A DNA stretch of 64,000 nucleotides from Muribaculaceae bacterium (GCA_017449785.1 JAFTFA010000190.1:12342-76341), one strand, 5' to 3'; counted from the stretch's first letter, positions 1 to 64,000 are shown. The notes: generated from the sequence alone by a model not told the origin. Program-made: numbers and translations.

Positions 1-3000
1 GCCGCCGCTCTGTATGGTGCCCGTGGTGCCAACGGTGTTGTGATGATCACTACCAAGAAGGGTGTTGAGGGCCGCAGCAACGTGATGTGGCGTTCGACCT
101 TCGGTTGGTCATCCCGTGCCACCAAGCGCTACGACCACGTGGACCAGAAGGAGTATGTTCAGCTCGTGTATGAGGCCCTGCGCAACCAGGCTATCGACAA
201 CGGTCGCAGCTGGAAGGACGCCGAGGCATTTGCCCGCGCTAGCTTGAGCAGCCAGCTGGGTGGTGAGCAGTACAACCCCTTCAAGAACTACACCTGGGAC
301 CAGATCATCGATCCGGCTACCGGTTACGTTCGCGAGGATGCCAAGAGTGCCTGGAACGAGGACTGGTATGACAGCGTTATCCGCAACAACGCCTTCCGTC
401 ACGAGCATCAGTTGCAGGTGACAGGCGGTAGCGAGCACGCCCAGTACATGATGTCATTGGGTTACTTGAACGAGGATGGTATCTTGAAGACCACCAACTA
501 TGAGCGCTACACCGGCCGTGCCAACATCAACAGCCAGATCACTGACTGGTTGGCTGCCAACATCAACGCTTCGTTGGCCCACGCCATGCAGAACTTCAAC
601 GACTATGATGACACCAGCACGTCTAACCCCTGGTACACCGCACAGTTTATCAACCCGTTGCTGCCCGTTTACTTGAAGGACATCGACGGTAAGAACCTGC
701 TGGACAGCGACAATAACCTGCAGTATGACTGGGGTGAGGTGATGGAAAATGGCACCCGTCCCGGTTCAATGAGTGACTTCTCGTCGCTGGGTATGCTGAT
801 GCTCGATAAGGCTTGGGCCAAGCGCGACGTCGCCGGCCTGCGCACCGGTCTCGTGCTGGGTAGCGACCTGGCCAAGTACGGCTGGCGTCAGGGCCTGAAG
901 CTGGCTGCCAACTTCAGCATGGACTACCAGAGTATCAACAATACCCGTTACATGAATGCTGAGCACGGTAACCAGGCTAACGCCGGCGGTCTGATGGAGA
1001 AATACAACCGCCGCATCCAGAGCTACACCTTCAACCAGTTGCTGACCTGGGACCGCACCTTCGGTGAGCACACCATCGGCCTGTTGCTGGGTCACGAGTG
1101 GTATGCCTATGAGTACAGCTACCTGCTGGCTGGCAAGACCAACCTCGTTGAGGGTATCTATGAGCTGCGTCCCGGTACCACCCTGTATGAGGCCGACTCC
1201 TACAGTGACAAGTATCGCATCGACTCTTGGCTGGGCCGTGCCAACTATAACTATGGCGGCCGCTACTTCCTGAGTGCATCGCTGCGTCAGGATAAGTCTT
1301 CGCGCTTCCACCCCGACCACAACAAGGGTACCTTCTGGAGCGTCGGTGCCAACTGGCGTATCTCCGGTGAGAAGTTCATGAAGAACGTGGGTTGGATCAA
1401 CAACCTGTCGGTAAAGGCCAGCTATGGTGAGCAGGGTAACGACATGTTGACCACTTACTATGCTTGGCAGTCGCTCTATGACCTGAGCTACAGCAACGCC
1501 ACCAACATCGGTGCGCTCATCTCTTCGCTCGAGAACGAGAACGTGTCTTGGGAGAAGAGCCAGAACTTCAACGCTGGCTTTGACGCCATCCTGTTCAACC
1601 ACCGCTTGCAGTTGAACGTCGACTTCTACAACCGCTTGACCAAGAACATGCTGCTCAACCGTCCCATGGCATTGTCGACCGGTTTCAGCGGCTTCATGGA
1701 CAACGTGGGTGACATGCGCAACCGTGGTGTCGAGGCATCGCTGCGCATCACTCCCGTCCGCACTGCCGACTTTGAGTGGAACATCACTGCCATGGCTACC
1801 CATAACCGCAACAAGGTGATCCGCCTGACCAAGGAGGCTCCTGAACTGTTGAGCGGTGTCCGCATCATCAAGGAGGGTATGCCCATCTATACCTATTATA
1901 TGCCTAAGAGCGCTGGTGTTGACCCGACGACCGGTTACAGCCTCTACTGGGCCTACGAGAAGGATGAGGACGGCAACATGATCGAGGGTACCGAGTATGT
2001 TACCATGGATCGTGACCTCGCTGCCAACTGCAAGTACTACCAGGGTAGCCGTCAGGCTGACATCTTCGGTAGCTTGGGCACCGACTTCACCTGGAAGGGT
2101 CTGACCCTGAGCGTCCTGACTACCTACTCGCTGGGTGGTAAGGTATTTGATAGCTTGTACCAGAGCGACATGAACCTGTGGTACCTGAGCTCGACCTGGA
2201 ACAAGAACATGATGCGCCGTTGGCAGAAGCCCGGTGACATCACCGACGTCCCCCGTGCAAGCATTGCCGAGTCTATCAACAACACCGACCGCTTCTTGAT
2301 CGACGCCAGCTACTTCGCCATCAAGAACATCACCCTGGCCTATGCACTGCCCATGTCATGGATCAGCAAGCTCGGTATGACCGGTGCCCGCATCTTTGGT
2401 TCGGTCGACAACCTGGCCCTGTGGACACACCTCAACGGTATGGATCCCCAGTACAACTTCTCGGGTGGTACCAACTATGACTACAGCCCCAACCGCACCT
2501 ACACCGTCGGTTTTGAGCTGAACTTCGGTAAGAGCTATGCTACGGCCGCTCCCGCTGTCAACGTCAACCTGCTGAACAACCAGATCAACGACCTGCGCGC
2601 TCAGCTCGCCGACGCACAGAATGCAGCTGCCGACGCCAACAGCCGCCTGGCCCAGTTGCAGGGTGACCTCGACGCCGCTAACCGCGCCCTGGCCAACTGC
2701 CGCAACGACCTGAATGCTGCCAAGAATGCCGCCCCCAAGGTGGTTGACAACAGCAAGCAGTACATGAACATCCTGGTTCACTTCCCCAAGTCGGGTACCG
2801 CCATCACCGCCGACCAGCGTGCCAACGTTGAGCGCGTGGCTACCTACCTCAAGAGCCATCCCGAGGCTACCTGCACCATCAAGGGTTATGCTTCGCCCGA
2901 GGGCAAGGAGGAAGTAAACGTCAAGCTCGCTAACGGCCGTGCCGCCAGCGTGAAGGATATGCTCGTCAAGAAGTATGGTATCGCTGCTAACCGCATCAAC

Positions 3001-3081
3001 GCCGCTGGCCAGGGTATCAGCAACATGTTTGACGAATTGAGCTGGAACCGTGTTTCCATCTGCGAAATCATCGTGAAGTAA
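1..3081 (+). CDS. SusC/RagA-family TonB-dependent outer-membrane transporter, 5'-truncated by the window edge, carrying a C-terminal coiled-coil + OmpA-like extension
   Basis: Frame 1 is open from base 1. AAALYGARGANGVVMITTKKG is the plug-domain motif. There is a long beta-barrel body, and the terminal strand TYTVGFELNF ends at 2526. The ORF then continues for 184 codons to the stop at 3079-3081. Confidence 0.9.
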   Translation, partial: AAALYGARGANGVVMITTKKGVEGRSNVMWRSTFGWSSRATKRYDHVDQKEYVQLVYEALRNQAIDNGRSWKDAEAFARASLSSQLGGEQYNPFKNYTWDQIIDPATGYVREDAKSAWNEDWYDSVIRNNAFRHEHQLQVTGGSEHAQYMMSLGYLNEDGILKTTNYERYTGRANINSQITDWLAANINASLAHAMQNFNDYDDTSTSNPWYTAQFINPLLPVYLKDIDGKNLLDSDNNLQYDWGEVMENGTRPGSMSDFSSLGMLMLDKAWAKRDVAGLRTGLVLGSDLAKYGWRQGLKLAANFSMDYQSINNTRYMNAEHGNQANAGGLMEKYNRRIQSYTFNQLLTWDRTFGEHTIGLLLGHEWYAYEYSYLLAGKTNLVEGIYELRPGTTLYEADSYSDKYRIDSWLGRANYNYGGRYFLSASLRQDKSSRFHPDHNKGTFWSVGANWRISGEKFMKNVGWINNLSVKASYGEQGNDMLTTYYAWQSLYDLSYSNATNIGALISSLENENVSWEKSQNFNAGFDAILFNHRLQLNVDFYNRLTKNMLLNRPMALSTGFSGFMDNVGDMRNRGVEASLRITPVRTADFEWNITAMATHNRNKVIRLTKEAPELLSGVRIIKEGMPIYTYYMPKSAGVDPTTGYSLYWAYEKDEDGNMIEGTEYVTMDRDLAANCKYYQGSRQADIFGSLGTDFTWKGLTLSVLTTYSLGGKVFDSLYQSDMNLWYLSSTWNKNMMRRWQKPGDITDVPRASIAESINNTDRFLIDASYFAIKNITLAYALPMSWISKLGMTGARIFGSVDNLALWTHLNGMDPQYNFSGGTNYDYSPNRTYTVGFELNFGKSYATAAPAVNVNLLNNQINDLRAQLADAQNAAADANSRLAQLQGDLDAANRALANCRNDLNAAKNAAPKVVDNSKQYMNILVHFPKSGTAITADQRANVERVATYLKSHPEATCTIKGYASPEGKEEVNVKLANGRAASVKDMLVKKYGIAANRINAAGQGISNMFDELSWNRVSICEIIVK
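2527..3078 (+). other. In-frame C-terminal extension of the SusC-like protein: Q/N/A/L-rich heptad-like segment followed by an OmpA_C-like domain
   Basis: LLNNQINDLRAQLADAQNAAADANSRLAQLQGDLDAANRALANC, then IKGYASPEG..N..LANGRAASVKDMLVKKYGI..NRI.AAGQG....NRV. This matches the OmpA-family pattern G-x-[TA]-[DS]..G....N..LS..RA..V...L. Confidence 0.7.
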
Positions 3082-3219
3082 GGATTAATCAAGTTTTTAG
3101 TTTTAAGTTTCTTAGTTTTAAACGGGATATTACCTTTATTGATAATTCAATTCCAGGCAATACCAGACTGTACTTAAAACTTACAACTTAAAACTTACAA
3201 CTAAAACAATAGAACAAAC

Positions 3220-4785
3220 ATGAAAAAGCTTTTAAAATATTTGTTTATTGGAATGTGCGGCGTGCTCTGCCTCTCCTCATGCTCCAATGATCTGCTGGAG
3301 ACCGAGCCCACCGACTCCATGTCGGGTTCGACCTTCATGAGCGATGCCACCAAGGCTCTCGTGCCCCTGAACGGTATCTACCGCTCGATGTACTCTGCCG
3401 GCTGGTCCACCACCGGCAATACCCACCAGTGCTTCGGTATCAGTGCCTATAACCTGATGGCCGAGGTCATGGGCGATGACATGATCATGGGTGCCCAGGG
3501 TAGTGGCTGGTTCTGGTTTGATGCTGCCTACAATGTAAAGGCTCGTTACACCAGTGGCGCATGGCGCAGCTATGACCTGTGGACAGCTTACTACACTTGG
3601 ATTTCCAATGCCAACTACATCATCGCTGCCGAGGAGACCATGGAGGGCGCCAAGGAGGATGTGAACTACGTCATCGGTCAGGCCTATGCCATCCGTGCCT
3701 ACAGCTACTTCATGCTGGCACAGACCTTTGCCCGCACCTACAAGGGCCACGAGAATGACCTCTGTGTGCCCATCTACAATGAGCCCACCCGCACCACGAC
3801 CACCGGTCAGCCCCGTGCAAAGGTATCGGAGGTCTATGCCCAGATCGACAACGACATCAACAAGTCCGTCGAGCTGCTGGCCACCTCGCCCGCTCAGCGT
3901 CACCCCAGCCACATCAGCTATGCAGTGGCTCTGGGTCTCAAGTCCCGCATCGCCCTCGTCGAGGAGAAGTGGCAGGATGCCCTCGATGCCGCCAGCCAGG
4001 CTATCACTGCCAGCGGCAAGGCCGTCCAGGCTATTGACGCTTCGACTTTCGCTCCCAGCAAGAGCAACTTTATCAACACCGCTGATGCCGCTAACGTGAT
4101 GTGGGGTGCTCAGATCGTCAGCGACCAGGCCGGTATGTACGCTTCGTTGATGACCCACATGAGCGGTACTGCTCCCTACGGCCAGCGTGCTCCCAAGCGG
4201 ATCACTCCGTGGCTCTACGGCAAGATGAGCGAGACCGACAGCCGCCGTGCATGGTGGAATCCTGCTCAGAGCTATCTCCAGAAGAAGTTTGAGTTCTCCA
4301 ATGAGCAGACTTGGGAAGGTGACTACGTCTGGATGCGTGTCGAGGAGATGTACCTCAACGCTGCCGAGGCTGCTTGCCGCCTGGGTCAGGATGCCAACGC
4401 CAAGCAGTATCTCATGGCTGTCATGAGCAAGCGTGATGCCAACTACAGCACCAACAAGAGCGGCAACGCCCTGGCAACTGTCTCGACCGAGCTGACCGGT
4501 TCGCTGCTTGAGGAGATCTTGATCCAGCGTCGTATCGAGCTGTGGGGCGAGGATGGCCGCATCTACACCCTCCGTCGTCTGCATCAGGGCTTCGTGCGTC
4601 CTGCCGATTATGGCTGGCCCGAGGGTCTGCAGATTCCCACTCACGTCAATGCTGCTAAGGATCCCGAGAGCTATCTGTGGGTACTCACTATCCCCCAGGC
4701 CGAGTTTGACGGCAACGTCAACATGAAGCCCGAGGAGATTCCCGCTGGTGATCAGAACCCCATCGGTGACTATCCCAAAAACTAA
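3220..4785 (+). CDS. SusD/RagB-family nutrient-binding outer-membrane lipoprotein
   Basis: Lipoprotein signal MKKLLKYLFIGMCGVLCLSSCSNDLL. 521 aa, immediately downstream of the SusC-like gene. SusD-like C-terminal region (EEILIQRRIELWGEDGRIYTLRR). Confidence 0.9.
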   Translation: MKKLLKYLFIGMCGVLCLSSCSNDLLETEPTDSMSGSTFMSDATKALVPLNGIYRSMYSAGWSTTGNTHQCFGISAYNLMAEVMGDDMIMGAQGSGWFWFDAAYNVKARYTSGAWRSYDLWTAYYTWISNANYIIAAEETMEGAKEDVNYVIGQAYAIRAYSYFMLAQTFARTYKGHENDLCVPIYNEPTRTTTTGQPRAKVSEVYAQIDNDINKSVELLATSPAQRHPSHISYAVALGLKSRIALVEEKWQDALDAASQAITASGKAVQAIDASTFAPSKSNFINTADAANVMWGAQIVSDQAGMYASLMTHMSGTAPYGQRAPKRITPWLYGKMSETDSRRAWWNPAQSYLQKKFEFSNEQTWEGDYVWMRVEEMYLNAAEAACRLGQDANAKQYLMAVMSKRDANYSTNKSGNALATVSTELTGSLLEEILIQRRIELWGEDGRIYTLRRLHQGFVRPADYGWPEGLQIPTHVNAAKDPESYLWVLTIPQAEFDGNVNMKPEEIPAGDQNPIGDYPKN

Positions 4786-4814
4786 TGTTTAATCTCATTA
4801 ACTAATTGAATATT

Positions 4815-5633
4815 ATGAAATTAGGTAAATATATTTTAGGATTGGCAGTTGTTGCTGCTGGCTTGACCAGCTGTGACACCGATAATGTGGGGGCCATCTA
4901 TGATCATCCCGCAATGCCCAACATCTCCTTTAGCAGCGCTGAGATCAATCAAGAGACCGAGGATGAGGCGATCACAATCCCCGTAGTCCTCACCAGGACT
5001 TATTCGCCCGAGGCCTATTCGACCACCGTCAACATGTCGACGTCGAGTGAGAACATCAAGCTGGAGAACAACACGGTCAATTTCGCCGCTGGCGAGCAGA
5101 CCGCTACGATCTATGTCACCGCTACCAACCTTGACTGGGGTGACAAGCGTTCCTGCACGATCAGCCTCACCGATGCTGACGTACAGACGGCCAGCCCGTT
5201 TGACACTCCCATCCACGAGGTGGTTGTCAATGTCAATAAGCCCAAGTTGCTGCCTGCCGGCACTTGCACGATTACCGACTACACCTGGTACTCCGAGCCC
5301 ATGGTTGCCGAGAACGTGCCCATCATCAACGTTGAGGGTACCAACAAGTATCGCATCATCTCCCCGCTCTATTACCTGTACAATGGTTATGAGGAGGACA
5401 TCGACATGTCTAACTTCCAGTTCAACCTGTTGAGCAATGGTGCCGCTACCGTTGATGACGGCACTCCTCTCAACTACTGGGGTTACTATGCTTACTTCAG
5501 CTCCGACTACTCGGGCTATTGCTTTGTCAGCAACGCCGATAACGTCTACGACGTGAACTTCCTGCTGCTCAACGGCAGCGACCTGTACACGGGTGGCCGT
5601 TTCGTCTTCGTTTGGGACAAGCCTGCTGAGTAA
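4815..5633 (+). CDS. PUL-associated surface lipoprotein, function unknown
   Basis: MKLGKYILGLAVVAAGLTSCDTDN lipobox. Third gene after the SusC/SusD pair. The ATG at 4815 is preferred over the TTG at 4806. Confidence 0.7.
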   Translation: MKLGKYILGLAVVAAGLTSCDTDNVGAIYDHPAMPNISFSSAEINQETEDEAITIPVVLTRTYSPEAYSTTVNMSTSSENIKLENNTVNFAAGEQTATIYVTATNLDWGDKRSCTISLTDADVQTASPFDTPIHEVVVNVNKPKLLPAGTCTITDYTWYSEPMVAENVPIINVEGTNKYRIISPLYYLYNGYEEDIDMSNFQFNLLSNGAATVDDGTPLNYWGYYAYFSSDYSGYCFVSNADNVYDVNFLLLNGSDLYTGGRFVFVWDKPAE

Positions 5634-5684
5634 TCAGCGAGCCGATTCCTTCGACAGGATATAGCAAATTAAGCACTTAGAATA

Positions 5685-5725
5685 AGGGTGGGCGCTCCCG
5701 CAGTCAGGGAGTCGCCCACCCTTTT
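5685..5725 (+). terminator. Rho-independent terminator after the SusC/SusD/lipoprotein operon
   Basis: GGGTGGGCG..CTCCC-GCAGTCA-GGGAG..CGCCCACCC followed by TTTT. Confidence 0.6.
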
Positions 5726-5902
5726 CGTCATTCATGGCACCAGTTCTTGTTTTCTGCATTGGGAGCTACGTCGCAGTCATCGAGTGTGTCAAGGCAGAAA
5801 ACAAGACGAATGCTGACGTTTTACCTTCAGGGCAGATGTGAAACGATGTCAATGGAGCGATTGTTATGGCAACGCTTTTGGGCAATTTGCTCAAAAAATA
5901 AC

Positions 5903-5910
5903 TATCTTTG
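5903..5910 (+). promoter_or_regulatory. Bacteroidota -7 promoter box (TAnnTTTG)
   Basis: TATCTTTG lies 18 nt upstream of the ATG at 5928. It sits inside the longer ORF-track start, which supports the 5928 start. Confidence 0.5.
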
Positions 5911-5927
5911 CGCCCACAATTTCAATC

Positions 5928-8399
5928 ATGAGAGCGATGAAAAAGATATTATTGGTGATCATGCTGCTGGCGACGGTGTTACCTGCCGCTGCGGTGCTCA
6001 AGGAGAGCAACATGGAACAGACGCTGGGCGTGCTGTGTGAAGAGTTGAGCGAGACCCATCAGGAGCAGAAGGCTCGTGCCGAGCGCTTTGAGCAGCGCAA
6101 CAAGCAGTTCCAGCGCAGCATCGGGCGCGACCTGGAGCTGTGCAACAACATTGAGCTCATGCTCTATAGCCAGAAGGAGCAGAACGTCTTTGACCTGGCC
6201 TATGCCTGCGGGCAGGCGACCGACCTGTACAAGCGCGTGACGCGCACTCGCTCGTTCAAGCAGTTTGAGCAGCAGCAGGAGGAGAAGATAGCGCAATATG
6301 AGCACCTGGTGCAGGCGCTCAACAACATCAAGGACCGCCAGCTCACCACACCGCAGATGCGCGTCACCCGCGACAGCTGTGTCTTTCTGGCACGTGCCAT
6401 CGAGAACGACATCCGCCATGCCCGCGAGACGTTGCAGGACAACCACGAGCAGCGCCAGTGGGTGGCCAAGAAGGCCAAGAAGCTCAACGATTACGCCCTG
6501 TCGATGTATGAACGCATCCGCCAGAGCGTGTTTGTCAACGGCGGCCAGAGCTATTTCCAGATCATGCAGCGCTTCGGCTACAACTGGAAGAACAGCAAGG
6601 ACGACATCGACGAGAAGTATTCACGCTCGCGCAAGACCCGCAGCGAGTGGCGCGGCCCGCTCATCGGCTTCCTGTTCATCTTCATGGCCATCTACATCGT
6701 GGGGGCCTTGCTGCTCAGCTGGTTGATCATCAAGATGATTCCCCGCAGTTTCCTCTCCAGCCGTGCCTACAGGAAATTCCTGCCCAAGCGGTCGTGCATC
6801 ATCATCTGTGTGGCGGCGGCGGTGTTCGGCATCGCCACGTTGATTGTCTCGAGCGTTACCGACAACAACTTCATGACCATGGCCACGCGCCTGTTGAGCG
6901 AGTATGCCTGGCTCGTTGCTGCCATCACCCTGTCGATCATCATCCGTGTTGACGGCGTTGCGGTCAAGAGCGGCATCAAGCTCTATGTGCCCGTGCTGCT
7001 GGTGGGATTTGTGGTGTTCTTCTTCCGCATCGTGTTCCTGCCCAGCACCGTGGTCAACCTGGTCTTCCCTGCCCTGCTGCTGGTGTTCACCATCTGGCAA
7101 TTGGTCATCAACCGCCGTCACAGCGCCTCGGTGCCGCGCAGCGACGTCTTCTACTCGTGGATCTCGTTGATCGTGATGGCCGTCTCGTGTGTCATGGCAT
7201 GGATGGGCTACACGTTGATGAGCGTGCAGGTGCTCATCTGGTGGATCATGCAGTTGACGCTCATCCAGACCATCACCGTCATCTATGACCTGCTTCAGAC
7301 CTACGAGAAGAAGCACATCCCCGATGATGCCGACGTGAGGCGCACGTGGTTCTATGATGCGATCTACAAGATGGTTGTGCCCATTGCAGCGACATTGAGT
7401 GTGGCCTTGTCGATCTACTGGGCGGCACGGGTGTTTGACCTCACGCAGTGGTGCGAGCGCATCTTCCGCTACAAGTTTGTCAACCAGCCGGGTCTCATCG
7501 TGCTGTCGCTCGACAGGATTCTGGCCTGTGTAGCCTTTGCCTTCATCTTCAACTACATCATCTACCTGTTCATCCAGGGCTACCAGCTATGGAAGCAGAG
7601 CCGTGCCGAGGCCAGGGCCATATCGATGTATGAGCAGGCCAACGATGTGGATGACCATGAGGAGATCGACATCGAGACGGTCATCCAGGAGGATCCTAAT
7701 GCCAAGGCCAAGGTCAAGGCCGCGTCCAAGGCTGTCACTCTCTCGATGAACATCATCAAGTACATCGGCTGGGGCATCTACATCTACATCGTGCTGGTCA
7801 CCCTCCACGTCAACCGCACGGGCATCACCTTCATCCTCACGGGCCTCTCGACAGGTATCGGTTTCGCGATGAAGGACACGCTCGAGAACCTCTTCTACGG
7901 CCTCTCGTTGATGAACGGGCGCGTCAAGATAGGCGACGTCATCGAGTGTGACGGCGTGCGCGGCAAGGTGAGCAACATCAATTACCAGAGCACCCTGGTC
8001 GAGACCATCGACGGCTCGGTCATTGCCTTCCTCAACAGCCAGCTGTTTACCAAGAATTTCAAGAACATGACACGCAACCACGGCTACGAGATGGCCAAGA
8101 TTACCGTCGGCGTGGCCTACGGCAGCAAGATTGACCAGGTGCGTGAAATGATTATCGAGCGCATCAGCAGGCTCGACTGCTACGACACCAGCAAGGGCGT
8201 GCAGGTGCTGTTCCAGAACTTCGGCGAGAGCAGCGTGGACCTGCTGGTCATCGTGTGGGTGCGCGTCGCTTCCCAGGCCGCCGACATTGCCCGCGTCAAG
8301 GAGAACATCTATGCAGCCCTCAACGACGGCGGCATCGAGATCCCCTTCCCCCAGGCCGACGTCCACATCCGCACCACCCTCCCCGTCACCACCGCGTAA
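5928..8399 (+). CDS. Mechanosensitive ion channel, MscS family (large MscK-like type)
   Basis: Signal peptide MRAMKKILLVIMLLATVLPAAAVL, a coiled periplasmic domain and multiple TM helices. C-terminal MscS core: GFAMKDTLENLFYGLSLMNGRVKIGDVIECDGVRGKVSNINYQSTLVETIDGSVIAFLNSQLF. Confidence 0.85.
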   Translation: MRAMKKILLVIMLLATVLPAAAVLKESNMEQTLGVLCEELSETHQEQKARAERFEQRNKQFQRSIGRDLELCNNIELMLYSQKEQNVFDLAYACGQATDLYKRVTRTRSFKQFEQQQEEKIAQYEHLVQALNNIKDRQLTTPQMRVTRDSCVFLARAIENDIRHARETLQDNHEQRQWVAKKAKKLNDYALSMYERIRQSVFVNGGQSYFQIMQRFGYNWKNSKDDIDEKYSRSRKTRSEWRGPLIGFLFIFMAIYIVGALLLSWLIIKMIPRSFLSSRAYRKFLPKRSCIIICVAAAVFGIATLIVSSVTDNNFMTMATRLLSEYAWLVAAITLSIIIRVDGVAVKSGIKLYVPVLLVGFVVFFFRIVFLPSTVVNLVFPALLLVFTIWQLVINRRHSASVPRSDVFYSWISLIVMAVSCVMAWMGYTLMSVQVLIWWIMQLTLIQTITVIYDLLQTYEKKHIPDDADVRRTWFYDAIYKMVVPIAATLSVALSIYWAARVFDLTQWCERIFRYKFVNQPGLIVLSLDRILACVAFAFIFNYIIYLFIQGYQLWKQSRAEARAISMYEQANDVDDHEEIDIETVIQEDPNAKAKVKAASKAVTLSMNIIKYIGWGIYIYIVLVTLHVNRTGITFILTGLSTGIGFAMKDTLENLFYGLSLMNGRVKIGDVIECDGVRGKVSNINYQSTLVETIDGSVIAFLNSQLFTKNFKNMTRNHGYEMAKITVGVAYGSKIDQVREMIIERISRLDCYDTSKGVQVLFQNFGESSVDLLVIVWVRVASQAADIARVKENIYAALNDGGIEIPFPQADVHIRTTLPVTTA

Positions 8400-8436
8400 A
8401 AAAACAGCCTCTGGGAATGGGACCTGCCGCGTCGAT

Positions 8437-9192
8437 TTACTTGTAGAAGGTGATCCAGTTGGTGCAATAGCGGGATTTCTCGGCGACGGGATGGATCTCG
8501 TTGACCTTGCCGCTGGCATCACGCCACCAGGAGTGGTTCCAGCCCGCTCCCATGTCCATGTAGAGGGCATGGGCCGGGGCAAACTGCTCGAGCATAGCGA
8601 CAAATTGCTCATATTCCACCTTGTCGCGGCTGTCCACGATGCACAGGCGACCGTCCTTCTCACACAAGGCGCGGTACTGGTTCTCACCCTCGCGCCACAG
8701 CGGACGGATGCTCTCGCCGTCATGGATGATGAGCGCCTGGCCGAAGCCCATGCCGCCGGCCTGGGCCACGCTGTCGAGCAGCTCACTGTACTCGCCGTTG
8801 ACAAATTCCCACGTTGAGTCGTCAAACCAGGCGAACGCGCCGCTGTTGTCCTTGCACCGGGCCCCCTTGTAGCGCTTGCCGCCGCTCACGTGGTCGCCGT
8901 CGATGTTGCTGTGGGCAAACTCGTCCAGCAGCTCGTGGGTAAAGGCCGCCTCGGCACAGAAGATGATGCTGTCGTCCTGCTGCGACGGCATTGTCTCGCA
9001 CACGAGGTCAATGCGGCTGAACTCGGGATAATACACGATGAGGCCCTCGACCGTGGTGTCGTCGATCGTGACGGGCGATGTGGCAATCGAGTCGTTGCTC
9101 ATGTCAGTTTTGGTCGTCTTGCCGGTGCAGCTGCTCATCAGTGCCGCCACCAGCGCGTAAATTAGGTAATGATAGTGGAGAGTTATCCTCAT
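8437..9192 (-). CDS. Lipoprotein, possibly phosphodiester glycosidase (NAGPA/DUF2233)-like
   Basis: Lipobox LVAALMSSCTG. RALCEKDGRLCIVDSRDKVEYEQFVAMLEQFAPAHALYMDMGAGWN resembles the NAGPA-family core. The functional call is tentative. Confidence 0.65.
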   Translation of the reverse strand: MRITLHYHYLIYALVAALMSSCTGKTTKTDMSNDSIATSPVTIDDTTVEGLIVYYPEFSRIDLVCETMPSQQDDSIIFCAEAAFTHELLDEFAHSNIDGDHVSGGKRYKGARCKDNSGAFAWFDDSTWEFVNGEYSELLDSVAQAGGMGFGQALIIHDGESIRPLWREGENQYRALCEKDGRLCIVDSRDKVEYEQFVAMLEQFAPAHALYMDMGAGWNHSWWRDASGKVNEIHPVAEKSRYCTNWITFYK

Positions 9193-9237
9193 GATTCAAT
9201 AGTTTTTTAACTGATTGATTTATATCAACTTGTATCG

Positions 9238-9430
9238 TCTCAGCGCGAAGCGCAGCCATTTGTTTTGAGTTGTTTAAGTTGTTTTTAAAAAATGCTCCAG
9301 CCCGGATGGCATGGCGTCTTCCTGTATCAATCTCAGCGCGAGGCGAAGCCAGTTGTTTGAGTTGTTTAAGTTGTTTTTAAAAAATGCTCCAGCCCGGATG
9401 GCGTCTTCCTGTATCAATCTCAGCGCGAGG
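9238..9430. repeat. Tandem repeat, 2 full units (about 93 and 87 bp) plus a 13-bp partial third unit that overlaps the lgt stop codon
   Basis: Units start with TCTCAGCGCGA(A/G)G at 9238, 9331 and 9418. Each contains GTTGTTTAAGTTGTTTTTAAAAAATGCTCCAGCCCGGATGGC. Confidence 0.85.
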
Positions 9431-10313
9431 CTTTCTTGCCCGGCTTCTCGTCGGCAAAGCGGTCAGGATACTCCAGCGGCACCCGCGGGCGGCGCATTGC
9501 CCTGACAATGAGCCAGATGCCCAGCACGATGAACGGGATGCTCAACAACTGTCCCTGGTCGAGCCCGATGCTGGCTCGCATGGCAATTTCCCACGACTCC
9601 TGCACGTTCTTGATATACTCGATGAAGAAGCGCGGCACAAAGATGCCCAGCATGAACACGCCGAAGATCAACCCCTCGCGCTCCTGGCAGCGCCAGCGCC
9701 AGTACATGAGCAGGCACACAGCAAAGGTCAACAGGTAGCATGCGGCCTCATAGATCTGCGTCGGGTGGCTCGGAGCCGAGAAAACCGGCTCGGCACCCTG
9801 CATCCACTGGCCCACGTTGGTCACAAAGCGGAATCCCCACGGAAGTGTGGTCTCGCTGCCGTAGATCTCGTGGTTCATCAGGTTGCCGATGCGGATGAGC
9901 GCCGCCACCAGGCCCACGGGCACTACCAGGCGGTCCAGCGTCCACAGCATGGGCTTGCGGGTCACCAGGCGGCTGTATAGCCAGATGGCCAGCAAGATGC
10001 CCAGCGTGCCGCCATGGCTCGCCAGGCCGCCCTCCCAGATCTTGGGAATCTCGCCCAGGTGCTGGCTGTAGTACTCCCAGTCATAGAAGAAGACGTGACC
10101 CAATCTGGCACCCAGGATGGTCGCCACGACCACATAGATGAACAGGCTGCCCACCCAACTCTCGCGAGCGCCCTCGTGACGGAAGATGCGGTAAACGATC
10201 TCATAGCCCACCAGGAAGCCGATGGCAAACATCAGGCCGTACCAGCGCACGGTCATTGAGCCGAAGGAAAACAGATTGGGACTCGCGGTCCACGTGATTG
10301 TATCGAGTATCAT
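9420..10313 (-). CDS. lgt: Prolipoprotein diacylglyceryl transferase
   Basis: VRWYGLMFAIGFLVGY, GGLASHGGTLGILLA and HPTQIYEA motifs. Polytopic membrane protein of 297 aa. Confidence 0.9.
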   Translation of the reverse strand: MILDTITWTASPNLFSFGSMTVRWYGLMFAIGFLVGYEIVYRIFRHEGARESWVGSLFIYVVVATILGARLGHVFFYDWEYYSQHLGEIPKIWEGGLASHGGTLGILLAIWLYSRLVTRKPMLWTLDRLVVPVGLVAALIRIGNLMNHEIYGSETTLPWGFRFVTNVGQWMQGAEPVFSAPSHPTQIYEAACYLLTFAVCLLMYWRWRCQEREGLIFGVFMLGIFVPRFFIEYIKNVQESWEIAMRASIGLDQGQLLSIPFIVLGIWLIVRAMRRPRVPLEYPDRFADEKPGKKASR

Positions 10314-10348
10314 TGCGTTGTTGAGTGTATTCGGTTGATTTGGATGGG

Positions 10349-10356
10349 CAAAGGTA
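10349..10356 (-). promoter_or_regulatory. -7 promoter box (TAnnTTTG on the minus strand) for lgt
   Basis: CAAAGGTA on the plus strand, 36 nt upstream of the lgt start at 10313. Confidence 0.5.
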
Positions 10357-10387
10357 GCAAGAATTTTCCAATCACGTGAAAAAATAG

Positions 10388-10395
10388 TACCTTTG
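10388..10395 (+). promoter_or_regulatory. -7 promoter box for obg
   Basis: TACCTTTG, 20 nt upstream of the ATG at 10415. Confidence 0.5.
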
Positions 10396-10414
10396 TGGCA
10401 AAAATCACATCATT

Positions 10415-11638
10415 ATGGCAGAGAGCAATTTTATCGACTATGTGAAAATCCTGTGCCGCAGCGGCAAGGGCGGCGCCGGTTCGGCTCACCTGCACCGTGC
10501 CAAGTACGTCCCCAAGGGCGGTCCCGACGGCGGTGACGGCGGCCGTGGCGGCCACATCTTCCTCAAGGGAAACCGCAACCTGTGGACGCTCATCCACTTG
10601 AAGTATCAGCGCCACGTCTTTGCCACCGACGGCCAGTCGGGCGGCGAGAACCAGATGTCAGGCAAGGACGGGCAGGACCGCACCATCGAGGTGCCCTGTG
10701 GGACGGCGGTCTATGATGCCGAGACGGGACAGTTCCTGTGTGACGTGACCGAGGACGGCCAGATCGTGCGCTTGCTGCGCGGCGGCCGCGGCGGGCTGGG
10801 CAACCAGCACTTCAAGACGGCCACGCGTCAGACGCCCCGCTTTGCCCAGCCCGGCGAGCAGGGTATCGAGAAGGCCGTCATCCTCGAGTTGAAGCTCCTG
10901 GCCGACGTCGGCCTCGTGGGCTTCCCCAATGCCGGCAAATCCACGCTGTTGAGCGTCATCAGCGCCGCCAAGCCCAAGATCGCCAACTACCCCTTCACGA
11001 CGCTGGAGCCCAATCTGGGCATCGTCTCCTACCGCGGACAGCAGTCGTTTGTCATGGCCGACATCCCTGGCATCATCGAGGGTGCCAGCGAGGGACGCGG
11101 CCTGGGGCTGCGTTTCCTGCGTCACATCGAGCGCAATGCAGTGCTGCTCTTCATGGTGCCTGCTGATAGCGACGACATCCGCCGCGAGTATGGCATCCTG
11201 TGCCGCGAGCTGGAGACCTTCAACCCCGACCTGGTCGAGAAACCCCGCGTGCTGGCCATCACCAAGTGTGACATGCTGGACGACGAGCTCATCGAGCAGA
11301 TGCGCCCTGAGGTGCCCGACGATGTCCCCACGGTATTCATCTCGAGCGTCGCCCAGATGGGACTCACCGAGCTCAAGGACCTGCTGTGGCGCACCATCAA
11401 TGACGAGCGCAACCGCATCCCCGAGACACCCACCCACCACGACCTGGACCAGCGTCACCGCGAGCAGGCCGAGGACGACTTCATCTTCGGGGCCGAGGAT
11501 ATCGAGGACGAGACCCCCGATGCCGGCGGCAAGATGGTGGACTCTGGCAGCAAGCAGTGGAGCGAGGAGTATTGGGAGAGCGACTACGAGGACGAGAACA
11601 AGGACTTCCAGGTCGTCAGCGACCCCGACGACGAGTAA
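10415..11638 (+). CDS. obg: GTPase Obg/CgtA
   Basis: N-terminal [46 protein letters not shown]1 motif GFPNAGKST. Acidic C-terminal tail. Confidence 0.95.
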
Positions 11639-11658
11639 CAACCACCCCCACCAATGAG

Positions 11659-11814
11659 CCTCACGCTAAGCCGCTAAGCCGCCAAGTTTTTTTTCTGATT
11701 GCTCGCAAGGGGCTCGCAATCGTTGTCGCGCCGTTGAGACGACAAAACATAATTGCGAGCCCCTTGCGAGCAATAAACTTATTAAACTTCGCGGCTTAGC
11801 GGCTTAGCGTGAGG
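11659..11814. repeat. Nested palindromic element (REP/BIME-like), 156 bp
   Basis: Perfect 24-bp outer inverted repeat: CCTCACGCTAAGCCGCTAAGCCGC (11659-11682) against GCGGCTTAGCGGCTTAGCGTGAGG (11791-11814). Perfect 23-bp inner inverted repeat: ATTGCTCGCAAGGGGCTCGCAAT (11698-11720) against ATTGCGAGCCCCTTGCGAGCAAT (11752-11774). Innermost TTGTCG/CGACAA stem. Confidence 0.9.
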
Positions 11815-11820
11815 TAAGAG

Positions 11821-11948
11821 ATTGCGGATGCCGTTGTTTAAGTTGTTTGAGTTGTTTTTTAAAAAAACGCTACAATCCGGATGGCATAGTCCTTCTTGTC
11901 TTTTTTGTCTTCTATAAAAAACTTAGCGGCTTAGCGGCTTAGCGTGAT
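11821..11948. repeat. Composite of dispersed repeat modules
   Basis: Contains three modules. One is a third copy of the lgt-spacer unit (GTTGTTTAAGTTGTTTGAGTTGTTTTTTAAAAAAACGCTACAATCCGGATGGCAT). One is TCCTTCTTGTCTTTTTTGTCTTC, the reverse complement of a module at 59389-59411. The last is CTTAGCGG x3. Confidence 0.7.
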
Positions 11949-11985
11949 TTTCTGTCGAGGGAGTGAGTTTCTGTCGAGGGCTTGG

Positions 11986-12642
11986 CTAGAGGGTGCCTTG
12001 CTCGATGCGGACGCAGATGCGCTCGACCATGGCGTCCTGCTTGTCCTTGTTGGGGTGATAGCCGGCCTTGAGGCTGGCACCGAAGAATTTGCTGAAGGTC
12101 TGCCAGAAACCCGCCCTGAAGGTGCCCAGGAAGGCCTTCAAGATGCTGTAGCTGCTCTGGTTGGTCTCCCGGTTGATGAGCTTGATGAGCATCTTGCCCT
12201 GGCTCTTGGTCATCTTCTTCATCTGTGGCTTGTATTGCTCAAAGAGCTCCTTCTCAAACCGCTTGAGGTAGGCCTGCTTCTGCTTCTGGTTCTGGTAGGT
12301 GTCGATGTACTCATAGGTCTCGAGCAGCGTGGAGCTGATGAGCTTGGCATAGGGCAGCGTCTTCTTGACGTCGCGCACGGTCTTCCAGTAGTATTTCTCC
12401 TCGGCCTTGTTGCGGAACCGCTCGCGCGGATAGATGGTGATGGGATTGAAGACGATCATGGCCAGCGTGTCGCCCGTCGAGGGCTCGATGAAGTGGTAGT
12501 AGCCGGCAAAGGTCTTCTGCAACGCCGAGGGTAACTCCACGTTGTCGATGGCATGGTCCATGGCGGGAGCGGCGTGCGTCATAGTGCACGTTAACGCCGT
12601 CATGGTCACGGCAATAGCCAATATGAGGAAAAGACGTTTCAT
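11986..12642 (-). CDS. DUF4294-like secreted protein
   Basis: Signal peptide MKRLFLILAIAVTMTAL. Basic-rich conserved body (YYWKTVRDVKKTLPYAKL...MLIKLINRETNQSSY). The ATG at 12642 is preferred because a -7 box lies inside the longer ORF. Confidence 0.7.
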   Translation of the reverse strand: MKRLFLILAIAVTMTALTCTMTHAAPAMDHAIDNVELPSALQKTFAGYYHFIEPSTGDTLAMIVFNPITIYPRERFRNKAEEKYYWKTVRDVKKTLPYAKLISSTLLETYEYIDTYQNQKQKQAYLKRFEKELFEQYKPQMKKMTKSQGKMLIKLINRETNQSSYSILKAFLGTFRAGFWQTFSKFFGASLKAGYHPNKDKQDAMVERICVRIEQGTL

Positions 12643-12652
12643 TTCTTGGCGG

Positions 12653-12660
12653 CAAAAGTA
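12653..12660 (-). promoter_or_regulatory. -7 promoter box (minus strand)
   Basis: CAAAAGTA on the plus strand, 11 nt upstream of the ATG at 12642. Confidence 0.45.
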
Positions 12661-12721
12661 GAACAAAGAAATGAATCCCAGCAAGTTTTGTGTGTTAAAT
12701 AGTCTTTAGCCGTCGATGGGG

Positions 12722-13444
12722 TCACTTCATGAGGCGGAGCAGGCCGGCATAGGTGACCGTGGCGCCGATGCAAGTGCCCTTGACCTGGGGATTGAGGTGG
12801 CTGTAGCGGGCATAGGTGACAAAGGGGCTGATGCGCAGCGATGACGTGTAATGGGCCAGGTCGTCACCGGCGGGGTTGTCCACCAGCTTGCCATGCAGCT
12901 TGATGTCGATGTCCACGCTGGCCATCCACGACAGGCTGCTCTCGTGGGTGCCGGTCACCTTCTCGATCACGGGATGCTCCTCGCCCTCGTCGTCTGCCTC
13001 ATACTTGATGTGGTTCAGGTTCCACGACAGGCGGTTCCAGCTCATGCCCACCAGGGGCGTCACCGACACCCTACCCTGCCGCCACACCGTGTAGCCCACT
13101 TGCAGGCCCACGCCCAGCATGGTGGGGTTGGACGTGGCATTGCGTTGCAGCAGGCGGCCCGTGTCGTCGAATACGGCATAGGGGTTCTCGTTCTTGAACG
13201 AGGGCTGACCATAGGCGACGTCGGCCTTGAGCCTCAACCGGTTGTACTCGGCATTGAGGCCGCCGGTGAACAGGGCGCAGCCCTTGAGGTCGTCGGTGAG
13301 CGATCCCGTGGGCAGCAAGCCGCCCGCGCCCACCTGGAAGCCGAAGGCCCATCCGCCACGCGCCGTCTCGTTGTCATGGGCGTGCAGTGCGGCGGCCGGA
13401 GCCATCGCCAGTATTGCTAGTAGAATCCAAATTATCTGTTTCAT
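12722..13444 (-). CDS. Putative outer-membrane beta-barrel protein
   Basis: Signal peptide MKQIIWILLAILAMAPAAALHA. Alternating hydrophobic/aromatic strands (WAFGFQVGAGG, LKADVAYGQ, GVGLQVGYTV). Confidence 0.6.
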   Translation of the reverse strand: MKQIIWILLAILAMAPAAALHAHDNETARGGWAFGFQVGAGGLLPTGSLTDDLKGCALFTGGLNAEYNRLRLKADVAYGQPSFKNENPYAVFDDTGRLLQRNATSNPTMLGVGLQVGYTVWRQGRVSVTPLVGMSWNRLSWNLNHIKYEADDEGEEHPVIEKVTGTHESSLSWMASVDIDIKLHGKLVDNPAGDDLAHYTSSLRISPFVTYARYSHLNPQVKGTCIGATVTYAGLLRLMK

Positions 13445-13724
13445 CGTGTATCTGCTACTTTAGGAAACATCCATAAATTAGCTTGAAGTGGATTTTGATT
13501 TTTTTTGAGTAGATTTTGGCTTAACTCTGTAGGAGCATAGCAAACTATGGTCCAAGAAGATAAGTCAAAATATGCCAAAAAGAAATAAAATACAGTCAAC
13601 TTAAAACATCAACATTTCGGTAATTTATAGATGTCCCCTTTACTAGTTATAACGGGCAAAAAGACAATAAATTGTTTTCCGACATCATTCGGTAGCCGGC
13701 CCGGCGATAATCAACGGCCACCAA

Positions 13725-14096
13725 CTACCACCATAGGCTACGGTAATACTTGTGGTAGAGCGACAACCCCTCGCTGATGGGCTTGAGCGACGCCTTGGCA
13801 TCATGCTTGAGGTGGGCCAGGTCCTCCTCGTTGTTCCAGATGGCCTTGATGTAGGCCTTGTACTCGGGCGTGTCCTCCTCGGTCTGGCTCGCGATGCGGT
13901 CAAAGGCGTATATCATCTTGTCCAGTATATCGTTCCACTCCTCATGACTCATGTTGAAGTTGGGCGTGCGATCACAATGCTGCTTGAAAGCTATCAGCCG
14001 GGGCAGAATAAAACAGGCAATGGTGATGTCAAGGTCATACAGTTCCTCGACACTAATCTTCTGTGCAATGGCTTGGGGGTTGTACTTTTTTTTCAT
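13725..14096 (-). CDS. Hypothetical protein (123 aa), no family recognised
   Basis: Single clean ORF in an otherwise AT-rich spacer. No signal peptide. Ends ...YHKYYRSLWW. Confidence 0.5.
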   Translation of the reverse strand: MKKKYNPQAIAQKISVEELYDLDITIACFILPRLIAFKQHCDRTPNFNMSHEEWNDILDKMIYAFDRIASQTEEDTPEYKAYIKAIWNNEEDLAHLKHDAKASLKPISEGLSLYHKYYRSLWW

Positions 14097-14350
14097 AATC
14101 GTGTAAAGATGTTTTTAAATCATTATGGGTTTTGAACAAGCAATATTACTCAAAAATCCCGATTCAACAAAATTTTATTAAAAATAATTGCAAAAATACT
14201 CATTTTTAACTAATAATAACCTATTTTTTCTCAAACACAGGCTTCCTGTCACCCTGTTACCAGCCAGCCGCAGCTATGCCAGAAGCGGCACGAGAGTTAA
14301 TCAGAATTCATCTCAAGCCCATTTATCGATGTCCCTTGAAAACTTTTTAT

Positions 14351-14358
14351 TACCTTTG
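14351..14358 (+). promoter_or_regulatory. -7 promoter box
   Basis: TACCTTTG, 9 nt upstream of the ATG at 14367. Confidence 0.45.
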
Positions 14359-14366
14359 CCATCACT

Positions 14367-14693
14367 ATGACAATACAAGAAGCCCAAGCACGCGTGGACG
14401 CGTGGATCAAGCAGTATGGCGTGCGCTACTTCAGCGAACTGACCAACATGGCCGTCCTCACCGAGGAAGTCGGCGAGGTGGCACGGGTGATTGCCCGCCG
14501 CTATGGCGACCAGTCGAGCAAACCGGGCGACGACCTGGACCTGGCCGATGAGCTGGCCGACGTGCTGTGGGTGGTCATGTGCCTGGCCAACCAGACGGGC
14601 ATCGACCTGGATGCCGCCCTGGAGCGCAACTTTGACAAGAAGACGAGCCGCGACAGCCACCGGCACCTCGACAACAAGAAACTGCAACGTTAA
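14367..14693 (+). CDS. MazG-like nucleotide pyrophosphohydrolase
   Basis: LTEEVGEVARVIAR ... ELADVLWVVMCLANQTGIDLDAALERNFDKK is the typical MazG EExxE/helix pattern. 108 aa. Confidence 0.8.
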   Translation: MTIQEAQARVDAWIKQYGVRYFSELTNMAVLTEEVGEVARVIARRYGDQSSKPGDDLDLADELADVLWVVMCLANQTGIDLDAALERNFDKKTSRDSHRHLDNKKLQR

Positions 14694-14733
14694 TCACCAT
14701 AAACAACAATAATATACATTAAAGAAAACGACT

Positions 14734-15687
14734 ATGAGCAATCACGAACATGAACACTGCGGCTGCGGCTGCGAGCATCACGATCACAAGCATGATCACA
14801 AGCCCATGGACAAGTACATGACCGCCATCGACCAGAGCAACGTCCCCACCGATGACGCTGCCATCAGTGCTGCCGTGCAGGAAATCATCGACAAGCATGC
14901 TGCCGAGAACAACACCCCCGAGGTGCAGCAGTTCCTGCTCAACTGCGTGGATCTGACCACGCTGGCCACCGACGACAGCGAGCGCAGCGTGGCACAATTT
15001 GTACAGCGGGTCAATGACTTCGAGACCAACTATCCGCAGTACAAGAATGTGGCCGCCATCTGTGTCTACAGCAACTTTGCCTCGGTCGTGCGCGGCACCC
15101 TCGAGGTGAGCGGCGTTGACGTGGCCGTGTGCAGCGCCAGCTTCCCCGCCAGCCAGGCCCACATCGAGACCAAGATTGCCGAGACCGCTCTGGCCATTGC
15201 CGACGGTGCCGACGAGGTGGACATCGTGCTCAACGTGGGCTACTTCAGGGATGAGGCCTATGAGGAACTGTGCGACGAGATCAGCGAGATCAAGCAAGTC
15301 GTGGGTGATCGTCCCTTGAAGGTCATCCTGGAGACCGGCCTGCTCAAGAGTGCCGAGGCCATCCGCCGCGCCAGCATCCTGTCGATGTACTCGGGCTGCG
15401 ACTTCATCAAGACCTCGACGGGCAAGGTTTATCCCGGCGCGTCGCTCGAGGCGGCCTATGTCATGTGCCAGTGCATCAAGGAGTACTTCATCCAGCACGG
15501 CCGCATGGTGGGCTTCAAGGCATCAGGCGGCATCCGCACGACCGAGGACGCCGTCAAGTACTACACCATCGTCAAGGAAGTCCTGGGCGAGCAGTGGCTG
15601 GACAACCGCTACTTCCGCATCGGCGCCTCCAGCCTGGCCAACTCGTTGTTCCAGTCCTTCACCGGCACCGACGAGAAGCCCTTCTAA
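14734..15687 (+). CDS. deoC: Deoxyribose-phosphate aldolase with a His/Cys-rich N-terminal tail
   Basis: DLTTLATDD, VDIVLNVG, KVILETGLL, the Schiff-base region IKTSTGK, and GFKASGGIRT. Confidence 0.9.
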   Translation: MSNHEHEHCGCGCEHHDHKHDHKPMDKYMTAIDQSNVPTDDAAISAAVQEIIDKHAAENNTPEVQQFLLNCVDLTTLATDDSERSVAQFVQRVNDFETNYPQYKNVAAICVYSNFASVVRGTLEVSGVDVAVCSASFPASQAHIETKIAETALAIADGADEVDIVLNVGYFRDEAYEELCDEISEIKQVVGDRPLKVILETGLLKSAEAIRRASILSMYSGCDFIKTSTGKVYPGASLEAAYVMCQCIKEYFIQHGRMVGFKASGGIRTTEDAVKYYTIVKEVLGEQWLDNRYFRIGASSLANSLFQSFTGTDEKPF

Positions 15688-15749
15688 TCCTCGGTTTAAC
15701 GCGAGTTCGACAATATGATTGATTGTCAATCAGTGCGTTAGCAACTCAG

Positions 15750-15852
15750 GCTGTGTCATCATTCTGTTGCTGGCTTTTAATCGGCCTAGCGGCCGAGAAA
15801 TTAAAATTAAAATAAAAAATTTTTTTGTTTAATTTCTCGGCAGTTAGGCCGA
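15750..15852. repeat. Dispersed hairpin element, copy 1 (terminator-like, 3' of deoC)
   Basis: ATCGGCCTAGCGGCCGAGAAATTAAA ... TTTAATTTCTCGGCAGTTAGGCCGAT forms an inverted repeat of about 26 bp around an A/T loop. The leader CATCATTCTGT is shared with the copy at 48636. Confidence 0.75.
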
Positions 15853-15979
15853 TGTATAAAACCGCGTTGAGTTTTGCAACAGCCACTTGAGTATCAGCAC
15901 TTTATTTTCGTCAAACTCACGTTGCTTTAGATTCTCATTTTTATTCTTCTTGTCTTTAACAACGCTTTCCTTTGCAGGC

Positions 15980-17293
15980 ATGAAAGAGGGCATGAATCGG
16001 GAGATATTGAAGATTGCGATGCCGGCCATTGTGGCCAACATCACGGTGCCGCTGCTGGGACTGGTGGACACGGCCATCGCCGGGCACCTGGGTGACAAGA
16101 TATTCATCGGTGCCGTGGCGGTGGGCGCGATGATGTTCAATCTGGTGTACTGGAACTTCGGGTTCCTGCGCATGAGCACGTCGGGCATGACGGCACAGAC
16201 CTACGGCAGCGGCGACTTCAAGGAGAGCGCCAAGCTGCTGGGGGAATCCACCGCCCTGGCCCTGCTCATCTCGACCGTCATCATCGTGCTGCAATGGCCC
16301 ATCAGGCTGCTATTGCTGTGGATCATCGGCCCCTCGCCCGATGTCACGTCGCTGGCCATCACCTACTTTACCATCTGCATCTGGGGTGTGCCCCCGGTGC
16401 TGGTGATGATGGCCTTCAAGGGGTGGCTGCTGGGGATGCAGGACTCACAGAGCGCGATGTGGATCTCGATCATGACCAACGTGTTCAACATCGCGGCGAG
16501 CCTCCTGTGCGTCTATGTCTTGAAGATGGGCTTTGTGGGCATCGCCGTGGGCACGCTGGCGGGCGAGTGGCTCGGCCTGCTGTATGCCGCCTTGACGGTG
16601 CAGCGCAAGTTCCCGCACCTTAACGGCGTGCTCGACTGGCGCCGCGTGTGGCGCTTCAAGGGGGCCGGACGCTACTTCAAGGTGAGCCGCGACATCTTCG
16701 TGCGCAGTTTCCTGTTGATGACCGTCAGCCTGGCCTTTGTCTCCATCGGAGCCCGCAGCGGTGATCTCATCCTTGCCGTCAATGCCCTGATATTGCAACT
16801 GTTTACCCTGTACAGCCACTTCATGGACGGCATCGCCTTTGCCGGCGAGGCCGTCGTGGGCAAGTACTACGGCATGGGCGACATGGCCCGCATGAGGCGC
16901 TGCATCAGGCTGTTGTTCCTGTGGGGCGCGGGTGTCGCCGCCGTGTTCACGTTGATTTATTCGTTCCCGAGGATCGCCTTCTGGCTGCTGACCGACCAGC
17001 AGGGCGTCATCGAGGCCGCGATGGACTATCGCGTGTGGTGCGCACTGATTCCCGCAGCCGGCATGGCCGCGTTTGTGTGGGACGGCGTGTTCATCAGCCT
17101 GACGCGGTCGATGGGGATGCTCATCAGCGCCTCGATCGCGTGGTCGCTGTTCTTTGTCATCTACTGGATCACGCCCGCGGCGTGGGGCAACAACCGCCTG
17201 TGGATTGCCTACCTGAGCTTCCTGGCCCTGCGCGGCATCATCCAGACGATTCTCTACGGCGGCTACCTCAAGCGCGGCGTGCTCGAGCCGTGA
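15980..17293 (+). CDS. MATE-family efflux transporter
   Basis: REILKIAMPAIVANITVPLLGLVDTAIAGHLG is the N-terminal MATE signature. About 12 TM segments. The ATG at 15980 is preferred over the ORF-track start. Confidence 0.9.
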   Translation: MKEGMNREILKIAMPAIVANITVPLLGLVDTAIAGHLGDKIFIGAVAVGAMMFNLVYWNFGFLRMSTSGMTAQTYGSGDFKESAKLLGESTALALLISTVIIVLQWPIRLLLLWIIGPSPDVTSLAITYFTICIWGVPPVLVMMAFKGWLLGMQDSQSAMWISIMTNVFNIAASLLCVYVLKMGFVGIAVGTLAGEWLGLLYAALTVQRKFPHLNGVLDWRRVWRFKGAGRYFKVSRDIFVRSFLLMTVSLAFVSIGARSGDLILAVNALILQLFTLYSHFMDGIAFAGEAVVGKYYGMGDMARMRRCIRLLFLWGAGVAAVFTLIYSFPRIAFWLLTDQQGVIEAAMDYRVWCALIPAAGMAAFVWDGVFISLTRSMGMLISASIAWSLFFVIYWITPAAWGNNRLWIAYLSFLALRGIIQTILYGGYLKRGVLEP

Positions 17294-17319
17294 GACGGCG
17301 GCAGCAGCCGCCGGGCTTG

Positions 17320-19107
17320 TCAATGATTGGCCGCCAGGAGCATATTGATGAGCGTGGTCACATCCTTGATCGAGACCGAGGAATCCTTGCTGGTGTCGGC
17401 ACATGCCAGGCAGCAGTTGGCACCGCTAGTGCCCAGCAAGTGGTTGATCAGCGCTGTCACGTCCTTGATGTTGACGTCGTTGTCGTGGTTCACGTCGCCC
17501 AGGGCATAGTTGTGGGTCTCCTTCATGAACCAGAAGCTGGCCGAGCCGTCACGATTGATAATCATCCCGGTCACGGGCTTGCCCAGCATGCCCGCCTTGG
17601 GGCTGATATTGCCCATCGGGTCCATGTAGAGGACAGTTGACGGCGAGGTCTCGTCGGTGAGGTCGTGCTTGCTGCCCTGCGGCCACAGGTCGCCGCTCTC
17701 GCTATACTTGCTCAGCTTGTTGTCGGCCGGCAGCAGGGTCACCAGCTGGGTTTTCTCGTTGTTGGGCTTGTTGTTGGTCCAGTAGCTGGGACTGTAGGTG
17801 ATGTGGGTCACCAGGATGCCCTGTCCGGGCAGATAGCGGTCCCAATTGATGCGCTGGCGGTTCTCCAGGATGAAGTATTCGTTCTTGTTTAGGTCGCTCG
17901 TGATGCACACGGCCTTGTCGGTCACCGCCGAGTTCTGGTTCCACACGGGCAGCGTGTAGTAGGTATTGGGCTCGGCCTTGATGTAGTTGATCCATCCCAT
18001 GAACACCTTCTCGTAGGCCGAATAGCCCACCGGCGTGTAGCCGTCGTTGTTGTAGCAGCCCAGGCACATCACGTCCCAGTTGCCCATGCCGTAGTTGTCG
18101 TTGTTGCCCGTGTCATAGAGGTCGGGCAGGCCCAGGCAGTGGCCGAACTCGTGCACAAACGTGCCGATGCCGTCGATGGTCTTGCCGTTGTCGTTGCTGC
18201 CGTGCAGCTCGTTGAACACGGCAAAGTGGTTGACGTAGGGGTCACCGCCGCCGGGGCTGAAGGCGCCGTTGCCGCCGCGGGAATAATACTTGGCGGCATC
18301 GAGGGTCCAGTTGCAGGGCCACACGGCCTCGGGGTGGTACATCGAGGCCTGGGCCTCGCCCACGCCGGCATAGATGACGATGACCACGTCACAGTAGTAG
18401 TCGTTGTCGGTATCATAGGGGGCAAACGACACGCCGTCGGCCGACGCCAGCTCGCACGCCTCGGTCACCATCCAGCCGATGCCCTTGTCCTTGGTCGTTC
18501 CCGTGTGGCCGCCGTAGTACTCGCGGTCCTGGGACAGACAGTAGATGCCATAGACGTCAAAGGCCGGACGGTAGAGCCCGTTGGACTGGTCCATGAAGTA
18601 CTGTGACACGCTCTCCTGGCCGGTGAGCATGGACTCAATGATCTTTTCACGGGTATTGTTGAACTTCTTGTCCTGGAATTCGACCAGAATGATGGGGATG
18701 CGGCGGTCGCCCTTGGCGGGCACGTCGGCCGAGGCATTGCTGCCAACGGCATTTAAACCGCTCTTCCTGGCCGGCAACTTGTGGGGGGATACCTGCATCC
18801 TCAACGCGCTGCGTTGAGCGGCTACAAAGGCCTTCTCGGCAGCCGTGCGCTCTTTGGCATCATGGGCACGCATGGCCGTCAAGCCCGTCAATGACGAGGT
18901 GTAGTAGTAGTCGCCGTTTGTGCCACGGGCGACCGTCAGTCCGTCGGCCGTCGTGATCGCGTTGTTGAAGGCGTTGCCCACAGCCTGAACGTGCAGGGTA
19001 GTGCCGTCACTCTGGGAGATGGTGTGTAACCCGGGCCTAGCAGGAACAGCACTGGCCAGCATTGCGCAACATAGCATCATCGACAGGAAAAAAAGATTTT
19101 TCTTCAT
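17320..19107 (-). CDS. M6 (immune inhibitor A)-like zinc metalloprotease with a C-terminal dockerin-like domain
   Basis: HEFGHCLGLPDLYD (HExxH..G..D). C-terminal duplicated Ca-binding repeats GDVNHDNDVNIKDVTALINHLL / ADTSKDSSVSIKDVTTLINMLL. Signal peptide from the ATG at 19107. Confidence 0.85.
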   Translation of the reverse strand: MKKNLFFLSMMLCCAMLASAVPARPGLHTISQSDGTTLHVQAVGNAFNNAITTADGLTVARGTNGDYYYTSSLTGLTAMRAHDAKERTAAEKAFVAAQRSALRMQVSPHKLPARKSGLNAVGSNASADVPAKGDRRIPIILVEFQDKKFNNTREKIIESMLTGQESVSQYFMDQSNGLYRPAFDVYGIYCLSQDREYYGGHTGTTKDKGIGWMVTEACELASADGVSFAPYDTDNDYYCDVVIVIYAGVGEAQASMYHPEAVWPCNWTLDAAKYYSRGGNGAFSPGGGDPYVNHFAVFNELHGSNDNGKTIDGIGTFVHEFGHCLGLPDLYDTGNNDNYGMGNWDVMCLGCYNNDGYTPVGYSAYEKVFMGWINYIKAEPNTYYTLPVWNQNSAVTDKAVCITSDLNKNEYFILENRQRINWDRYLPGQGILVTHITYSPSYWTNNKPNNEKTQLVTLLPADNKLSKYSESGDLWPQGSKHDLTDETSPSTVLYMDPMGNISPKAGMLGKPVTGMIINRDGSASFWFMKETHNYALGDVNHDNDVNIKDVTALINHLLGTSGANCCLACADTSKDSSVSIKDVTTLINMLLAANH

Positions 19108-19348
19108 CGCAAGCAAGATGTTCGTAATTCTGTTAATAATGTAGCAAATAATAATAAAAGTTCAGTTAAAACATGATTGCCACGCTGTCACGACAAGTCC
19201 TGAAAGAGTGGCAGTTACAAAATTTGGCGGCAAAATTAAGCATAAAAATTCATCTCACCAAACATAACAGTGGCTATTCCTTCAAATTAACCGAAATCGG
19301 GAATCCTCTCCAATGGCTGTGCCACAGGCCCTTCTGCCCCCAAATGCG

Positions 19349-19383
19349 GGAGTGGCGTGAGCCCGAAAAGCCCACGCCACTCC
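19349..19383 (-). terminator. Strong stem-loop between the two protease genes
   Basis: GGAGTGGCGTG - 13-nt loop - CACGCCACTCC, a perfect 11-bp stem. There is no clear U-tract, so the terminator role is tentative. Confidence 0.45.
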
Positions 19384-19413
19384 TGCTAGCTTGATGATGA
19401 GGTATCGAGAGCG

Positions 19414-22254
19414 TTAAATCCCTCTCAACAACTTGTTGATCAGGTCAGTGACGTCGGTGATATTGATGGCACCGTCATCATTGACATCGGCACAGACGGG
19501 ACACAGCTGTGCCGTGTCGCGCAACAAGCCGTTGATCAACGTGGTGACGTCGCTGATGTTGACCGCGCCGTCGTGGTTCACGTCGCCCACTGCATAGCCG
19601 TGGTCGGCCAGGGTTACTTGCTCAACGTTGCTCCACTCGCTCTCGGTGCCGTCGGTGAAGACGGTCTTCACCTTGTAGATGTAGGTACCGGCCGGCTCGA
19701 GGTCCTTGACGTTGTAGAACCTGCCGGTGATGCCGGTGATGAGACGATAGGCAGCATCGCCCTGCTCGGTAGCGTTGAGCGATACCGAAGTCAGGTCGCC
19801 GGCATAGACCGTTACCTGCTTGATGCTGGAATAGTTGGTCAGTGACTTGATGGTCACGGCATCATTCTCGCTGCAATCGAGCACGACGACATAGTCGGTC
19901 ATGTCGGCGTTCAAGCTGAGGTCTTGGGAACCCGCACTGGTCGAGACGTTGATGGTCGAGTTGTCGTAGTAGTAGGCCGCAGCCTTGACGACAACCGTCA
20001 TCTTGTCATAACCCATGAGGTTATAGGCGGGCGTCTTGACCGTGCCGTCAAAGGCAATGATCAACGCGTTGCCATAGGCTCCCAGGAAGTAGCTGCCCGA
20101 CCAGCCCTGTGGCAGATAGTCGCCCAGCTTGTCGGTGATGTCGGCAAGGCCGGCACCGTCGCTGGTCAGGGCATCGGGCACGGTGCTGAAGTCGGCGTCT
20201 TCCATCAGCTGGACGGCGGGCTTGGTCCTCACCTCGAGGGTGTAGCTGGCTACATTCTGCTCGGGCGTCTGGTCGGTCCAGTCGGCGCGGAAGCGGGTCA
20301 GCGCGATGGCGTCAGCGTCGGCAGGCTGCATCACGGGAGCATAGCCCTCGATAAGGCCGTGGCCCGTGAGGTTGACCACGACATCCTGGGCACCGTCGCT
20401 CTTCAGCGTCAGGGTCGCTGCATAATCTTGGATGGCTGCGGGGGCAAAGGTCAGCGTCACGTCCACACCATTGGCCGCATCGGCGGCGCTGAAGGCGGCT
20501 GGCTCGACGGCAAACACGCCGTTGGCATCGTTGAGCGTGAGCGTCACGTCGCCCGTCAAGGCCACGCCGAAGACCTTCAGCGTCCTGGTGGCGCTATTGT
20601 TCATCTTCACGCTGCCGAAGTCCACGTCGGTAGCCGTTACCGAGATCGTGGGATCGACAACGGTACCCTTCATGTACCAGAAGCTGGCCGTGCCGTCGTT
20701 GTTGATGACCATCTCGGTCACGGGCTTGCCCAGGCTGCCGGCATTGCTCACGATCGAGCCGTTGGCCCTCATGTAGAGTCTGGCGGGAGGCGTGGAGCTG
20801 TCGGTGAAGTCGGTCTTGCCGCTCTGGGGCCACAGGTCGGTGCTCTCGTTGTAGTAGGATAAGGTGTTGTCGGCAGGCACGAGGGTCATCAGCTGGATGT
20901 TCTCGTTGTTGGGCGTGTTGGCCCACCAGCGGTCGGCATTATAGGTCACGTGGGTGATCATGATACCCTCACCGGGCATGTAGCGGTCCCAGCCCTGACG
21001 CTTGCGGTTCTCGAGGATGAAGTATTCATTCTCGTTCAGGTCGCTCGTGATGCACACGGCCTTGTCGGTCGACTGCTGCTTCTGGTTCCACACGGGCAGC
21101 GTGTAGTAGGTGCCGGGGAAGGGCTTGATATACTCGGCCCAGCCCATGAAGACCTTCTCATAGGCCGAATAGCCCGGCGGCGTGAAGCCGTCGTTGTTGT
21201 AGCAACCCATGCACATGATGTCCCAGTCGCCCATGCCATAGTGGTTGCCATTGCCCGTGTCATAGAAGTCGGGCAAGCCCAGGCAGTGGCCGAACTCGTG
21301 GGCAAACGTGCCGATGCCGTCGATGGTCTTGCCGTTGTCGTTGCTGCCGTGCAGCTCATTGAAGACGGCAAACGTATCGACATAGGGGTCACCCTGGGAC
21401 GGACGGAAGGCTCCGTCGCCGCCGCAGGAGTAGTAGGCAGCGGCATCGAGGGTCCAGTTGCAGGGCCAGATGGCCTCGGGATGGGTGGTAGAGGCCTGGG
21501 CCTCGCCCACGCCGGCATAGATGACGATGACCACATCGCAGAAGTCATCGCTGTTAGTGTCATAGGGCTTGAACGACACGCCGTCGGCAGCGGCCAGCTG
21601 GCAGGCTTCGGTAACCATCGAGCCTAGCCCCTTGTCGCTATTGTTGCCCTGGTGGGCGCCATAGTAGGAGCGGTCATGGGCCAGGCCATAGATGCCAAAG
21701 ACCTCAAACTCGGGCTCATACATGCCGTTGGACTGGTCGCGGAAGTACTGGCCGACGCTCTCATTGCCCGTCAGCATGGCATCGATGATTTCCTGGCGGG
21801 TATTGTTGAACTTCTTGTCGGTAAACTCGACCAGGATGATGGGGATGCGGCGCTGGCCCAGTGCGGGCACGCCCGAATCCTCGTTGCTGCCGCCGACGCC
21901 CAGCCGGTGATTCCTGGGGGCGGTGACGGGCGAGGCCTTCTGCATCATCAAGTGGGCACGCTGGGCGTTGACAAAGGCGTTCTCGCTCGGGGTGCGCTGT
22001 CCGGGCTCATGGGCGAGCATGGCAGTCTGGCCCGTGAGCGAGGAGGAGTAATAGAAACTGCCGTCGCTCCCGCGGACGACCGTCAGGCCGTCGCTGGTGA
22101 GAATGGCATTGTTGAATGCGTTGCCCACGGCCTGTACCTTCAAGGTGGTGCCGTCGCTCTGGGTCACATTGTGCCAGCCGGGCTTGGCGGGCATGGCCAC
22201 GGCCGCAATTCCACAGCACAAGAGTGTAAGTAATGTCAGGACTCTTCTTTTCAT
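19414..22254 (-). CDS. M6-like zinc metalloprotease, long paralog with Ig-like/Fn3-like middle region and a C-terminal dockerin-like domain
   Basis: HEFGHCLGLPDFYD. The N-terminal ~520 aa are collinear with the 17320-19107 paralog. The C-terminus is GDVNHDGAVNISDVTTLINGLL...ADVNDDGAINITDVTDLINKLL. Confidence 0.85.
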   Translation of the reverse strand: MKRRVLTLLTLLCCGIAAVAMPAKPGWHNVTQSDGTTLKVQAVGNAFNNAILTSDGLTVVRGSDGSFYYSSSLTGQTAMLAHEPGQRTPSENAFVNAQRAHLMMQKASPVTAPRNHRLGVGGSNEDSGVPALGQRRIPIILVEFTDKKFNNTRQEIIDAMLTGNESVGQYFRDQSNGMYEPEFEVFGIYGLAHDRSYYGAHQGNNSDKGLGSMVTEACQLAAADGVSFKPYDTNSDDFCDVVIVIYAGVGEAQASTTHPEAIWPCNWTLDAAAYYSCGGDGAFRPSQGDPYVDTFAVFNELHGSNDNGKTIDGIGTFAHEFGHCLGLPDFYDTGNGNHYGMGDWDIMCMGCYNNDGFTPPGYSAYEKVFMGWAEYIKPFPGTYYTLPVWNQKQQSTDKAVCITSDLNENEYFILENRKRQGWDRYMPGEGIMITHVTYNADRWWANTPNNENIQLMTLVPADNTLSYYNESTDLWPQSGKTDFTDSSTPPARLYMRANGSIVSNAGSLGKPVTEMVINNDGTASFWYMKGTVVDPTISVTATDVDFGSVKMNNSATRTLKVFGVALTGDVTLTLNDANGVFAVEPAAFSAADAANGVDVTLTFAPAAIQDYAATLTLKSDGAQDVVVNLTGHGLIEGYAPVMQPADADAIALTRFRADWTDQTPEQNVASYTLEVRTKPAVQLMEDADFSTVPDALTSDGAGLADITDKLGDYLPQGWSGSYFLGAYGNALIIAFDGTVKTPAYNLMGYDKMTVVVKAAAYYYDNSTINVSTSAGSQDLSLNADMTDYVVVLDCSENDAVTIKSLTNYSSIKQVTVYAGDLTSVSLNATEQGDAAYRLITGITGRFYNVKDLEPAGTYIYKVKTVFTDGTESEWSNVEQVTLADHGYAVGDVNHDGAVNISDVTTLINGLLRDTAQLCPVCADVNDDGAINITDVTDLINKLLRGI

Positions 22255-22368
22255 CGTTGTTTTGTTTTAGGTTAGTAAAAAGTCTATCAGATTCAATGGA
22301 TATATACTCTAGTCGATAGAAGGCAACATGTCCCCACTGCCGGTGGGGGGACGCGCGTGGAAGTCGCC

Positions 22369-24192
22369 TCACTCGCCCAGCGCGGCGATGAGGGCCGCGG
22401 CACGCGCGGGGCCGACGACGGCAGCCAGTTCCTCCTGGGAGGCTTCACGGATGCGCTTGAGGGACTTGAAATGCTTGAGCAGCAGCGTCCTGGTCTTGGG
22501 GCCGATGCCCGGCACGTCGTCGAGGGCGCTGTGGACCTGCCCCTTGCTGCGCTGCTTGCGGTGGAAGGTGATGGCAAAGCGGTGGGCCTCGTCGCGCAGG
22601 CGCTGTATCACGTGCAGCGTCTCGCTGTTCTTGTCGATGTAGAGCGGCACGCTGTCACCCGGGAAATAGACCTCGTTGAGTCGCTTGGCGATGCCCACGA
22701 CGGCCAACTGGCCCTGCAGGCCGATGCTGTCGAGTGCCTCGAGAGCCGCCGTCACCTGCCCCTTGCCGCCATCGACGATGAGCAGTTGGGGCAATTCCTG
22801 CCCCTCCTGCACCAGCCGGCTGTAGCGGCGGGTGACGACCTCACGCATCGAGGCGAAGTCGTCGGCACCCTCCACGGTCTTGATATTGAAGTGGCGGTAC
22901 TCCTTCTTGGCCGGCTTGGCGTTGCGGAATACCACACACGACGCCACAGGGCTGGAACCGCTGATGTTGCTGTTGTCAAAGCACTCGATGTGGCGCGGCA
23001 GCACCGACAGGCGCAGGTCGCGCTGCATGGTGGTGAGCGTGCGCGTGGTGCGCTGCTCGGGGTTGAGTTTCTCCATCATGCGCAGGCGGTCGGTGCGCTG
23101 CTGGGTCGCGTTCTTGATGGCGATGTCGAGCAGGTGCTTCTTGTCGCCGCGCTGCGGGATGACAAAGGTCAAGTCGGCAAACTCGACGTCGGGCACGACA
23201 TTGACCATGGCCTCGGTCACGCGGTCGCGGCGGTAGGTCTCGGCAAAACGCTGGTGCACCTCGGCAATGGCCATCGACATGATCTCGGCATCGGTCTCGT
23301 CACGCGTCGAGAGGCGGTACTCCAGGGTCCAGGAGTGCACCACTGCCCCACCCCGCACGTGCATGAAATTGACCCACGCGGCATCCTCGTCGCGCAGCAG
23401 GCCGAACACGTCGATGTTGTGGATGCTGGGACTGACGATGACCGAGCGGCGCCGCACGTGCTCCAGCAACTTGTAGCGCCGCTTGATCACCTCGGCCTCC
23501 TCAAAGCGCAATTCCCCGGCCAGCTCCTGCATCTGCTGCATGAGCACGTCCATCAGCACATGGGTGTCGCCGTTCAATATCTGGCGTATCTCGCTGATGT
23601 ATTTCCCGTACTGCTCGGCGCTCACGAGGCCCTTGCAGCATCCCTCACAGCGATGGATGTGGTACTGCAGGCACAGGCGATGCTTGTCGGCCTCGATTGT
23701 TTCACGTGAAACATTCAGGCGGCACGTGCGCAGCGGATAGATCTGGCGGATGGTGTCGATGAGGACACGGGCGACCTCGGTGCGCGGATAGGGGCCGTAG
23801 AAGCGGTCCCCCTTGACGCGGGCCTCGCGAGTGATGTACACGCGCGGATATAGCCCTCCCGAGATGCAGATCCACGGGTAGCTCTTGTCGTCCTTGAGCA
23901 GGACGTTGTAGCGCGGCTGGTACTCCTTGATGAGCGCGTTCTCGAGGTCGAGGGCCTCTTCCTCGGTATTGACGACGGTGTATTCAAGGTCGGCAATGTT
24001 GCGCACGAGCATCGTCGTGCGCACCGATGCGTGCTCACGGTTGAAGTAGGAGTTGACGCGCCGCTTCAGGTTCTTGGCCTTACCGACATAGATGATGGTG
24101 CCCTCCCGATTGCGGTAGCGGTAAACGCCGGGCTCATCGGGGAGCAGCGACAGCTTGAGCTTCAACTCGTCGGTCATTGCACTGGGACGCAA
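22369..24192 (-). CDS. uvrC: Excinuclease ABC subunit C
   Basis: GIY-YIG start GVYRYRNREGTIIYVGKAKNLKRRVNSYF. C-terminal HhH GIGPKTRTLLLKHFKSLKRIREAS. Confidence 0.95.
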   Translation of the reverse strand: MRPSAMTDELKLKLSLLPDEPGVYRYRNREGTIIYVGKAKNLKRRVNSYFNREHASVRTTMLVRNIADLEYTVVNTEEEALDLENALIKEYQPRYNVLLKDDKSYPWICISGGLYPRVYITREARVKGDRFYGPYPRTEVARVLIDTIRQIYPLRTCRLNVSRETIEADKHRLCLQYHIHRCEGCCKGLVSAEQYGKYISEIRQILNGDTHVLMDVLMQQMQELAGELRFEEAEVIKRRYKLLEHVRRRSVIVSPSIHNIDVFGLLRDEDAAWVNFMHVRGGAVVHSWTLEYRLSTRDETDAEIMSMAIAEVHQRFAETYRRDRVTEAMVNVVPDVEFADLTFVIPQRGDKKHLLDIAIKNATQQRTDRLRMMEKLNPEQRTTRTLTTMQRDLRLSVLPRHIECFDNSNISGSSPVASCVVFRNAKPAKKEYRHFNIKTVEGADDFASMREVVTRRYSRLVQEGQELPQLLIVDGGKGQVTAALEALDSIGLQGQLAVVGIAKRLNEVYFPGDSVPLYIDKNSETLHVIQRLRDEAHRFAITFHRKQRSKGQVHSALDDVPGIGPKTRTLLLKHFKSLKRIREASQEELAAVVGPARAAALIAALGE

Positions 24193-24195
24193 GTG

Positions 24196-24729
24196 TTAAA
24201 AGGTAAACAATGAAGTCACCTCGACCTCGGGCGGGAAGACGTCGCGTCCGTGCAGGTCGGCCAGGTCGCAGATGAAGTTGATGTACACCTTCTTGGGGTT
24301 CATCGACTTCACCAGCTCATAGGCAGCCAGCATCGTGCCGCCGGTGGCCAGCAGGTCGTCGTGGATGACGACGATGTCGTCGGGGGTGATGGCGTCCTTG
24401 TGCACCTCGATGGTGTCGGTGCCATATTCCTTGGTATAAGACTTCTGGATGACCTCGGCGGGCAGCTTGCCGGGCTTGCGCAGGGGCACAAAGCCTGCTC
24501 CCAGCTGGGTGGCGAGAATAGCGCCGCCGATGAAGCCGCGGGCCTCGATGCCCACGACGCGGGTGATGACCTTGTCGCGGTAGAGGTCGGTCATGGCCTT
24601 TACCATAATCTGTAGGGCTTCGGGATCCTTAAATGCGGTCGTCAGGTCCTTGAACTGGATGCCTGGAACGGGGAAGTCGGGCACGTTGCGCACCACGCTC
24701 TTCACTTTCTGTAATTCTTCGTTATTCAT
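24196..24729 (-). CDS. apt: Adenine phosphoribosyltransferase
   Basis: PRPP-binding loop VVIHDDLLATGGT. 177 aa. Confidence 0.95.
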   Translation of the reverse strand: MNNEELQKVKSVVRNVPDFPVPGIQFKDLTTAFKDPEALQIMVKAMTDLYRDKVITRVVGIEARGFIGGAILATQLGAGFVPLRKPGKLPAEVIQKSYTKEYGTDTIEVHKDAITPDDIVVIHDDLLATGGTMLAAYELVKSMNPKKVYINFICDLADLHGRDVFPPEVEVTSLFTF

Positions 24730-24774
24730 TTGTTAATCAGATTATTATGTGTTAATTGTTTCACGTGGAACAAA

Positions 24775-26652
24775 TCATCGGCCTAGCAGAACGAGCAGGA
24801 TGTTGATGTCGCTGGGCGAGACGCCCGGGATGCGCGAGGCCTGCCCCACGGTCTCGGGGTCGATGGCCTGGAGCTTCTGTCGGGCTTCGGTCGAGATTTG
24901 GTGTATCTGGGAGTAGTCAAATTTGCCTTTCAATGTGACGTTGTCGAGGCGGGCGACACGGTCGGCGATCATGGTCTCACGCTCGATATAGCCGCGGTAC
25001 TTGATGGCGATTTCGGTCGCCTCGACGATTTCGTCGCGACGTGCATCCTCCAGGGCGTCGATTTGGGCCTGCAATTCGGGCAGCGCATCGGCCAGCATCG
25101 CGATGTTGAGCTGCGGGCGCAGCAAGAGGTCGTGCAGGCGCTGGCCCTGGGTCAGTGGCTGCATACCCTGGCGCTCCAGCACGGGATTGATGGCCGCCGT
25201 CTTGACGGTGAAGTCGCGGGAGAAGGCCGTGAGGCGCGCAATCTGGTCGCGCTTGCTGCACATGAGGTCATAGCGCTCGCGGGTAGCGAGACCCAGGCGG
25301 TAGCCTTTCTCGGTGAGGCGCATGTCGGCATCGTCCTGACGGAGCAGGATGCGGTGCTCGGCGCGCGAGGTGAACATCCGGTAGGGCTCGTCCACGCCAC
25401 AGGTCACCAGGTCGTCGATGAGCACGCCGATGTAGGCCTCGTTGCGTGCTAGGGTGAACGGCGCGCCGCCCGTGACTTTCTGGTGGGCGTTGATGCCGGC
25501 GATGAGCCCCTGCCCTGCCGCTTCCTCATAGCCCGTCGTGCCGTTGACCTGTCCTGCCAGGAACAGGTTCTTGACCAGCTTGGACTCGAGCGTGTGATAG
25601 AGCTGGGTCGGGTCAAAGAAGTCATACTCGATGGCATAACCGGGGCGGAAGGCATGGACGTCCTTCAAGGCGGGAATGTGGCGCAAGGCCTCGATCTGCA
25701 CCTCCCAGGGCAGCGACGACGAGAAGCCGTTGAGGTACATCTCGTGGGTCGTGGCTCCCTCGGGCTCGATAAAGAGCTGGTGTGAGGTCTTGTCGGCAAA
25801 GGTCACAATCTTGGTCTCGATGCTGGGGCAATAACGGGGGCCGATGCTGGTGATCTGGCCATTGTAGAGCGGTGACTGGGGCAGTCCGCGGCGCAGCACC
25901 TCGTGCACCTCTTCATTGGTGTGGACGATCCAGCACGGGCGTTGCGGCAGGGTGGAATGGATGCCGGGAAGGAAAGAAAAATGGTGGAAATCCTGCTCGC
26001 CGTCCTGACGGATGCACTGCGAGAAATCGATCGTGCGCTCGTCCAGTCGTGGCGGCGTGCCCGTCTTCATGCGGCCGACGGTAAGGCCCAGCGAGGCCAG
26101 TTGCTCGGTGATTCCGGTTGCAGGAGGCTCCGAGACGCGCCCGCCTGGGGTCTTGACCGGCCCCACGTGCATCAATCCGTTGAGAAAGGTTCCGGCGGTC
26201 AGGACGACGGCTTGGGCGGTAAAGGTCATGCCCAGGGCCGTCTTGACGCCCTTCACTACCCCACCCTCGATGACAAATTCATTGACTGAATCCTGCCACA
26301 TGAACAGGTTGGGCGTGTTCTCCAGCACGTTTCTCCACTCGAGGATGAACTGCTGGCGGTCGCTCTGCGATCGCGGGCTCCACATCGCGGGTCCCTTGCT
26401 ACGGTTGAGCATCCTGAACTGGATGCTGCTGCGGTCGGTGACAACGCCCATCTGGCCTCCCAGCGCGTCGATTTCGCGCACGATCTGCCCCTTGGCAATG
26501 CCGCCGACGGCAGGATTGCAGCTCATCTGGGCAATCTTGTTCATGTCGATCGTGATGAGCAGGGTGTGCGAGCCCAGACGGGCTGCTGCCGCGGCAGCCT
26601 CGCAACCGGCATGACCGGCCCCCACCACTATCACATCATAGTCGTTACTCAT
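24775..26652 (-). CDS. mnmG: tRNA uridine-5-carboxymethylaminomethyl modification enzyme MnmG (GidA)
   Basis: YDVIVVGAGHAGCEAA FAD motif, SCNPAVGGIAKG, and GQVNGTTGYEEAAGQG. Confidence 0.95.
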   Translation of the reverse strand: MSNDYDVIVVGAGHAGCEAAAAAARLGSHTLLITIDMNKIAQMSCNPAVGGIAKGQIVREIDALGGQMGVVTDRSSIQFRMLNRSKGPAMWSPRSQSDRQQFILEWRNVLENTPNLFMWQDSVNEFVIEGGVVKGVKTALGMTFTAQAVVLTAGTFLNGLMHVGPVKTPGGRVSEPPATGITEQLASLGLTVGRMKTGTPPRLDERTIDFSQCIRQDGEQDFHHFSFLPGIHSTLPQRPCWIVHTNEEVHEVLRRGLPQSPLYNGQITSIGPRYCPSIETKIVTFADKTSHQLFIEPEGATTHEMYLNGFSSSLPWEVQIEALRHIPALKDVHAFRPGYAIEYDFFDPTQLYHTLESKLVKNLFLAGQVNGTTGYEEAAGQGLIAGINAHQKVTGGAPFTLARNEAYIGVLIDDLVTCGVDEPYRMFTSRAEHRILLRQDDADMRLTEKGYRLGLATRERYDLMCSKRDQIARLTAFSRDFTVKTAAINPVLERQGMQPLTQGQRLHDLLLRPQLNIAMLADALPELQAQIDALEDARRDEIVEATEIAIKYRGYIERETMIADRVARLDNVTLKGKFDYSQIHQISTEARQKLQAIDPETVGQASRIPGVSPSDINILLVLLGR

Positions 26653-27089
26653 TTCTGGAATACGTTCTCGGGAAGGATGGACAAGGCATCATTCTCGTGC
26701 TGCTCCATGATTTCACGCTCACCGGGGCCCTTGTCGTTGATGCCGCACAGGTGGAGCACACCATGGATGATGACACGCATCAACTCGGTCTCGTAGGGCA
26801 CGTCGAGGCCCTCGGCATTGGTGCGCACGGTATCGAGCGAGATGACCATGTCGCCTGCAATGTGGCGCGAGTTGGTGTAGTCAAAGGTGATGATGTCAGT
26901 GTAATAGTCATGACCGAGGAACTCCCGGTTGGTCTGCAGGATGTACTCGTCGTCGCAGAAGACGTAGGTCAAGCACCCCACCCTCTGTCCATGACGCTGA
27001 GCCACCTCGACAATCCAGTCACGCACCAGCGCCTCGTCGAGTGCCGGCATGGTGACATTGCCCTGGGTCATGTAGTTGATTTCTGTCAT
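26649..27089 (-). CDS. ybeY: rRNA maturation endoribonuclease YbeY
   Basis: HGVLHLCGINDKGPGE (H3xH5xH zinc motif). Overlaps the mnmG start by 4 nt. Confidence 0.9.
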   Translation of the reverse strand: MTEINYMTQGNVTMPALDEALVRDWIVEVAQRHGQRVGCLTYVFCDDEYILQTNREFLGHDYYTDIITFDYTNSRHIAGDMVISLDTVRTNAEGLDVPYETELMRVIIHGVLHLCGINDKGPGEREIMEQHENDALSILPENVFQK

Positions 27090-27115
27090 TTCACTATCTA
27101 TTGAAAAACGGGAGA

Positions 27116-27123
27116 CAAAGATA
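27116..27123 (-). promoter_or_regulatory. -7 promoter box for the ybeY-mnmG-apt-uvrC operon
   Basis: CAAAGATA on the plus strand, 27 nt upstream of the ybeY start. Confidence 0.5.
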
Positions 27124-27397
27124 ACACAATAATTTTACAAACAAGCATAAATTGGCAAGAATTGATGGCTGGCCGCCATACTTTTTGGACGCATGGGGCA
27201 ATTAGGGCAAAAATGCCTTACAGGACCCCCTACCCGATTTTTCTGGCCAAAACCCCAAAATGGCCAAAAACGCTGAAAAACAGCCCGAAACCGCATTTTA
27301 ACCCTCTGAGAATTCAAAATTCGGGCCAGCGCGATAAATCATAGGGCAATTTTTGATTAAAATTGGCATAAAATTTGCAGGTAAGAAGGAAAAGCCC

Positions 27398-27405
27398 TAC
27401 CTTTG
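27398..27405 (+). promoter_or_regulatory. -7 promoter box about 190 nt upstream of nfeD (long leader or independent small RNA)
   Basis: TACCTTTG. It is the only exact box I found in the 512-bp ybeY/nfeD divergent spacer on the plus strand. Confidence 0.4.
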
Positions 27406-27601
27406 GGAATGTCTTATGGGGGGACCCCTCCGGGATGATGTCCTCGCGATCCGGTCAAGACGATTCCCTGGCGCGAGCAGATATTTTTAAAAAATGTTGA
27501 TTGTCGCGTGTAGTTTTTGGACGACCTGTTGCGTCTATCATGTAGAATAGAGAACGACGCGAGAGCAGAAAGAGAATAATAACTTATAAAACGATACAAC
27601 T

Positions 27602-28054
27602 ATGATAGAATTTTTCACATCCAACCTCTGGCTCATCTGGGTTATCATTTCGATCGTGTGCCTTATTCTGGAATTATCCTCGGGTGACTTCTTCATCCTG
27701 TGCTTTGCCATCGGAGCTGCCGCCAGTGCCATCATCGCCGGATGCGGAGCCAGTCTCACGTGGCAGATCATCATCTTTGCCGTCGTCTCGGCATTGAGCT
27801 TGCTGCTGGTAAGACCCGCATTGATCAAGAAACTGCACAAGCCGCACCGCGAACGCCTGAGCAACGCCGAGGCCATGATTGGCAAGGAAGGCCGTGTCAG
27901 CGAGCCCATCGTGGCCAATGGTTATGGCCGCGTGGCCGTCGACGGCGATGACTGGAAGGCCCTCAGTGCCGACGGCAGTGCCATTGACAAGGACACCCGC
28001 GTGCGCATCGTCAAGATGGACAGCATCATCGTCACCGTCGAGCCCCTCGCCTGA
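27602..28054 (+). CDS. NfeD-family membrane protein
   Basis: N-terminal TM helices plus a C-terminal OB-like GKEGRVSEPIVANGYGRVAVDGDDWKALS...VRIVKMDSIIVTVEP. Paired with the downstream SPFH gene. Confidence 0.8.
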   Translation: MIEFFTSNLWLIWVIISIVCLILELSSGDFFILCFAIGAAASAIIAGCGASLTWQIIIFAVVSALSLLLVRPALIKKLHKPHRERLSNAEAMIGKEGRVSEPIVANGYGRVAVDGDDWKALSADGSAIDKDTRVRIVKMDSIIVTVEPLA

Positions 28055-28101
28055 CGCTCCTCCCTAACAACTTACAACTAAAAACTTAAAACTAAAATAT
28101 T

Positions 28102-29067
28102 ATGACTGCATTATCAATTTTCCTCATCGTCATTATCCTGCTGGCCCTGATCCTGGTCAAGAACAGCCTGGTCATCATCCCGCAGAGCGAAACCAAGATC
28201 ATCGAGCGACTGGGCAAGTACTATGCCACGCTCAAGCCCGGTATCAACGTGATTATCCCGTTTATTGACCGCGCCAAGAGCATCGTCGCCTATGAGCACG
28301 GACGTTACCGTACGACCTCGGTCATCGACCTGCGCGAGCAAGTCTATGACTTCGACAAGCAGAACGTCATCACCAAGGATAACGTCATGACCCAGATCAA
28401 CGCCTTGCTCTACTTCCAGATCATGGATCCGTTCAAGGCCGTGTATGAAATCAACAACCTGCCCAACGCTATCGAGAAGCTGACCCAGACCACGCTGCGT
28501 AACATCATCGGCGAGCTCGAGCTGGACCAGACGCTCACCTCGCGCGACACCCTCAACAACAAGCTGCGTGCCGTGCTCGATGACGCGACCAACAAGTGGG
28601 GCATCAAGGTCAATCGCGTTGAGTTGCAGGACATCCAGCCGCCTCAAACGGTGCTCCAGGCCATGGAGAAGCAGATGCAGGCCGAGCGCAACAAGCGCGC
28701 CACCATCCTCACCAGCGAGGGTCAGAAACAGGCTGCCATCCTCCAGTCCGAGGGTCAGAAGACTGCCCGCATCAACCAGGCCGAGGCCGACAAGCAGACC
28801 GAGATCCTGCGTGCCGAGGGTGAGGCCCAGGCCCGCATCCGCAAGGCCGAGGCCGAGGCTATCGCCATCGACAAGATTACCCAGGCCGTGGGGCAGAGTA
28901 CCAATCCCGCCAACTACCTGCTGGCCCAGAAGTATATCCAGATGCTCGACACTGTGGCTAGCGGCGACAAGACCAAGACGGTCTATCTGCCCTATGAGGC
29001 CACAAACCTGCTTGGCTCGATCGGCGGCATCAAGGAACTCTTCGGCAACGACGACAAGAAGGAGTAA
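28102..29067 (+). CDS. SPFH/band-7 (stomatin-like) protein
   Basis: IIPQSETKIIERLGKY, TKDNVMTQINALLYFQIMDP, and a coiled AE/Q-rich C-terminal region. Confidence 0.9.
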   Translation: MTALSIFLIVIILLALILVKNSLVIIPQSETKIIERLGKYYATLKPGINVIIPFIDRAKSIVAYEHGRYRTTSVIDLREQVYDFDKQNVITKDNVMTQINALLYFQIMDPFKAVYEINNLPNAIEKLTQTTLRNIIGELELDQTLTSRDTLNNKLRAVLDDATNKWGIKVNRVELQDIQPPQTVLQAMEKQMQAERNKRATILTSEGQKQAAILQSEGQKTARINQAEADKQTEILRAEGEAQARIRKAEAEAIAIDKITQAVGQSTNPANYLLAQKYIQMLDTVASGDKTKTVYLPYEATNLLGSIGGIKELFGNDDKKE

Positions 29068-29174
29068 TCGGGTAGGGGAGAGCGCAATTTCCCCATGCAC
29101 CCCCGTTCACAATCACAAGCGAGGCACGGCTCATCGCCGTGCCTCGTTATTATGCAGTCAGGATAACTCATTGT

Positions 29175-30329
29175 CTAGGAATCGGAATTCTGCTGTTGCC
29201 GCCACTGGCCCGGCGTGAGACCAACGATCGACTTGAAGGAGCTCATGAAATGGGACTTGGTGGCATAGCCGACGCTCTGTGCCACTTGGTCGATCGGCAG
29301 GGTAGGGGATGAGGCCAGCAACTGCTTGGCCTCATCGATGCGCAGGCGGTTGAGCCAGGCATTGAACGAGCAGCCATAACGGCTATTGACATAGCGCGAC
29401 AGATAGGTGCGGTTGGTCTCCAGTTGTTCGGCGACTTGCATCATGGTCACATTATGCTGGCAATAGGACTTGTCGGCCACCCAAGCGTCAATTTTTTCGC
29501 GCAGGCCCAGGACGGTAAATACTTCCAGTTCATGATCCTCTCCGCCAGGCTGTCCCGTGGCTGTGTTGCCACTCTTGGTGGATTTGCTATGCTTCTCATT
29601 CTGAGGGTGTTGCGGCAGCTCGATGTCAACCATGGGATTGTAGTTGATGATCAGATTGACAATGGATACAAACAGGTAGTCCCACACGAGCAGCATGGCA
29701 AGATTGTAGAATGCCTTGGCCTGCGGCGACAACATGACCAGGAAGATGTACATCACTGCAAACAGCGAGAGCAGGGCGATGCACCTGAAGAGCATGTCGA
29801 TGTAGGTAATGCGGGCATCAATGTCACTGCCTGTCACGCGGTTTTGCTTCTTCATGGCCCTGTAATTGACCACAAATACAATGATAATCCTCACTAATTC
29901 AAAGAAATAGAGGGCCAGAGAAGCCACAATCAGCAGTGTGGACAGTGGGTCCTGGCACGCGGCAGAAATCCACACAAACGTGACACAGAGGAGGAAGACG
30001 GCATAGGTGATCAGCAAGCGCGTGCGGGTGAGGTGCGTCTCGGCGGTCAGCGGCAGGAAGGCCGAGCCGAGCAGGATGGTCGTCGCATATAGCATGGTGA
30101 TATTGAGGGCAATATCCACCTTGGGATAATTGACGCTCATCTGGAAGGCATATTGCAGCAGCGTGATCACGCCCACCTGCATCAAGACAGCCGCCACCGA
30201 CCCCTTGGCCAGCTTGAGCCATTGTGATGACAAGACCTTGGCATTGCCGATCGAGATCAGGCACAAGCCGAATGCCATCGTCTCGACCACGACGCACAAT
30301 TGCGAATATTCATAAAGTGATAGTCTCAT
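29175..30329 (-). CDS. Polytopic-membrane AraC-family transcriptional regulator
   Basis: About 7 predicted TM helices, then the C-terminal AraC HTH: VAEQLETNRTYLSRYVNSRYGCSFNAWLNRLRIDEAKQLL...VGYATKSHFMSSFKSIVGLTPGQWR. The ATG at 30329 is preferred over the GTG at 30368. Confidence 0.8.
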   Translation of the reverse strand: MRLSLYEYSQLCVVVETMAFGLCLISIGNAKVLSSQWLKLAKGSVAAVLMQVGVITLLQYAFQMSVNYPKVDIALNITMLYATTILLGSAFLPLTAETHLTRTRLLITYAVFLLCVTFVWISAACQDPLSTLLIVASLALYFFELVRIIIVFVVNYRAMKKQNRVTGSDIDARITYIDMLFRCIALLSLFAVMYIFLVMLSPQAKAFYNLAMLLVWDYLFVSIVNLIINYNPMVDIELPQHPQNEKHSKSTKSGNTATGQPGGEDHELEVFTVLGLREKIDAWVADKSYCQHNVTMMQVAEQLETNRTYLSRYVNSRYGCSFNAWLNRLRIDEAKQLLASSPTLPIDQVAQSVGYATKSHFMSSFKSIVGLTPGQWRQQQNSDS

Positions 30330-30338
30330 TACAAGGTG

Positions 30339-30346
30339 CAAAAATA
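30339..30346 (-). promoter_or_regulatory. -7 promoter box (minus strand)
   Basis: CAAAAATA on the plus strand, 10 nt upstream of the ATG at 30329. Confidence 0.45.
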
Positions 30347-30399
30347 GCAAAAAAGAAAGAAATATCACAAATATGTCATGTATGAGACTAAAAATTCAA

Positions 30400-30407
30400 T
30401 ATCTTTG
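30400..30407 (+). promoter_or_regulatory. -7 promoter box
   Basis: TATCTTTG, 21 nt upstream of the ATG at 30428. Confidence 0.5.
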
Positions 30408-30427
30408 CAGCCATCAAATAGCCTAAA

Positions 30428-31534
30428 ATGATTTCACAGGAAATAGAACATAATATCGTGTTGCTGGGGTGGGTGATAGCCCTGCTGCTGGGCATCCTCA
30501 TGCTGGCGATGAAAAGCCCGTCTGGTCCAGCACACACCTACTATGAACGCGGCAAGAATACTTGCGCGATGGCCCTGATCCTCTTCGGCGTGGAAATCCT
30601 CTTCCAGTGGATACTGCGCATCACCGCCACCCACAATCCCATCCTGTCGGTGTCGTGCTACCTGCTCACCTTCTGCGCCGCAACACTGCTGTTTGCAACG
30701 GGTTTTTGCACCATCATGTCCCCCGGCGTCATGACCGATAAGCAGAAGCGGATGAATGTCATTGTACTGATCGTGTACTGCATCTTGTTGCTGGTCAACT
30801 ACTTGCTGCCTCACTGGAACTGGCAGGTCACGGGACTCATCGTGTGCAGCTCGCTGCTGCTCATCATCACCTGCATCGCCATCGTCAAGTGCATCGTGGT
30901 CTACAAGAGGGCTATCCACAACCTGCGCACCTACTATTCCGACCTCGTGGAGAACATCATGCGGTGGATGCCCGGTGTGGGAGCCGGCATCCTGCTGTTC
31001 CATGTCTCGGCGCCGTTTGTGTGCTTCTGCCCGCGGTGGGTGAGCATCTATCAGGTCTCGTTGGGCATCATCATGTTTATCTACACCTTCATCTGCATCA
31101 CCAATTTCTCGCATCATTACAGCACTGTGGCCAATGCGGCCAACGACGAACAGGAATCGGCCGTTGACGGCCAGATGAACAGCCTGAGCGAGAGCCTGAA
31201 GAAGGTTTTGCAGGACAAGGAGCAGCGCTGGTGTGAGCGCGGTGGCTACCGCACCCCCGGCCTCACCATCGACCAGGCGGCCCGTGACATGAACACCAAC
31301 CGCAGCTACCTGTCGCGCTACCTCAATGAGGTGCGCCACATGACATTCTATACCTGGATCGCCCAGATGCGCATCCAGGAGGCCCAGACCCTGCTCAGTA
31401 CCGATCACGATGCCAGCATCGAGCAGATCGCCATGAGGGTGGGGTTCACGACGGCCTCGACGTTCTCTAGCACGTTCAAGAAAGTGGTGGGCATGACGCC
31501 CTACCAGTGGCGAATTTCGCGTCAAAATGGGTAA
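30428..31534 (+). CDS. Polytopic-membrane AraC-family transcriptional regulator (same architecture as 29175-30329)
   Basis: Multi-TM N-terminal half plus AARDMNTNRSYLSRYLNEVRHMTFYTWIAQMRIQEAQTLL...VGFTTASTFSSTFKKVVGMTPYQWR. Confidence 0.8.
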   Translation: MISQEIEHNIVLLGWVIALLLGILMLAMKSPSGPAHTYYERGKNTCAMALILFGVEILFQWILRITATHNPILSVSCYLLTFCAATLLFATGFCTIMSPGVMTDKQKRMNVIVLIVYCILLLVNYLLPHWNWQVTGLIVCSSLLLIITCIAIVKCIVVYKRAIHNLRTYYSDLVENIMRWMPGVGAGILLFHVSAPFVCFCPRWVSIYQVSLGIIMFIYTFICITNFSHHYSTVANAANDEQESAVDGQMNSLSESLKKVLQDKEQRWCERGGYRTPGLTIDQAARDMNTNRSYLSRYLNEVRHMTFYTWIAQMRIQEAQTLLSTDHDASIEQIAMRVGFTTASTFSSTFKKVVGMTPYQWRISRQNG

Positions 31535-31839
31535 ATCATGGTGCGAAATCGTAAAAAAAATTGATACACAACAATTAAAACGGGTCAATAGAGCCACTCG
31601 TGCTTGCTGAATAAATTTTCTTTTTAAATTTGCATTGTCAAAATTTATTGACACGGCATCGATCGCGCCAAGCGCATCATGCCCCATGCTTTTTTATACT
31701 AGCTTTAAGTTTTATGGATACCCGTCTGGAAAGAAATGTGCATTAAATAAAGTGAAATGTAGCATCCTTTTTAAAGTGTTATTTGACTGCAGGGCAAATT
31801 TATCGCCCATTCCAGTATCAATTTAAGTAATTAAGCAAG

Positions 31840-31877
31840 AAAAATCAGTCCACCTGTGAAGGTAGACTGATTTTTTT
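31840..31877 (+). terminator. Rho-independent terminator with no CDS immediately upstream
   Basis: AAAAATCAGTC - 14-nt loop - GACTGATTTTTTT. Lies 300 nt downstream of the nearest plus-strand stop (31534). Confidence 0.6.
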
Positions 31878-31971
31878 GTCTCTATAAGGACGGTATGTCA
31901 CAAAAAAAATGTAATTTCGTGCCGAAACCTGGGGAACCGACTTTTTTTCCCCGATGCAATGAACCTGAACA

Positions 31972-33105
31972 ATGATCAACGTATTCCATATCGTATCCAA
32001 CAAGCACTGGACGGGTGCCGAGCAGTACACCTATGACCTGGTGGAGCGGCTGCGCAACGACAAGGACTTCTATGCCGAGGTCGTGTGCCGCAAGCATGAC
32101 AACGTGCTCAAGCAGTACCGCCGCCTGGAGATTCCCATCTCGATCCTGCCGTTGAAGGGCGTGACCGACATAGACTCGCCCGTGCGCTTTGCCCGCCTGC
32201 TGCGCAAGGGGCAAAACATCATCCACGTCCACAGCTTCAAGGACGCCTTCATGGCCGTGATGGCACGCCGCATCAGCGAGAACCGCGAGACGCGCGTCGT
32301 GGTGAGCGTCCACGGCGTGTATAAGCCCAAGAGCAACTACATGTACACCAAGCTCTACAAGTCGATCGACTGCTTTGTCTTCTCGTCCGAGATGGCCCGC
32401 GAGGCCTTCCTGGGCAAGGCTAAGAAGCAGTATGCCGACCGCACGGTGGTGCTGCGTGACAGCGTGTGCGACAGCCAGATCGGCACCCAGGTGCCCGACC
32501 TGCGCCGCGAGCTGGGCATGGACAGCCACCAGGCGCTGATCATGTACCACGGCAAACTTGCCCCCGAGAAGGGCATAGAGGCCCTCCTGGGCGCATTAAC
32601 CCACGTGGACAAGGCCAAGTACCACCTGGCCATCATCGGCGAGGGACAGCCCAAATACAAGGCCAAAATCAAGGGCTTCATCGTGGCCGCCGGCATGGTC
32701 AACAACGTGACGCTGCTGGGATTCCGCGACAACATCCTGGAATACCTGCGCCAGGCCGACTTCGGCGTGCTGCCGTCGATCCAGCCCGAGGCGCTGGGAA
32801 TCAGCAACCTGGAGTACATGATGGCCGGCAAGGCCCACATCGCCAGCAACAACGGCGCCCAGCCCGAGTATGTCCACGACGGCGTGAACGGCCTGCTGGT
32901 GCCCCCCGGCGACGAACGGGCGCTGACCATCGCCATCAACCACCTCATCAACGACACGGCCAGCCGCTCCCGCATGGGCACCCAGGCTCAGAAGGACTTT
33001 CAGAACGACCTGGACTATCCCACCTTCTACCACAAGATGACCGACCTGTACCGCCGCCTGCTCGACACGGCCCCCGTCGTGGACATCGACACCGCACCAG
33101 AATAA
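31972..33105 (+). CDS. Glycosyltransferase family 4 (GT-B fold)
   Basis: N-terminal INVFHIVSNKHWTGAEQYTYDL. C-terminal EALGISNLEYMMAGKAHIASNNGAQPEYVHDGVNGLLV (E-x7-E-like motif). Confidence 0.85.
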   Translation: MINVFHIVSNKHWTGAEQYTYDLVERLRNDKDFYAEVVCRKHDNVLKQYRRLEIPISILPLKGVTDIDSPVRFARLLRKGQNIIHVHSFKDAFMAVMARRISENRETRVVVSVHGVYKPKSNYMYTKLYKSIDCFVFSSEMAREAFLGKAKKQYADRTVVLRDSVCDSQIGTQVPDLRRELGMDSHQALIMYHGKLAPEKGIEALLGALTHVDKAKYHLAIIGEGQPKYKAKIKGFIVAAGMVNNVTLLGFRDNILEYLRQADFGVLPSIQPEALGISNLEYMMAGKAHIASNNGAQPEYVHDGVNGLLVPPGDERALTIAINHLINDTASRSRMGTQAQKDFQNDLDYPTFYHKMTDLYRRLLDTAPVVDIDTAPE

Positions 33106-33165
33106 AGAGAACTCAGAGATCTCGGAGATCTCGGAGTTCTCAGAGGGCTCAGTAATAGATTAAAA

Positions 33166-33201
33166 CAACCGCCGGGGCTGCTGGAGCCTCGGCGGTCGTT
33201 G
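33166..33201 (-). terminator. Stem-loop terminator for the minus-strand SusC/SusD operon
   Basis: CAACCGCCG ... CGGCGGTCGTTG. On the minus strand the stem is followed by TTGTTTTAAT. Confidence 0.55.
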
Positions 33202-33231
33202 TTAATTGGATAGAGTAGGGTGACTACACGA

Positions 33232-35211
33232 TTACTGGATGTAGCCGAAGTACTCGTCATCGGTAGCGCAATCCCACCATACGGGGAGGCTCCAGATGTA
33301 GTTCTGGTTAGCATTCTTGTTCACCAGGAGAGCCTGAGTCTCATTGTAAGTCAACTCGAGGGTTCCCGGCAGACGCCAGCGGCGGGGCCAGTACTGTACA
33401 TCATTCTTGCTGCTACCCGGCAGAACAGACTGGCCGGTGAACATTGCGGGATGATCCATGCCAGGATAAACCACGCCAAAGCCACCCACGTTTCCAGCGC
33501 TGTAGTTGAAGCGGCGCATATCGACATAGGTCTCGGAGCAGCAGCCCAGGGCCACATACTTCTGCAGCATGATGTCGCTCATGGTGAGCTCACTGGCATT
33601 CTGGCAAACAGCAGCACTGTTCATGTAGGCAGTGATCTTGGCGCTGTCCATGGGACGGAGGATATAATTGATATAACCAGCGCCCTGGTAGTCGTTGGCC
33701 TGAGCCTGCATGTCGTCGATGTTGGCCTGGATACCTGCCTTGTATGCGGCAAGTGCACCAGCCTTGTCACCCTTGCGGAAGAGCACCTCGGCCTTGATGA
33801 AGCAGCACTCGCTGTAGGTCATCAGGTCAAACGGGCTCATGGGCTGTACCTGGAAGGTACCGGTCGAGCTTGCACCAGCGTCGCGGGCGGTGGTGAGCTG
33901 GAAGTGCCAGTAGGTGTCCAGGGGGTTGTGGGCGTTACCGGTGAGGGTAGCGTTGGCACGCAGGTTGACATAGACGGTGTCGCCAGCAACAATGTAGTTG
34001 GTGCTGTTGACATAGAGCGAACCGGGAGCATAGGTCACGGTGACATCCTCACCATCGACCTTGACAGCGTGGTTGATAGCAGCCCCGGCAGCAAACCTGG
34101 TGCGGGCAGCCTCGTCCTTGATGTTGTAGGTCAAATCCTTGCTCACGTTGGTCCAGGTGGGAGCACTGATCGAGAATGCACCACCGGCGTGCAGACGTCC
34201 GTTGGCATCGTTGATGATGTCAACAGGCTGCGAGCGCATCCAGGTGTAGTCGGCCACGTTGCCATTGGCATCGAGCCTCATGTTGGTCATGACCCAGGGG
34301 ATGTTCTTGTCGGCACGGGGATCCTCAACGCCGGCGCCACGCATGTTGGTCAGCAGGTCGTAGTGATACTTCGACATGCGCTGGGCGCTACCATAGGCCA
34401 GGTAGTTCCAGTTACCGTTGGTCATCACGGGGTCACCCATGAGGTAGTCGGTAACATCGCTGCCCGAGTTGTAGCAGGTGAATGCAAGGTTGTCGTTGTT
34501 GTTCTGCGGACCCTTGGCCAGGCAGTCAAGGATAGCGTCGGGATTGAATTCAGCCTTCTTGGAGATGCGCAGCAGGTAGCGGGCCTTCAAGCCATAGGCG
34601 AGCTTGAGCCACTTCTGCACATCGCCGCCGGCGATGTCACCGCTGCTCAGGGGCACAGCCGTGGCCGACTGCGGAGTCTGCAGCAGCTCGATAGCGCGGT
34701 CGATTCTTGCCAGGCAGCCCTCATAGATGGTCTTGCCATTGTCATAGGCAGGAACAGCCGATGCACCCAGGGCCTCGGTATAAGGCATCTCGCCATACAG
34801 GTCAAGCATGTCCATGAAGCCGTAGGCATAGATGAGCTCGGCAACGCCCTCATAGTGGGTAGCGCCGTCCTTGCCGGCCTTCTCGATGATGTCGGGCAGG
34901 TTGGCTGCGCAGCCTACAAACCAGCTCTGGTAGGGCGTGGTCGTCGAACCGGCACCAAACTCCCAGTCGGGGCAACCCAGGCTACCGGTTGTAGAATAGA
35001 AGACACCGATGTTGCACGATGTGCGCATGTTTACAATGCCATGCTCATACATGAACCAGCGCTCAATCCACGGGAGGCGGTTCTCGACCAGCGCGCTCTT
35101 GTTGTTAGGGCTGTCGGGGTCGGTATTCACATCGAGCCAGTCGTTACAGGATGCCAAGCTGAGCGAAGCAGCAAAGCATGCCAGTGCGATGAAATATTTT
35201 GAAATTTTCAT
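33232..35211 (-). CDS. SusD/RagB-family lipoprotein
   Basis: MKISKYFIALACFAASLSLASCNDWLDVNTDPDSPN. 659 aa. Starts 20 nt downstream of its SusC partner. Confidence 0.9.
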   Translation of the reverse strand: MKISKYFIALACFAASLSLASCNDWLDVNTDPDSPNNKSALVENRLPWIERWFMYEHGIVNMRTSCNIGVFYSTTGSLGCPDWEFGAGSTTTPYQSWFVGCAANLPDIIEKAGKDGATHYEGVAELIYAYGFMDMLDLYGEMPYTEALGASAVPAYDNGKTIYEGCLARIDRAIELLQTPQSATAVPLSSGDIAGGDVQKWLKLAYGLKARYLLRISKKAEFNPDAILDCLAKGPQNNNDNLAFTCYNSGSDVTDYLMGDPVMTNGNWNYLAYGSAQRMSKYHYDLLTNMRGAGVEDPRADKNIPWVMTNMRLDANGNVADYTWMRSQPVDIINDANGRLHAGGAFSISAPTWTNVSKDLTYNIKDEAARTRFAAGAAINHAVKVDGEDVTVTYAPGSLYVNSTNYIVAGDTVYVNLRANATLTGNAHNPLDTYWHFQLTTARDAGASSTGTFQVQPMSPFDLMTYSECCFIKAEVLFRKGDKAGALAAYKAGIQANIDDMQAQANDYQGAGYINYILRPMDSAKITAYMNSAAVCQNASELTMSDIMLQKYVALGCCSETYVDMRRFNYSAGNVGGFGVVYPGMDHPAMFTGQSVLPGSSKNDVQYWPRRWRLPGTLELTYNETQALLVNKNANQNYIWSLPVWWDCATDDEYFGYIQ

Positions 35212-35231
35212 AGTCTGAGATCATTAATTAG

Positions 35232-38200
35232 TTAGAACGTAACATTTACACCAAATGTGAAGCTGGAAACGGCGGGAACGCTGTTCCAGTCGATACCCAC
35301 GGCACCAGAACCGCCAGTACCGCCAGCGGTGCTGACTTCAGGATCCATACCCTTGTAGTTGGTCCAGGTGAACAGGTTAGTGCCCGTGACATTCAGGGCA
35401 AGACGCTTAACCACCTTCTGCTTGTTGGCAATCAGACGGGTCAGGTCATAGGTGAGCGAGAGCGAGCGCAGCTTCAACCAGTTGACATCGGTGATGAAGT
35501 TGTAGCTGTTGCTGGCATAGTTGCTCCAGTAGCGCTGGATCATGTTGCGGCCCGAATAGGTCGTACCGTTGATGACATATTCCTGGTCGGCATAGTAGGT
35601 CTGCTCGAAGTCCTCACCGGTATTCCATACCTTACCCTTAACGGTAACCGACTCACGGTTGTTGAGGGTGGTGAGCTTGCTCAGACCGTTGGTAACCAGG
35701 CTGTACTCGGTACCGTTGTAAACGGCACCGCCAATGCGGAAGTCGAGCAGGAACGACAAGGTGAAGTCCTTAATGCGGAAGATGTTGTTCAGACCGCCGA
35801 TGAACTTGGGCTCACGGTTGGCGACAACCTCGTTGCTCGATGAATACAGATAGTACAGACCAGTGGTGGGGTCAACAGCATAGACGCCCGACTCCTTATC
35901 CTCGACGGGGGTCTTGCCGGCGTCATCCGAGAATACTACCTGGCCATCCTCCATCAACGGAGCATACTGGAAGCGAGAACCTACCATTGCCATGAACTTG
36001 CCACCGTTGGGCACCGAAGCCGAGCGGATGGTACCGAACTGGGCATCGGTCGGGTAGAACATACCCACGCCGTCCAGGAAGTCACCCAGCTTGCCGCGGT
36101 TGTAGGACATGTTCAGGATCACGTCCCAGTCAAAGTCGGCCGTCTGGATAGGACGGGCGTTGATGGCGATTTCCATACCCTGGTTGATAACCGAACCCGA
36201 GTTGATCGATGCGAAGATGTAACCGTTGGCGTTGGACAGACGCGGTGATGCAATCTGGTTCTTGGTAGAGCTGTGGTAGTAGGTCCAGTCAAGACCCAAG
36301 CGGTTGTTGAGGAAACGCAGCTCGGCACCGATTTCCCATGCGGTCTGGATCTCGGGCTTGAGGAACATGTTACCCTGGTAGTACTGGTTACCCACGCCCT
36401 GGAACTGGCCGTAAACCATCGGGTTGTTAAGGTAGGTCAGGGTTGCATACACGTTGGCATCCTTACCAACCTGGGCCCACGATGCGCGCAGCTTACCGAA
36501 TGACAGGATGTCGTTGTGAGGCATGAGCTCGGTGAAGACAAACGAGCCGCTCACCGAGGGATAGAAGTAGCTGCGCTCGTTGACGGGCAGCGTCGAGGAC
36601 CAGTCGTTGCGGCCGGTCACGGTCAGGAACACCATGTTGCGCCAGCTGGCACGGGCCTCACCGAAGACGCTCACCATGCGCTTGCGGCTGTTGCTGTCCT
36701 TGAAGAACTGGTTGTCGTCGGACATGTTGCTGAAGCTGATGGTGCCGGCGGTGATGAAGTTGTAGCCCCAGTGGTTCTGGTTCATGCGCTTGGTGTCGTC
36801 GGTGCTGGTACCCAGCATCAAGCCCAGATCCCAGTCGCCGAAGGTGTTGTGCCAGTCACTCATGATGTTGGTCGACAGGTACTCATAGCGGTAGTCGGCC
36901 TTGCTCAGACGACCGTTCTGGTAGAGCTCACGTGCTACCGATCCGGGAGCGATGTAGGTGTAGGCATCGGTGGTGTAGTTGTCATAGCCCATACGGCCGC
37001 TCACAGTCCACCAGTTGGCGATCTCAAACGACGCGTTCACAGCACCGGTAAAGCGCTGGGTCTTGTCGTAGATGTTGTTCATGTTGATGATCCAGTAGGG
37101 ATTCTCCTTATCATCGGCGAGAGACCAGATGCCGTCAAACAGGCGATACTTGCTGCCATCCTCGTTGAGATAGTGAGAAACGTCCTGGTCCAGAGGCCAA
37201 GAATACAGCGCGTTCATGGCACCGGTGCCCACAGGCGACTGCGAGCCTTCCCACAAGCCACCCGAGGTCAGGGTCTTGTTGGTCTTGGCGATGCTGTAGG
37301 TAACGTTGGCACCCACGGTCAAGCGATTGTACTTCTGCTCACCGTTGAAGCGAACCGTCGTCTTGTCATACTTGGTCTTGGGCACGATACCCTTCTGGTC
37401 ATAGTTGGAGAGCGACAGGTAGAAGGTCGAGTTGTTCGAGCCGCCGCTGATGCTCACGTTGTTGTCAAAGATGGTACCATTCTGGAAGAAGTTACCGATG
37501 TTGTCATAGATGGTCTCGCCGGTCTCGGCAAAGGGACGTCCCCATGAGCTGTAGGTCTGGTCATTGTAGGCACCATTGGTCGTGTAGGTACCGCGGCCAA
37601 ACTGCTTCTGCACCTCGGGCAGCTTGTTGGCCCATGAGGTGCTCACCTTGCCCGTGTAGTCCACACGAACGGTGCCCTGGGCACCCTTCTTGGTGGTGAT
37701 GATGATGGCACCGTCGGCAGCGCGGCTACCATACAGGGCGGCAGCGGCTGCACCCTTCAGTACCGAGAGGCTCTCGATATCCTCGGGGTTGATATCCATC
37801 ACACGGTTGGAGAAGGTGGTGGCATTGCGGGTGATACCGTCCTGGCCCGAGTTACCGAGCACCGTCGTCGAGTTGTCATAGATGATACCATCCACAACAA
37901 ACAGCGGGGTGTTGTCGCGACCCTCACTGGTCGAGTTGGCACCACGGATGATGATGCTGGCACCGGCACCGGCGGCACCACTGTTCTGGGTAACGTTCAC
38001 ACCGGGAACCTTACCTGCCAGCGAGTTGATGACGTTGGTGTTCTTGTTGCGCATCAGCTCCTCGCTCTTGAGGTCGGTCACATTGTAACCCAGCGCCTTG
38101 CGCTCCTTCTTGATACCGAGGGCGGTTACTACCACCTCATCGAGCAACTGGTTGCCCGACTCGTAGTTGATGTCCATCGTGTCGTTGCCCACGGTGACCT

Positions 38201-38486
38201 CAATGGGCTTGCTGCCCACATAGGAAACAACGAGGACGTCACCACGATTGGCGATGATTGAATACCTGCCGTCGACATCGGTAGCGGTACCGCGGTTGGT
38301 ACCCTTGACCTTGACGGTCGCGCCGATGAGGGGCTCACCTTGGGCGTCACGTATGACGCCAGTAACTTTGTTGGCTTGGGCAACGGCGGTGAAACCCGTG
38401 TTGGGCATGAACGAGTCCATCCCTACGGGTGCGCCACCGGCGATTGCCAGCGCGGCCAACAGTGCTAATTGTTTTTTCATACGCAC
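35232..38486 (-). CDS. SusC/RagA-family TonB-dependent transporter (canonical architecture)
   Basis: Carboxypeptidase-regulatory-like N-terminus (VTGVIRDAQGEPLIGATVKVKGTNRGTATDVDGRYS) and plug (LYGSRAADGAIIITTKKG). Ends on the terminal strand ...SSFTFGVNVTF followed by a stop. Confidence 0.95.
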   Translation of the reverse strand: MRMKKQLALLAALAIAGGAPVGMDSFMPNTGFTAVAQANKVTGVIRDAQGEPLIGATVKVKGTNRGTATDVDGRYSIIANRGDVLVVSYVGSKPIEVTVGNDTMDINYESGNQLLDEVVVTALGIKKERKALGYNVTDLKSEELMRNKNTNVINSLAGKVPGVNVTQNSGAAGAGASIIIRGANSTSEGRDNTPLFVVDGIIYDNSTTVLGNSGQDGITRNATTFSNRVMDINPEDIESLSVLKGAAAAALYGSRAADGAIIITTKKGAQGTVRVDYTGKVSTSWANKLPEVQKQFGRGTYTTNGAYNDQTYSSWGRPFAETGETIYDNIGNFFQNGTIFDNNVSISGGSNNSTFYLSLSNYDQKGIVPKTKYDKTTVRFNGEQKYNRLTVGANVTYSIAKTNKTLTSGGLWEGSQSPVGTGAMNALYSWPLDQDVSHYLNEDGSKYRLFDGIWSLADDKENPYWIINMNNIYDKTQRFTGAVNASFEIANWWTVSGRMGYDNYTTDAYTYIAPGSVARELYQNGRLSKADYRYEYLSTNIMSDWHNTFGDWDLGLMLGTSTDDTKRMNQNHWGYNFITAGTISFSNMSDDNQFFKDSNSRKRMVSVFGEARASWRNMVFLTVTGRNDWSSTLPVNERSYFYPSVSGSFVFTELMPHNDILSFGKLRASWAQVGKDANVYATLTYLNNPMVYGQFQGVGNQYYQGNMFLKPEIQTAWEIGAELRFLNNRLGLDWTYYHSSTKNQIASPRLSNANGYIFASINSGSVINQGMEIAINARPIQTADFDWDVILNMSYNRGKLGDFLDGVGMFYPTDAQFGTIRSASVPNGGKFMAMVGSRFQYAPLMEDGQVVFSDDAGKTPVEDKESGVYAVDPTTGLYYLYSSSNEVVANREPKFIGGLNNIFRIKDFTLSFLLDFRIGGAVYNGTEYSLVTNGLSKLTTLNNRESVTVKGKVWNTGEDFEQTYYADQEYVINGTTYSGRNMIQRYWSNYASNSYNFITDVNWLKLRSLSLTYDLTRLIANKQKVVKRLALNVTGTNLFTWTNYKGMDPEVSTAGGTGGSGAVGIDWNSVPAVSSFTFGVNVTF

Positions 38487-38922
38487 TTACTTTTAATTTT
38501 ACAATAAATATGAAATATAATGACTATATTTTGTTGTTGTCTCTAATTTTCATCATCTAGATGGGTTCCCATGGGCATTAGATTCTGCCTCCAGGCGATC
38601 TCTGTCACGAGATACACGTCCCAAAGGAAAGGCAAATTTGCAAATAAAAATTAATCTGACCAAAACTTTAGCCGAAAAAATGATGTTTGATGACCGAAAA
38701 CAGTAATAATTTCTCAGAAAATTATGTATCCTGTACAGTTTTTTATAGTTTTTAACGTTTGTGTTTGTAAAAAGACGCCGATTTTTTGGCTATTTCAAAA
38801 AATTTATAGAATTTTGCGCCTTGTTAAAAAATGATAACCCGCGCGTGCCGTGCGCGGGAAGGCAAAAGTGTGAGAAGATAGCGAATTTACAAATATTAAT
38901 ATTAACAAATTTAAACGTGCTT

Positions 38923-41900
38923 ATGAAAAGACATTTAGCTCTTTTGGGCGCAATGATGATGCTGTGCGGTACTGGGTACCAGGCACAAGCTACACCTGCG
39001 CCCCAGGTGACGGCCAATGCCGCCACCGGCATTGTGACAGGCCGCGTTGTCGATGAGCAGGGAGAACCCGTCATCGGCGCCAGCATTGTCGAGGTTGGAA
39101 CGACCCGTGGCACATCGACCGATGTGAATGGTAACTTCTCGTTGCGGGCAGGCACCAATGCCAAGCTCCAGATTTCGTTTATCGGCTACAAGACGGTGAC
39201 CACCCGCGCCACAGCGGGCATGAACGTCGTCATGGCCGAGGATAAGGCCTTGCTTGACGAGGTCGTTGTAGTGGGCTACGGCACCCAGAAGAAGGTGAAC
39301 CTCACCGGTGCCGTGTCGACCGTGGATGTCGATAAGACCTTCAATTCACGTCCCGAGCAGGATGTGTCGCGCGCCTTGCAGGGTGCTGTTCCTGGCCTGA
39401 GCATTATCAACGCCAGCGGTGACATCGATGGCAATCCCACGATGCGCATCCGCGGCGTGGGCACGCTGAGCAACAACCAGAACACCTCGCCCATGATCGT
39501 CATCGACGGTGTCGTGAGCGACATGGACGGACTGCAGCTGCTCAACGGCAACGATATCGCCTCGGTTTCGGTACTCAAGGACGCCGCCTCGTCGTCGATC
39601 TATGGTACCCGTGCTGCATTTGGTGTGCTGTTGATTACCACCAAGAGTGGCCAGAAGGGCGAGCATGCCTCGGTGACCTACTCTAACAACTTCGGTTGGG
39701 ACGATCCCACCTACCTGCCCGACTATCCTGATGTCCCCACCCAGTTGAAGTCTGCCATCATGGCCAAGAAGCGTGAGGGCTCGGACGCTGTCGAGCTCTT
39801 CGGTATGTACTTCGACCAGTTGCTGCCCTATGCCGAGGCATGGCAGAAGCAGAATGGCGGCAAGAAGATCGGTTATGGCGTGATGCGCCCCTGGGTGAGC
39901 GACGGTGACGTGGGTGACTACCGCTTCATCGGCAGCCAGCCCATGTACTATGCCGACTATGACATCCAGAACATCTGGTACAACCATGCCGCTCCCTCTC
40001 AGGGCCACAACGTGTCGGTGCGCGGTGCCAGCAACCGCACCACCTATTATCTGTCCTTTGGTTACAACTACAAGGAGGATAACATGAAGTGGAATCCCGC
40101 TATGCGTAAGCGCTACAACGCTGCTGCCAACATCTCGACCGACTTGACCGACTGGTTGACCGTTGGTACCCGCATCAACTTCTCGCGCCGCCACTTCTCG
40201 CGTGCCGATACCTGGAACAACATGTACCAGTACATCTGGCGCTGGGGCTCGTTCTTTATCCCCAGCGGCACGATTGCCGATCCCACCACGGGTGAGCAGC
40301 TCGACTTCCGCGTGATCGCCATGCAGAAGCAGGCCGCCCGCAAGAACGTGACCATGGATCGCCTGAGCATGACCGCCTTCACCACCGTGCACATCACCAA
40401 GGACCTGACCTTGAATGCCGACTTCACCTATGAGATCGGTAACATGAACAGCGGTTCGAGTGACCACACCGTTTACGGCTACAACTGGAGCGGTGTCACC
40501 CCGCAGTGGATTGTCAACGACGGCAACACCAACGCCTGGCGCGACAACAGCAAGAGCAACAAGTGGGCTGCCAACGCAACCCTGAACTGGAACAAGAGCT
40601 TCAATGATGCCCACAACTTCAACATCATGGTGGGTGTCAATGGCGACAACTACACCAGCGACTACTTCTATGCCTACAAGCCCCAGCTCTATAGCGAGGC
40701 TTATCCCGAGATGGCGCTGGCCTATGGCGACCAGACCAAGTGGAACATCAACAGCAGCACCTACGACAAGGCTACTGCCGGCTACTTTGGCCGCATCAAC
40801 TATGACTACAAGGGCATCTACCTGCTCGAGTTGAATGGCCGTTACGACGGCTCGTCGAGCTTCCCCGTGAATGACCATTGGGCATTCTTCCCCTCGGGTT
40901 CGGTGGGCTACCGCTTCACTCAGGAGAAGTATTGGGACCGCCTGCGCCACATCGTGGATAACGGTAAGCTGCGTTTCTCTTACGGTACCATCGGAAACGA
41001 GGCCGTCGGCGAGAACCAGTTCCAGTCGCTCATCAGCCCCATTTCTCAGAGCTACATTTACTGGCTTAACGAGAATGGTGCCAAGGTGACCGAGCTGGGT
41101 CTCCCCAGCTGGGTGAACTCCTCACTGACCTGGGAGCGCATCACCACCATGGACGCAGGTATCGACCTGGGCCTGTTTGGTGACGTGCTCACGATGGGCT
41201 TTGACTGGTACCAGCGCACGACCAGCGACATGCTCGGTCCTGGTACCGCACTGCCTCCCGCTGTGGGTGCCGCCGCTCCTGTGACCAACAATGGTGAGCT
41301 GCGCACACGCGGTTGGGAAGCCACTCTGGACCTGCGCAAGCAGTTCAACAAGGACTTCGGCGCCTACTTCAGTGCCAGCGTTGGTGACGCTAAGACCAAG
41401 GTGACCAAGTGGAACAACGACTCTCACCTGATCGGCTATCCTTGCAACAGTGCCTATGCCTATGAGGGCATGACCTGGGGTGACATCTGGGGCTTTGAGA
41501 CCGACCGCTACTTCACCGAGCGTGACTTCAACGGCAAGAACGCCGACGGTTCATGGAACTATGCTCCCGGCGTTGCCGATCAGACCGGCATCCAGACCCA
41601 AACCTTCGTCTTTGGCCCTGGTGACATCAAGTACAAGGACCTGGACAACAATGGTGTGATCGACGGTGGCAAGGGCACTCAGGAGGATCATGGTGACCTC
41701 AAGGTTATCGGTAACATGATGCCCCGCTATGAGTACAGCTTCCACGTTGGTGGTAACTTCAAGGGCTTTGACCTGGATGTATTCTTCCAGGGTGTGGGCA
41801 AGCGTGAGATGTGGACCCAGTCAGCCTTTGTATTCCCGATGATGCGTTCGGCCGACTTGGCTATCTTTGCCAACCAGACCAAGTACAATATCTATGATCC

Positions 41901-42840
41901 CGAGAATGGCGTTGTCAACATCAGCGAGGATAACGACTTCCCGTGCCTGTTCCCCGGCAACGAGTATGCCGGTAACGTGGTAGGTCTCTCGGGTGAAGGC
42001 GGCTGCCACAACTACTATCCCCAGACCAAGTATCTCGTTGACATGAGCTACCTGCGCCTCAAGAACATCACGCTGGGTTACACCCTGCCCGAGAACTTGA
42101 CCCGCAAGGCCTTTATTGAGAAACTGCGTGTTTACGGTAGTGTGAACAACCTGTGCCTGCTGCACAAGGGCAGCGGTGACCTCCCCATCGATCCCGAGAT
42201 GAACGCCGGACAGGGCTCTCTGGGTTACGGTACTTGGGGCCGCACCTATCCCATCAACCGCACCTGGTCTGTAGGTCTGCAAGTGACCTTCGGTACCAAC
42301 CGCAGTGCTGCCGTAGCCGTTACTGGCGACAACAGCGCCTTGAACGCTCAGATCAACGCCCTGCGCTCACAGCTCGCCGATGTCGAGAACAGCTACAATG
42401 CCCGCATCGCCGACCTGCAGAACCAGCTCAACGCAGCCAACAACCGCAACGCTCAGCTCCAGAAGGACCTCAACGACTGCCAGAAGAGCAAGAGCGGCAT
42501 GATCGACAAGTCGCTGCAGTACATGACCATCCTGGTTCACTTCCCCGTGAACAAGACTGCCGTGAGCGCCGACCAGCAGCCCAACGTGGAGCGCATCGCC
42601 GCTTACATGAAGAGCCATCCCGAGGCCAGCTGCACCATCAACGGCTATGCCTCCAAGGACGGCCCCGCCGACCACAATATCAAGCTCGCTGAGGGCCGTG
42701 CCGCCAGCGTGAAGGATATGCTCGTTAAGAAGTATGGCATCGACGCCAAGCGCATCAACGCACAGGGCCAGGGCATCAGCAACATGTTTGATGAACTGAG
42801 CTGGAACCGCGTTTCTATCTGCGAGATCATCGTGAAGTAA
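38923..42840 (+). CDS. SusC/RagA-family TonB-dependent transporter with a C-terminal coiled-coil + OmpA-like extension (1305 aa)
   Basis: Signal peptide MKRHLALLGAMMMLCGTGYQAQA. CarbopepD-like domain and plug (IYGTRAAFGVLLITTKSG). The barrel ends ...WSVGLQVTF at 42291 and 182 more codons follow. The ATG at 38923 is preferred over the ORF-track start at 38761. Confidence 0.9.
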   Translation: MKRHLALLGAMMMLCGTGYQAQATPAPQVTANAATGIVTGRVVDEQGEPVIGASIVEVGTTRGTSTDVNGNFSLRAGTNAKLQISFIGYKTVTTRATAGMNVVMAEDKALLDEVVVVGYGTQKKVNLTGAVSTVDVDKTFNSRPEQDVSRALQGAVPGLSIINASGDIDGNPTMRIRGVGTLSNNQNTSPMIVIDGVVSDMDGLQLLNGNDIASVSVLKDAASSSIYGTRAAFGVLLITTKSGQKGEHASVTYSNNFGWDDPTYLPDYPDVPTQLKSAIMAKKREGSDAVELFGMYFDQLLPYAEAWQKQNGGKKIGYGVMRPWVSDGDVGDYRFIGSQPMYYADYDIQNIWYNHAAPSQGHNVSVRGASNRTTYYLSFGYNYKEDNMKWNPAMRKRYNAAANISTDLTDWLTVGTRINFSRRHFSRADTWNNMYQYIWRWGSFFIPSGTIADPTTGEQLDFRVIAMQKQAARKNVTMDRLSMTAFTTVHITKDLTLNADFTYEIGNMNSGSSDHTVYGYNWSGVTPQWIVNDGNTNAWRDNSKSNKWAANATLNWNKSFNDAHNFNIMVGVNGDNYTSDYFYAYKPQLYSEAYPEMALAYGDQTKWNINSSTYDKATAGYFGRINYDYKGIYLLELNGRYDGSSSFPVNDHWAFFPSGSVGYRFTQEKYWDRLRHIVDNGKLRFSYGTIGNEAVGENQFQSLISPISQSYIYWLNENGAKVTELGLPSWVNSSLTWERITTMDAGIDLGLFGDVLTMGFDWYQRTTSDMLGPGTALPPAVGAAAPVTNNGELRTRGWEATLDLRKQFNKDFGAYFSASVGDAKTKVTKWNNDSHLIGYPCNSAYAYEGMTWGDIWGFETDRYFTERDFNGKNADGSWNYAPGVADQTGIQTQTFVFGPGDIKYKDLDNNGVIDGGKGTQEDHGDLKVIGNMMPRYEYSFHVGGNFKGFDLDVFFQGVGKREMWTQSAFVFPMMRSADLAIFANQTKYNIYDPENGVVNISEDNDFPCLFPGNEYAGNVVGLSGEGGCHNYYPQTKYLVDMSYLRLKNITLGYTLPENLTRKAFIEKLRVYGSVNNLCLLHKGSGDLPIDPEMNAGQGSLGYGTWGRTYPINRTWSVGLQVTFGTNRSAAVAVTGDNSALNAQINALRSQLADVENSYNARIADLQNQLNAANNRNAQLQKDLNDCQKSKSGMIDKSLQYMTILVHFPVNKTAVSADQQPNVERIAAYMKSHPEASCTINGYASKDGPADHNIKLAEGRAASVKDMLVKKYGIDAKRINAQGQGISNMFDELSWNRVSICEIIVK
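42292..42837 (+). other. In-frame C-terminal extension: coiled-coil-like segment + OmpA_C-like domain
   Basis: ALNAQINALRSQLADVENSYNARIADLQNQLNAANNRNAQLQKDLNDC, then INGYASKDGPADHNIKLAEGRAASVKDMLVKKYGIDAKRINAQGQG...NRV. Confidence 0.7.
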
Positions 42841-42964
42841 GGTTAAACTGAGTTTTAAGTTGTAAGTTTTAAGTTGTAAGTAATATTACCGAATGACGAT
42901 ACAGTTACAGGCGATACAAACCATACTTAAAACTAACAACTAACAACTAAAAACTTAAAAAAAT

Positions 42965-44677
42965 ATGAAATTATTGAAATCAATTATACTGTGTGGACTG
43001 GGTGCTGCTGTTATCTCGCTGTCGTCTTGTGACGACATGCTCACCAAGAGCGAACGCACCAAGTTTGAGCTCGGACCTGAGTTCTGGAGCAATGCCAATC
43101 AGGTCGCCAGCTATAGCAATGTCCTGTATGAGAACTATACTGGATATGGAACAGGTGGTGGCGCTGGCTGGTTCTATTTCAAGAGTTTGAGCGACGACCA
43201 GGTGAATCCCAGCTTTGATAACTGGATGTTCACCACGGTTCCCGGCACCTCGACCTACTGGAGCACGCCTTATACCGAGATTCGCCGCTGCAACTATATG
43301 TTGACCGGCTTGCAGAGCTCGACCCTCGCTGAGGGCGAGAAGAGCTATTATGTAGCTGTTGGCCGCTTGAATCGCGCCTGGCAGTACTATCAGCTCGTGC
43401 GCATGTACGGTGATGTCAACATGCTCGATGAGGTCATCCTTGATCCCGAGGCTCAGAGCGATGTTGTCTATGGTCCCCGCACCGACCGTGACGTGGTCAT
43501 GGACTTCGTGCTCGAGGATCTGAACTATGCTGTTCAGAACCTGGGTGCCGGCGGCAAGAATTCCTGGAGCAAGGATATGGCCCTGGCCATGAAGAGCGAC
43601 ATCTGCCTGTTTGAGGGTACCTATTGCAAGTACCGCACTGTTGAGGACAACGGCAAGGCTGCCGATGCTACCCGTGCCCAGAAGTTCCTCAATGAGTGCG
43701 TTGATGCCTCGCAGCAGCTGATGAACTCGGGCAAGTACAGCCTTACCGCCAACTATGGCGAGGTCTATAACTCGCTCGACCTGAGCAAGAGCAGTGAGGT
43801 CATCTTCTTCCGCAACTACGTGAAGGATCAGCTCATGCACTCGACTGCCGACTATACAGCATCGTCGTCACAGCAGCGCGGTATCAGCAAGGACGCTGTC
43901 GATGCCTTCCTCTTCCTGGATGGCAAGCCCCTGGCAACCACTGCCTATAACACCGATGATCATCCCGTGCTCGATCCGTCGAACAATGCCTACAGCATCC
44001 AGAGCATGCTGTCGCGCCGCGACAAGCGCCTGAGCGTGCTGCTCGATCCGTATCTGTGCTTCAAGGGTCATGGTTGGGTGCGTTCCAACTCCATGCTCAT
44101 GACGTCATCTACTGGCTACAACATCGCCAAGTATGACAACACGGCTATGGAAGTGGATTACCGCATCAACACCGGCAAGAACTATACCGACGCTCCCATC
44201 TATTGGCTGGCAGTCATCTATCTGAACTACGCCGAGGCTAAGGCCGAGTTGGGCACCATCAACCAGACTGATCTGGATGCCAGTGTCAACAAGCTGCAGG
44301 CCCGCGCCGGTCTGCCCGCTATGAGCTTGACACCTGCTGCCGACCCCGCCAACAATATGGGTGTTAGCGACCTGTTGTGGGAAATCCGCCGTACGCGCCG
44401 CTGCGAGCTCATGGCCGACAACTGGTACCGTTATTGGGACCTCGTTCGCTGGCACAAGCTTGACCTCCTCGACTCACAGGCTCATCCCAACATCAACCGC
44501 GGTGCCTTCCTGGCTGGTGTGGCCGACCTGGACGAGACCTTCAACCTGGATGCAGATGGCTATGTGATCCCCGTGAGCACACTGCGCACCTTCGACAAGA
44601 AGTATTACCTGTGCCCCATTCCCAGCAACCAGATCACGCTGAGCAAGGGTGCCACAAGTCAGAATCCTGGCTGGTAA
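42965..44677 (+). CDS. SusD/RagB-family lipoprotein
   Basis: MKLLKSIILCGLGAAVISLSSCDD lipobox. 570 aa. SusD-like C-terminus (LLWEIRRTRRCELMADNWYRYWDLVRW). Confidence 0.9.
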   Translation: MKLLKSIILCGLGAAVISLSSCDDMLTKSERTKFELGPEFWSNANQVASYSNVLYENYTGYGTGGGAGWFYFKSLSDDQVNPSFDNWMFTTVPGTSTYWSTPYTEIRRCNYMLTGLQSSTLAEGEKSYYVAVGRLNRAWQYYQLVRMYGDVNMLDEVILDPEAQSDVVYGPRTDRDVVMDFVLEDLNYAVQNLGAGGKNSWSKDMALAMKSDICLFEGTYCKYRTVEDNGKAADATRAQKFLNECVDASQQLMNSGKYSLTANYGEVYNSLDLSKSSEVIFFRNYVKDQLMHSTADYTASSSQQRGISKDAVDAFLFLDGKPLATTAYNTDDHPVLDPSNNAYSIQSMLSRRDKRLSVLLDPYLCFKGHGWVRSNSMLMTSSTGYNIAKYDNTAMEVDYRINTGKNYTDAPIYWLAVIYLNYAEAKAELGTINQTDLDASVNKLQARAGLPAMSLTPAADPANNMGVSDLLWEIRRTRRCELMADNWYRYWDLVRWHKLDLLDSQAHPNINRGAFLAGVADLDETFNLDADGYVIPVSTLRTFDKKYYLCPIPSNQITLSKGATSQNPGW

Positions 44678-44739
44678 TTCAGGCTTCAGGTGTCAGGTAT
44701 CAGGTTTAGGCCTTCCTGACAACTGACCAATAAAACTAC

Positions 44740-44781
44740 TGCCGCCGCGTCGATTCATCTCGACACGGCGGCAATGTTTTT
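44740..44781 (+). terminator. Rho-independent terminator after SusD
   Basis: TGCCGCCGCGTCG - ATTCATC - TCGACACGGCGGCA followed by ATGTTTTT. Confidence 0.65.
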
Positions 44782-44819
44782 ACTCTCCCTTTCTAGTCTA
44801 TCTAGACTATCTAGAACTG

Positions 44820-45572
44820 TTACTGGTAGTCCCTGATGCGGACGTCGATGCCGCTGCCGTCAAGGAGCTTGACCACCTGCTGGATGTCGGTCTGGCCGTA
44901 GTGGTAGGGGAACAGCACGGCGGGCTTCACCATCGTGGCGGCGTGGGCACACTGCTCGGGAGTCATCGTGAAGGGCAGGTTGCAGGGCAGGAAGGCCACG
45001 TCGATGTCCTTGATCGAGGCCATCTCGGGGATGTCCTCGGTGTCGCCGGCGATGTAGATGCGCATGCCCTCAATCGTCAGCACAAAGCCGTTGTCGCGAC
45101 CCCGGGGGTGGAACTGCAGCTTGTCGGGCGAGTTGTTGTAGGCCGGCACGGCCTCCACCGTCCAGCCCTCGGCCAGCGTGCGGCTGTCGCCATTGGCCAT
45201 CACGTCGCCCTTGCCGCCCAGCAGGTCGTGGCAGCGGGCATTGGTGATCAGGACGGTGCCCTGCTTGCTCAACTGGTTGATAGCCACCGAGTCCAGGTGG
45301 TCAAAGTGCTCGTGCGTCACCAGGATGTAGTCGGCCTGGGGCAGGGTAGAGTAGTCGGTCTCGGGCTTGACCGCCGTCGTCACGGGATCGACATAGATCC
45401 ACTTGTCACCCACCTGCATCCTCACGCTGCCGTGCTTGATGCAATACATTTTCACCGTTGTCCCGTTCTGGGTCTTGAACACGTCACAACCGCGCTCATT
45501 GTTCTCCTGGGCCGTGCAACCGCACAGTGACCCGACAATCATCATCGCCATAACAAAAAATTTTACTTTCAT
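44820..45572 (-). CDS. MBL-fold metallo-hydrolase, secreted or lipoprotein
   Basis: HEHFDHLD motif. Signal MKVKFFVMAMMIVGSLCGCTA. Confidence 0.85.
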   Translation of the reverse strand: MKVKFFVMAMMIVGSLCGCTAQENNERGCDVFKTQNGTTVKMYCIKHGSVRMQVGDKWIYVDPVTTAVKPETDYSTLPQADYILVTHEHFDHLDSVAINQLSKQGTVLITNARCHDLLGGKGDVMANGDSRTLAEGWTVEAVPAYNNSPDKLQFHPRGRDNGFVLTIEGMRIYIAGDTEDIPEMASIKDIDVAFLPCNLPFTMTPEQCAHAATMVKPAVLFPYHYGQTDIQQVVKLLDGSGIDVRIRDYQ

Positions 45573-45628
45573 CTTTTATTTTAAAAAAATCGATAATTTG
45601 GGCTGATAGAATCTGGTTTCTTGCCCTC

Positions 45629-45636
45629 CAAAGGTA
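45629..45636 (-). promoter_or_regulatory. -7 promoter box (minus strand)
   Basis: CAAAGGTA on the plus strand, 57 nt upstream of the start at 45572. Confidence 0.4.
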
Positions 45637-45741
45637 GAGAAATATGCTCAATGCGACAGGCTAAATGCCCAAAAAATGACAAGAAATCTGCTTTTATCTG
45701 CCATTTAAAGCTCAAAAATGACCTTTTTCGGGATTTTTTTG

Positions 45742-45749
45742 TAACTTTG
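45742..45749 (+). promoter_or_regulatory. -7 promoter box
   Basis: TAACTTTG, 22 nt upstream of the ATG at 45771. Confidence 0.5.
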
Positions 45750-45770
45750 CGACTTTAAAAACAAGGCAGA

Positions 45771-47456
45771 ATGAAAAGGAACGATGATCTCAAGGTGTTC
45801 TGCAAGAATACCGACGAATACATAGACATCGAGGGCGGCGAAACGCTGCTCGACCTCTATGAGACCATCAAGGGCCGTCTGGGCCTTCAGGGCGACGCTG
45901 CATGTGTGCTGGTCAACAACAAGGTTGAAGACCTCCACTACCCGGTCTATGCGCCCAAGCACATCGAGTTTATTGACGCTACCTCCAATGCCGGCTACCG
46001 TGCGCTGACGCGTTCGCTGTGCATGGTGCTGTACAAGGCCCTCAACGACCTGTATCCCGGCAAGCGCCTGTGCATACAGCACAGCATCAGCAACGGCCAC
46101 TACTGCCAGATCAAGCACGAGGAGGAGTTTCTCACGGCCGAGGTCATCGCCCAGCTCAAGCAGCGCATGGCCGAGATCATCGCTGCCGACATCCCCTTTG
46201 TCCGCCGCGAGCGCCTGACGACCGATGTCATCGAGATGTTCAACAAGCAGGGCCTCAAGGACAAGGTGCGCATCCTCGAGACGGTCAACCAGCTCTATAC
46301 GGTCTTCTACCGCCTGGACGACATCATCGACAGCTTCTACGGCCCGCTGGTGCCCTCGACAGGGATGCTCAAGGTCTTTGACCTGGTGCCCTATGAGCAG
46401 GGAATGCTGTTGCTGGGTCCCGACCGCAAGGACATGACCCAGGTGGCCCGCTGGGAACCGCAGCCCAAGCTGTTCCAGGCGTTCACCGACTACATCAACT
46501 TCAACAAGATCATCAGGCTGGGCGACGTCGGCGAACTCAACCGCGCCATCCAGGCCGGATATGCCCCGTTGCTCATCAACGTCGTCGAGGCGCTCCACAA
46601 CAAGTACTTTATCCAGATTGCCGACGAGATCACCCGCCGCTACCATGAGGGCGGTGCCCGTGTGGTGCTCATCGCCGGCCCGTCGTCGAGCGGCAAGACC
46701 ACGTCGTCCAAGCGCCTGGCCATCCAGCTGATTACCAACTGCATCGTGCCAAAGGTCATCGAGCTGGACAACTACTTCATCAACCGCGACCGCACGCCGC
46801 GCGACGAGAAGGGCGACTATGACTACGAGTCGCTCTATGCCCTCGACCTGGAGCAGTTCAACCAGGACGTGACCGACCTGCTCGCCGGCAAGGAGGTGGC
46901 CATGCCGACCTATAACTTCAAGACCGGCCAGCGCGAGTACCTGGGCAACACGCTCAAGCTCGAGAAGGGCGACATCCTGCTCATGGAGGGCATCCACGGA
47001 CTGAATCCCGAACTGACGCGCAACATCCCCGAGGACCAGAAGTTCCGCCTGTTCGTGTCGGCCCTGACGACGCTCAACATCGACGACCACAACTGGATAG
47101 GCACCTATGACAACCGCCTGCTGCGCCGCATCATCCGCGACCACAAGTACCGTGGCAGCAGTGCCCAGCAGACCATCCAGCGCTGGCCCAGCGTGCGCCG
47201 CGGCGAGGAGAAGTGGATCATGCCCTTCCACGAGAACGCCGACGCCATGTTCAACTCATCACTGCTCTTTGAGTTGGCCGTGATGAAGAACTATGCGCTG
47301 CCCATCCTGCAACAAGTTCCAAGCAACGCGCCCGAGTATGCCGAGGCATCAAGACTGATAAAATTCCTCAACTACTTCGAGCCTCTGGACGAGAAAGACA
47401 TTCCCAGCACGAGCTTGCTGCGCGAGTTCCTGGGAGGAAGCAGCTTCCACTACTAG
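45771..47456 (+). CDS. Uridine kinase/phosphoribulokinase-family nucleoside kinase with an N-terminal TGS/ThrRS-like region
   Basis: Walker A IAGPSSSGKTTSSKRL. LMEGIHGLNP. DNRLLRRIIRDHKYRGSSAQQT. The N-terminal ~270 aa are TGS-like (ETLLDLYETIKGRLGL...VLVNNKVEDL). Confidence 0.8.
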   Translation: MKRNDDLKVFCKNTDEYIDIEGGETLLDLYETIKGRLGLQGDAACVLVNNKVEDLHYPVYAPKHIEFIDATSNAGYRALTRSLCMVLYKALNDLYPGKRLCIQHSISNGHYCQIKHEEEFLTAEVIAQLKQRMAEIIAADIPFVRRERLTTDVIEMFNKQGLKDKVRILETVNQLYTVFYRLDDIIDSFYGPLVPSTGMLKVFDLVPYEQGMLLLGPDRKDMTQVARWEPQPKLFQAFTDYINFNKIIRLGDVGELNRAIQAGYAPLLINVVEALHNKYFIQIADEITRRYHEGGARVVLIAGPSSSGKTTSSKRLAIQLITNCIVPKVIELDNYFINRDRTPRDEKGDYDYESLYALDLEQFNQDVTDLLAGKEVAMPTYNFKTGQREYLGNTLKLEKGDILLMEGIHGLNPELTRNIPEDQKFRLFVSALTTLNIDDHNWIGTYDNRLLRRIIRDHKYRGSSAQQTIQRWPSVRRGEEKWIMPFHENADAMFNSSLLFELAVMKNYALPILQQVPSNAPEYAEASRLIKFLNYFEPLDEKDIPSTSLLREFLGGSSFHY

Positions 47457-47553
47457 CGAGATACTGTGGGCCCTATTGTGTGTGCAATAGGGCCCACAAA
47501 ATTATATAAATCAGTAGATTAACAACAACCCGAATACACAAACGATTCAACCG

Positions 47554-48606
47554 ATGACCGATATTACAGCAAGTGTTCAGCCACAAGAGAGCACCGACAA
47601 GCACAGCTACAGCAACATGTCGCTGGAGGAATTCTGCGGCAACGTGCGCCGCATGGAGTCGCAGGGCCTCGACGGCATCTCGCTCTTCAACGAGGTGATC
47701 TCGCGCGGCCAGGCACCCGACCTGATTGCCCAGGACGAAGTCCAGCACAGCCGCCGCCTGGAGCGCATCACCAGCGAGATTACCCGCCGCTTCCGCCAGG
47801 AGGGCCTGCGCATCGTGCTTGTCGCCGGCCCCTCATGCTCGGGCAAGACGACCACCTCGCGCTTCCTCAACCACATGCTGCGCGACAACGGCATCCAGCC
47901 CTGTGTGGTATCGCTCGACAACTACTTCCTCAACCTGGACCAGCGTCCCCTCGACCCCAACGGCGAAATTGACTATGAGTCGTTCTATGGCCTGGACTTG
48001 AAGCAGTTGGAACGCGACGTGGCGAGCCTGCTGGCCGGCGACCAGGTGTCGATGCCCACCTATGACTATGTGAAGGGCGAGCGCACCTACCGCGGCAACA
48101 CGCTCAAGCTCGACAGTAACAGCTTGCTGTTCCTTGAGGGTCTGCACGCCCTCAACCCCCTGTTGGTCCCCAATATCGACGAGGAAAAGAAATTCCGCTT
48201 GTTTGTCACCGCCCAGGTGACCATCTACTATGGCGAGAAATCGGGCCTGGGCGAGCACGATAACCGCCTGTTGCGCCGCATCTACCGCGACTACAACAGC
48301 CGCGGTGCCAGCGCCTTGCAGACCCTGCAATGGTGGCCCGGCGTGCTGCGTGGCGAGAACCTGTGGATTCTGCCCTTTGCCAGCCATGCCGACGCCTGGT
48401 TCAACACGTCGATGGTATTTGAATTCTCGGCCATCAAGTCGCGCGTGTCACAGCTGCTGCGCGAGGTGCCCGAGAGTGAACCTGCCGAGTACAAGATTGC
48501 CCAGCGCTTGTCGAGGATCCTCGATCGCATCGCCCCCTTGTCCCAGGAGGACTTCGCCGCCATCGCGCCCAAGCGCCGCTTCCTGCTCAGCAACGAGGGA
48601 AAATAA
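47554..48606 (+). CDS. Uridine kinase/PRK-family paralog lacking the TGS-like N-terminus
   Basis: Walker A VAGPSCSGKTTTSRFL. LEGLHALNP. DNRLLRRIYRDYNSRGASALQT. Collinear with the C-terminal half of the upstream gene. Confidence 0.75.
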   Translation: MTDITASVQPQESTDKHSYSNMSLEEFCGNVRRMESQGLDGISLFNEVISRGQAPDLIAQDEVQHSRRLERITSEITRRFRQEGLRIVLVAGPSCSGKTTTSRFLNHMLRDNGIQPCVVSLDNYFLNLDQRPLDPNGEIDYESFYGLDLKQLERDVASLLAGDQVSMPTYDYVKGERTYRGNTLKLDSNSLLFLEGLHALNPLLVPNIDEEKKFRLFVTAQVTIYYGEKSGLGEHDNRLLRRIYRDYNSRGASALQTLQWWPGVLRGENLWILPFASHADAWFNTSMVFEFSAIKSRVSQLLREVPESEPAEYKIAQRLSRILDRIAPLSQEDFAAIAPKRRFLLSNEGK

Positions 48607-48635
48607 TCATCACTGTCCGGGGAAAGTTCAACAGC

Positions 48636-48745
48636 AGGCCATCATTCTGTCGCGGGCTTTGAATCGGCCTAACGGCCGAGAAATTAAAAGAAAATTAAAT
48701 TTTAAAATTAATTTGTTTAATTTCCCGCCCGACAGGGCGGTTAAT
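48636..48745. repeat. Dispersed hairpin element, copy 2 (3' of the kinase paralog)
   Basis: CATCATTCTGTCGCGGGCTTTGAATCGGCCTAACGGCCGAGAAATTAAA..TTTAATTTCCCGCCCGACAGGGCGG. The left arm is near-identical to the copy at 15750. The right arm is diverged into its own CCGCCC/GGGCGG hairpin. Confidence 0.7.
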
Positions 48746-48851
48746 ACCACCAAGGGTCCAACTTCTATATCATTGCCTAACAATAAGGCGTGCCAAGTGA
48801 CGGGCACGCCTTATCTGCATTGGGATTGTTATGAATATGGGTTCTTCAGGC

Positions 48852-51800
48852 TTATCTCACGCTGATCTTGTAGGCCTGCTTGCCCACGGTCACGATGTAG
48901 ATGCCGGGAGCCACCGTCAGGGTGCGGCTGCCGTCGGCAACAAAGTTGCTCACCTGGCGGCCGTCGATGGTATAGACGCGCACCTGCTGGCCGTTGAAGC
49001 CCTCCAGGCTGATGCCGCCCTTGACGGCAGCAATGTGATCGCTGGCTGCCAGCTCATCGATGCCGGTGGGACGCTCGGTGCCGGTGAGGCTGATGTTGTC
49101 GAGCCAGATGCGCTCGCTCATCATGCTCATGTAGCCGCGGAAGCTGAACTTGACAAAGTTGGCCACCTCGGTGCCCGTCAACGGGATCTCAAACAGTTCC
49201 CACTCGCCGTCGCCCTGGGTGACGTCGATGGTGATCAGTTCCTCGTAGGGGGCATCGTTCAGGCTCTGTGATACCACCAGCGTGGGTGCGATGGCGGCAG
49301 TGGAGCTGTAGCCCATGTATACCCAGAAGGAGAGCGTGTACTGCTGGTTGGCATCAACCCTCACCTTGGGAGTAACCAGGTCTGCCCAGTGGTAGCTGCT
49401 GTAGTAGTTGCCGTTGTAGCACAGGGCATAGCCGTTGTCGCCGTCCTGGGAAGTCATCTCATCGTTGTCGGCGAGAATGTTCCAGGTGGTGCCATAGCTG
49501 GCCACGTCGGCATCAGCGACCCAACCGCTGCTGTACAGGTAACCGTCGGCAAACGACTCGGTGAAGGGTGCCTCCTTCAACTTGCCGAGGATCACCTCGT
49601 CGATCACGGCCTGGCCGACGCCTGCCGAGGTCGAGGGAATGACGGCATAGTAGTGGATCTCCATCTCATCGCTGGGCTCGCGCTCGACGGTGAAGGTGGT
49701 CTCGGTGGTGGTGCCGATGACGACCATCTGCTCCTCGGGAGTGGTGCCGTCGGGGAAGTACTCGACGATGGTGTAGATGAGCGACTCGTCAACCACGCCG
49801 CCGTTCACGCCCACCTCGCTGGGAGCATCCCAGGTGAGGATAGCCTTCTGGTTGTCCTCGTTGCCCGTGATCCAGTAGTTCTCGACGGCCATGGGAACGT
49901 CAACGCCGGCAAACACGGTAGCCTCGCTGGCCTTGCCGCGGCCATACTCGTTCTCGGCCACGATGATGTAGGAATTCTTGCCGTTCAGGGGCTGCTCGTC
50001 GATCCACTCCAGGGCCTGGCCGGGCTCTACGTTCTCAAACGTCTTCAAGGGGATGGCCGAGCCGCTGCGGTAGATATAGACCGTCAGGGGGCCTTCCAGG
50101 GGACGCTGGGCATAGTCAACGCTGGGTGCATTGAAGGCGAAGTTCACCTTCAACAGGCCCGTCTTGTCGTTCTCGACGCTCAGGTTCTCGACGCTGTAGG
50201 GGGCAAATGCCGAACCCACCAGGGTGATCGAGATGTCGTCGATGCTGGGCGAGATGTAGCTGCTGGCTACATCGGCCACCATGAGGATCGAGGGATAGTA
50301 CTTGCCGGTCTCGCTGGCGATGACCTCCTTCTCGATCAGCACCTTCTCACCATAGTTGGTGAACGGCAGCTGGTCGGGATATACGGTCTGGCTCTCGGGA
50401 TTCATGGCCATGCCGATACCGGCATAACCCGGGCACACCTGGTTATAGGAGCTGTAGGTCCAGTTGAAGGCGTAGGTGTAAACCATGTCCTTCTCGAGCT
50501 TGATGGCGGGCATGTATAGCCAGATGTTCTCTACCGGGTGCTGCACAAAGTATCCATAGCCGCCCAGGGCCAGATTCTGGTTGTAGCTGCTCCACAGCCA
50601 GCGATACTCGTTGGTGCTGTAGATCGACGAGTCGTTGACGGTGTAGAAGAAGCGTGCATCGGCCTCGGTGTCAAACGTGTTGCTGTAGGGTGCGGTATAG
50701 ACGCCGATAAAGGCCTCGGCACTCACGCGCTTGCCCTCGCCGCCCTGGTTGCTGATCGAGACGGTGTAGCTGTGTACACCGACGCCCTTGACCTCATTGT
50801 CGGTCCAGCTTGCCTGGCTGCCGGCCTCGACGGGGAACTGGGCCACGGTCTCCTCACCGCCGTCGCGGTAGATGTTGGCCGTCAGTGCATCGGTCAGGGG
50901 GGCACCGTCGAGCTGGGTGGTGGGAACGGTGAAGGTCACGTCGGCGATCATCTCACCCTCCTCGTCGGGCGTGATGGTCAGGTTGGTCACCTCGGCGGGA
51001 GCATTGTTCTGGCCCAGCTTGTTCACGGCCATCGAGTAAACAAAGATACCCGAGGCATTGTCCTCGCGCTGGGTATAGACGCGCACGGCAAAGTAGTAGG
51101 TGCCGCTCTCGGGCATCTGGAAGTCAACTTCCCACGGGGTGGTGGTACCGCCCACGTCATAGGAGTCGTTGGCATCCAGCACCTGGAAGGTCGACAGGTC
51201 GGTCGGGTCGGTGCCCACGAGCAGGCTGGCGCGCTCCTTGTAGTTGGCCCAGGTGTTGCGCATGTTCACGATCAGGGCATAGGTGATGCCTTGCTCGATG
51301 TTGATGCCCGGCGAGATCAGGTAGTCGTCGGCGCCGTTCTGGTCCTCACCCATGTTGTAGGGACCGGTGTAGATGCCCCAGCAGCTGTTGTAGTCGTTGA
51401 ACTGCCAGGTATAGATGGTGCCCCACTGGCTCTGGTCGTTGTTGGCATTGACGACGGTCCACAGGTCGCGCAGCGTGGCGTCGCTGAAGTTGTCAAAGTA
51501 GGGAGCCTCAAATGCGGTACCGGCCAGCACGCCGTTGGACTGCACTGCCTCGCCGACCTTGCCGTCGCCGTTGACCGGGGTCACGATGTAGGAGTAGCGC
51601 TCCATCTTGGCGGGCAGGGTCTCGCTGAACTCACAGGCGGTCAGGCCCTCGGCCACGGTGACGTTGCCGGGCATGCGCACCACCTTGTAGGTCACATTCT
51701 CGAGATAACCGCCGTTCACGCCGGTGGCGGGAGCGGTCCACGTCAGGTGGCTCACGCCGTTCTCCACGGCCAGGTTCAGGTTGCTGACGGGCAGCGGGGT

Positions 51801-53042
51801 GTCATAGCCGGCAAAGGTGTACAGGCTGTTGACGGGCGAGAAGCCGCCCTCGTTCTCGAACAGCACATACACGTAGTGGTTGTCGTTGCTCACCGTCTGG
51901 TTGAAGCTCTGCTTGCTGCCGGGAGCAACCGATACATAGTTGGCAATCATCTCGCCGTCGAGCCACACGCTCATCATCACGTTGCCACTGAGGGGGCTGC
52001 CGCTGTAGGTCGTGGTGGGCACGGTGAAGGTGATGTTGCCCGTCGTGCCGCCGCCGTCAAAGGCGAAGGCCAGGTCGCTCGTGGCTGCGGGAGCCATGTC
52101 GGGAGCCTGGTTGCCGGGGAAGAACACCGACGGTGCCTGCTCGTTGTTGTTCAGCTCCTCGATGAGCGTGATGCTGGCGTCCATGGGGTCGATGGCATAG
52201 ATGCCCGAGCCCTGCTGGGTCACTGCCATCCACAGGAAGCACGCGCTGCGGGGCTCATAGCCCATACCCTGCACATAGAGCGTCGGCATCACTTCCAGGG
52301 CGTCGATAGCGCGGGCGTCGCCGCTGTACTTGTCCATGCCGTAGAGGTAGCCGTCGGCACCCACACAGTACATGTTGCCGTCGGGCGTGAAGCCCAGCGT
52401 CAACGGCTGGAAGTTGTTGGGCCACGGGCAGATGACGTCAAACGTGCGGGTCTCGGGATTCCACTTGGCCATGTTCAGGCCCGACAGGTCGTTGTTGTAC
52501 TGCACCGAGTAGATGATGTCGCTGGTCACGTCATAGGCCATCACCGAGGGGATGAAACTGTAATCCACCTGTTCATAGACCTGTGACCACAGTTCGCTGA
52601 AGTCGGTGCGGCTCAAGCCGTTGTACTCAACACCGTTGAGCGAGCCGAACAGCTCCATCGGCCTGGCACCCACGAGCTGGTCGCGGCCCATGGCGCTGGC
52701 CATGAAGTTGTAGCGCAGGTCGGTGGCAAGGGCCTGGAAACCGTCGTTGCTGCCGATGGTGTAGGAGTAGATGCCATAGGGCACCGAGCCGATGCCGTAG
52801 TTTGCCCACTCGTTAGAGTTGGTCAGGTTGACATACATCGTCAGACCCTGGAACTGGTCTGCACTGGGTGCCTTCTTCCTGGAACTGGACTCACGCTTGG
52901 AGAGCATCTTGGCCCTCTGCTGCGTCTTCACGACCTGCTTCATGGCTTTGGGGGCCGCGTTGTAGGTCGTGGACTGCTCGCCGGCCGATGCCATCAGGGC
53001 CACCAGCGCGAGCATTGCGAGTAAGGTTTTGGGTCTTCTCAT
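48852..53042 (-). CDS. Large multidomain T9SS-secreted surface protein (1396 aa)
   Basis: Signal peptide. Alternating Fn3/Ig-like modules and jelly-roll modules resembling choice-of-anchor-J (FDNFSD..LWTVVNANNDQSQW; FTESFADG..GWVADADV..TTWNI). The T9SS type-A CTD is ...VRVYTIDGRQVSNFVADGSRTLTVAPGIYIVTVGKQAYKISVR. Confidence 0.85.
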   Translation of the reverse strand: MRRPKTLLAMLALVALMASAGEQSTTYNAAPKAMKQVVKTQQRAKMLSKRESSSRKKAPSADQFQGLTMYVNLTNSNEWANYGIGSVPYGIYSYTIGSNDGFQALATDLRYNFMASAMGRDQLVGARPMELFGSLNGVEYNGLSRTDFSELWSQVYEQVDYSFIPSVMAYDVTSDIIYSVQYNNDLSGLNMAKWNPETRTFDVICPWPNNFQPLTLGFTPDGNMYCVGADGYLYGMDKYSGDARAIDALEVMPTLYVQGMGYEPRSACFLWMAVTQQGSGIYAIDPMDASITLIEELNNNEQAPSVFFPGNQAPDMAPAATSDLAFAFDGGGTTGNITFTVPTTTYSGSPLSGNVMMSVWLDGEMIANYVSVAPGSKQSFNQTVSNDNHYVYVLFENEGGFSPVNSLYTFAGYDTPLPVSNLNLAVENGVSHLTWTAPATGVNGGYLENVTYKVVRMPGNVTVAEGLTACEFSETLPAKMERYSYIVTPVNGDGKVGEAVQSNGVLAGTAFEAPYFDNFSDATLRDLWTVVNANNDQSQWGTIYTWQFNDYNSCWGIYTGPYNMGEDQNGADDYLISPGINIEQGITYALIVNMRNTWANYKERASLLVGTDPTDLSTFQVLDANDSYDVGGTTTPWEVDFQMPESGTYYFAVRVYTQREDNASGIFVYSMAVNKLGQNNAPAEVTNLTITPDEEGEMIADVTFTVPTTQLDGAPLTDALTANIYRDGGEETVAQFPVEAGSQASWTDNEVKGVGVHSYTVSISNQGGEGKRVSAEAFIGVYTAPYSNTFDTEADARFFYTVNDSSIYSTNEYRWLWSSYNQNLALGGYGYFVQHPVENIWLYMPAIKLEKDMVYTYAFNWTYSSYNQVCPGYAGIGMAMNPESQTVYPDQLPFTNYGEKVLIEKEVIASETGKYYPSILMVADVASSYISPSIDDISITLVGSAFAPYSVENLSVENDKTGLLKVNFAFNAPSVDYAQRPLEGPLTVYIYRSGSAIPLKTFENVEPGQALEWIDEQPLNGKNSYIIVAENEYGRGKASEATVFAGVDVPMAVENYWITGNEDNQKAILTWDAPSEVGVNGGVVDESLIYTIVEYFPDGTTPEEQMVVIGTTTETTFTVEREPSDEMEIHYYAVIPSTSAGVGQAVIDEVILGKLKEAPFTESFADGYLYSSGWVADADVASYGTTWNILADNDEMTSQDGDNGYALCYNGNYYSSYHWADLVTPKVRVDANQQYTLSFWVYMGYSSTAAIAPTLVVSQSLNDAPYEELITIDVTQGDGEWELFEIPLTGTEVANFVKFSFRGYMSMMSERIWLDNISLTGTERPTGIDELAASDHIAAVKGGISLEGFNGQQVRVYTIDGRQVSNFVADGSRTLTVAPGIYIVTVGKQAYKISVR

Positions 53043-53118
53043 TATCCAAATTGTTTAATGGTGATTAATGATTACCGCCGGTGCGGGAACACCTCACGGC
53101 TGGTTAATTTAAACATTG

Positions 53119-53126
53119 CAAAAATA
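53119..53126 (-). promoter_or_regulatory. -7 promoter box for the T9SS cargo gene
   Basis: CAAAAATA on the plus strand, 77 nt upstream of the start at 53042. Confidence 0.4.
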
Positions 53127-53250
53127 CTACTTCCCGCGTGCAAAATCATCGTGCAGGGCATGGCAAAATGTACAGATTTCGGCATTTTACACAAAAAATG
53201 CCCGAAATCGGTGATTCCGAGTGGCTTATTGATGGTGGAACGGTGGTTTT

Positions 53251-54981
53251 TTACTGCTGCGACTCCCGCCGTGCCAGGCGCTGGTACTGCGACGGCGTCA
53301 GGCCCGTGATGCGCTTGAACGACGAGACAAATGTCGAGCGCGACTTGAAGCCCACGCTCTCCGAGATGGCCTCGATGGTGTAGTTGCCGTAGTGCTCCAC
53401 GTCGCCCATGCGCTTGCAGGCCTCCTTGATGCGGTAGGAATTGAGGAAGTTGTTGAAGTTCTGCTGGTAGTACTCGTTGATGACCTGGGACACATACTTG
53501 TACTTGGAGCCCGACAGCATCGCCAGGCGCTCCAGCGAGAAGTCGGCACTGTAGATCTCCTCGCTGTTGTCCATCACCTGCTGGATGCGGGCCAGCAGTT
53601 GCTGCTTGTCCTCGTCGCTCAGGTGGCTGCTCTTGTACTTGACCTCGGCGTCAGCGTCGGTGGTTTCCTTCTCGGGCTCGTCGTCGGGGGCGGTGGCGAT
53701 GGCGGGGAGCGCCTCGGCGCGCGGGGGCTCCTTCTCCTGCAGCTGGCGGCGCATGCGGCGTTCTTCCTCCTCGGCCCGCAGCATCTCGACGTTCTTCTGG
53801 TACAGCGACTCGTTGGAGCGCGTCAGCTCGCCGTTCTTGCGGTACACGAGGTAGAGCAGCACGGCCAGCACCAGCAGGAAGCCCAGCGACGTCAATGTCA
53901 CGATGCTCATCACCTCGCGGTGCTGCCTCATCTCGTTCATCTCCTGCTCCATGCCCTTCAACTCGTTGCGGAATTCCATCTCGTTGACGCTGGCCAGTTG
54001 CTGGTAGTTGGTCAATGTGTCCTTGAGCAGGGCAAACTGGTTATAATAATGTTCGCGCGAGCGGTCATCGCCCAGTTGCTTGTAATATCGCGAGAGCATC
54101 CCGTACACTTCCAGTTTGCAGTCCTTCATCTCAAGATCCACGGCGATTTTCTCGGCCTGGTGGATGTCGGCGACGGCATTGCGGTAGTCACCTTTCATGG
54201 CGTGGACCTTGCCCTTCTCGATGAGGGTGAAGTAGATGAGGCGGGAATACTGGGTCGTGTCGATCAACTGCAACTGGCTGTTATATAGCTTGATGGCCAC
54301 GTCGGGACGGCCCTGCTCCACGCTGTTGAATGCCTGGTAGAGCAGCTTGTTGTAGCGGCGCAGGATCCACGTCTCGTTGTCCTCGGGCAGTTTCAGGTAC
54401 TGGTTCCAGATGGGGGTGATCTGGGACAGGCCGCCCTGGGTGTGGGCCATGGCCAGCACGTCGGTGCTCGCCATGTCGGTGTGCTTGTCGTCGCCGGTCT
54501 TGAGGCCCACGGTGAGTGCCTGCTTGTAATAGTCCAGTGCCTTGGTACCCAGTTCATAGTCACCGCATTCCTCCGAGATGGTCTGGTACATGCACCCGAA
54601 GCCCAGGTAGATGTTGGCATCCTCGATGCCGGCCTGGGTGGCGATCTCGCGGGCGCGCGTCAGGCAGTCAAAGCACTTGGGGTAGTCATAGAAGTCATAG
54701 AAGTAGATCGACCACAGCCTCATGTTGGCCTCCTTGCACTGCGACTTCTGCTCCAGCGACATGGATTTCTCGTAGCGGTTGGCGATGATCGTGTAGCACA
54801 TCAGTGCCGTGTCCTTGCTGCCCCCGTCGTTGAAGTCCTTGTCGGCCATGTCGAGGAGCCGCTCCACGGGCAGGTCCAGCCACTTGCTGTGCTCCCGCGA
54901 CGGTGCCAGGGCGCTGCCGGGCAACACCGTCGCCAGGACAAGAAACAAGAGCACTATGTTTCTGGATACGCTACCCATCAT
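53251..54981 (-). CDS. TPR-containing, single-pass membrane AraC-family regulator
   Basis: Signal/TM, TPR-like repeats, an internal TM (VMSIVTLTSLGFLLVLAVLLYLVY), a coiled E/R-rich linker, and a C-terminal AraC HTH (ISESVGFKSRSTFVSSFKRITGLTPSQYQ). Confidence 0.8.
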   Translation of the reverse strand: MMGSVSRNIVLLFLVLATVLPGSALAPSREHSKWLDLPVERLLDMADKDFNDGGSKDTALMCYTIIANRYEKSMSLEQKSQCKEANMRLWSIYFYDFYDYPKCFDCLTRAREIATQAGIEDANIYLGFGCMYQTISEECGDYELGTKALDYYKQALTVGLKTGDDKHTDMASTDVLAMAHTQGGLSQITPIWNQYLKLPEDNETWILRRYNKLLYQAFNSVEQGRPDVAIKLYNSQLQLIDTTQYSRLIYFTLIEKGKVHAMKGDYRNAVADIHQAEKIAVDLEMKDCKLEVYGMLSRYYKQLGDDRSREHYYNQFALLKDTLTNYQQLASVNEMEFRNELKGMEQEMNEMRQHREVMSIVTLTSLGFLLVLAVLLYLVYRKNGELTRSNESLYQKNVEMLRAEEEERRMRRQLQEKEPPRAEALPAIATAPDDEPEKETTDADAEVKYKSSHLSDEDKQQLLARIQQVMDNSEEIYSADFSLERLAMLSGSKYKYVSQVINEYYQQNFNNFLNSYRIKEACKRMGDVEHYGNYTIEAISESVGFKSRSTFVSSFKRITGLTPSQYQRLARRESQQ

Positions 54982-54997
54982 CGTTGATAATTACCCG

Positions 54998-55005
54998 CAA
55001 AAGTA
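54998..55005 (-). promoter_or_regulatory. -7 promoter box (minus strand)
   Basis: CAAAAGTA on the plus strand, 17 nt upstream of the start at 54981. Confidence 0.45.
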
Positions 55006-55077
55006 AGTAAAAAACCTCAGAATCACTTCCTCCTGGATGATAAAAAAGGGCCATGGCACGCCGATGCCGGCCGGCTG

Positions 55078-64000: not shown

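What the first reader, a model, noticed from the sequence alone, without database searches (positions are those of the whole stretch)
38923..42840. SusC-like TonB-dependent transporter fused in frame to a periplasmic coiled-coil + OmpA-like peptidoglycan-binding module
The 22-strand barrel should end on a terminal aromatic residue. It does so in the neighbouring canonical SusC (35232-38486), which ends ...FGVNVTF followed by a stop.

Here the equivalent strand, ...WSVGLQVTF, is internal and ends at 42291. The ORF then continues for 182 aa. The first ~50 aa form a Q/N/A/L heptad-like segment (ALNAQINALRSQLADVENSYNARIADLQNQLNAANNRNAQLQKDLNDC). An OmpA_C-like domain follows (INGYASKDG..N.KLAEGRAASVKDMLVKKYGI..RI.AQGQG....NRV).

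The C-terminus of a TBDT is periplasmic, so the fusion is topologically sensible. A ~50-residue coil is roughly the right length to reach the peptidoglycan layer.

Hypothesis (inference): the module anchors the SusCD machine to peptidoglycan and/or zips the known SusC2D2 dimer through a parallel coiled coil. The conserved Cys at the end of the coil could allow a disulfide. I do not know of a characterised SusC with this architecture.
Basis: partly seen in the sequence, partly recalled or inferred. Interest (0 to 1): 0.78.

Follow-up and report, generated by a model that had tools for sequence, protein, structure and literature searches.

The report
SusC transporter carrying an OmpA tail
A nutrient-import barrel (SusC) of an uncultured rumen Muribaculaceae bacterium has the whole periplasmic stalk and cell-wall-binding domain of the bacterium's OmpA-type protein fused to its end, a real and conserved but uncharacterised design that probably ties the transporter to the cell wall.

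Summary
ORF 38923-42840 (+) encodes a 1305-aa protein. Residues 38-1123 are a complete SusC/RagA transporter (TIGR04056, 800 bits) ending on the usual terminal Phe. A 182-aa tail follows: a 13-residue linker, a 53-residue heptad helix with a core Cys, and an OmpA_C domain (PF00691; TM 0.83 to A. baumannii OmpA-C).

It is not a mis-join. The exact protein is public (MBQ9576942.1), and its 90% cluster holds 358 sequences. About 63 of 79 loci from 40 species-level genomes keep a 1227-1320-aa ORF.

The tail is homologous to the entire periplasmic part of the ~390-aa Bacteroidales OmpA proteins (the Pgm6/7 type, reported to be trimeric). It sits on at least five SusC lineages whose barrels are only 25-30% identical, while the tails are 64-79% identical. 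Orthologues of two of these barrels at 63-79% identity lack the tail. So the module spread among pre-existing transporters, together with a conserved AT-rich hairpin spacer before susD. Coil and OmpA domain are under purifying selection (dN/dS 0.15-0.20).

The likely function is non-covalent peptidoglycan tethering plus coil-driven oligomerisation. This is inferred, not shown. I rate it a new variant of known kinds: interesting, but confined to one uncultured rumen clade.

The parts
38923..42840 (+). Complete SusC-OmpA fusion gene (1305 aa plus stop), barrel class A
   Evidence: Continuous ORF. TIGR04056 at 800 bits and PF00691 at 49.7 bits. The identical protein is MBQ9576942.1, in a cluster of 358 members.
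38923..38991 (+). Predicted signal peptide (MKRHLALLGAMMMLCGTGYQAQA)
   Evidence: Read directly from the sequence. Orthologues start in the same way. The cleavage site was not tested.
39034..39270 (+). N-terminal CarboxypepD_reg-like domain typical of SusC proteins
   Evidence: PF13715 at 63.5 bits, residues 38-116.
39256..39282 (+). TonB-box-like motif DEVVVVGYG
   Evidence: Present in the sequence. Calling it a TonB box rests on general knowledge of SusC proteins and was not tested here.
39295..42291 (+). Plug (residues 125-235) and 22-strand barrel, ending on terminal Phe1123
   Evidence: PF07715 and PF00593 match, and TIGR04056 matches end to end up to residue 1123. Tail-less orthologues stop exactly at this Phe.
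42292..42330 (+). Flexible linker GTNRSAAVAVTGD
   Evidence: pLDDT is below 50 for tail residues 1-10. dN/dS is 0.57.
42331..42489 (+). 53-residue heptad-repeat helix (coiled-coil stalk) with one stutter. It contains an 11-residue insertion (ADVENSYNARI) relative to most canonical OmpAs.
   Evidence: AF2 helix across tail residues 14-66, with block-mean pLDDT 95-97 over residues 21-60 and lower values at both ends. Heptad register and invariant core positions. Alignment to OmpA stalks. dN/dS is 0.20.
42478..42480 (+). Conserved Cys at a core 'd' position near the end of the coil
   Evidence: Invariant in 20 of 20 subtype-1 tails. Most canonical OmpAs have Cys in the same column. In subtype-2 tails the Cys lies one heptad earlier.
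42517..42837 (+). OmpA_C-like peptidoglycan-binding domain
   Evidence: PF00691. AF2 fold beta-alpha-beta-alpha-beta-beta. Foldseek TM 0.83 to 3td3, 0.82 to 5u1h and 0.92 to 9uu2. dN/dS is 0.15.
42841..42964 (+). AT-rich heptamer-repeat spacer forming a long hairpin between the fusion's stop codon and the susD start codon. It always accompanies the tail.
   Evidence: MFE -26.7 kcal/mol, z -3.8. Homologous in all five barrel classes, with 70% column identity, 22 consensus pairs and 2 compensatory pairs. Absent from the tail-less orthologous loci examined.
42965..44677 (+). Cognate SusD-family lipoprotein gene
   Evidence: PF07980 at 105 bits and PF14322.
40..3081 (+). Second SusC-OmpA fusion (barrel class D), cut by the window start. 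The body ends at 2526 (...GFELNF) and the tail is 2527-3078 (184 aa).
   Evidence: tblastn of the tail gives 64% identity. PF00691 matches. Coordinates. Full-length orthologues are 1216-1238 aa.
3082..3219 (+). Homologous AT-rich hairpin spacer following the second fusion
3220..4785 (+). SusD-family gene paired with the second fusion
   Evidence: PF14322 and PF07980.
33232..38486 (-). Comparator: a canonical tail-less susC (35232-38486) and a SusD-like gene (33232-35211), separated by a 20-nt spacer and divergent from the fusion gene
   Evidence: TIGR04056 matches to the last residue. The protein ends ...FGVNVTF followed by a stop. It is 46-49% identical to class C fusion bodies.

Best explanation
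This is a lineage-specific domain fusion. The complete periplasmic module of the Bacteroidales major OmpA-type protein has been grafted onto the terminal Phe of a fully functional-looking SusC TonB-dependent transporter. That module is a coiled-coil stalk with a core Cys followed by an OmpA_C peptidoglycan-binding domain.

Shown: both halves are identified. The fusion is intact in many independent genomes. The tail is homologous to OmpA from the start of the coil to the C-terminus. Coil and OmpA domain are under purifying selection. The same tail, with a companion hairpin spacer, sits on at least five SusC lineages, while close orthologues of two of them lack it.

[quoted passage not shown] The ~8-nm helix spans the gap between outer membrane and cell wall, and the OmpA_C domain binds peptidoglycan non-covalently. 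The SusCD transporter thereby becomes an outer-membrane-to-cell-wall tether that is fixed in place.

Also inferred: the coil oligomerises the tails, as a dimer or trimer, possibly locked by the core Cys. Partners could be copies of the same SusC, other tailed SusC paralogues, or OmpA itself. This would cluster transporters at the wall, in the way the separate protein RmpM clusters TBDTs in Neisseria.
For: Domain identity.

The fusion is real and conserved.

The tail is homologous to the whole periplasmic part of ~390-440-aa OmpAs. These have a signal peptide, a small barrel ending AGxTYHF, a coil with Cys in the same column, and an OmpA_C domain ending SWNRVSIC. Identity is 45-60%. The barrel-to-domain spacer is similar in both: 81-83 residues in the fusions against 73-88 in canonical OmpAs.

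Purifying selection: dN/dS is 0.20 for the coil, 0.15 for the OmpA domain and 0.57 for the linker. Tail length is fixed at 181-186 aa in 69 fusions.

Module spread: between barrel classes the bodies are 25-30% identical, the tails 64-79% and the OmpA domains 77-88%. Among orthologues the tail evolves slightly faster than the body. Tail-less orthologues exist at 63-79% identity for class A and 67-70% for class D, and they end on the terminal Phe.

Precedents from the literature: RmpM, an OmpA_C protein, complexes with TBDTs and promotes their oligomers (PMC8497027, citing Prinz and Tommassen 2000). Trimeric autotransporters carry a coiled coil plus an OmpA or SLH domain directly after the barrel (bioRxiv 10.64898/2026.01.22.700529). 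Pgm6/7 OmpA-like proteins form trimers and maintain the outer membrane (PMC6112661, PMC6327258).
Against: There is no biochemical evidence of any kind. The organism is uncultured.

The canonical DAP-binding Asp (A. baumannii OmpA D271) is Ser here. An acidic residue two positions later may substitute for it, but that is a guess.

The oligomeric state is unknown. Asn at an 'a' position and Leu at 'd' positions suggest a dimer, whereas the Pgm6/7 precedent suggests a trimer.

The flexible linker and hinge mean the stalk cannot act as a rigid brace.

I could not take a global census of TBDT-OmpA fusions, so independent occurrences elsewhere are neither shown nor excluded.
Confidence: 0.6

Rival explanations
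1. The tail is a biogenesis or stability module. Its main role would be to stabilise the protein, or to guide its insertion and localisation by BAM, rather than to tether the membrane. Periplasmic coiled-coil extensions of trimeric autotransporters behave this way: removing them leads to degradation.
For: In Veillonella, deleting the C-terminal periplasmic coiled coil or SLH domain of TAAs caused protein loss or mislocalisation (bioRxiv 10.64898/2026.01.22.700529). Coil and domain are both under purifying selection, which fits any essential role.
Against: Orthologous SusC barrels at 63-79% identity function without any tail, so the barrel does not intrinsically need it. The OmpA_C domain is the most conserved part, which argues for a ligand-binding role.
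Confidence: 0.15
2. The tail is a co-assembly handle for OmpA. Its coil would form mixed oligomers with the cell's own OmpA stalks, or with other tailed SusC paralogues. This would build hetero-complexes whose purpose is outer-membrane organisation, or retention of transporters in the cell envelope rather than their loss into vesicles.
For: The coil is homologous to OmpA stalks and shares the Cys column. Pgm6/7 form heterotrimers (PMC6112661). Tails of different paralogues within one genome stay 64-83% identical although the barrels are 25-30% identical. Two coil subtypes exist and are occasionally swapped between barrel classes, in L035, L036 and L037.
Against: The coils carry 11- or 14-residue insertions relative to most OmpAs, which would put hetero-coils out of register. 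The closest canonical OmpA (P0095) lacks the coil Cys. There is no interaction evidence.
Confidence: 0.15
3. It is an artefact or a neutral read-through. Two genes (susC and an ompA-like gene) would have been joined by an assembly error or by recent loss of a stop codon, with no function for the fusion.
For: Many database entries for the tail are short 'OmpA-like' proteins. Two long contigs show a separate OmpA ORF directly after a truncated susC.
Against: Those short entries begin inside the last SusC strands. The two long-contig cases are frameshifted fusions, with a ~10-nt deletion in L001. Intact fusions exist in about 63 loci of 40 species genomes and in hundreds of protein clusters. dN/dS is 0.15-0.22. 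No tail has a signal peptide or start codon of its own.
Confidence: 0.01

Closest known systems
SusC/RagA-family TonB-dependent transporters (solved examples: 8aa4, 5t3r/6zm1 B. thetaiotaomicron SusC homologues, 6sli RagA)
   Same: Residues 1-1123 are an ordinary member. They have the N-terminal CarboxypepD_reg-like domain, a TonB-box-like motif, the plug, the barrel, the TIGR04057 signature and a downstream susD.
   Different: All solved SusC and RagA chains (~900-1040 aa), and the nearest orthologues, end at the barrel's terminal aromatic residue. This protein continues for 182 aa into the periplasm.
Bacteroidales major OmpA-like proteins (~390-440 aa; P. gingivalis Pgm6/Pgm7 type)
   Same: The tail aligns with their whole periplasmic part: the coil starting (D)ALNxQINxLRxQL, the Cys near the coil end, and the OmpA_C domain with GYAS-x-[DE]-G, RAxxV and a SWNRVSIC end. 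Identity is 45-60%. These proteins are reported to be trimeric and to stabilise the outer membrane (PMC6112661, PMC6327258).
   Different: The small N-terminal barrel is replaced by a 22-strand TonB-dependent transporter. The coil is 11-14 residues longer and the linker is shorter. There is an extra, fusion-specific Cys in strand beta-2 (ATCTINGYAS).
Neisseria RmpM (class 4 protein) with TbpA, LbpA and FrpB
   Same: An OmpA_C peptidoglycan-binding domain is physically coupled to TonB-dependent transporters. RmpM promotes TBDT oligomers and supports lactoferrin-dependent growth (PMC8497027, citing Prinz and Tommassen 2000).
   Different: RmpM is a separate protein that binds non-covalently. Here the domain is covalently fused through a coiled coil. 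The organisms are from an unrelated phylum, and no sequence relationship beyond the OmpA_C fold was examined.
Trimeric autotransporter adhesins with C-terminal periplasmic extensions (Streptobacillus: coil plus OmpA; Negativicutes: coil plus SLH), and TpgA of Acinetobacter
   Same: The same modular order directly after an outer-membrane barrel: a coiled coil followed by a peptidoglycan-binding domain (bioRxiv 10.64898/2026.01.22.700529).
   Different: The barrel is a 12-strand trimeric autotransporter rather than a TBDT. The origin is independent, and the functions tested there were adhesin stability and localisation.
Braun's lipoprotein Lpp (from my own knowledge, not tested here)
   Same: A periplasmic coiled coil of ~55 residues that spans the distance between outer membrane and peptidoglycan.
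   Different: Lpp is a lipoprotein that is covalently linked to peptidoglycan. It is absent from Bacteroidota and has no OmpA_C domain.

Membership tests
SusC/RagA TonB-linked outer membrane protein (TIGR04056) | Full-length match to the family model above the curated cut-off | tested here: met
   800.5 bits against a cut-off of 368.25, residues 38-1123 over profile positions 3-981 of 981.
SusC/RagA TonB-linked outer membrane protein (TIGR04056) | SusC/RagA signature motif (TIGR04057) within the plug | tested here: met
   53.6 bits against a cut-off of 46.2, residues 211-241.
SusC/RagA TonB-linked outer membrane protein (TIGR04056) | Plug domain, TonB-dependent barrel and N-terminal CarboxypepD_reg-like domain | tested here: met
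   PF07715, PF00593 and PF13715 all score above their gathering thresholds.
SusC/RagA TonB-linked outer membrane protein (TIGR04056) | A susD-family lipoprotein gene immediately downstream | tested here: met
   42965-44677 matches PF07980 at 105 bits. The same holds for the second fusion, at 3220-4785.
SusC/RagA TonB-linked outer membrane protein (TIGR04056) | The polypeptide ends at the barrel's terminal aromatic residue | tested here: not met
   182 residues follow Phe1123. This is a typical feature rather than a formal criterion. It marks the protein as a variant, not a non-member.
SusC/RagA TonB-linked outer membrane protein (TIGR04056) | TonB-dependent uptake of a glycan or peptide substrate | not testable with these tools
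   No glycoside hydrolase lies directly next to either fusion pair. The substrate is unknown.
OmpA_C-like peptidoglycan-binding domain (PF00691) | Match to Pfam OmpA above the gathering score | tested here: met
   49.7 bits in the whole protein and 53.6 bits in the tail alone, against 27.2.
OmpA_C-like peptidoglycan-binding domain (PF00691) | Beta-alpha-beta-alpha-beta-beta fold superposable on solved OmpA_C and Pal domains | tested here: met
   AF2 mean pLDDT is 88. Foldseek gives TM 0.83 to 3td3, 0.82 to 5u1h, 0.92 to 9uu2 and 0.77 to Pal 1oap.
OmpA_C-like peptidoglycan-binding domain (PF00691) | Conserved Arg that binds the DAP carboxylate (A. baumannii OmpA R286, motif RAxxV) | tested here: met
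   The motif reads EGRAASV and the Arg is invariant in all alignments.
OmpA_C-like peptidoglycan-binding domain (PF00691) | Conserved Asp that binds the DAP amine (A. baumannii OmpA D271, motif G-H/Y-T-D) | tested here: not met
   It aligns with Ser in GYAS. The same holds across the related canonical Bacteroidales OmpAs, which always have S-x-[D/E]-G.
OmpA_C-like peptidoglycan-binding domain (PF00691) | Actual binding to peptidoglycan | not testable with these tools
   This needs a pull-down or co-sedimentation experiment.
Bacteroidales OmpA-like major outer membrane protein (Pgm6/7 type) | Small N-terminal beta-barrel ending AGxTYHF | tested here: not met
   It is replaced by the SusC barrel. 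The fusion is therefore not a member of this family, and only its tail derives from it.
Bacteroidales OmpA-like major outer membrane protein (Pgm6/7 type) | Periplasmic coil with a Cys, followed by an OmpA_C domain ending SWNRVSIC | tested here: met
   Alignment A3 shows 37-54% identity (junction-plus-tail query) over the whole periplasmic part. The representative search gives matches to query residues 13-180.
Bacteroidales OmpA-like major outer membrane protein (Pgm6/7 type) | Trimer formation | not testable with these tools
   It is reported for Pgm6/7 (PMC6112661, PMC6327258).

The most novel reading that the evidence does not exclude
The tails act as a shared docking system. Through compatible coiled coils, locked by the core Cys, different SusCD transporters and possibly OmpA itself would assemble into wall-anchored hetero-oligomeric platforms. 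These would fix nutrient importers at defined sites over the peptidoglycan, improve coupling to TonB, and keep the transporters out of outer-membrane vesicles. The module would be a portable cassette (tail plus hairpin spacer) that this rumen clade has pasted repeatedly behind pre-existing susC genes. That would be a new organising principle for TonB-dependent uptake and a natural example of modular re-engineering of outer-membrane proteins.
Probability: 0.2. Interest if true: 0.8.

Novelty: new variant of a known kind. Interest (0 to 1): 0.55.

Why it matters
TonB-dependent transporters are generally described as ending at the barrel, and any link to the cell wall is thought to come from separate proteins such as RmpM, Pal or OmpA. 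Here a whole clade of abundant rumen Bacteroidales has hard-wired a stalk and a cell-wall-binding domain onto several of its SusC importers and keeps them under selection.

If the tail does tether and oligomerise the transporter, four things follow:
- It provides a natural experiment on whether wall anchoring or clustering helps TonB-driven uptake.
- It shows how Bacteroidota, which lack Braun's lipoprotein, can add tethers between outer membrane and cell wall.
- It documents cassette-like spread of a periplasmic module among anciently diverged outer-membrane proteins.
- It flags an annotation problem. Public records name these proteins simply 'SusC/RagA family' and name their fragments 'OmpA-like peptidoglycan-associated protein'. 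That hides the architecture and inflates OmpA counts in rumen metagenomes.

Tried and rejected
1. Mis-join or frameshift artefact: rejected.

2. A stand-alone OmpA gene in relatives. The tail-only search returned only proteins of 113-313 aa. Their sequences start inside the last SusC strands. The long-contig cases are frameshifted fusions lying next to intact ones.

3. Ongoing gene conversion as the reason for tail similarity. Same-genome and different-genome tail identities are almost equal, for example B-C 81.7% against 78.9%. So homogenisation is at most weak, and the spread pre-dates the radiation of the clade.

4. Purifying selection alone as the reason for tail similarity. This is rejected because among orthologues the tail evolves faster than the body, and because tail-less orthologues exist.

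5. The hairpin spacer as the 3' UTR of the donor ompA. The nearest canonical ompA (L086) is followed by an unrelated GC-rich intrinsic terminator. The origin of the spacer is unexplained.

6. An Rfam family for the spacer: none. The mir-75 hit at E 0.75 is noise.

8. Global census of TBDT-OmpA fusions: not achievable. The 50% representative library shows no other long TBDT among the 150 best tail hits. It also fails to show the known fusions, so it is not informative on this point. The genome scan used tail-specific patterns.

9. The original Pgm6/7 trimer paper (PMC545718) is not held. My recollection that those trimers are disulfide-linked could not be verified.

10. Literature searches for a described SusC or TBDT with an OmpA tail found nothing.

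Full report
**1. The observation**

The ORF 38923-42840 (+) is continuous and encodes 1305 aa. NCBIfam TIGR04056 (SusC/RagA) matches residues 38-1123 over essentially the whole profile (positions 3-981 of 981) at 800.5 bits against a cut-off of 368. TIGR04057, Pfam Plug, TonB_dep_Rec_b-barrel and CarboxypepD_reg also match. The barrel ends on Phe1123 (codon 42289-42291), and 182 further residues follow.

Pfam OmpA (PF00691) matches residues 1207-1287 at 49.7 bits, and at 53.6 bits on the tail alone, against a gathering score of 27.2. The divergent neighbour 35232-38486 (-) is a canonical SusC that ends ...FGVNVTF followed by a stop. A SusD-family gene follows the fusion at 42965-44677.

**2. 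Not an artefact**

A search with the tail alone returned only short proteins of 113-313 aa. At first sight this suggests a separate gene in relatives. However, their sequences begin inside the last strands of SusC barrels and run straight through ...TF-G-linker-coil-OmpA. They are therefore fragments.

Two such hits lie on long contigs, directly after a truncated susC in another reading frame. In L001 a deletion of ~10 nt within the last strand creates the stop. The same contigs carry intact fusions of 1244 and 1284 aa.

A scan of one genome per species (GTDB) found 120 matches, of which 79 loci were kept. All come from uncultured Bacteroidales MAGs, mostly from ruminant gut, labelled Muribaculaceae, Sodaliphilus or 'Prevotellaceae RUG'. 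The ORF holding the tail is 1227-1320 aa in about 63 loci. It runs off the contig edge while still open in 13 more. Only L033, L066 and L072 are exceptions.

The window's exact protein is public as MBQ9576942.1, named 'SusC/RagA family TonB-linked outer membrane protein [Muribaculaceae bacterium]'. Its 90% cluster has 358 members, including many 1305-1306-aa copies from independent assemblies.

The window also contains a second fusion. It enters at the window start and ends at 3081. Its body ends ...GFELNF at 2526 and its 184-aa tail is 2527-3078, at 64% identity to the first tail. It too is followed by a SusD gene.

**3. Anatomy of the tail**

AlphaFold2, run with a 68-sequence alignment, gives mean pLDDT 88. 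The model has:
- a disordered linker (tail residues 1-13);
- one continuous helix (14-66, 53 residues);
- a short hinge (67-75);
- a beta-alpha-beta-alpha-beta-beta domain (76-181).

Foldseek places the domain with peptidoglycan-binding OmpA_C domains. TM-scores are 0.83 to A. baumannii OmpA-C (3td3), 0.82 to OprF-C (5u1h) and 0.92 to 9uu2, followed by Pal, PorE and others.

The helix has a clean heptad pattern with one stutter. The core positions are L17(d), I21(a), L24(d), L28(a), V/A31(d), Y35(a), then the stutter, then I/L39(a), L42(d), L46(a), A49(d), N53(a), L56(d), L60(a), C63(d). They are invariant or nearly so in 20 same-length relatives. In the second coil subtype the Cys lies one heptad earlier.

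In the OmpA domain, the Arg of RAxxV is invariant. The canonical DAP-binding Asp of A. baumannii OmpA (D271) aligns with Ser in GYAS. An acidic residue always follows two positions later.

**4. Where the tail came from**

An exhaustive HMMER search of 1.84 billion representatives shows what the tail's best non-fragment relatives are. They are proteins of ~370-440 aa in which the match lies at the C-terminus and includes the coil (query residues ~13-180, 45-60% identity).

These proteins have a signal peptide and a small barrel ending ...AGxTYHF. They then carry the same '(D)ALNxQINxLRxQL' coil with a Cys in the same column, and an OmpA_C domain ending SWNRVSIC. This is the architecture of the Bacteroidales major OmpA-like proteins. 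The P. gingivalis members Pgm6/7 are reported to form heterotrimers or homotrimers and to maintain the outer membrane (PMC6112661 and PMC6327258, citing Nagano et al. 2005, which I could not read).

The SusC tail is thus the complete periplasmic module of such an OmpA. Relative to most canonical OmpAs, the fused coils carry an 11-residue insertion (ADVENSYNARI in this gene) or a 14-residue one (second fusion). The linker is shorter. As a result, the number of residues between barrel and OmpA domain is similar: 81-83 in the fusions against 73-88 in canonical OmpAs.

**5. How it spread**

The 69 full fusions fall into at least five barrel classes, defined by their last strand:
- A: WSVGLQVTF (this gene);
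- A': YSVGLQLTF;
- B: YSVGLSVTF;
- C: YALGINLTF and similar;
- D: YTVGIELNF (the second window fusion).

Tail length is always 181-186 aa. Between classes the bodies are 25-30% identical, but the tails are 64-79% identical and the OmpA domains 77-88%. Within a class, across species, the tail is slightly less conserved than the body (class A: 88% against 95%). Selection alone therefore cannot explain the similarity of the tails.

Orthologues of the class A body at 63-79% identity are 1081-1142 aa and end exactly at ...GLQ(L/V)TF. Some are labelled Sodaliphilus, Muribaculaceae or Prevotella. Only the two closest homologues (93% and 83%) carry PF00691. Class D shows the same pattern. About 100 clusters of 1216-1238-aa fusions lie at 67-95% identity, followed by tail-less 1044-aa orthologues at 67-70% that end ...GLEVNF.

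At least two old SusC lineages therefore received the same tail after they had diverged. Occasional mosaics point to recombination: L037 has an A' barrel with coil subtype 2, and L035 and L036 have C barrels with subtype 1.

Tails of paralogues in the same genome are barely more alike than those in different genomes. So the spread pre-dates the radiation of these ~40 species and is not being strongly homogenised now.

dN/dS is 0.15-0.22 for tails overall. By region it is 0.20 for the coil, 0.15 for the OmpA domain and 0.57 for the linker. For the barrels it is 0.06-0.17. Coil and domain are maintained by selection.

**6. A companion element**

Each fusion is followed by an AT-rich spacer of ~90-140 nt (21-37% GC in a 57% GC genome) built of heptamer repeats. 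These fold into a long hairpin. For 42841-42964 the MFE is -26.7 kcal/mol with z -3.8.

The spacers are homologous across all five barrel classes. Column identity is 70%, with 22 consensus pairs, two of which show AU-to-CG compensation. No Rfam family matches.

The tail-less orthologous loci are syntenic but have spacers of only 55 and 23 nt without the element. The inserted unit therefore looks like a cassette: linker, coil, OmpA_C, stop codon and hairpin.

The nearest canonical ompA (L086) is followed by an unrelated GC-rich terminator, so the origin of the hairpin is unexplained. Its right arm resembles an A/C-rich leader that also precedes the SPFH gene at 28102, where no left arm is present.

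**7. Mechanism**

Shown: the identity of both halves; the integrity, conservation and selection of the fusion; its origin from OmpA; and its modular spread.

From established knowledge: both ends of a 22-strand barrel are periplasmic. OmpA itself proves that a barrel's last strand can be internal and be followed by a periplasmic domain. OmpA_C domains bind peptidoglycan non-covalently.

Inferred: the ~8-nm stalk places the OmpA_C domain at the wall, so the SusCD transporter is tethered. The coil oligomerises the tails, possibly locked by the core Cys. Whether this gives a dimer (which would fit SusC2D2, Asn at 'a' and Leu at 'd') or a trimer (as in Pgm6/7) is open. I could not model oligomers.

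Functional precedents are Neisseria RmpM and certain trimeric autotransporters. RmpM complexes with TBDTs and promotes their oligomers (PMC8497027). The autotransporters carry a coiled coil plus an OmpA or SLH domain directly after the barrel, and removing that extension destabilises the protein (bioRxiv 10.64898/2026.01.22.700529).

Rival explanations are a stability or biogenesis role, co-assembly with OmpA, and an artefact. The artefact is refuted.

**8. Novelty and verdict**

Both components are textbook domains. The order barrel, coil, peptidoglycan-binding domain is known for OmpA and for some autotransporters. I found no description of this order on a SusC or any TonB-dependent transporter. 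Public annotation calls these proteins plain SusC/RagA.

The fusion is common within one uncultured rumen Muribaculaceae-like clade: at least 40 species, up to four or more paralogues per genome, and hundreds of protein clusters. It is absent from the closest orthologues outside that clade.

I could not take a global census, so independent fusions elsewhere are neither shown nor excluded. I classify it as a new variant of known kinds, of moderate to good interest. The function is inferred, and the experiments needed to test it are straightforward.

Noticed in passing
window 42841-42964 and 3082-3219 (also L004-L082, directly after each fusion's stop codon): An AT-rich heptamer-repeat spacer forms a long conserved hairpin between the fusion's stop codon and the susD start codon. 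It is homologous across all barrel classes and absent from the tail-less orthologous loci examined. It matches no Rfam family and differs from the 3' end of the nearest canonical ompA. It may couple or regulate susD translation.
   Followed up: partly
window 28055-28101: The same A/C-rich heptamer leader (CTAACAACTTACAACTAAAAACTTAAAACTAAAATATT) lies between an NfeD gene (27602-28054) and an SPFH/Band 7 gene (28102-29067), here without a complementary arm. This suggests a common translation leader for downstream operon genes in this organism.
   Followed up: partly
window 17320-19116 (-) and 19414-22254 (-): Two M6 (InhA-like) metallopeptidases carry C-terminal type I dockerin domains in a Bacteroidales genome. 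Dockerin proteins also lie next to the tail-less SusC orthologues and next to the canonical ompA (L083, L084, L086). Dockerins are therefore a recurrent feature of this rumen clade.
   Followed up: no
window 55078-57654 (-): One 858-aa protein combines CelD_N, a GH9 cellulase and a polysaccharide deacetylase (CE4) domain.
   Followed up: no
window 48852-53042 (-): A 1396-aa protein whose only Pfam match is a C-terminal DUF6383. It is otherwise unannotated.
   Followed up: no
window 45771-47456 (+) and 47554-48606 (+): Two adjacent genes each have a PRK/uridine-kinase-family domain. The first is 561 aa, with a long unannotated N-terminal part.
   Followed up: no
L001 5990-6001 and L003 6001-6032: Some paralogous fusions in other MAGs are interrupted by a frameshift or deletion exactly in or near the last barrel strand. 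This produces a truncated SusC plus an 'OmpA' ORF. They may be pseudogenes or assembly errors, and they are a source of misleading 'OmpA-like protein' annotations.
   Followed up: partly
tails of all fusions, e.g. window 42613-42615 (Cys in ...EASCTINGYAS): A Cys in strand beta-2 of the OmpA domain is invariant in the fusions but is Val, Ile or Leu in the canonical OmpAs compared. Together with the family-wide Cys in ...VSICE, it could form an intradomain disulfide, which would leave the coil Cys free for an intermolecular bond.
   Followed up: no
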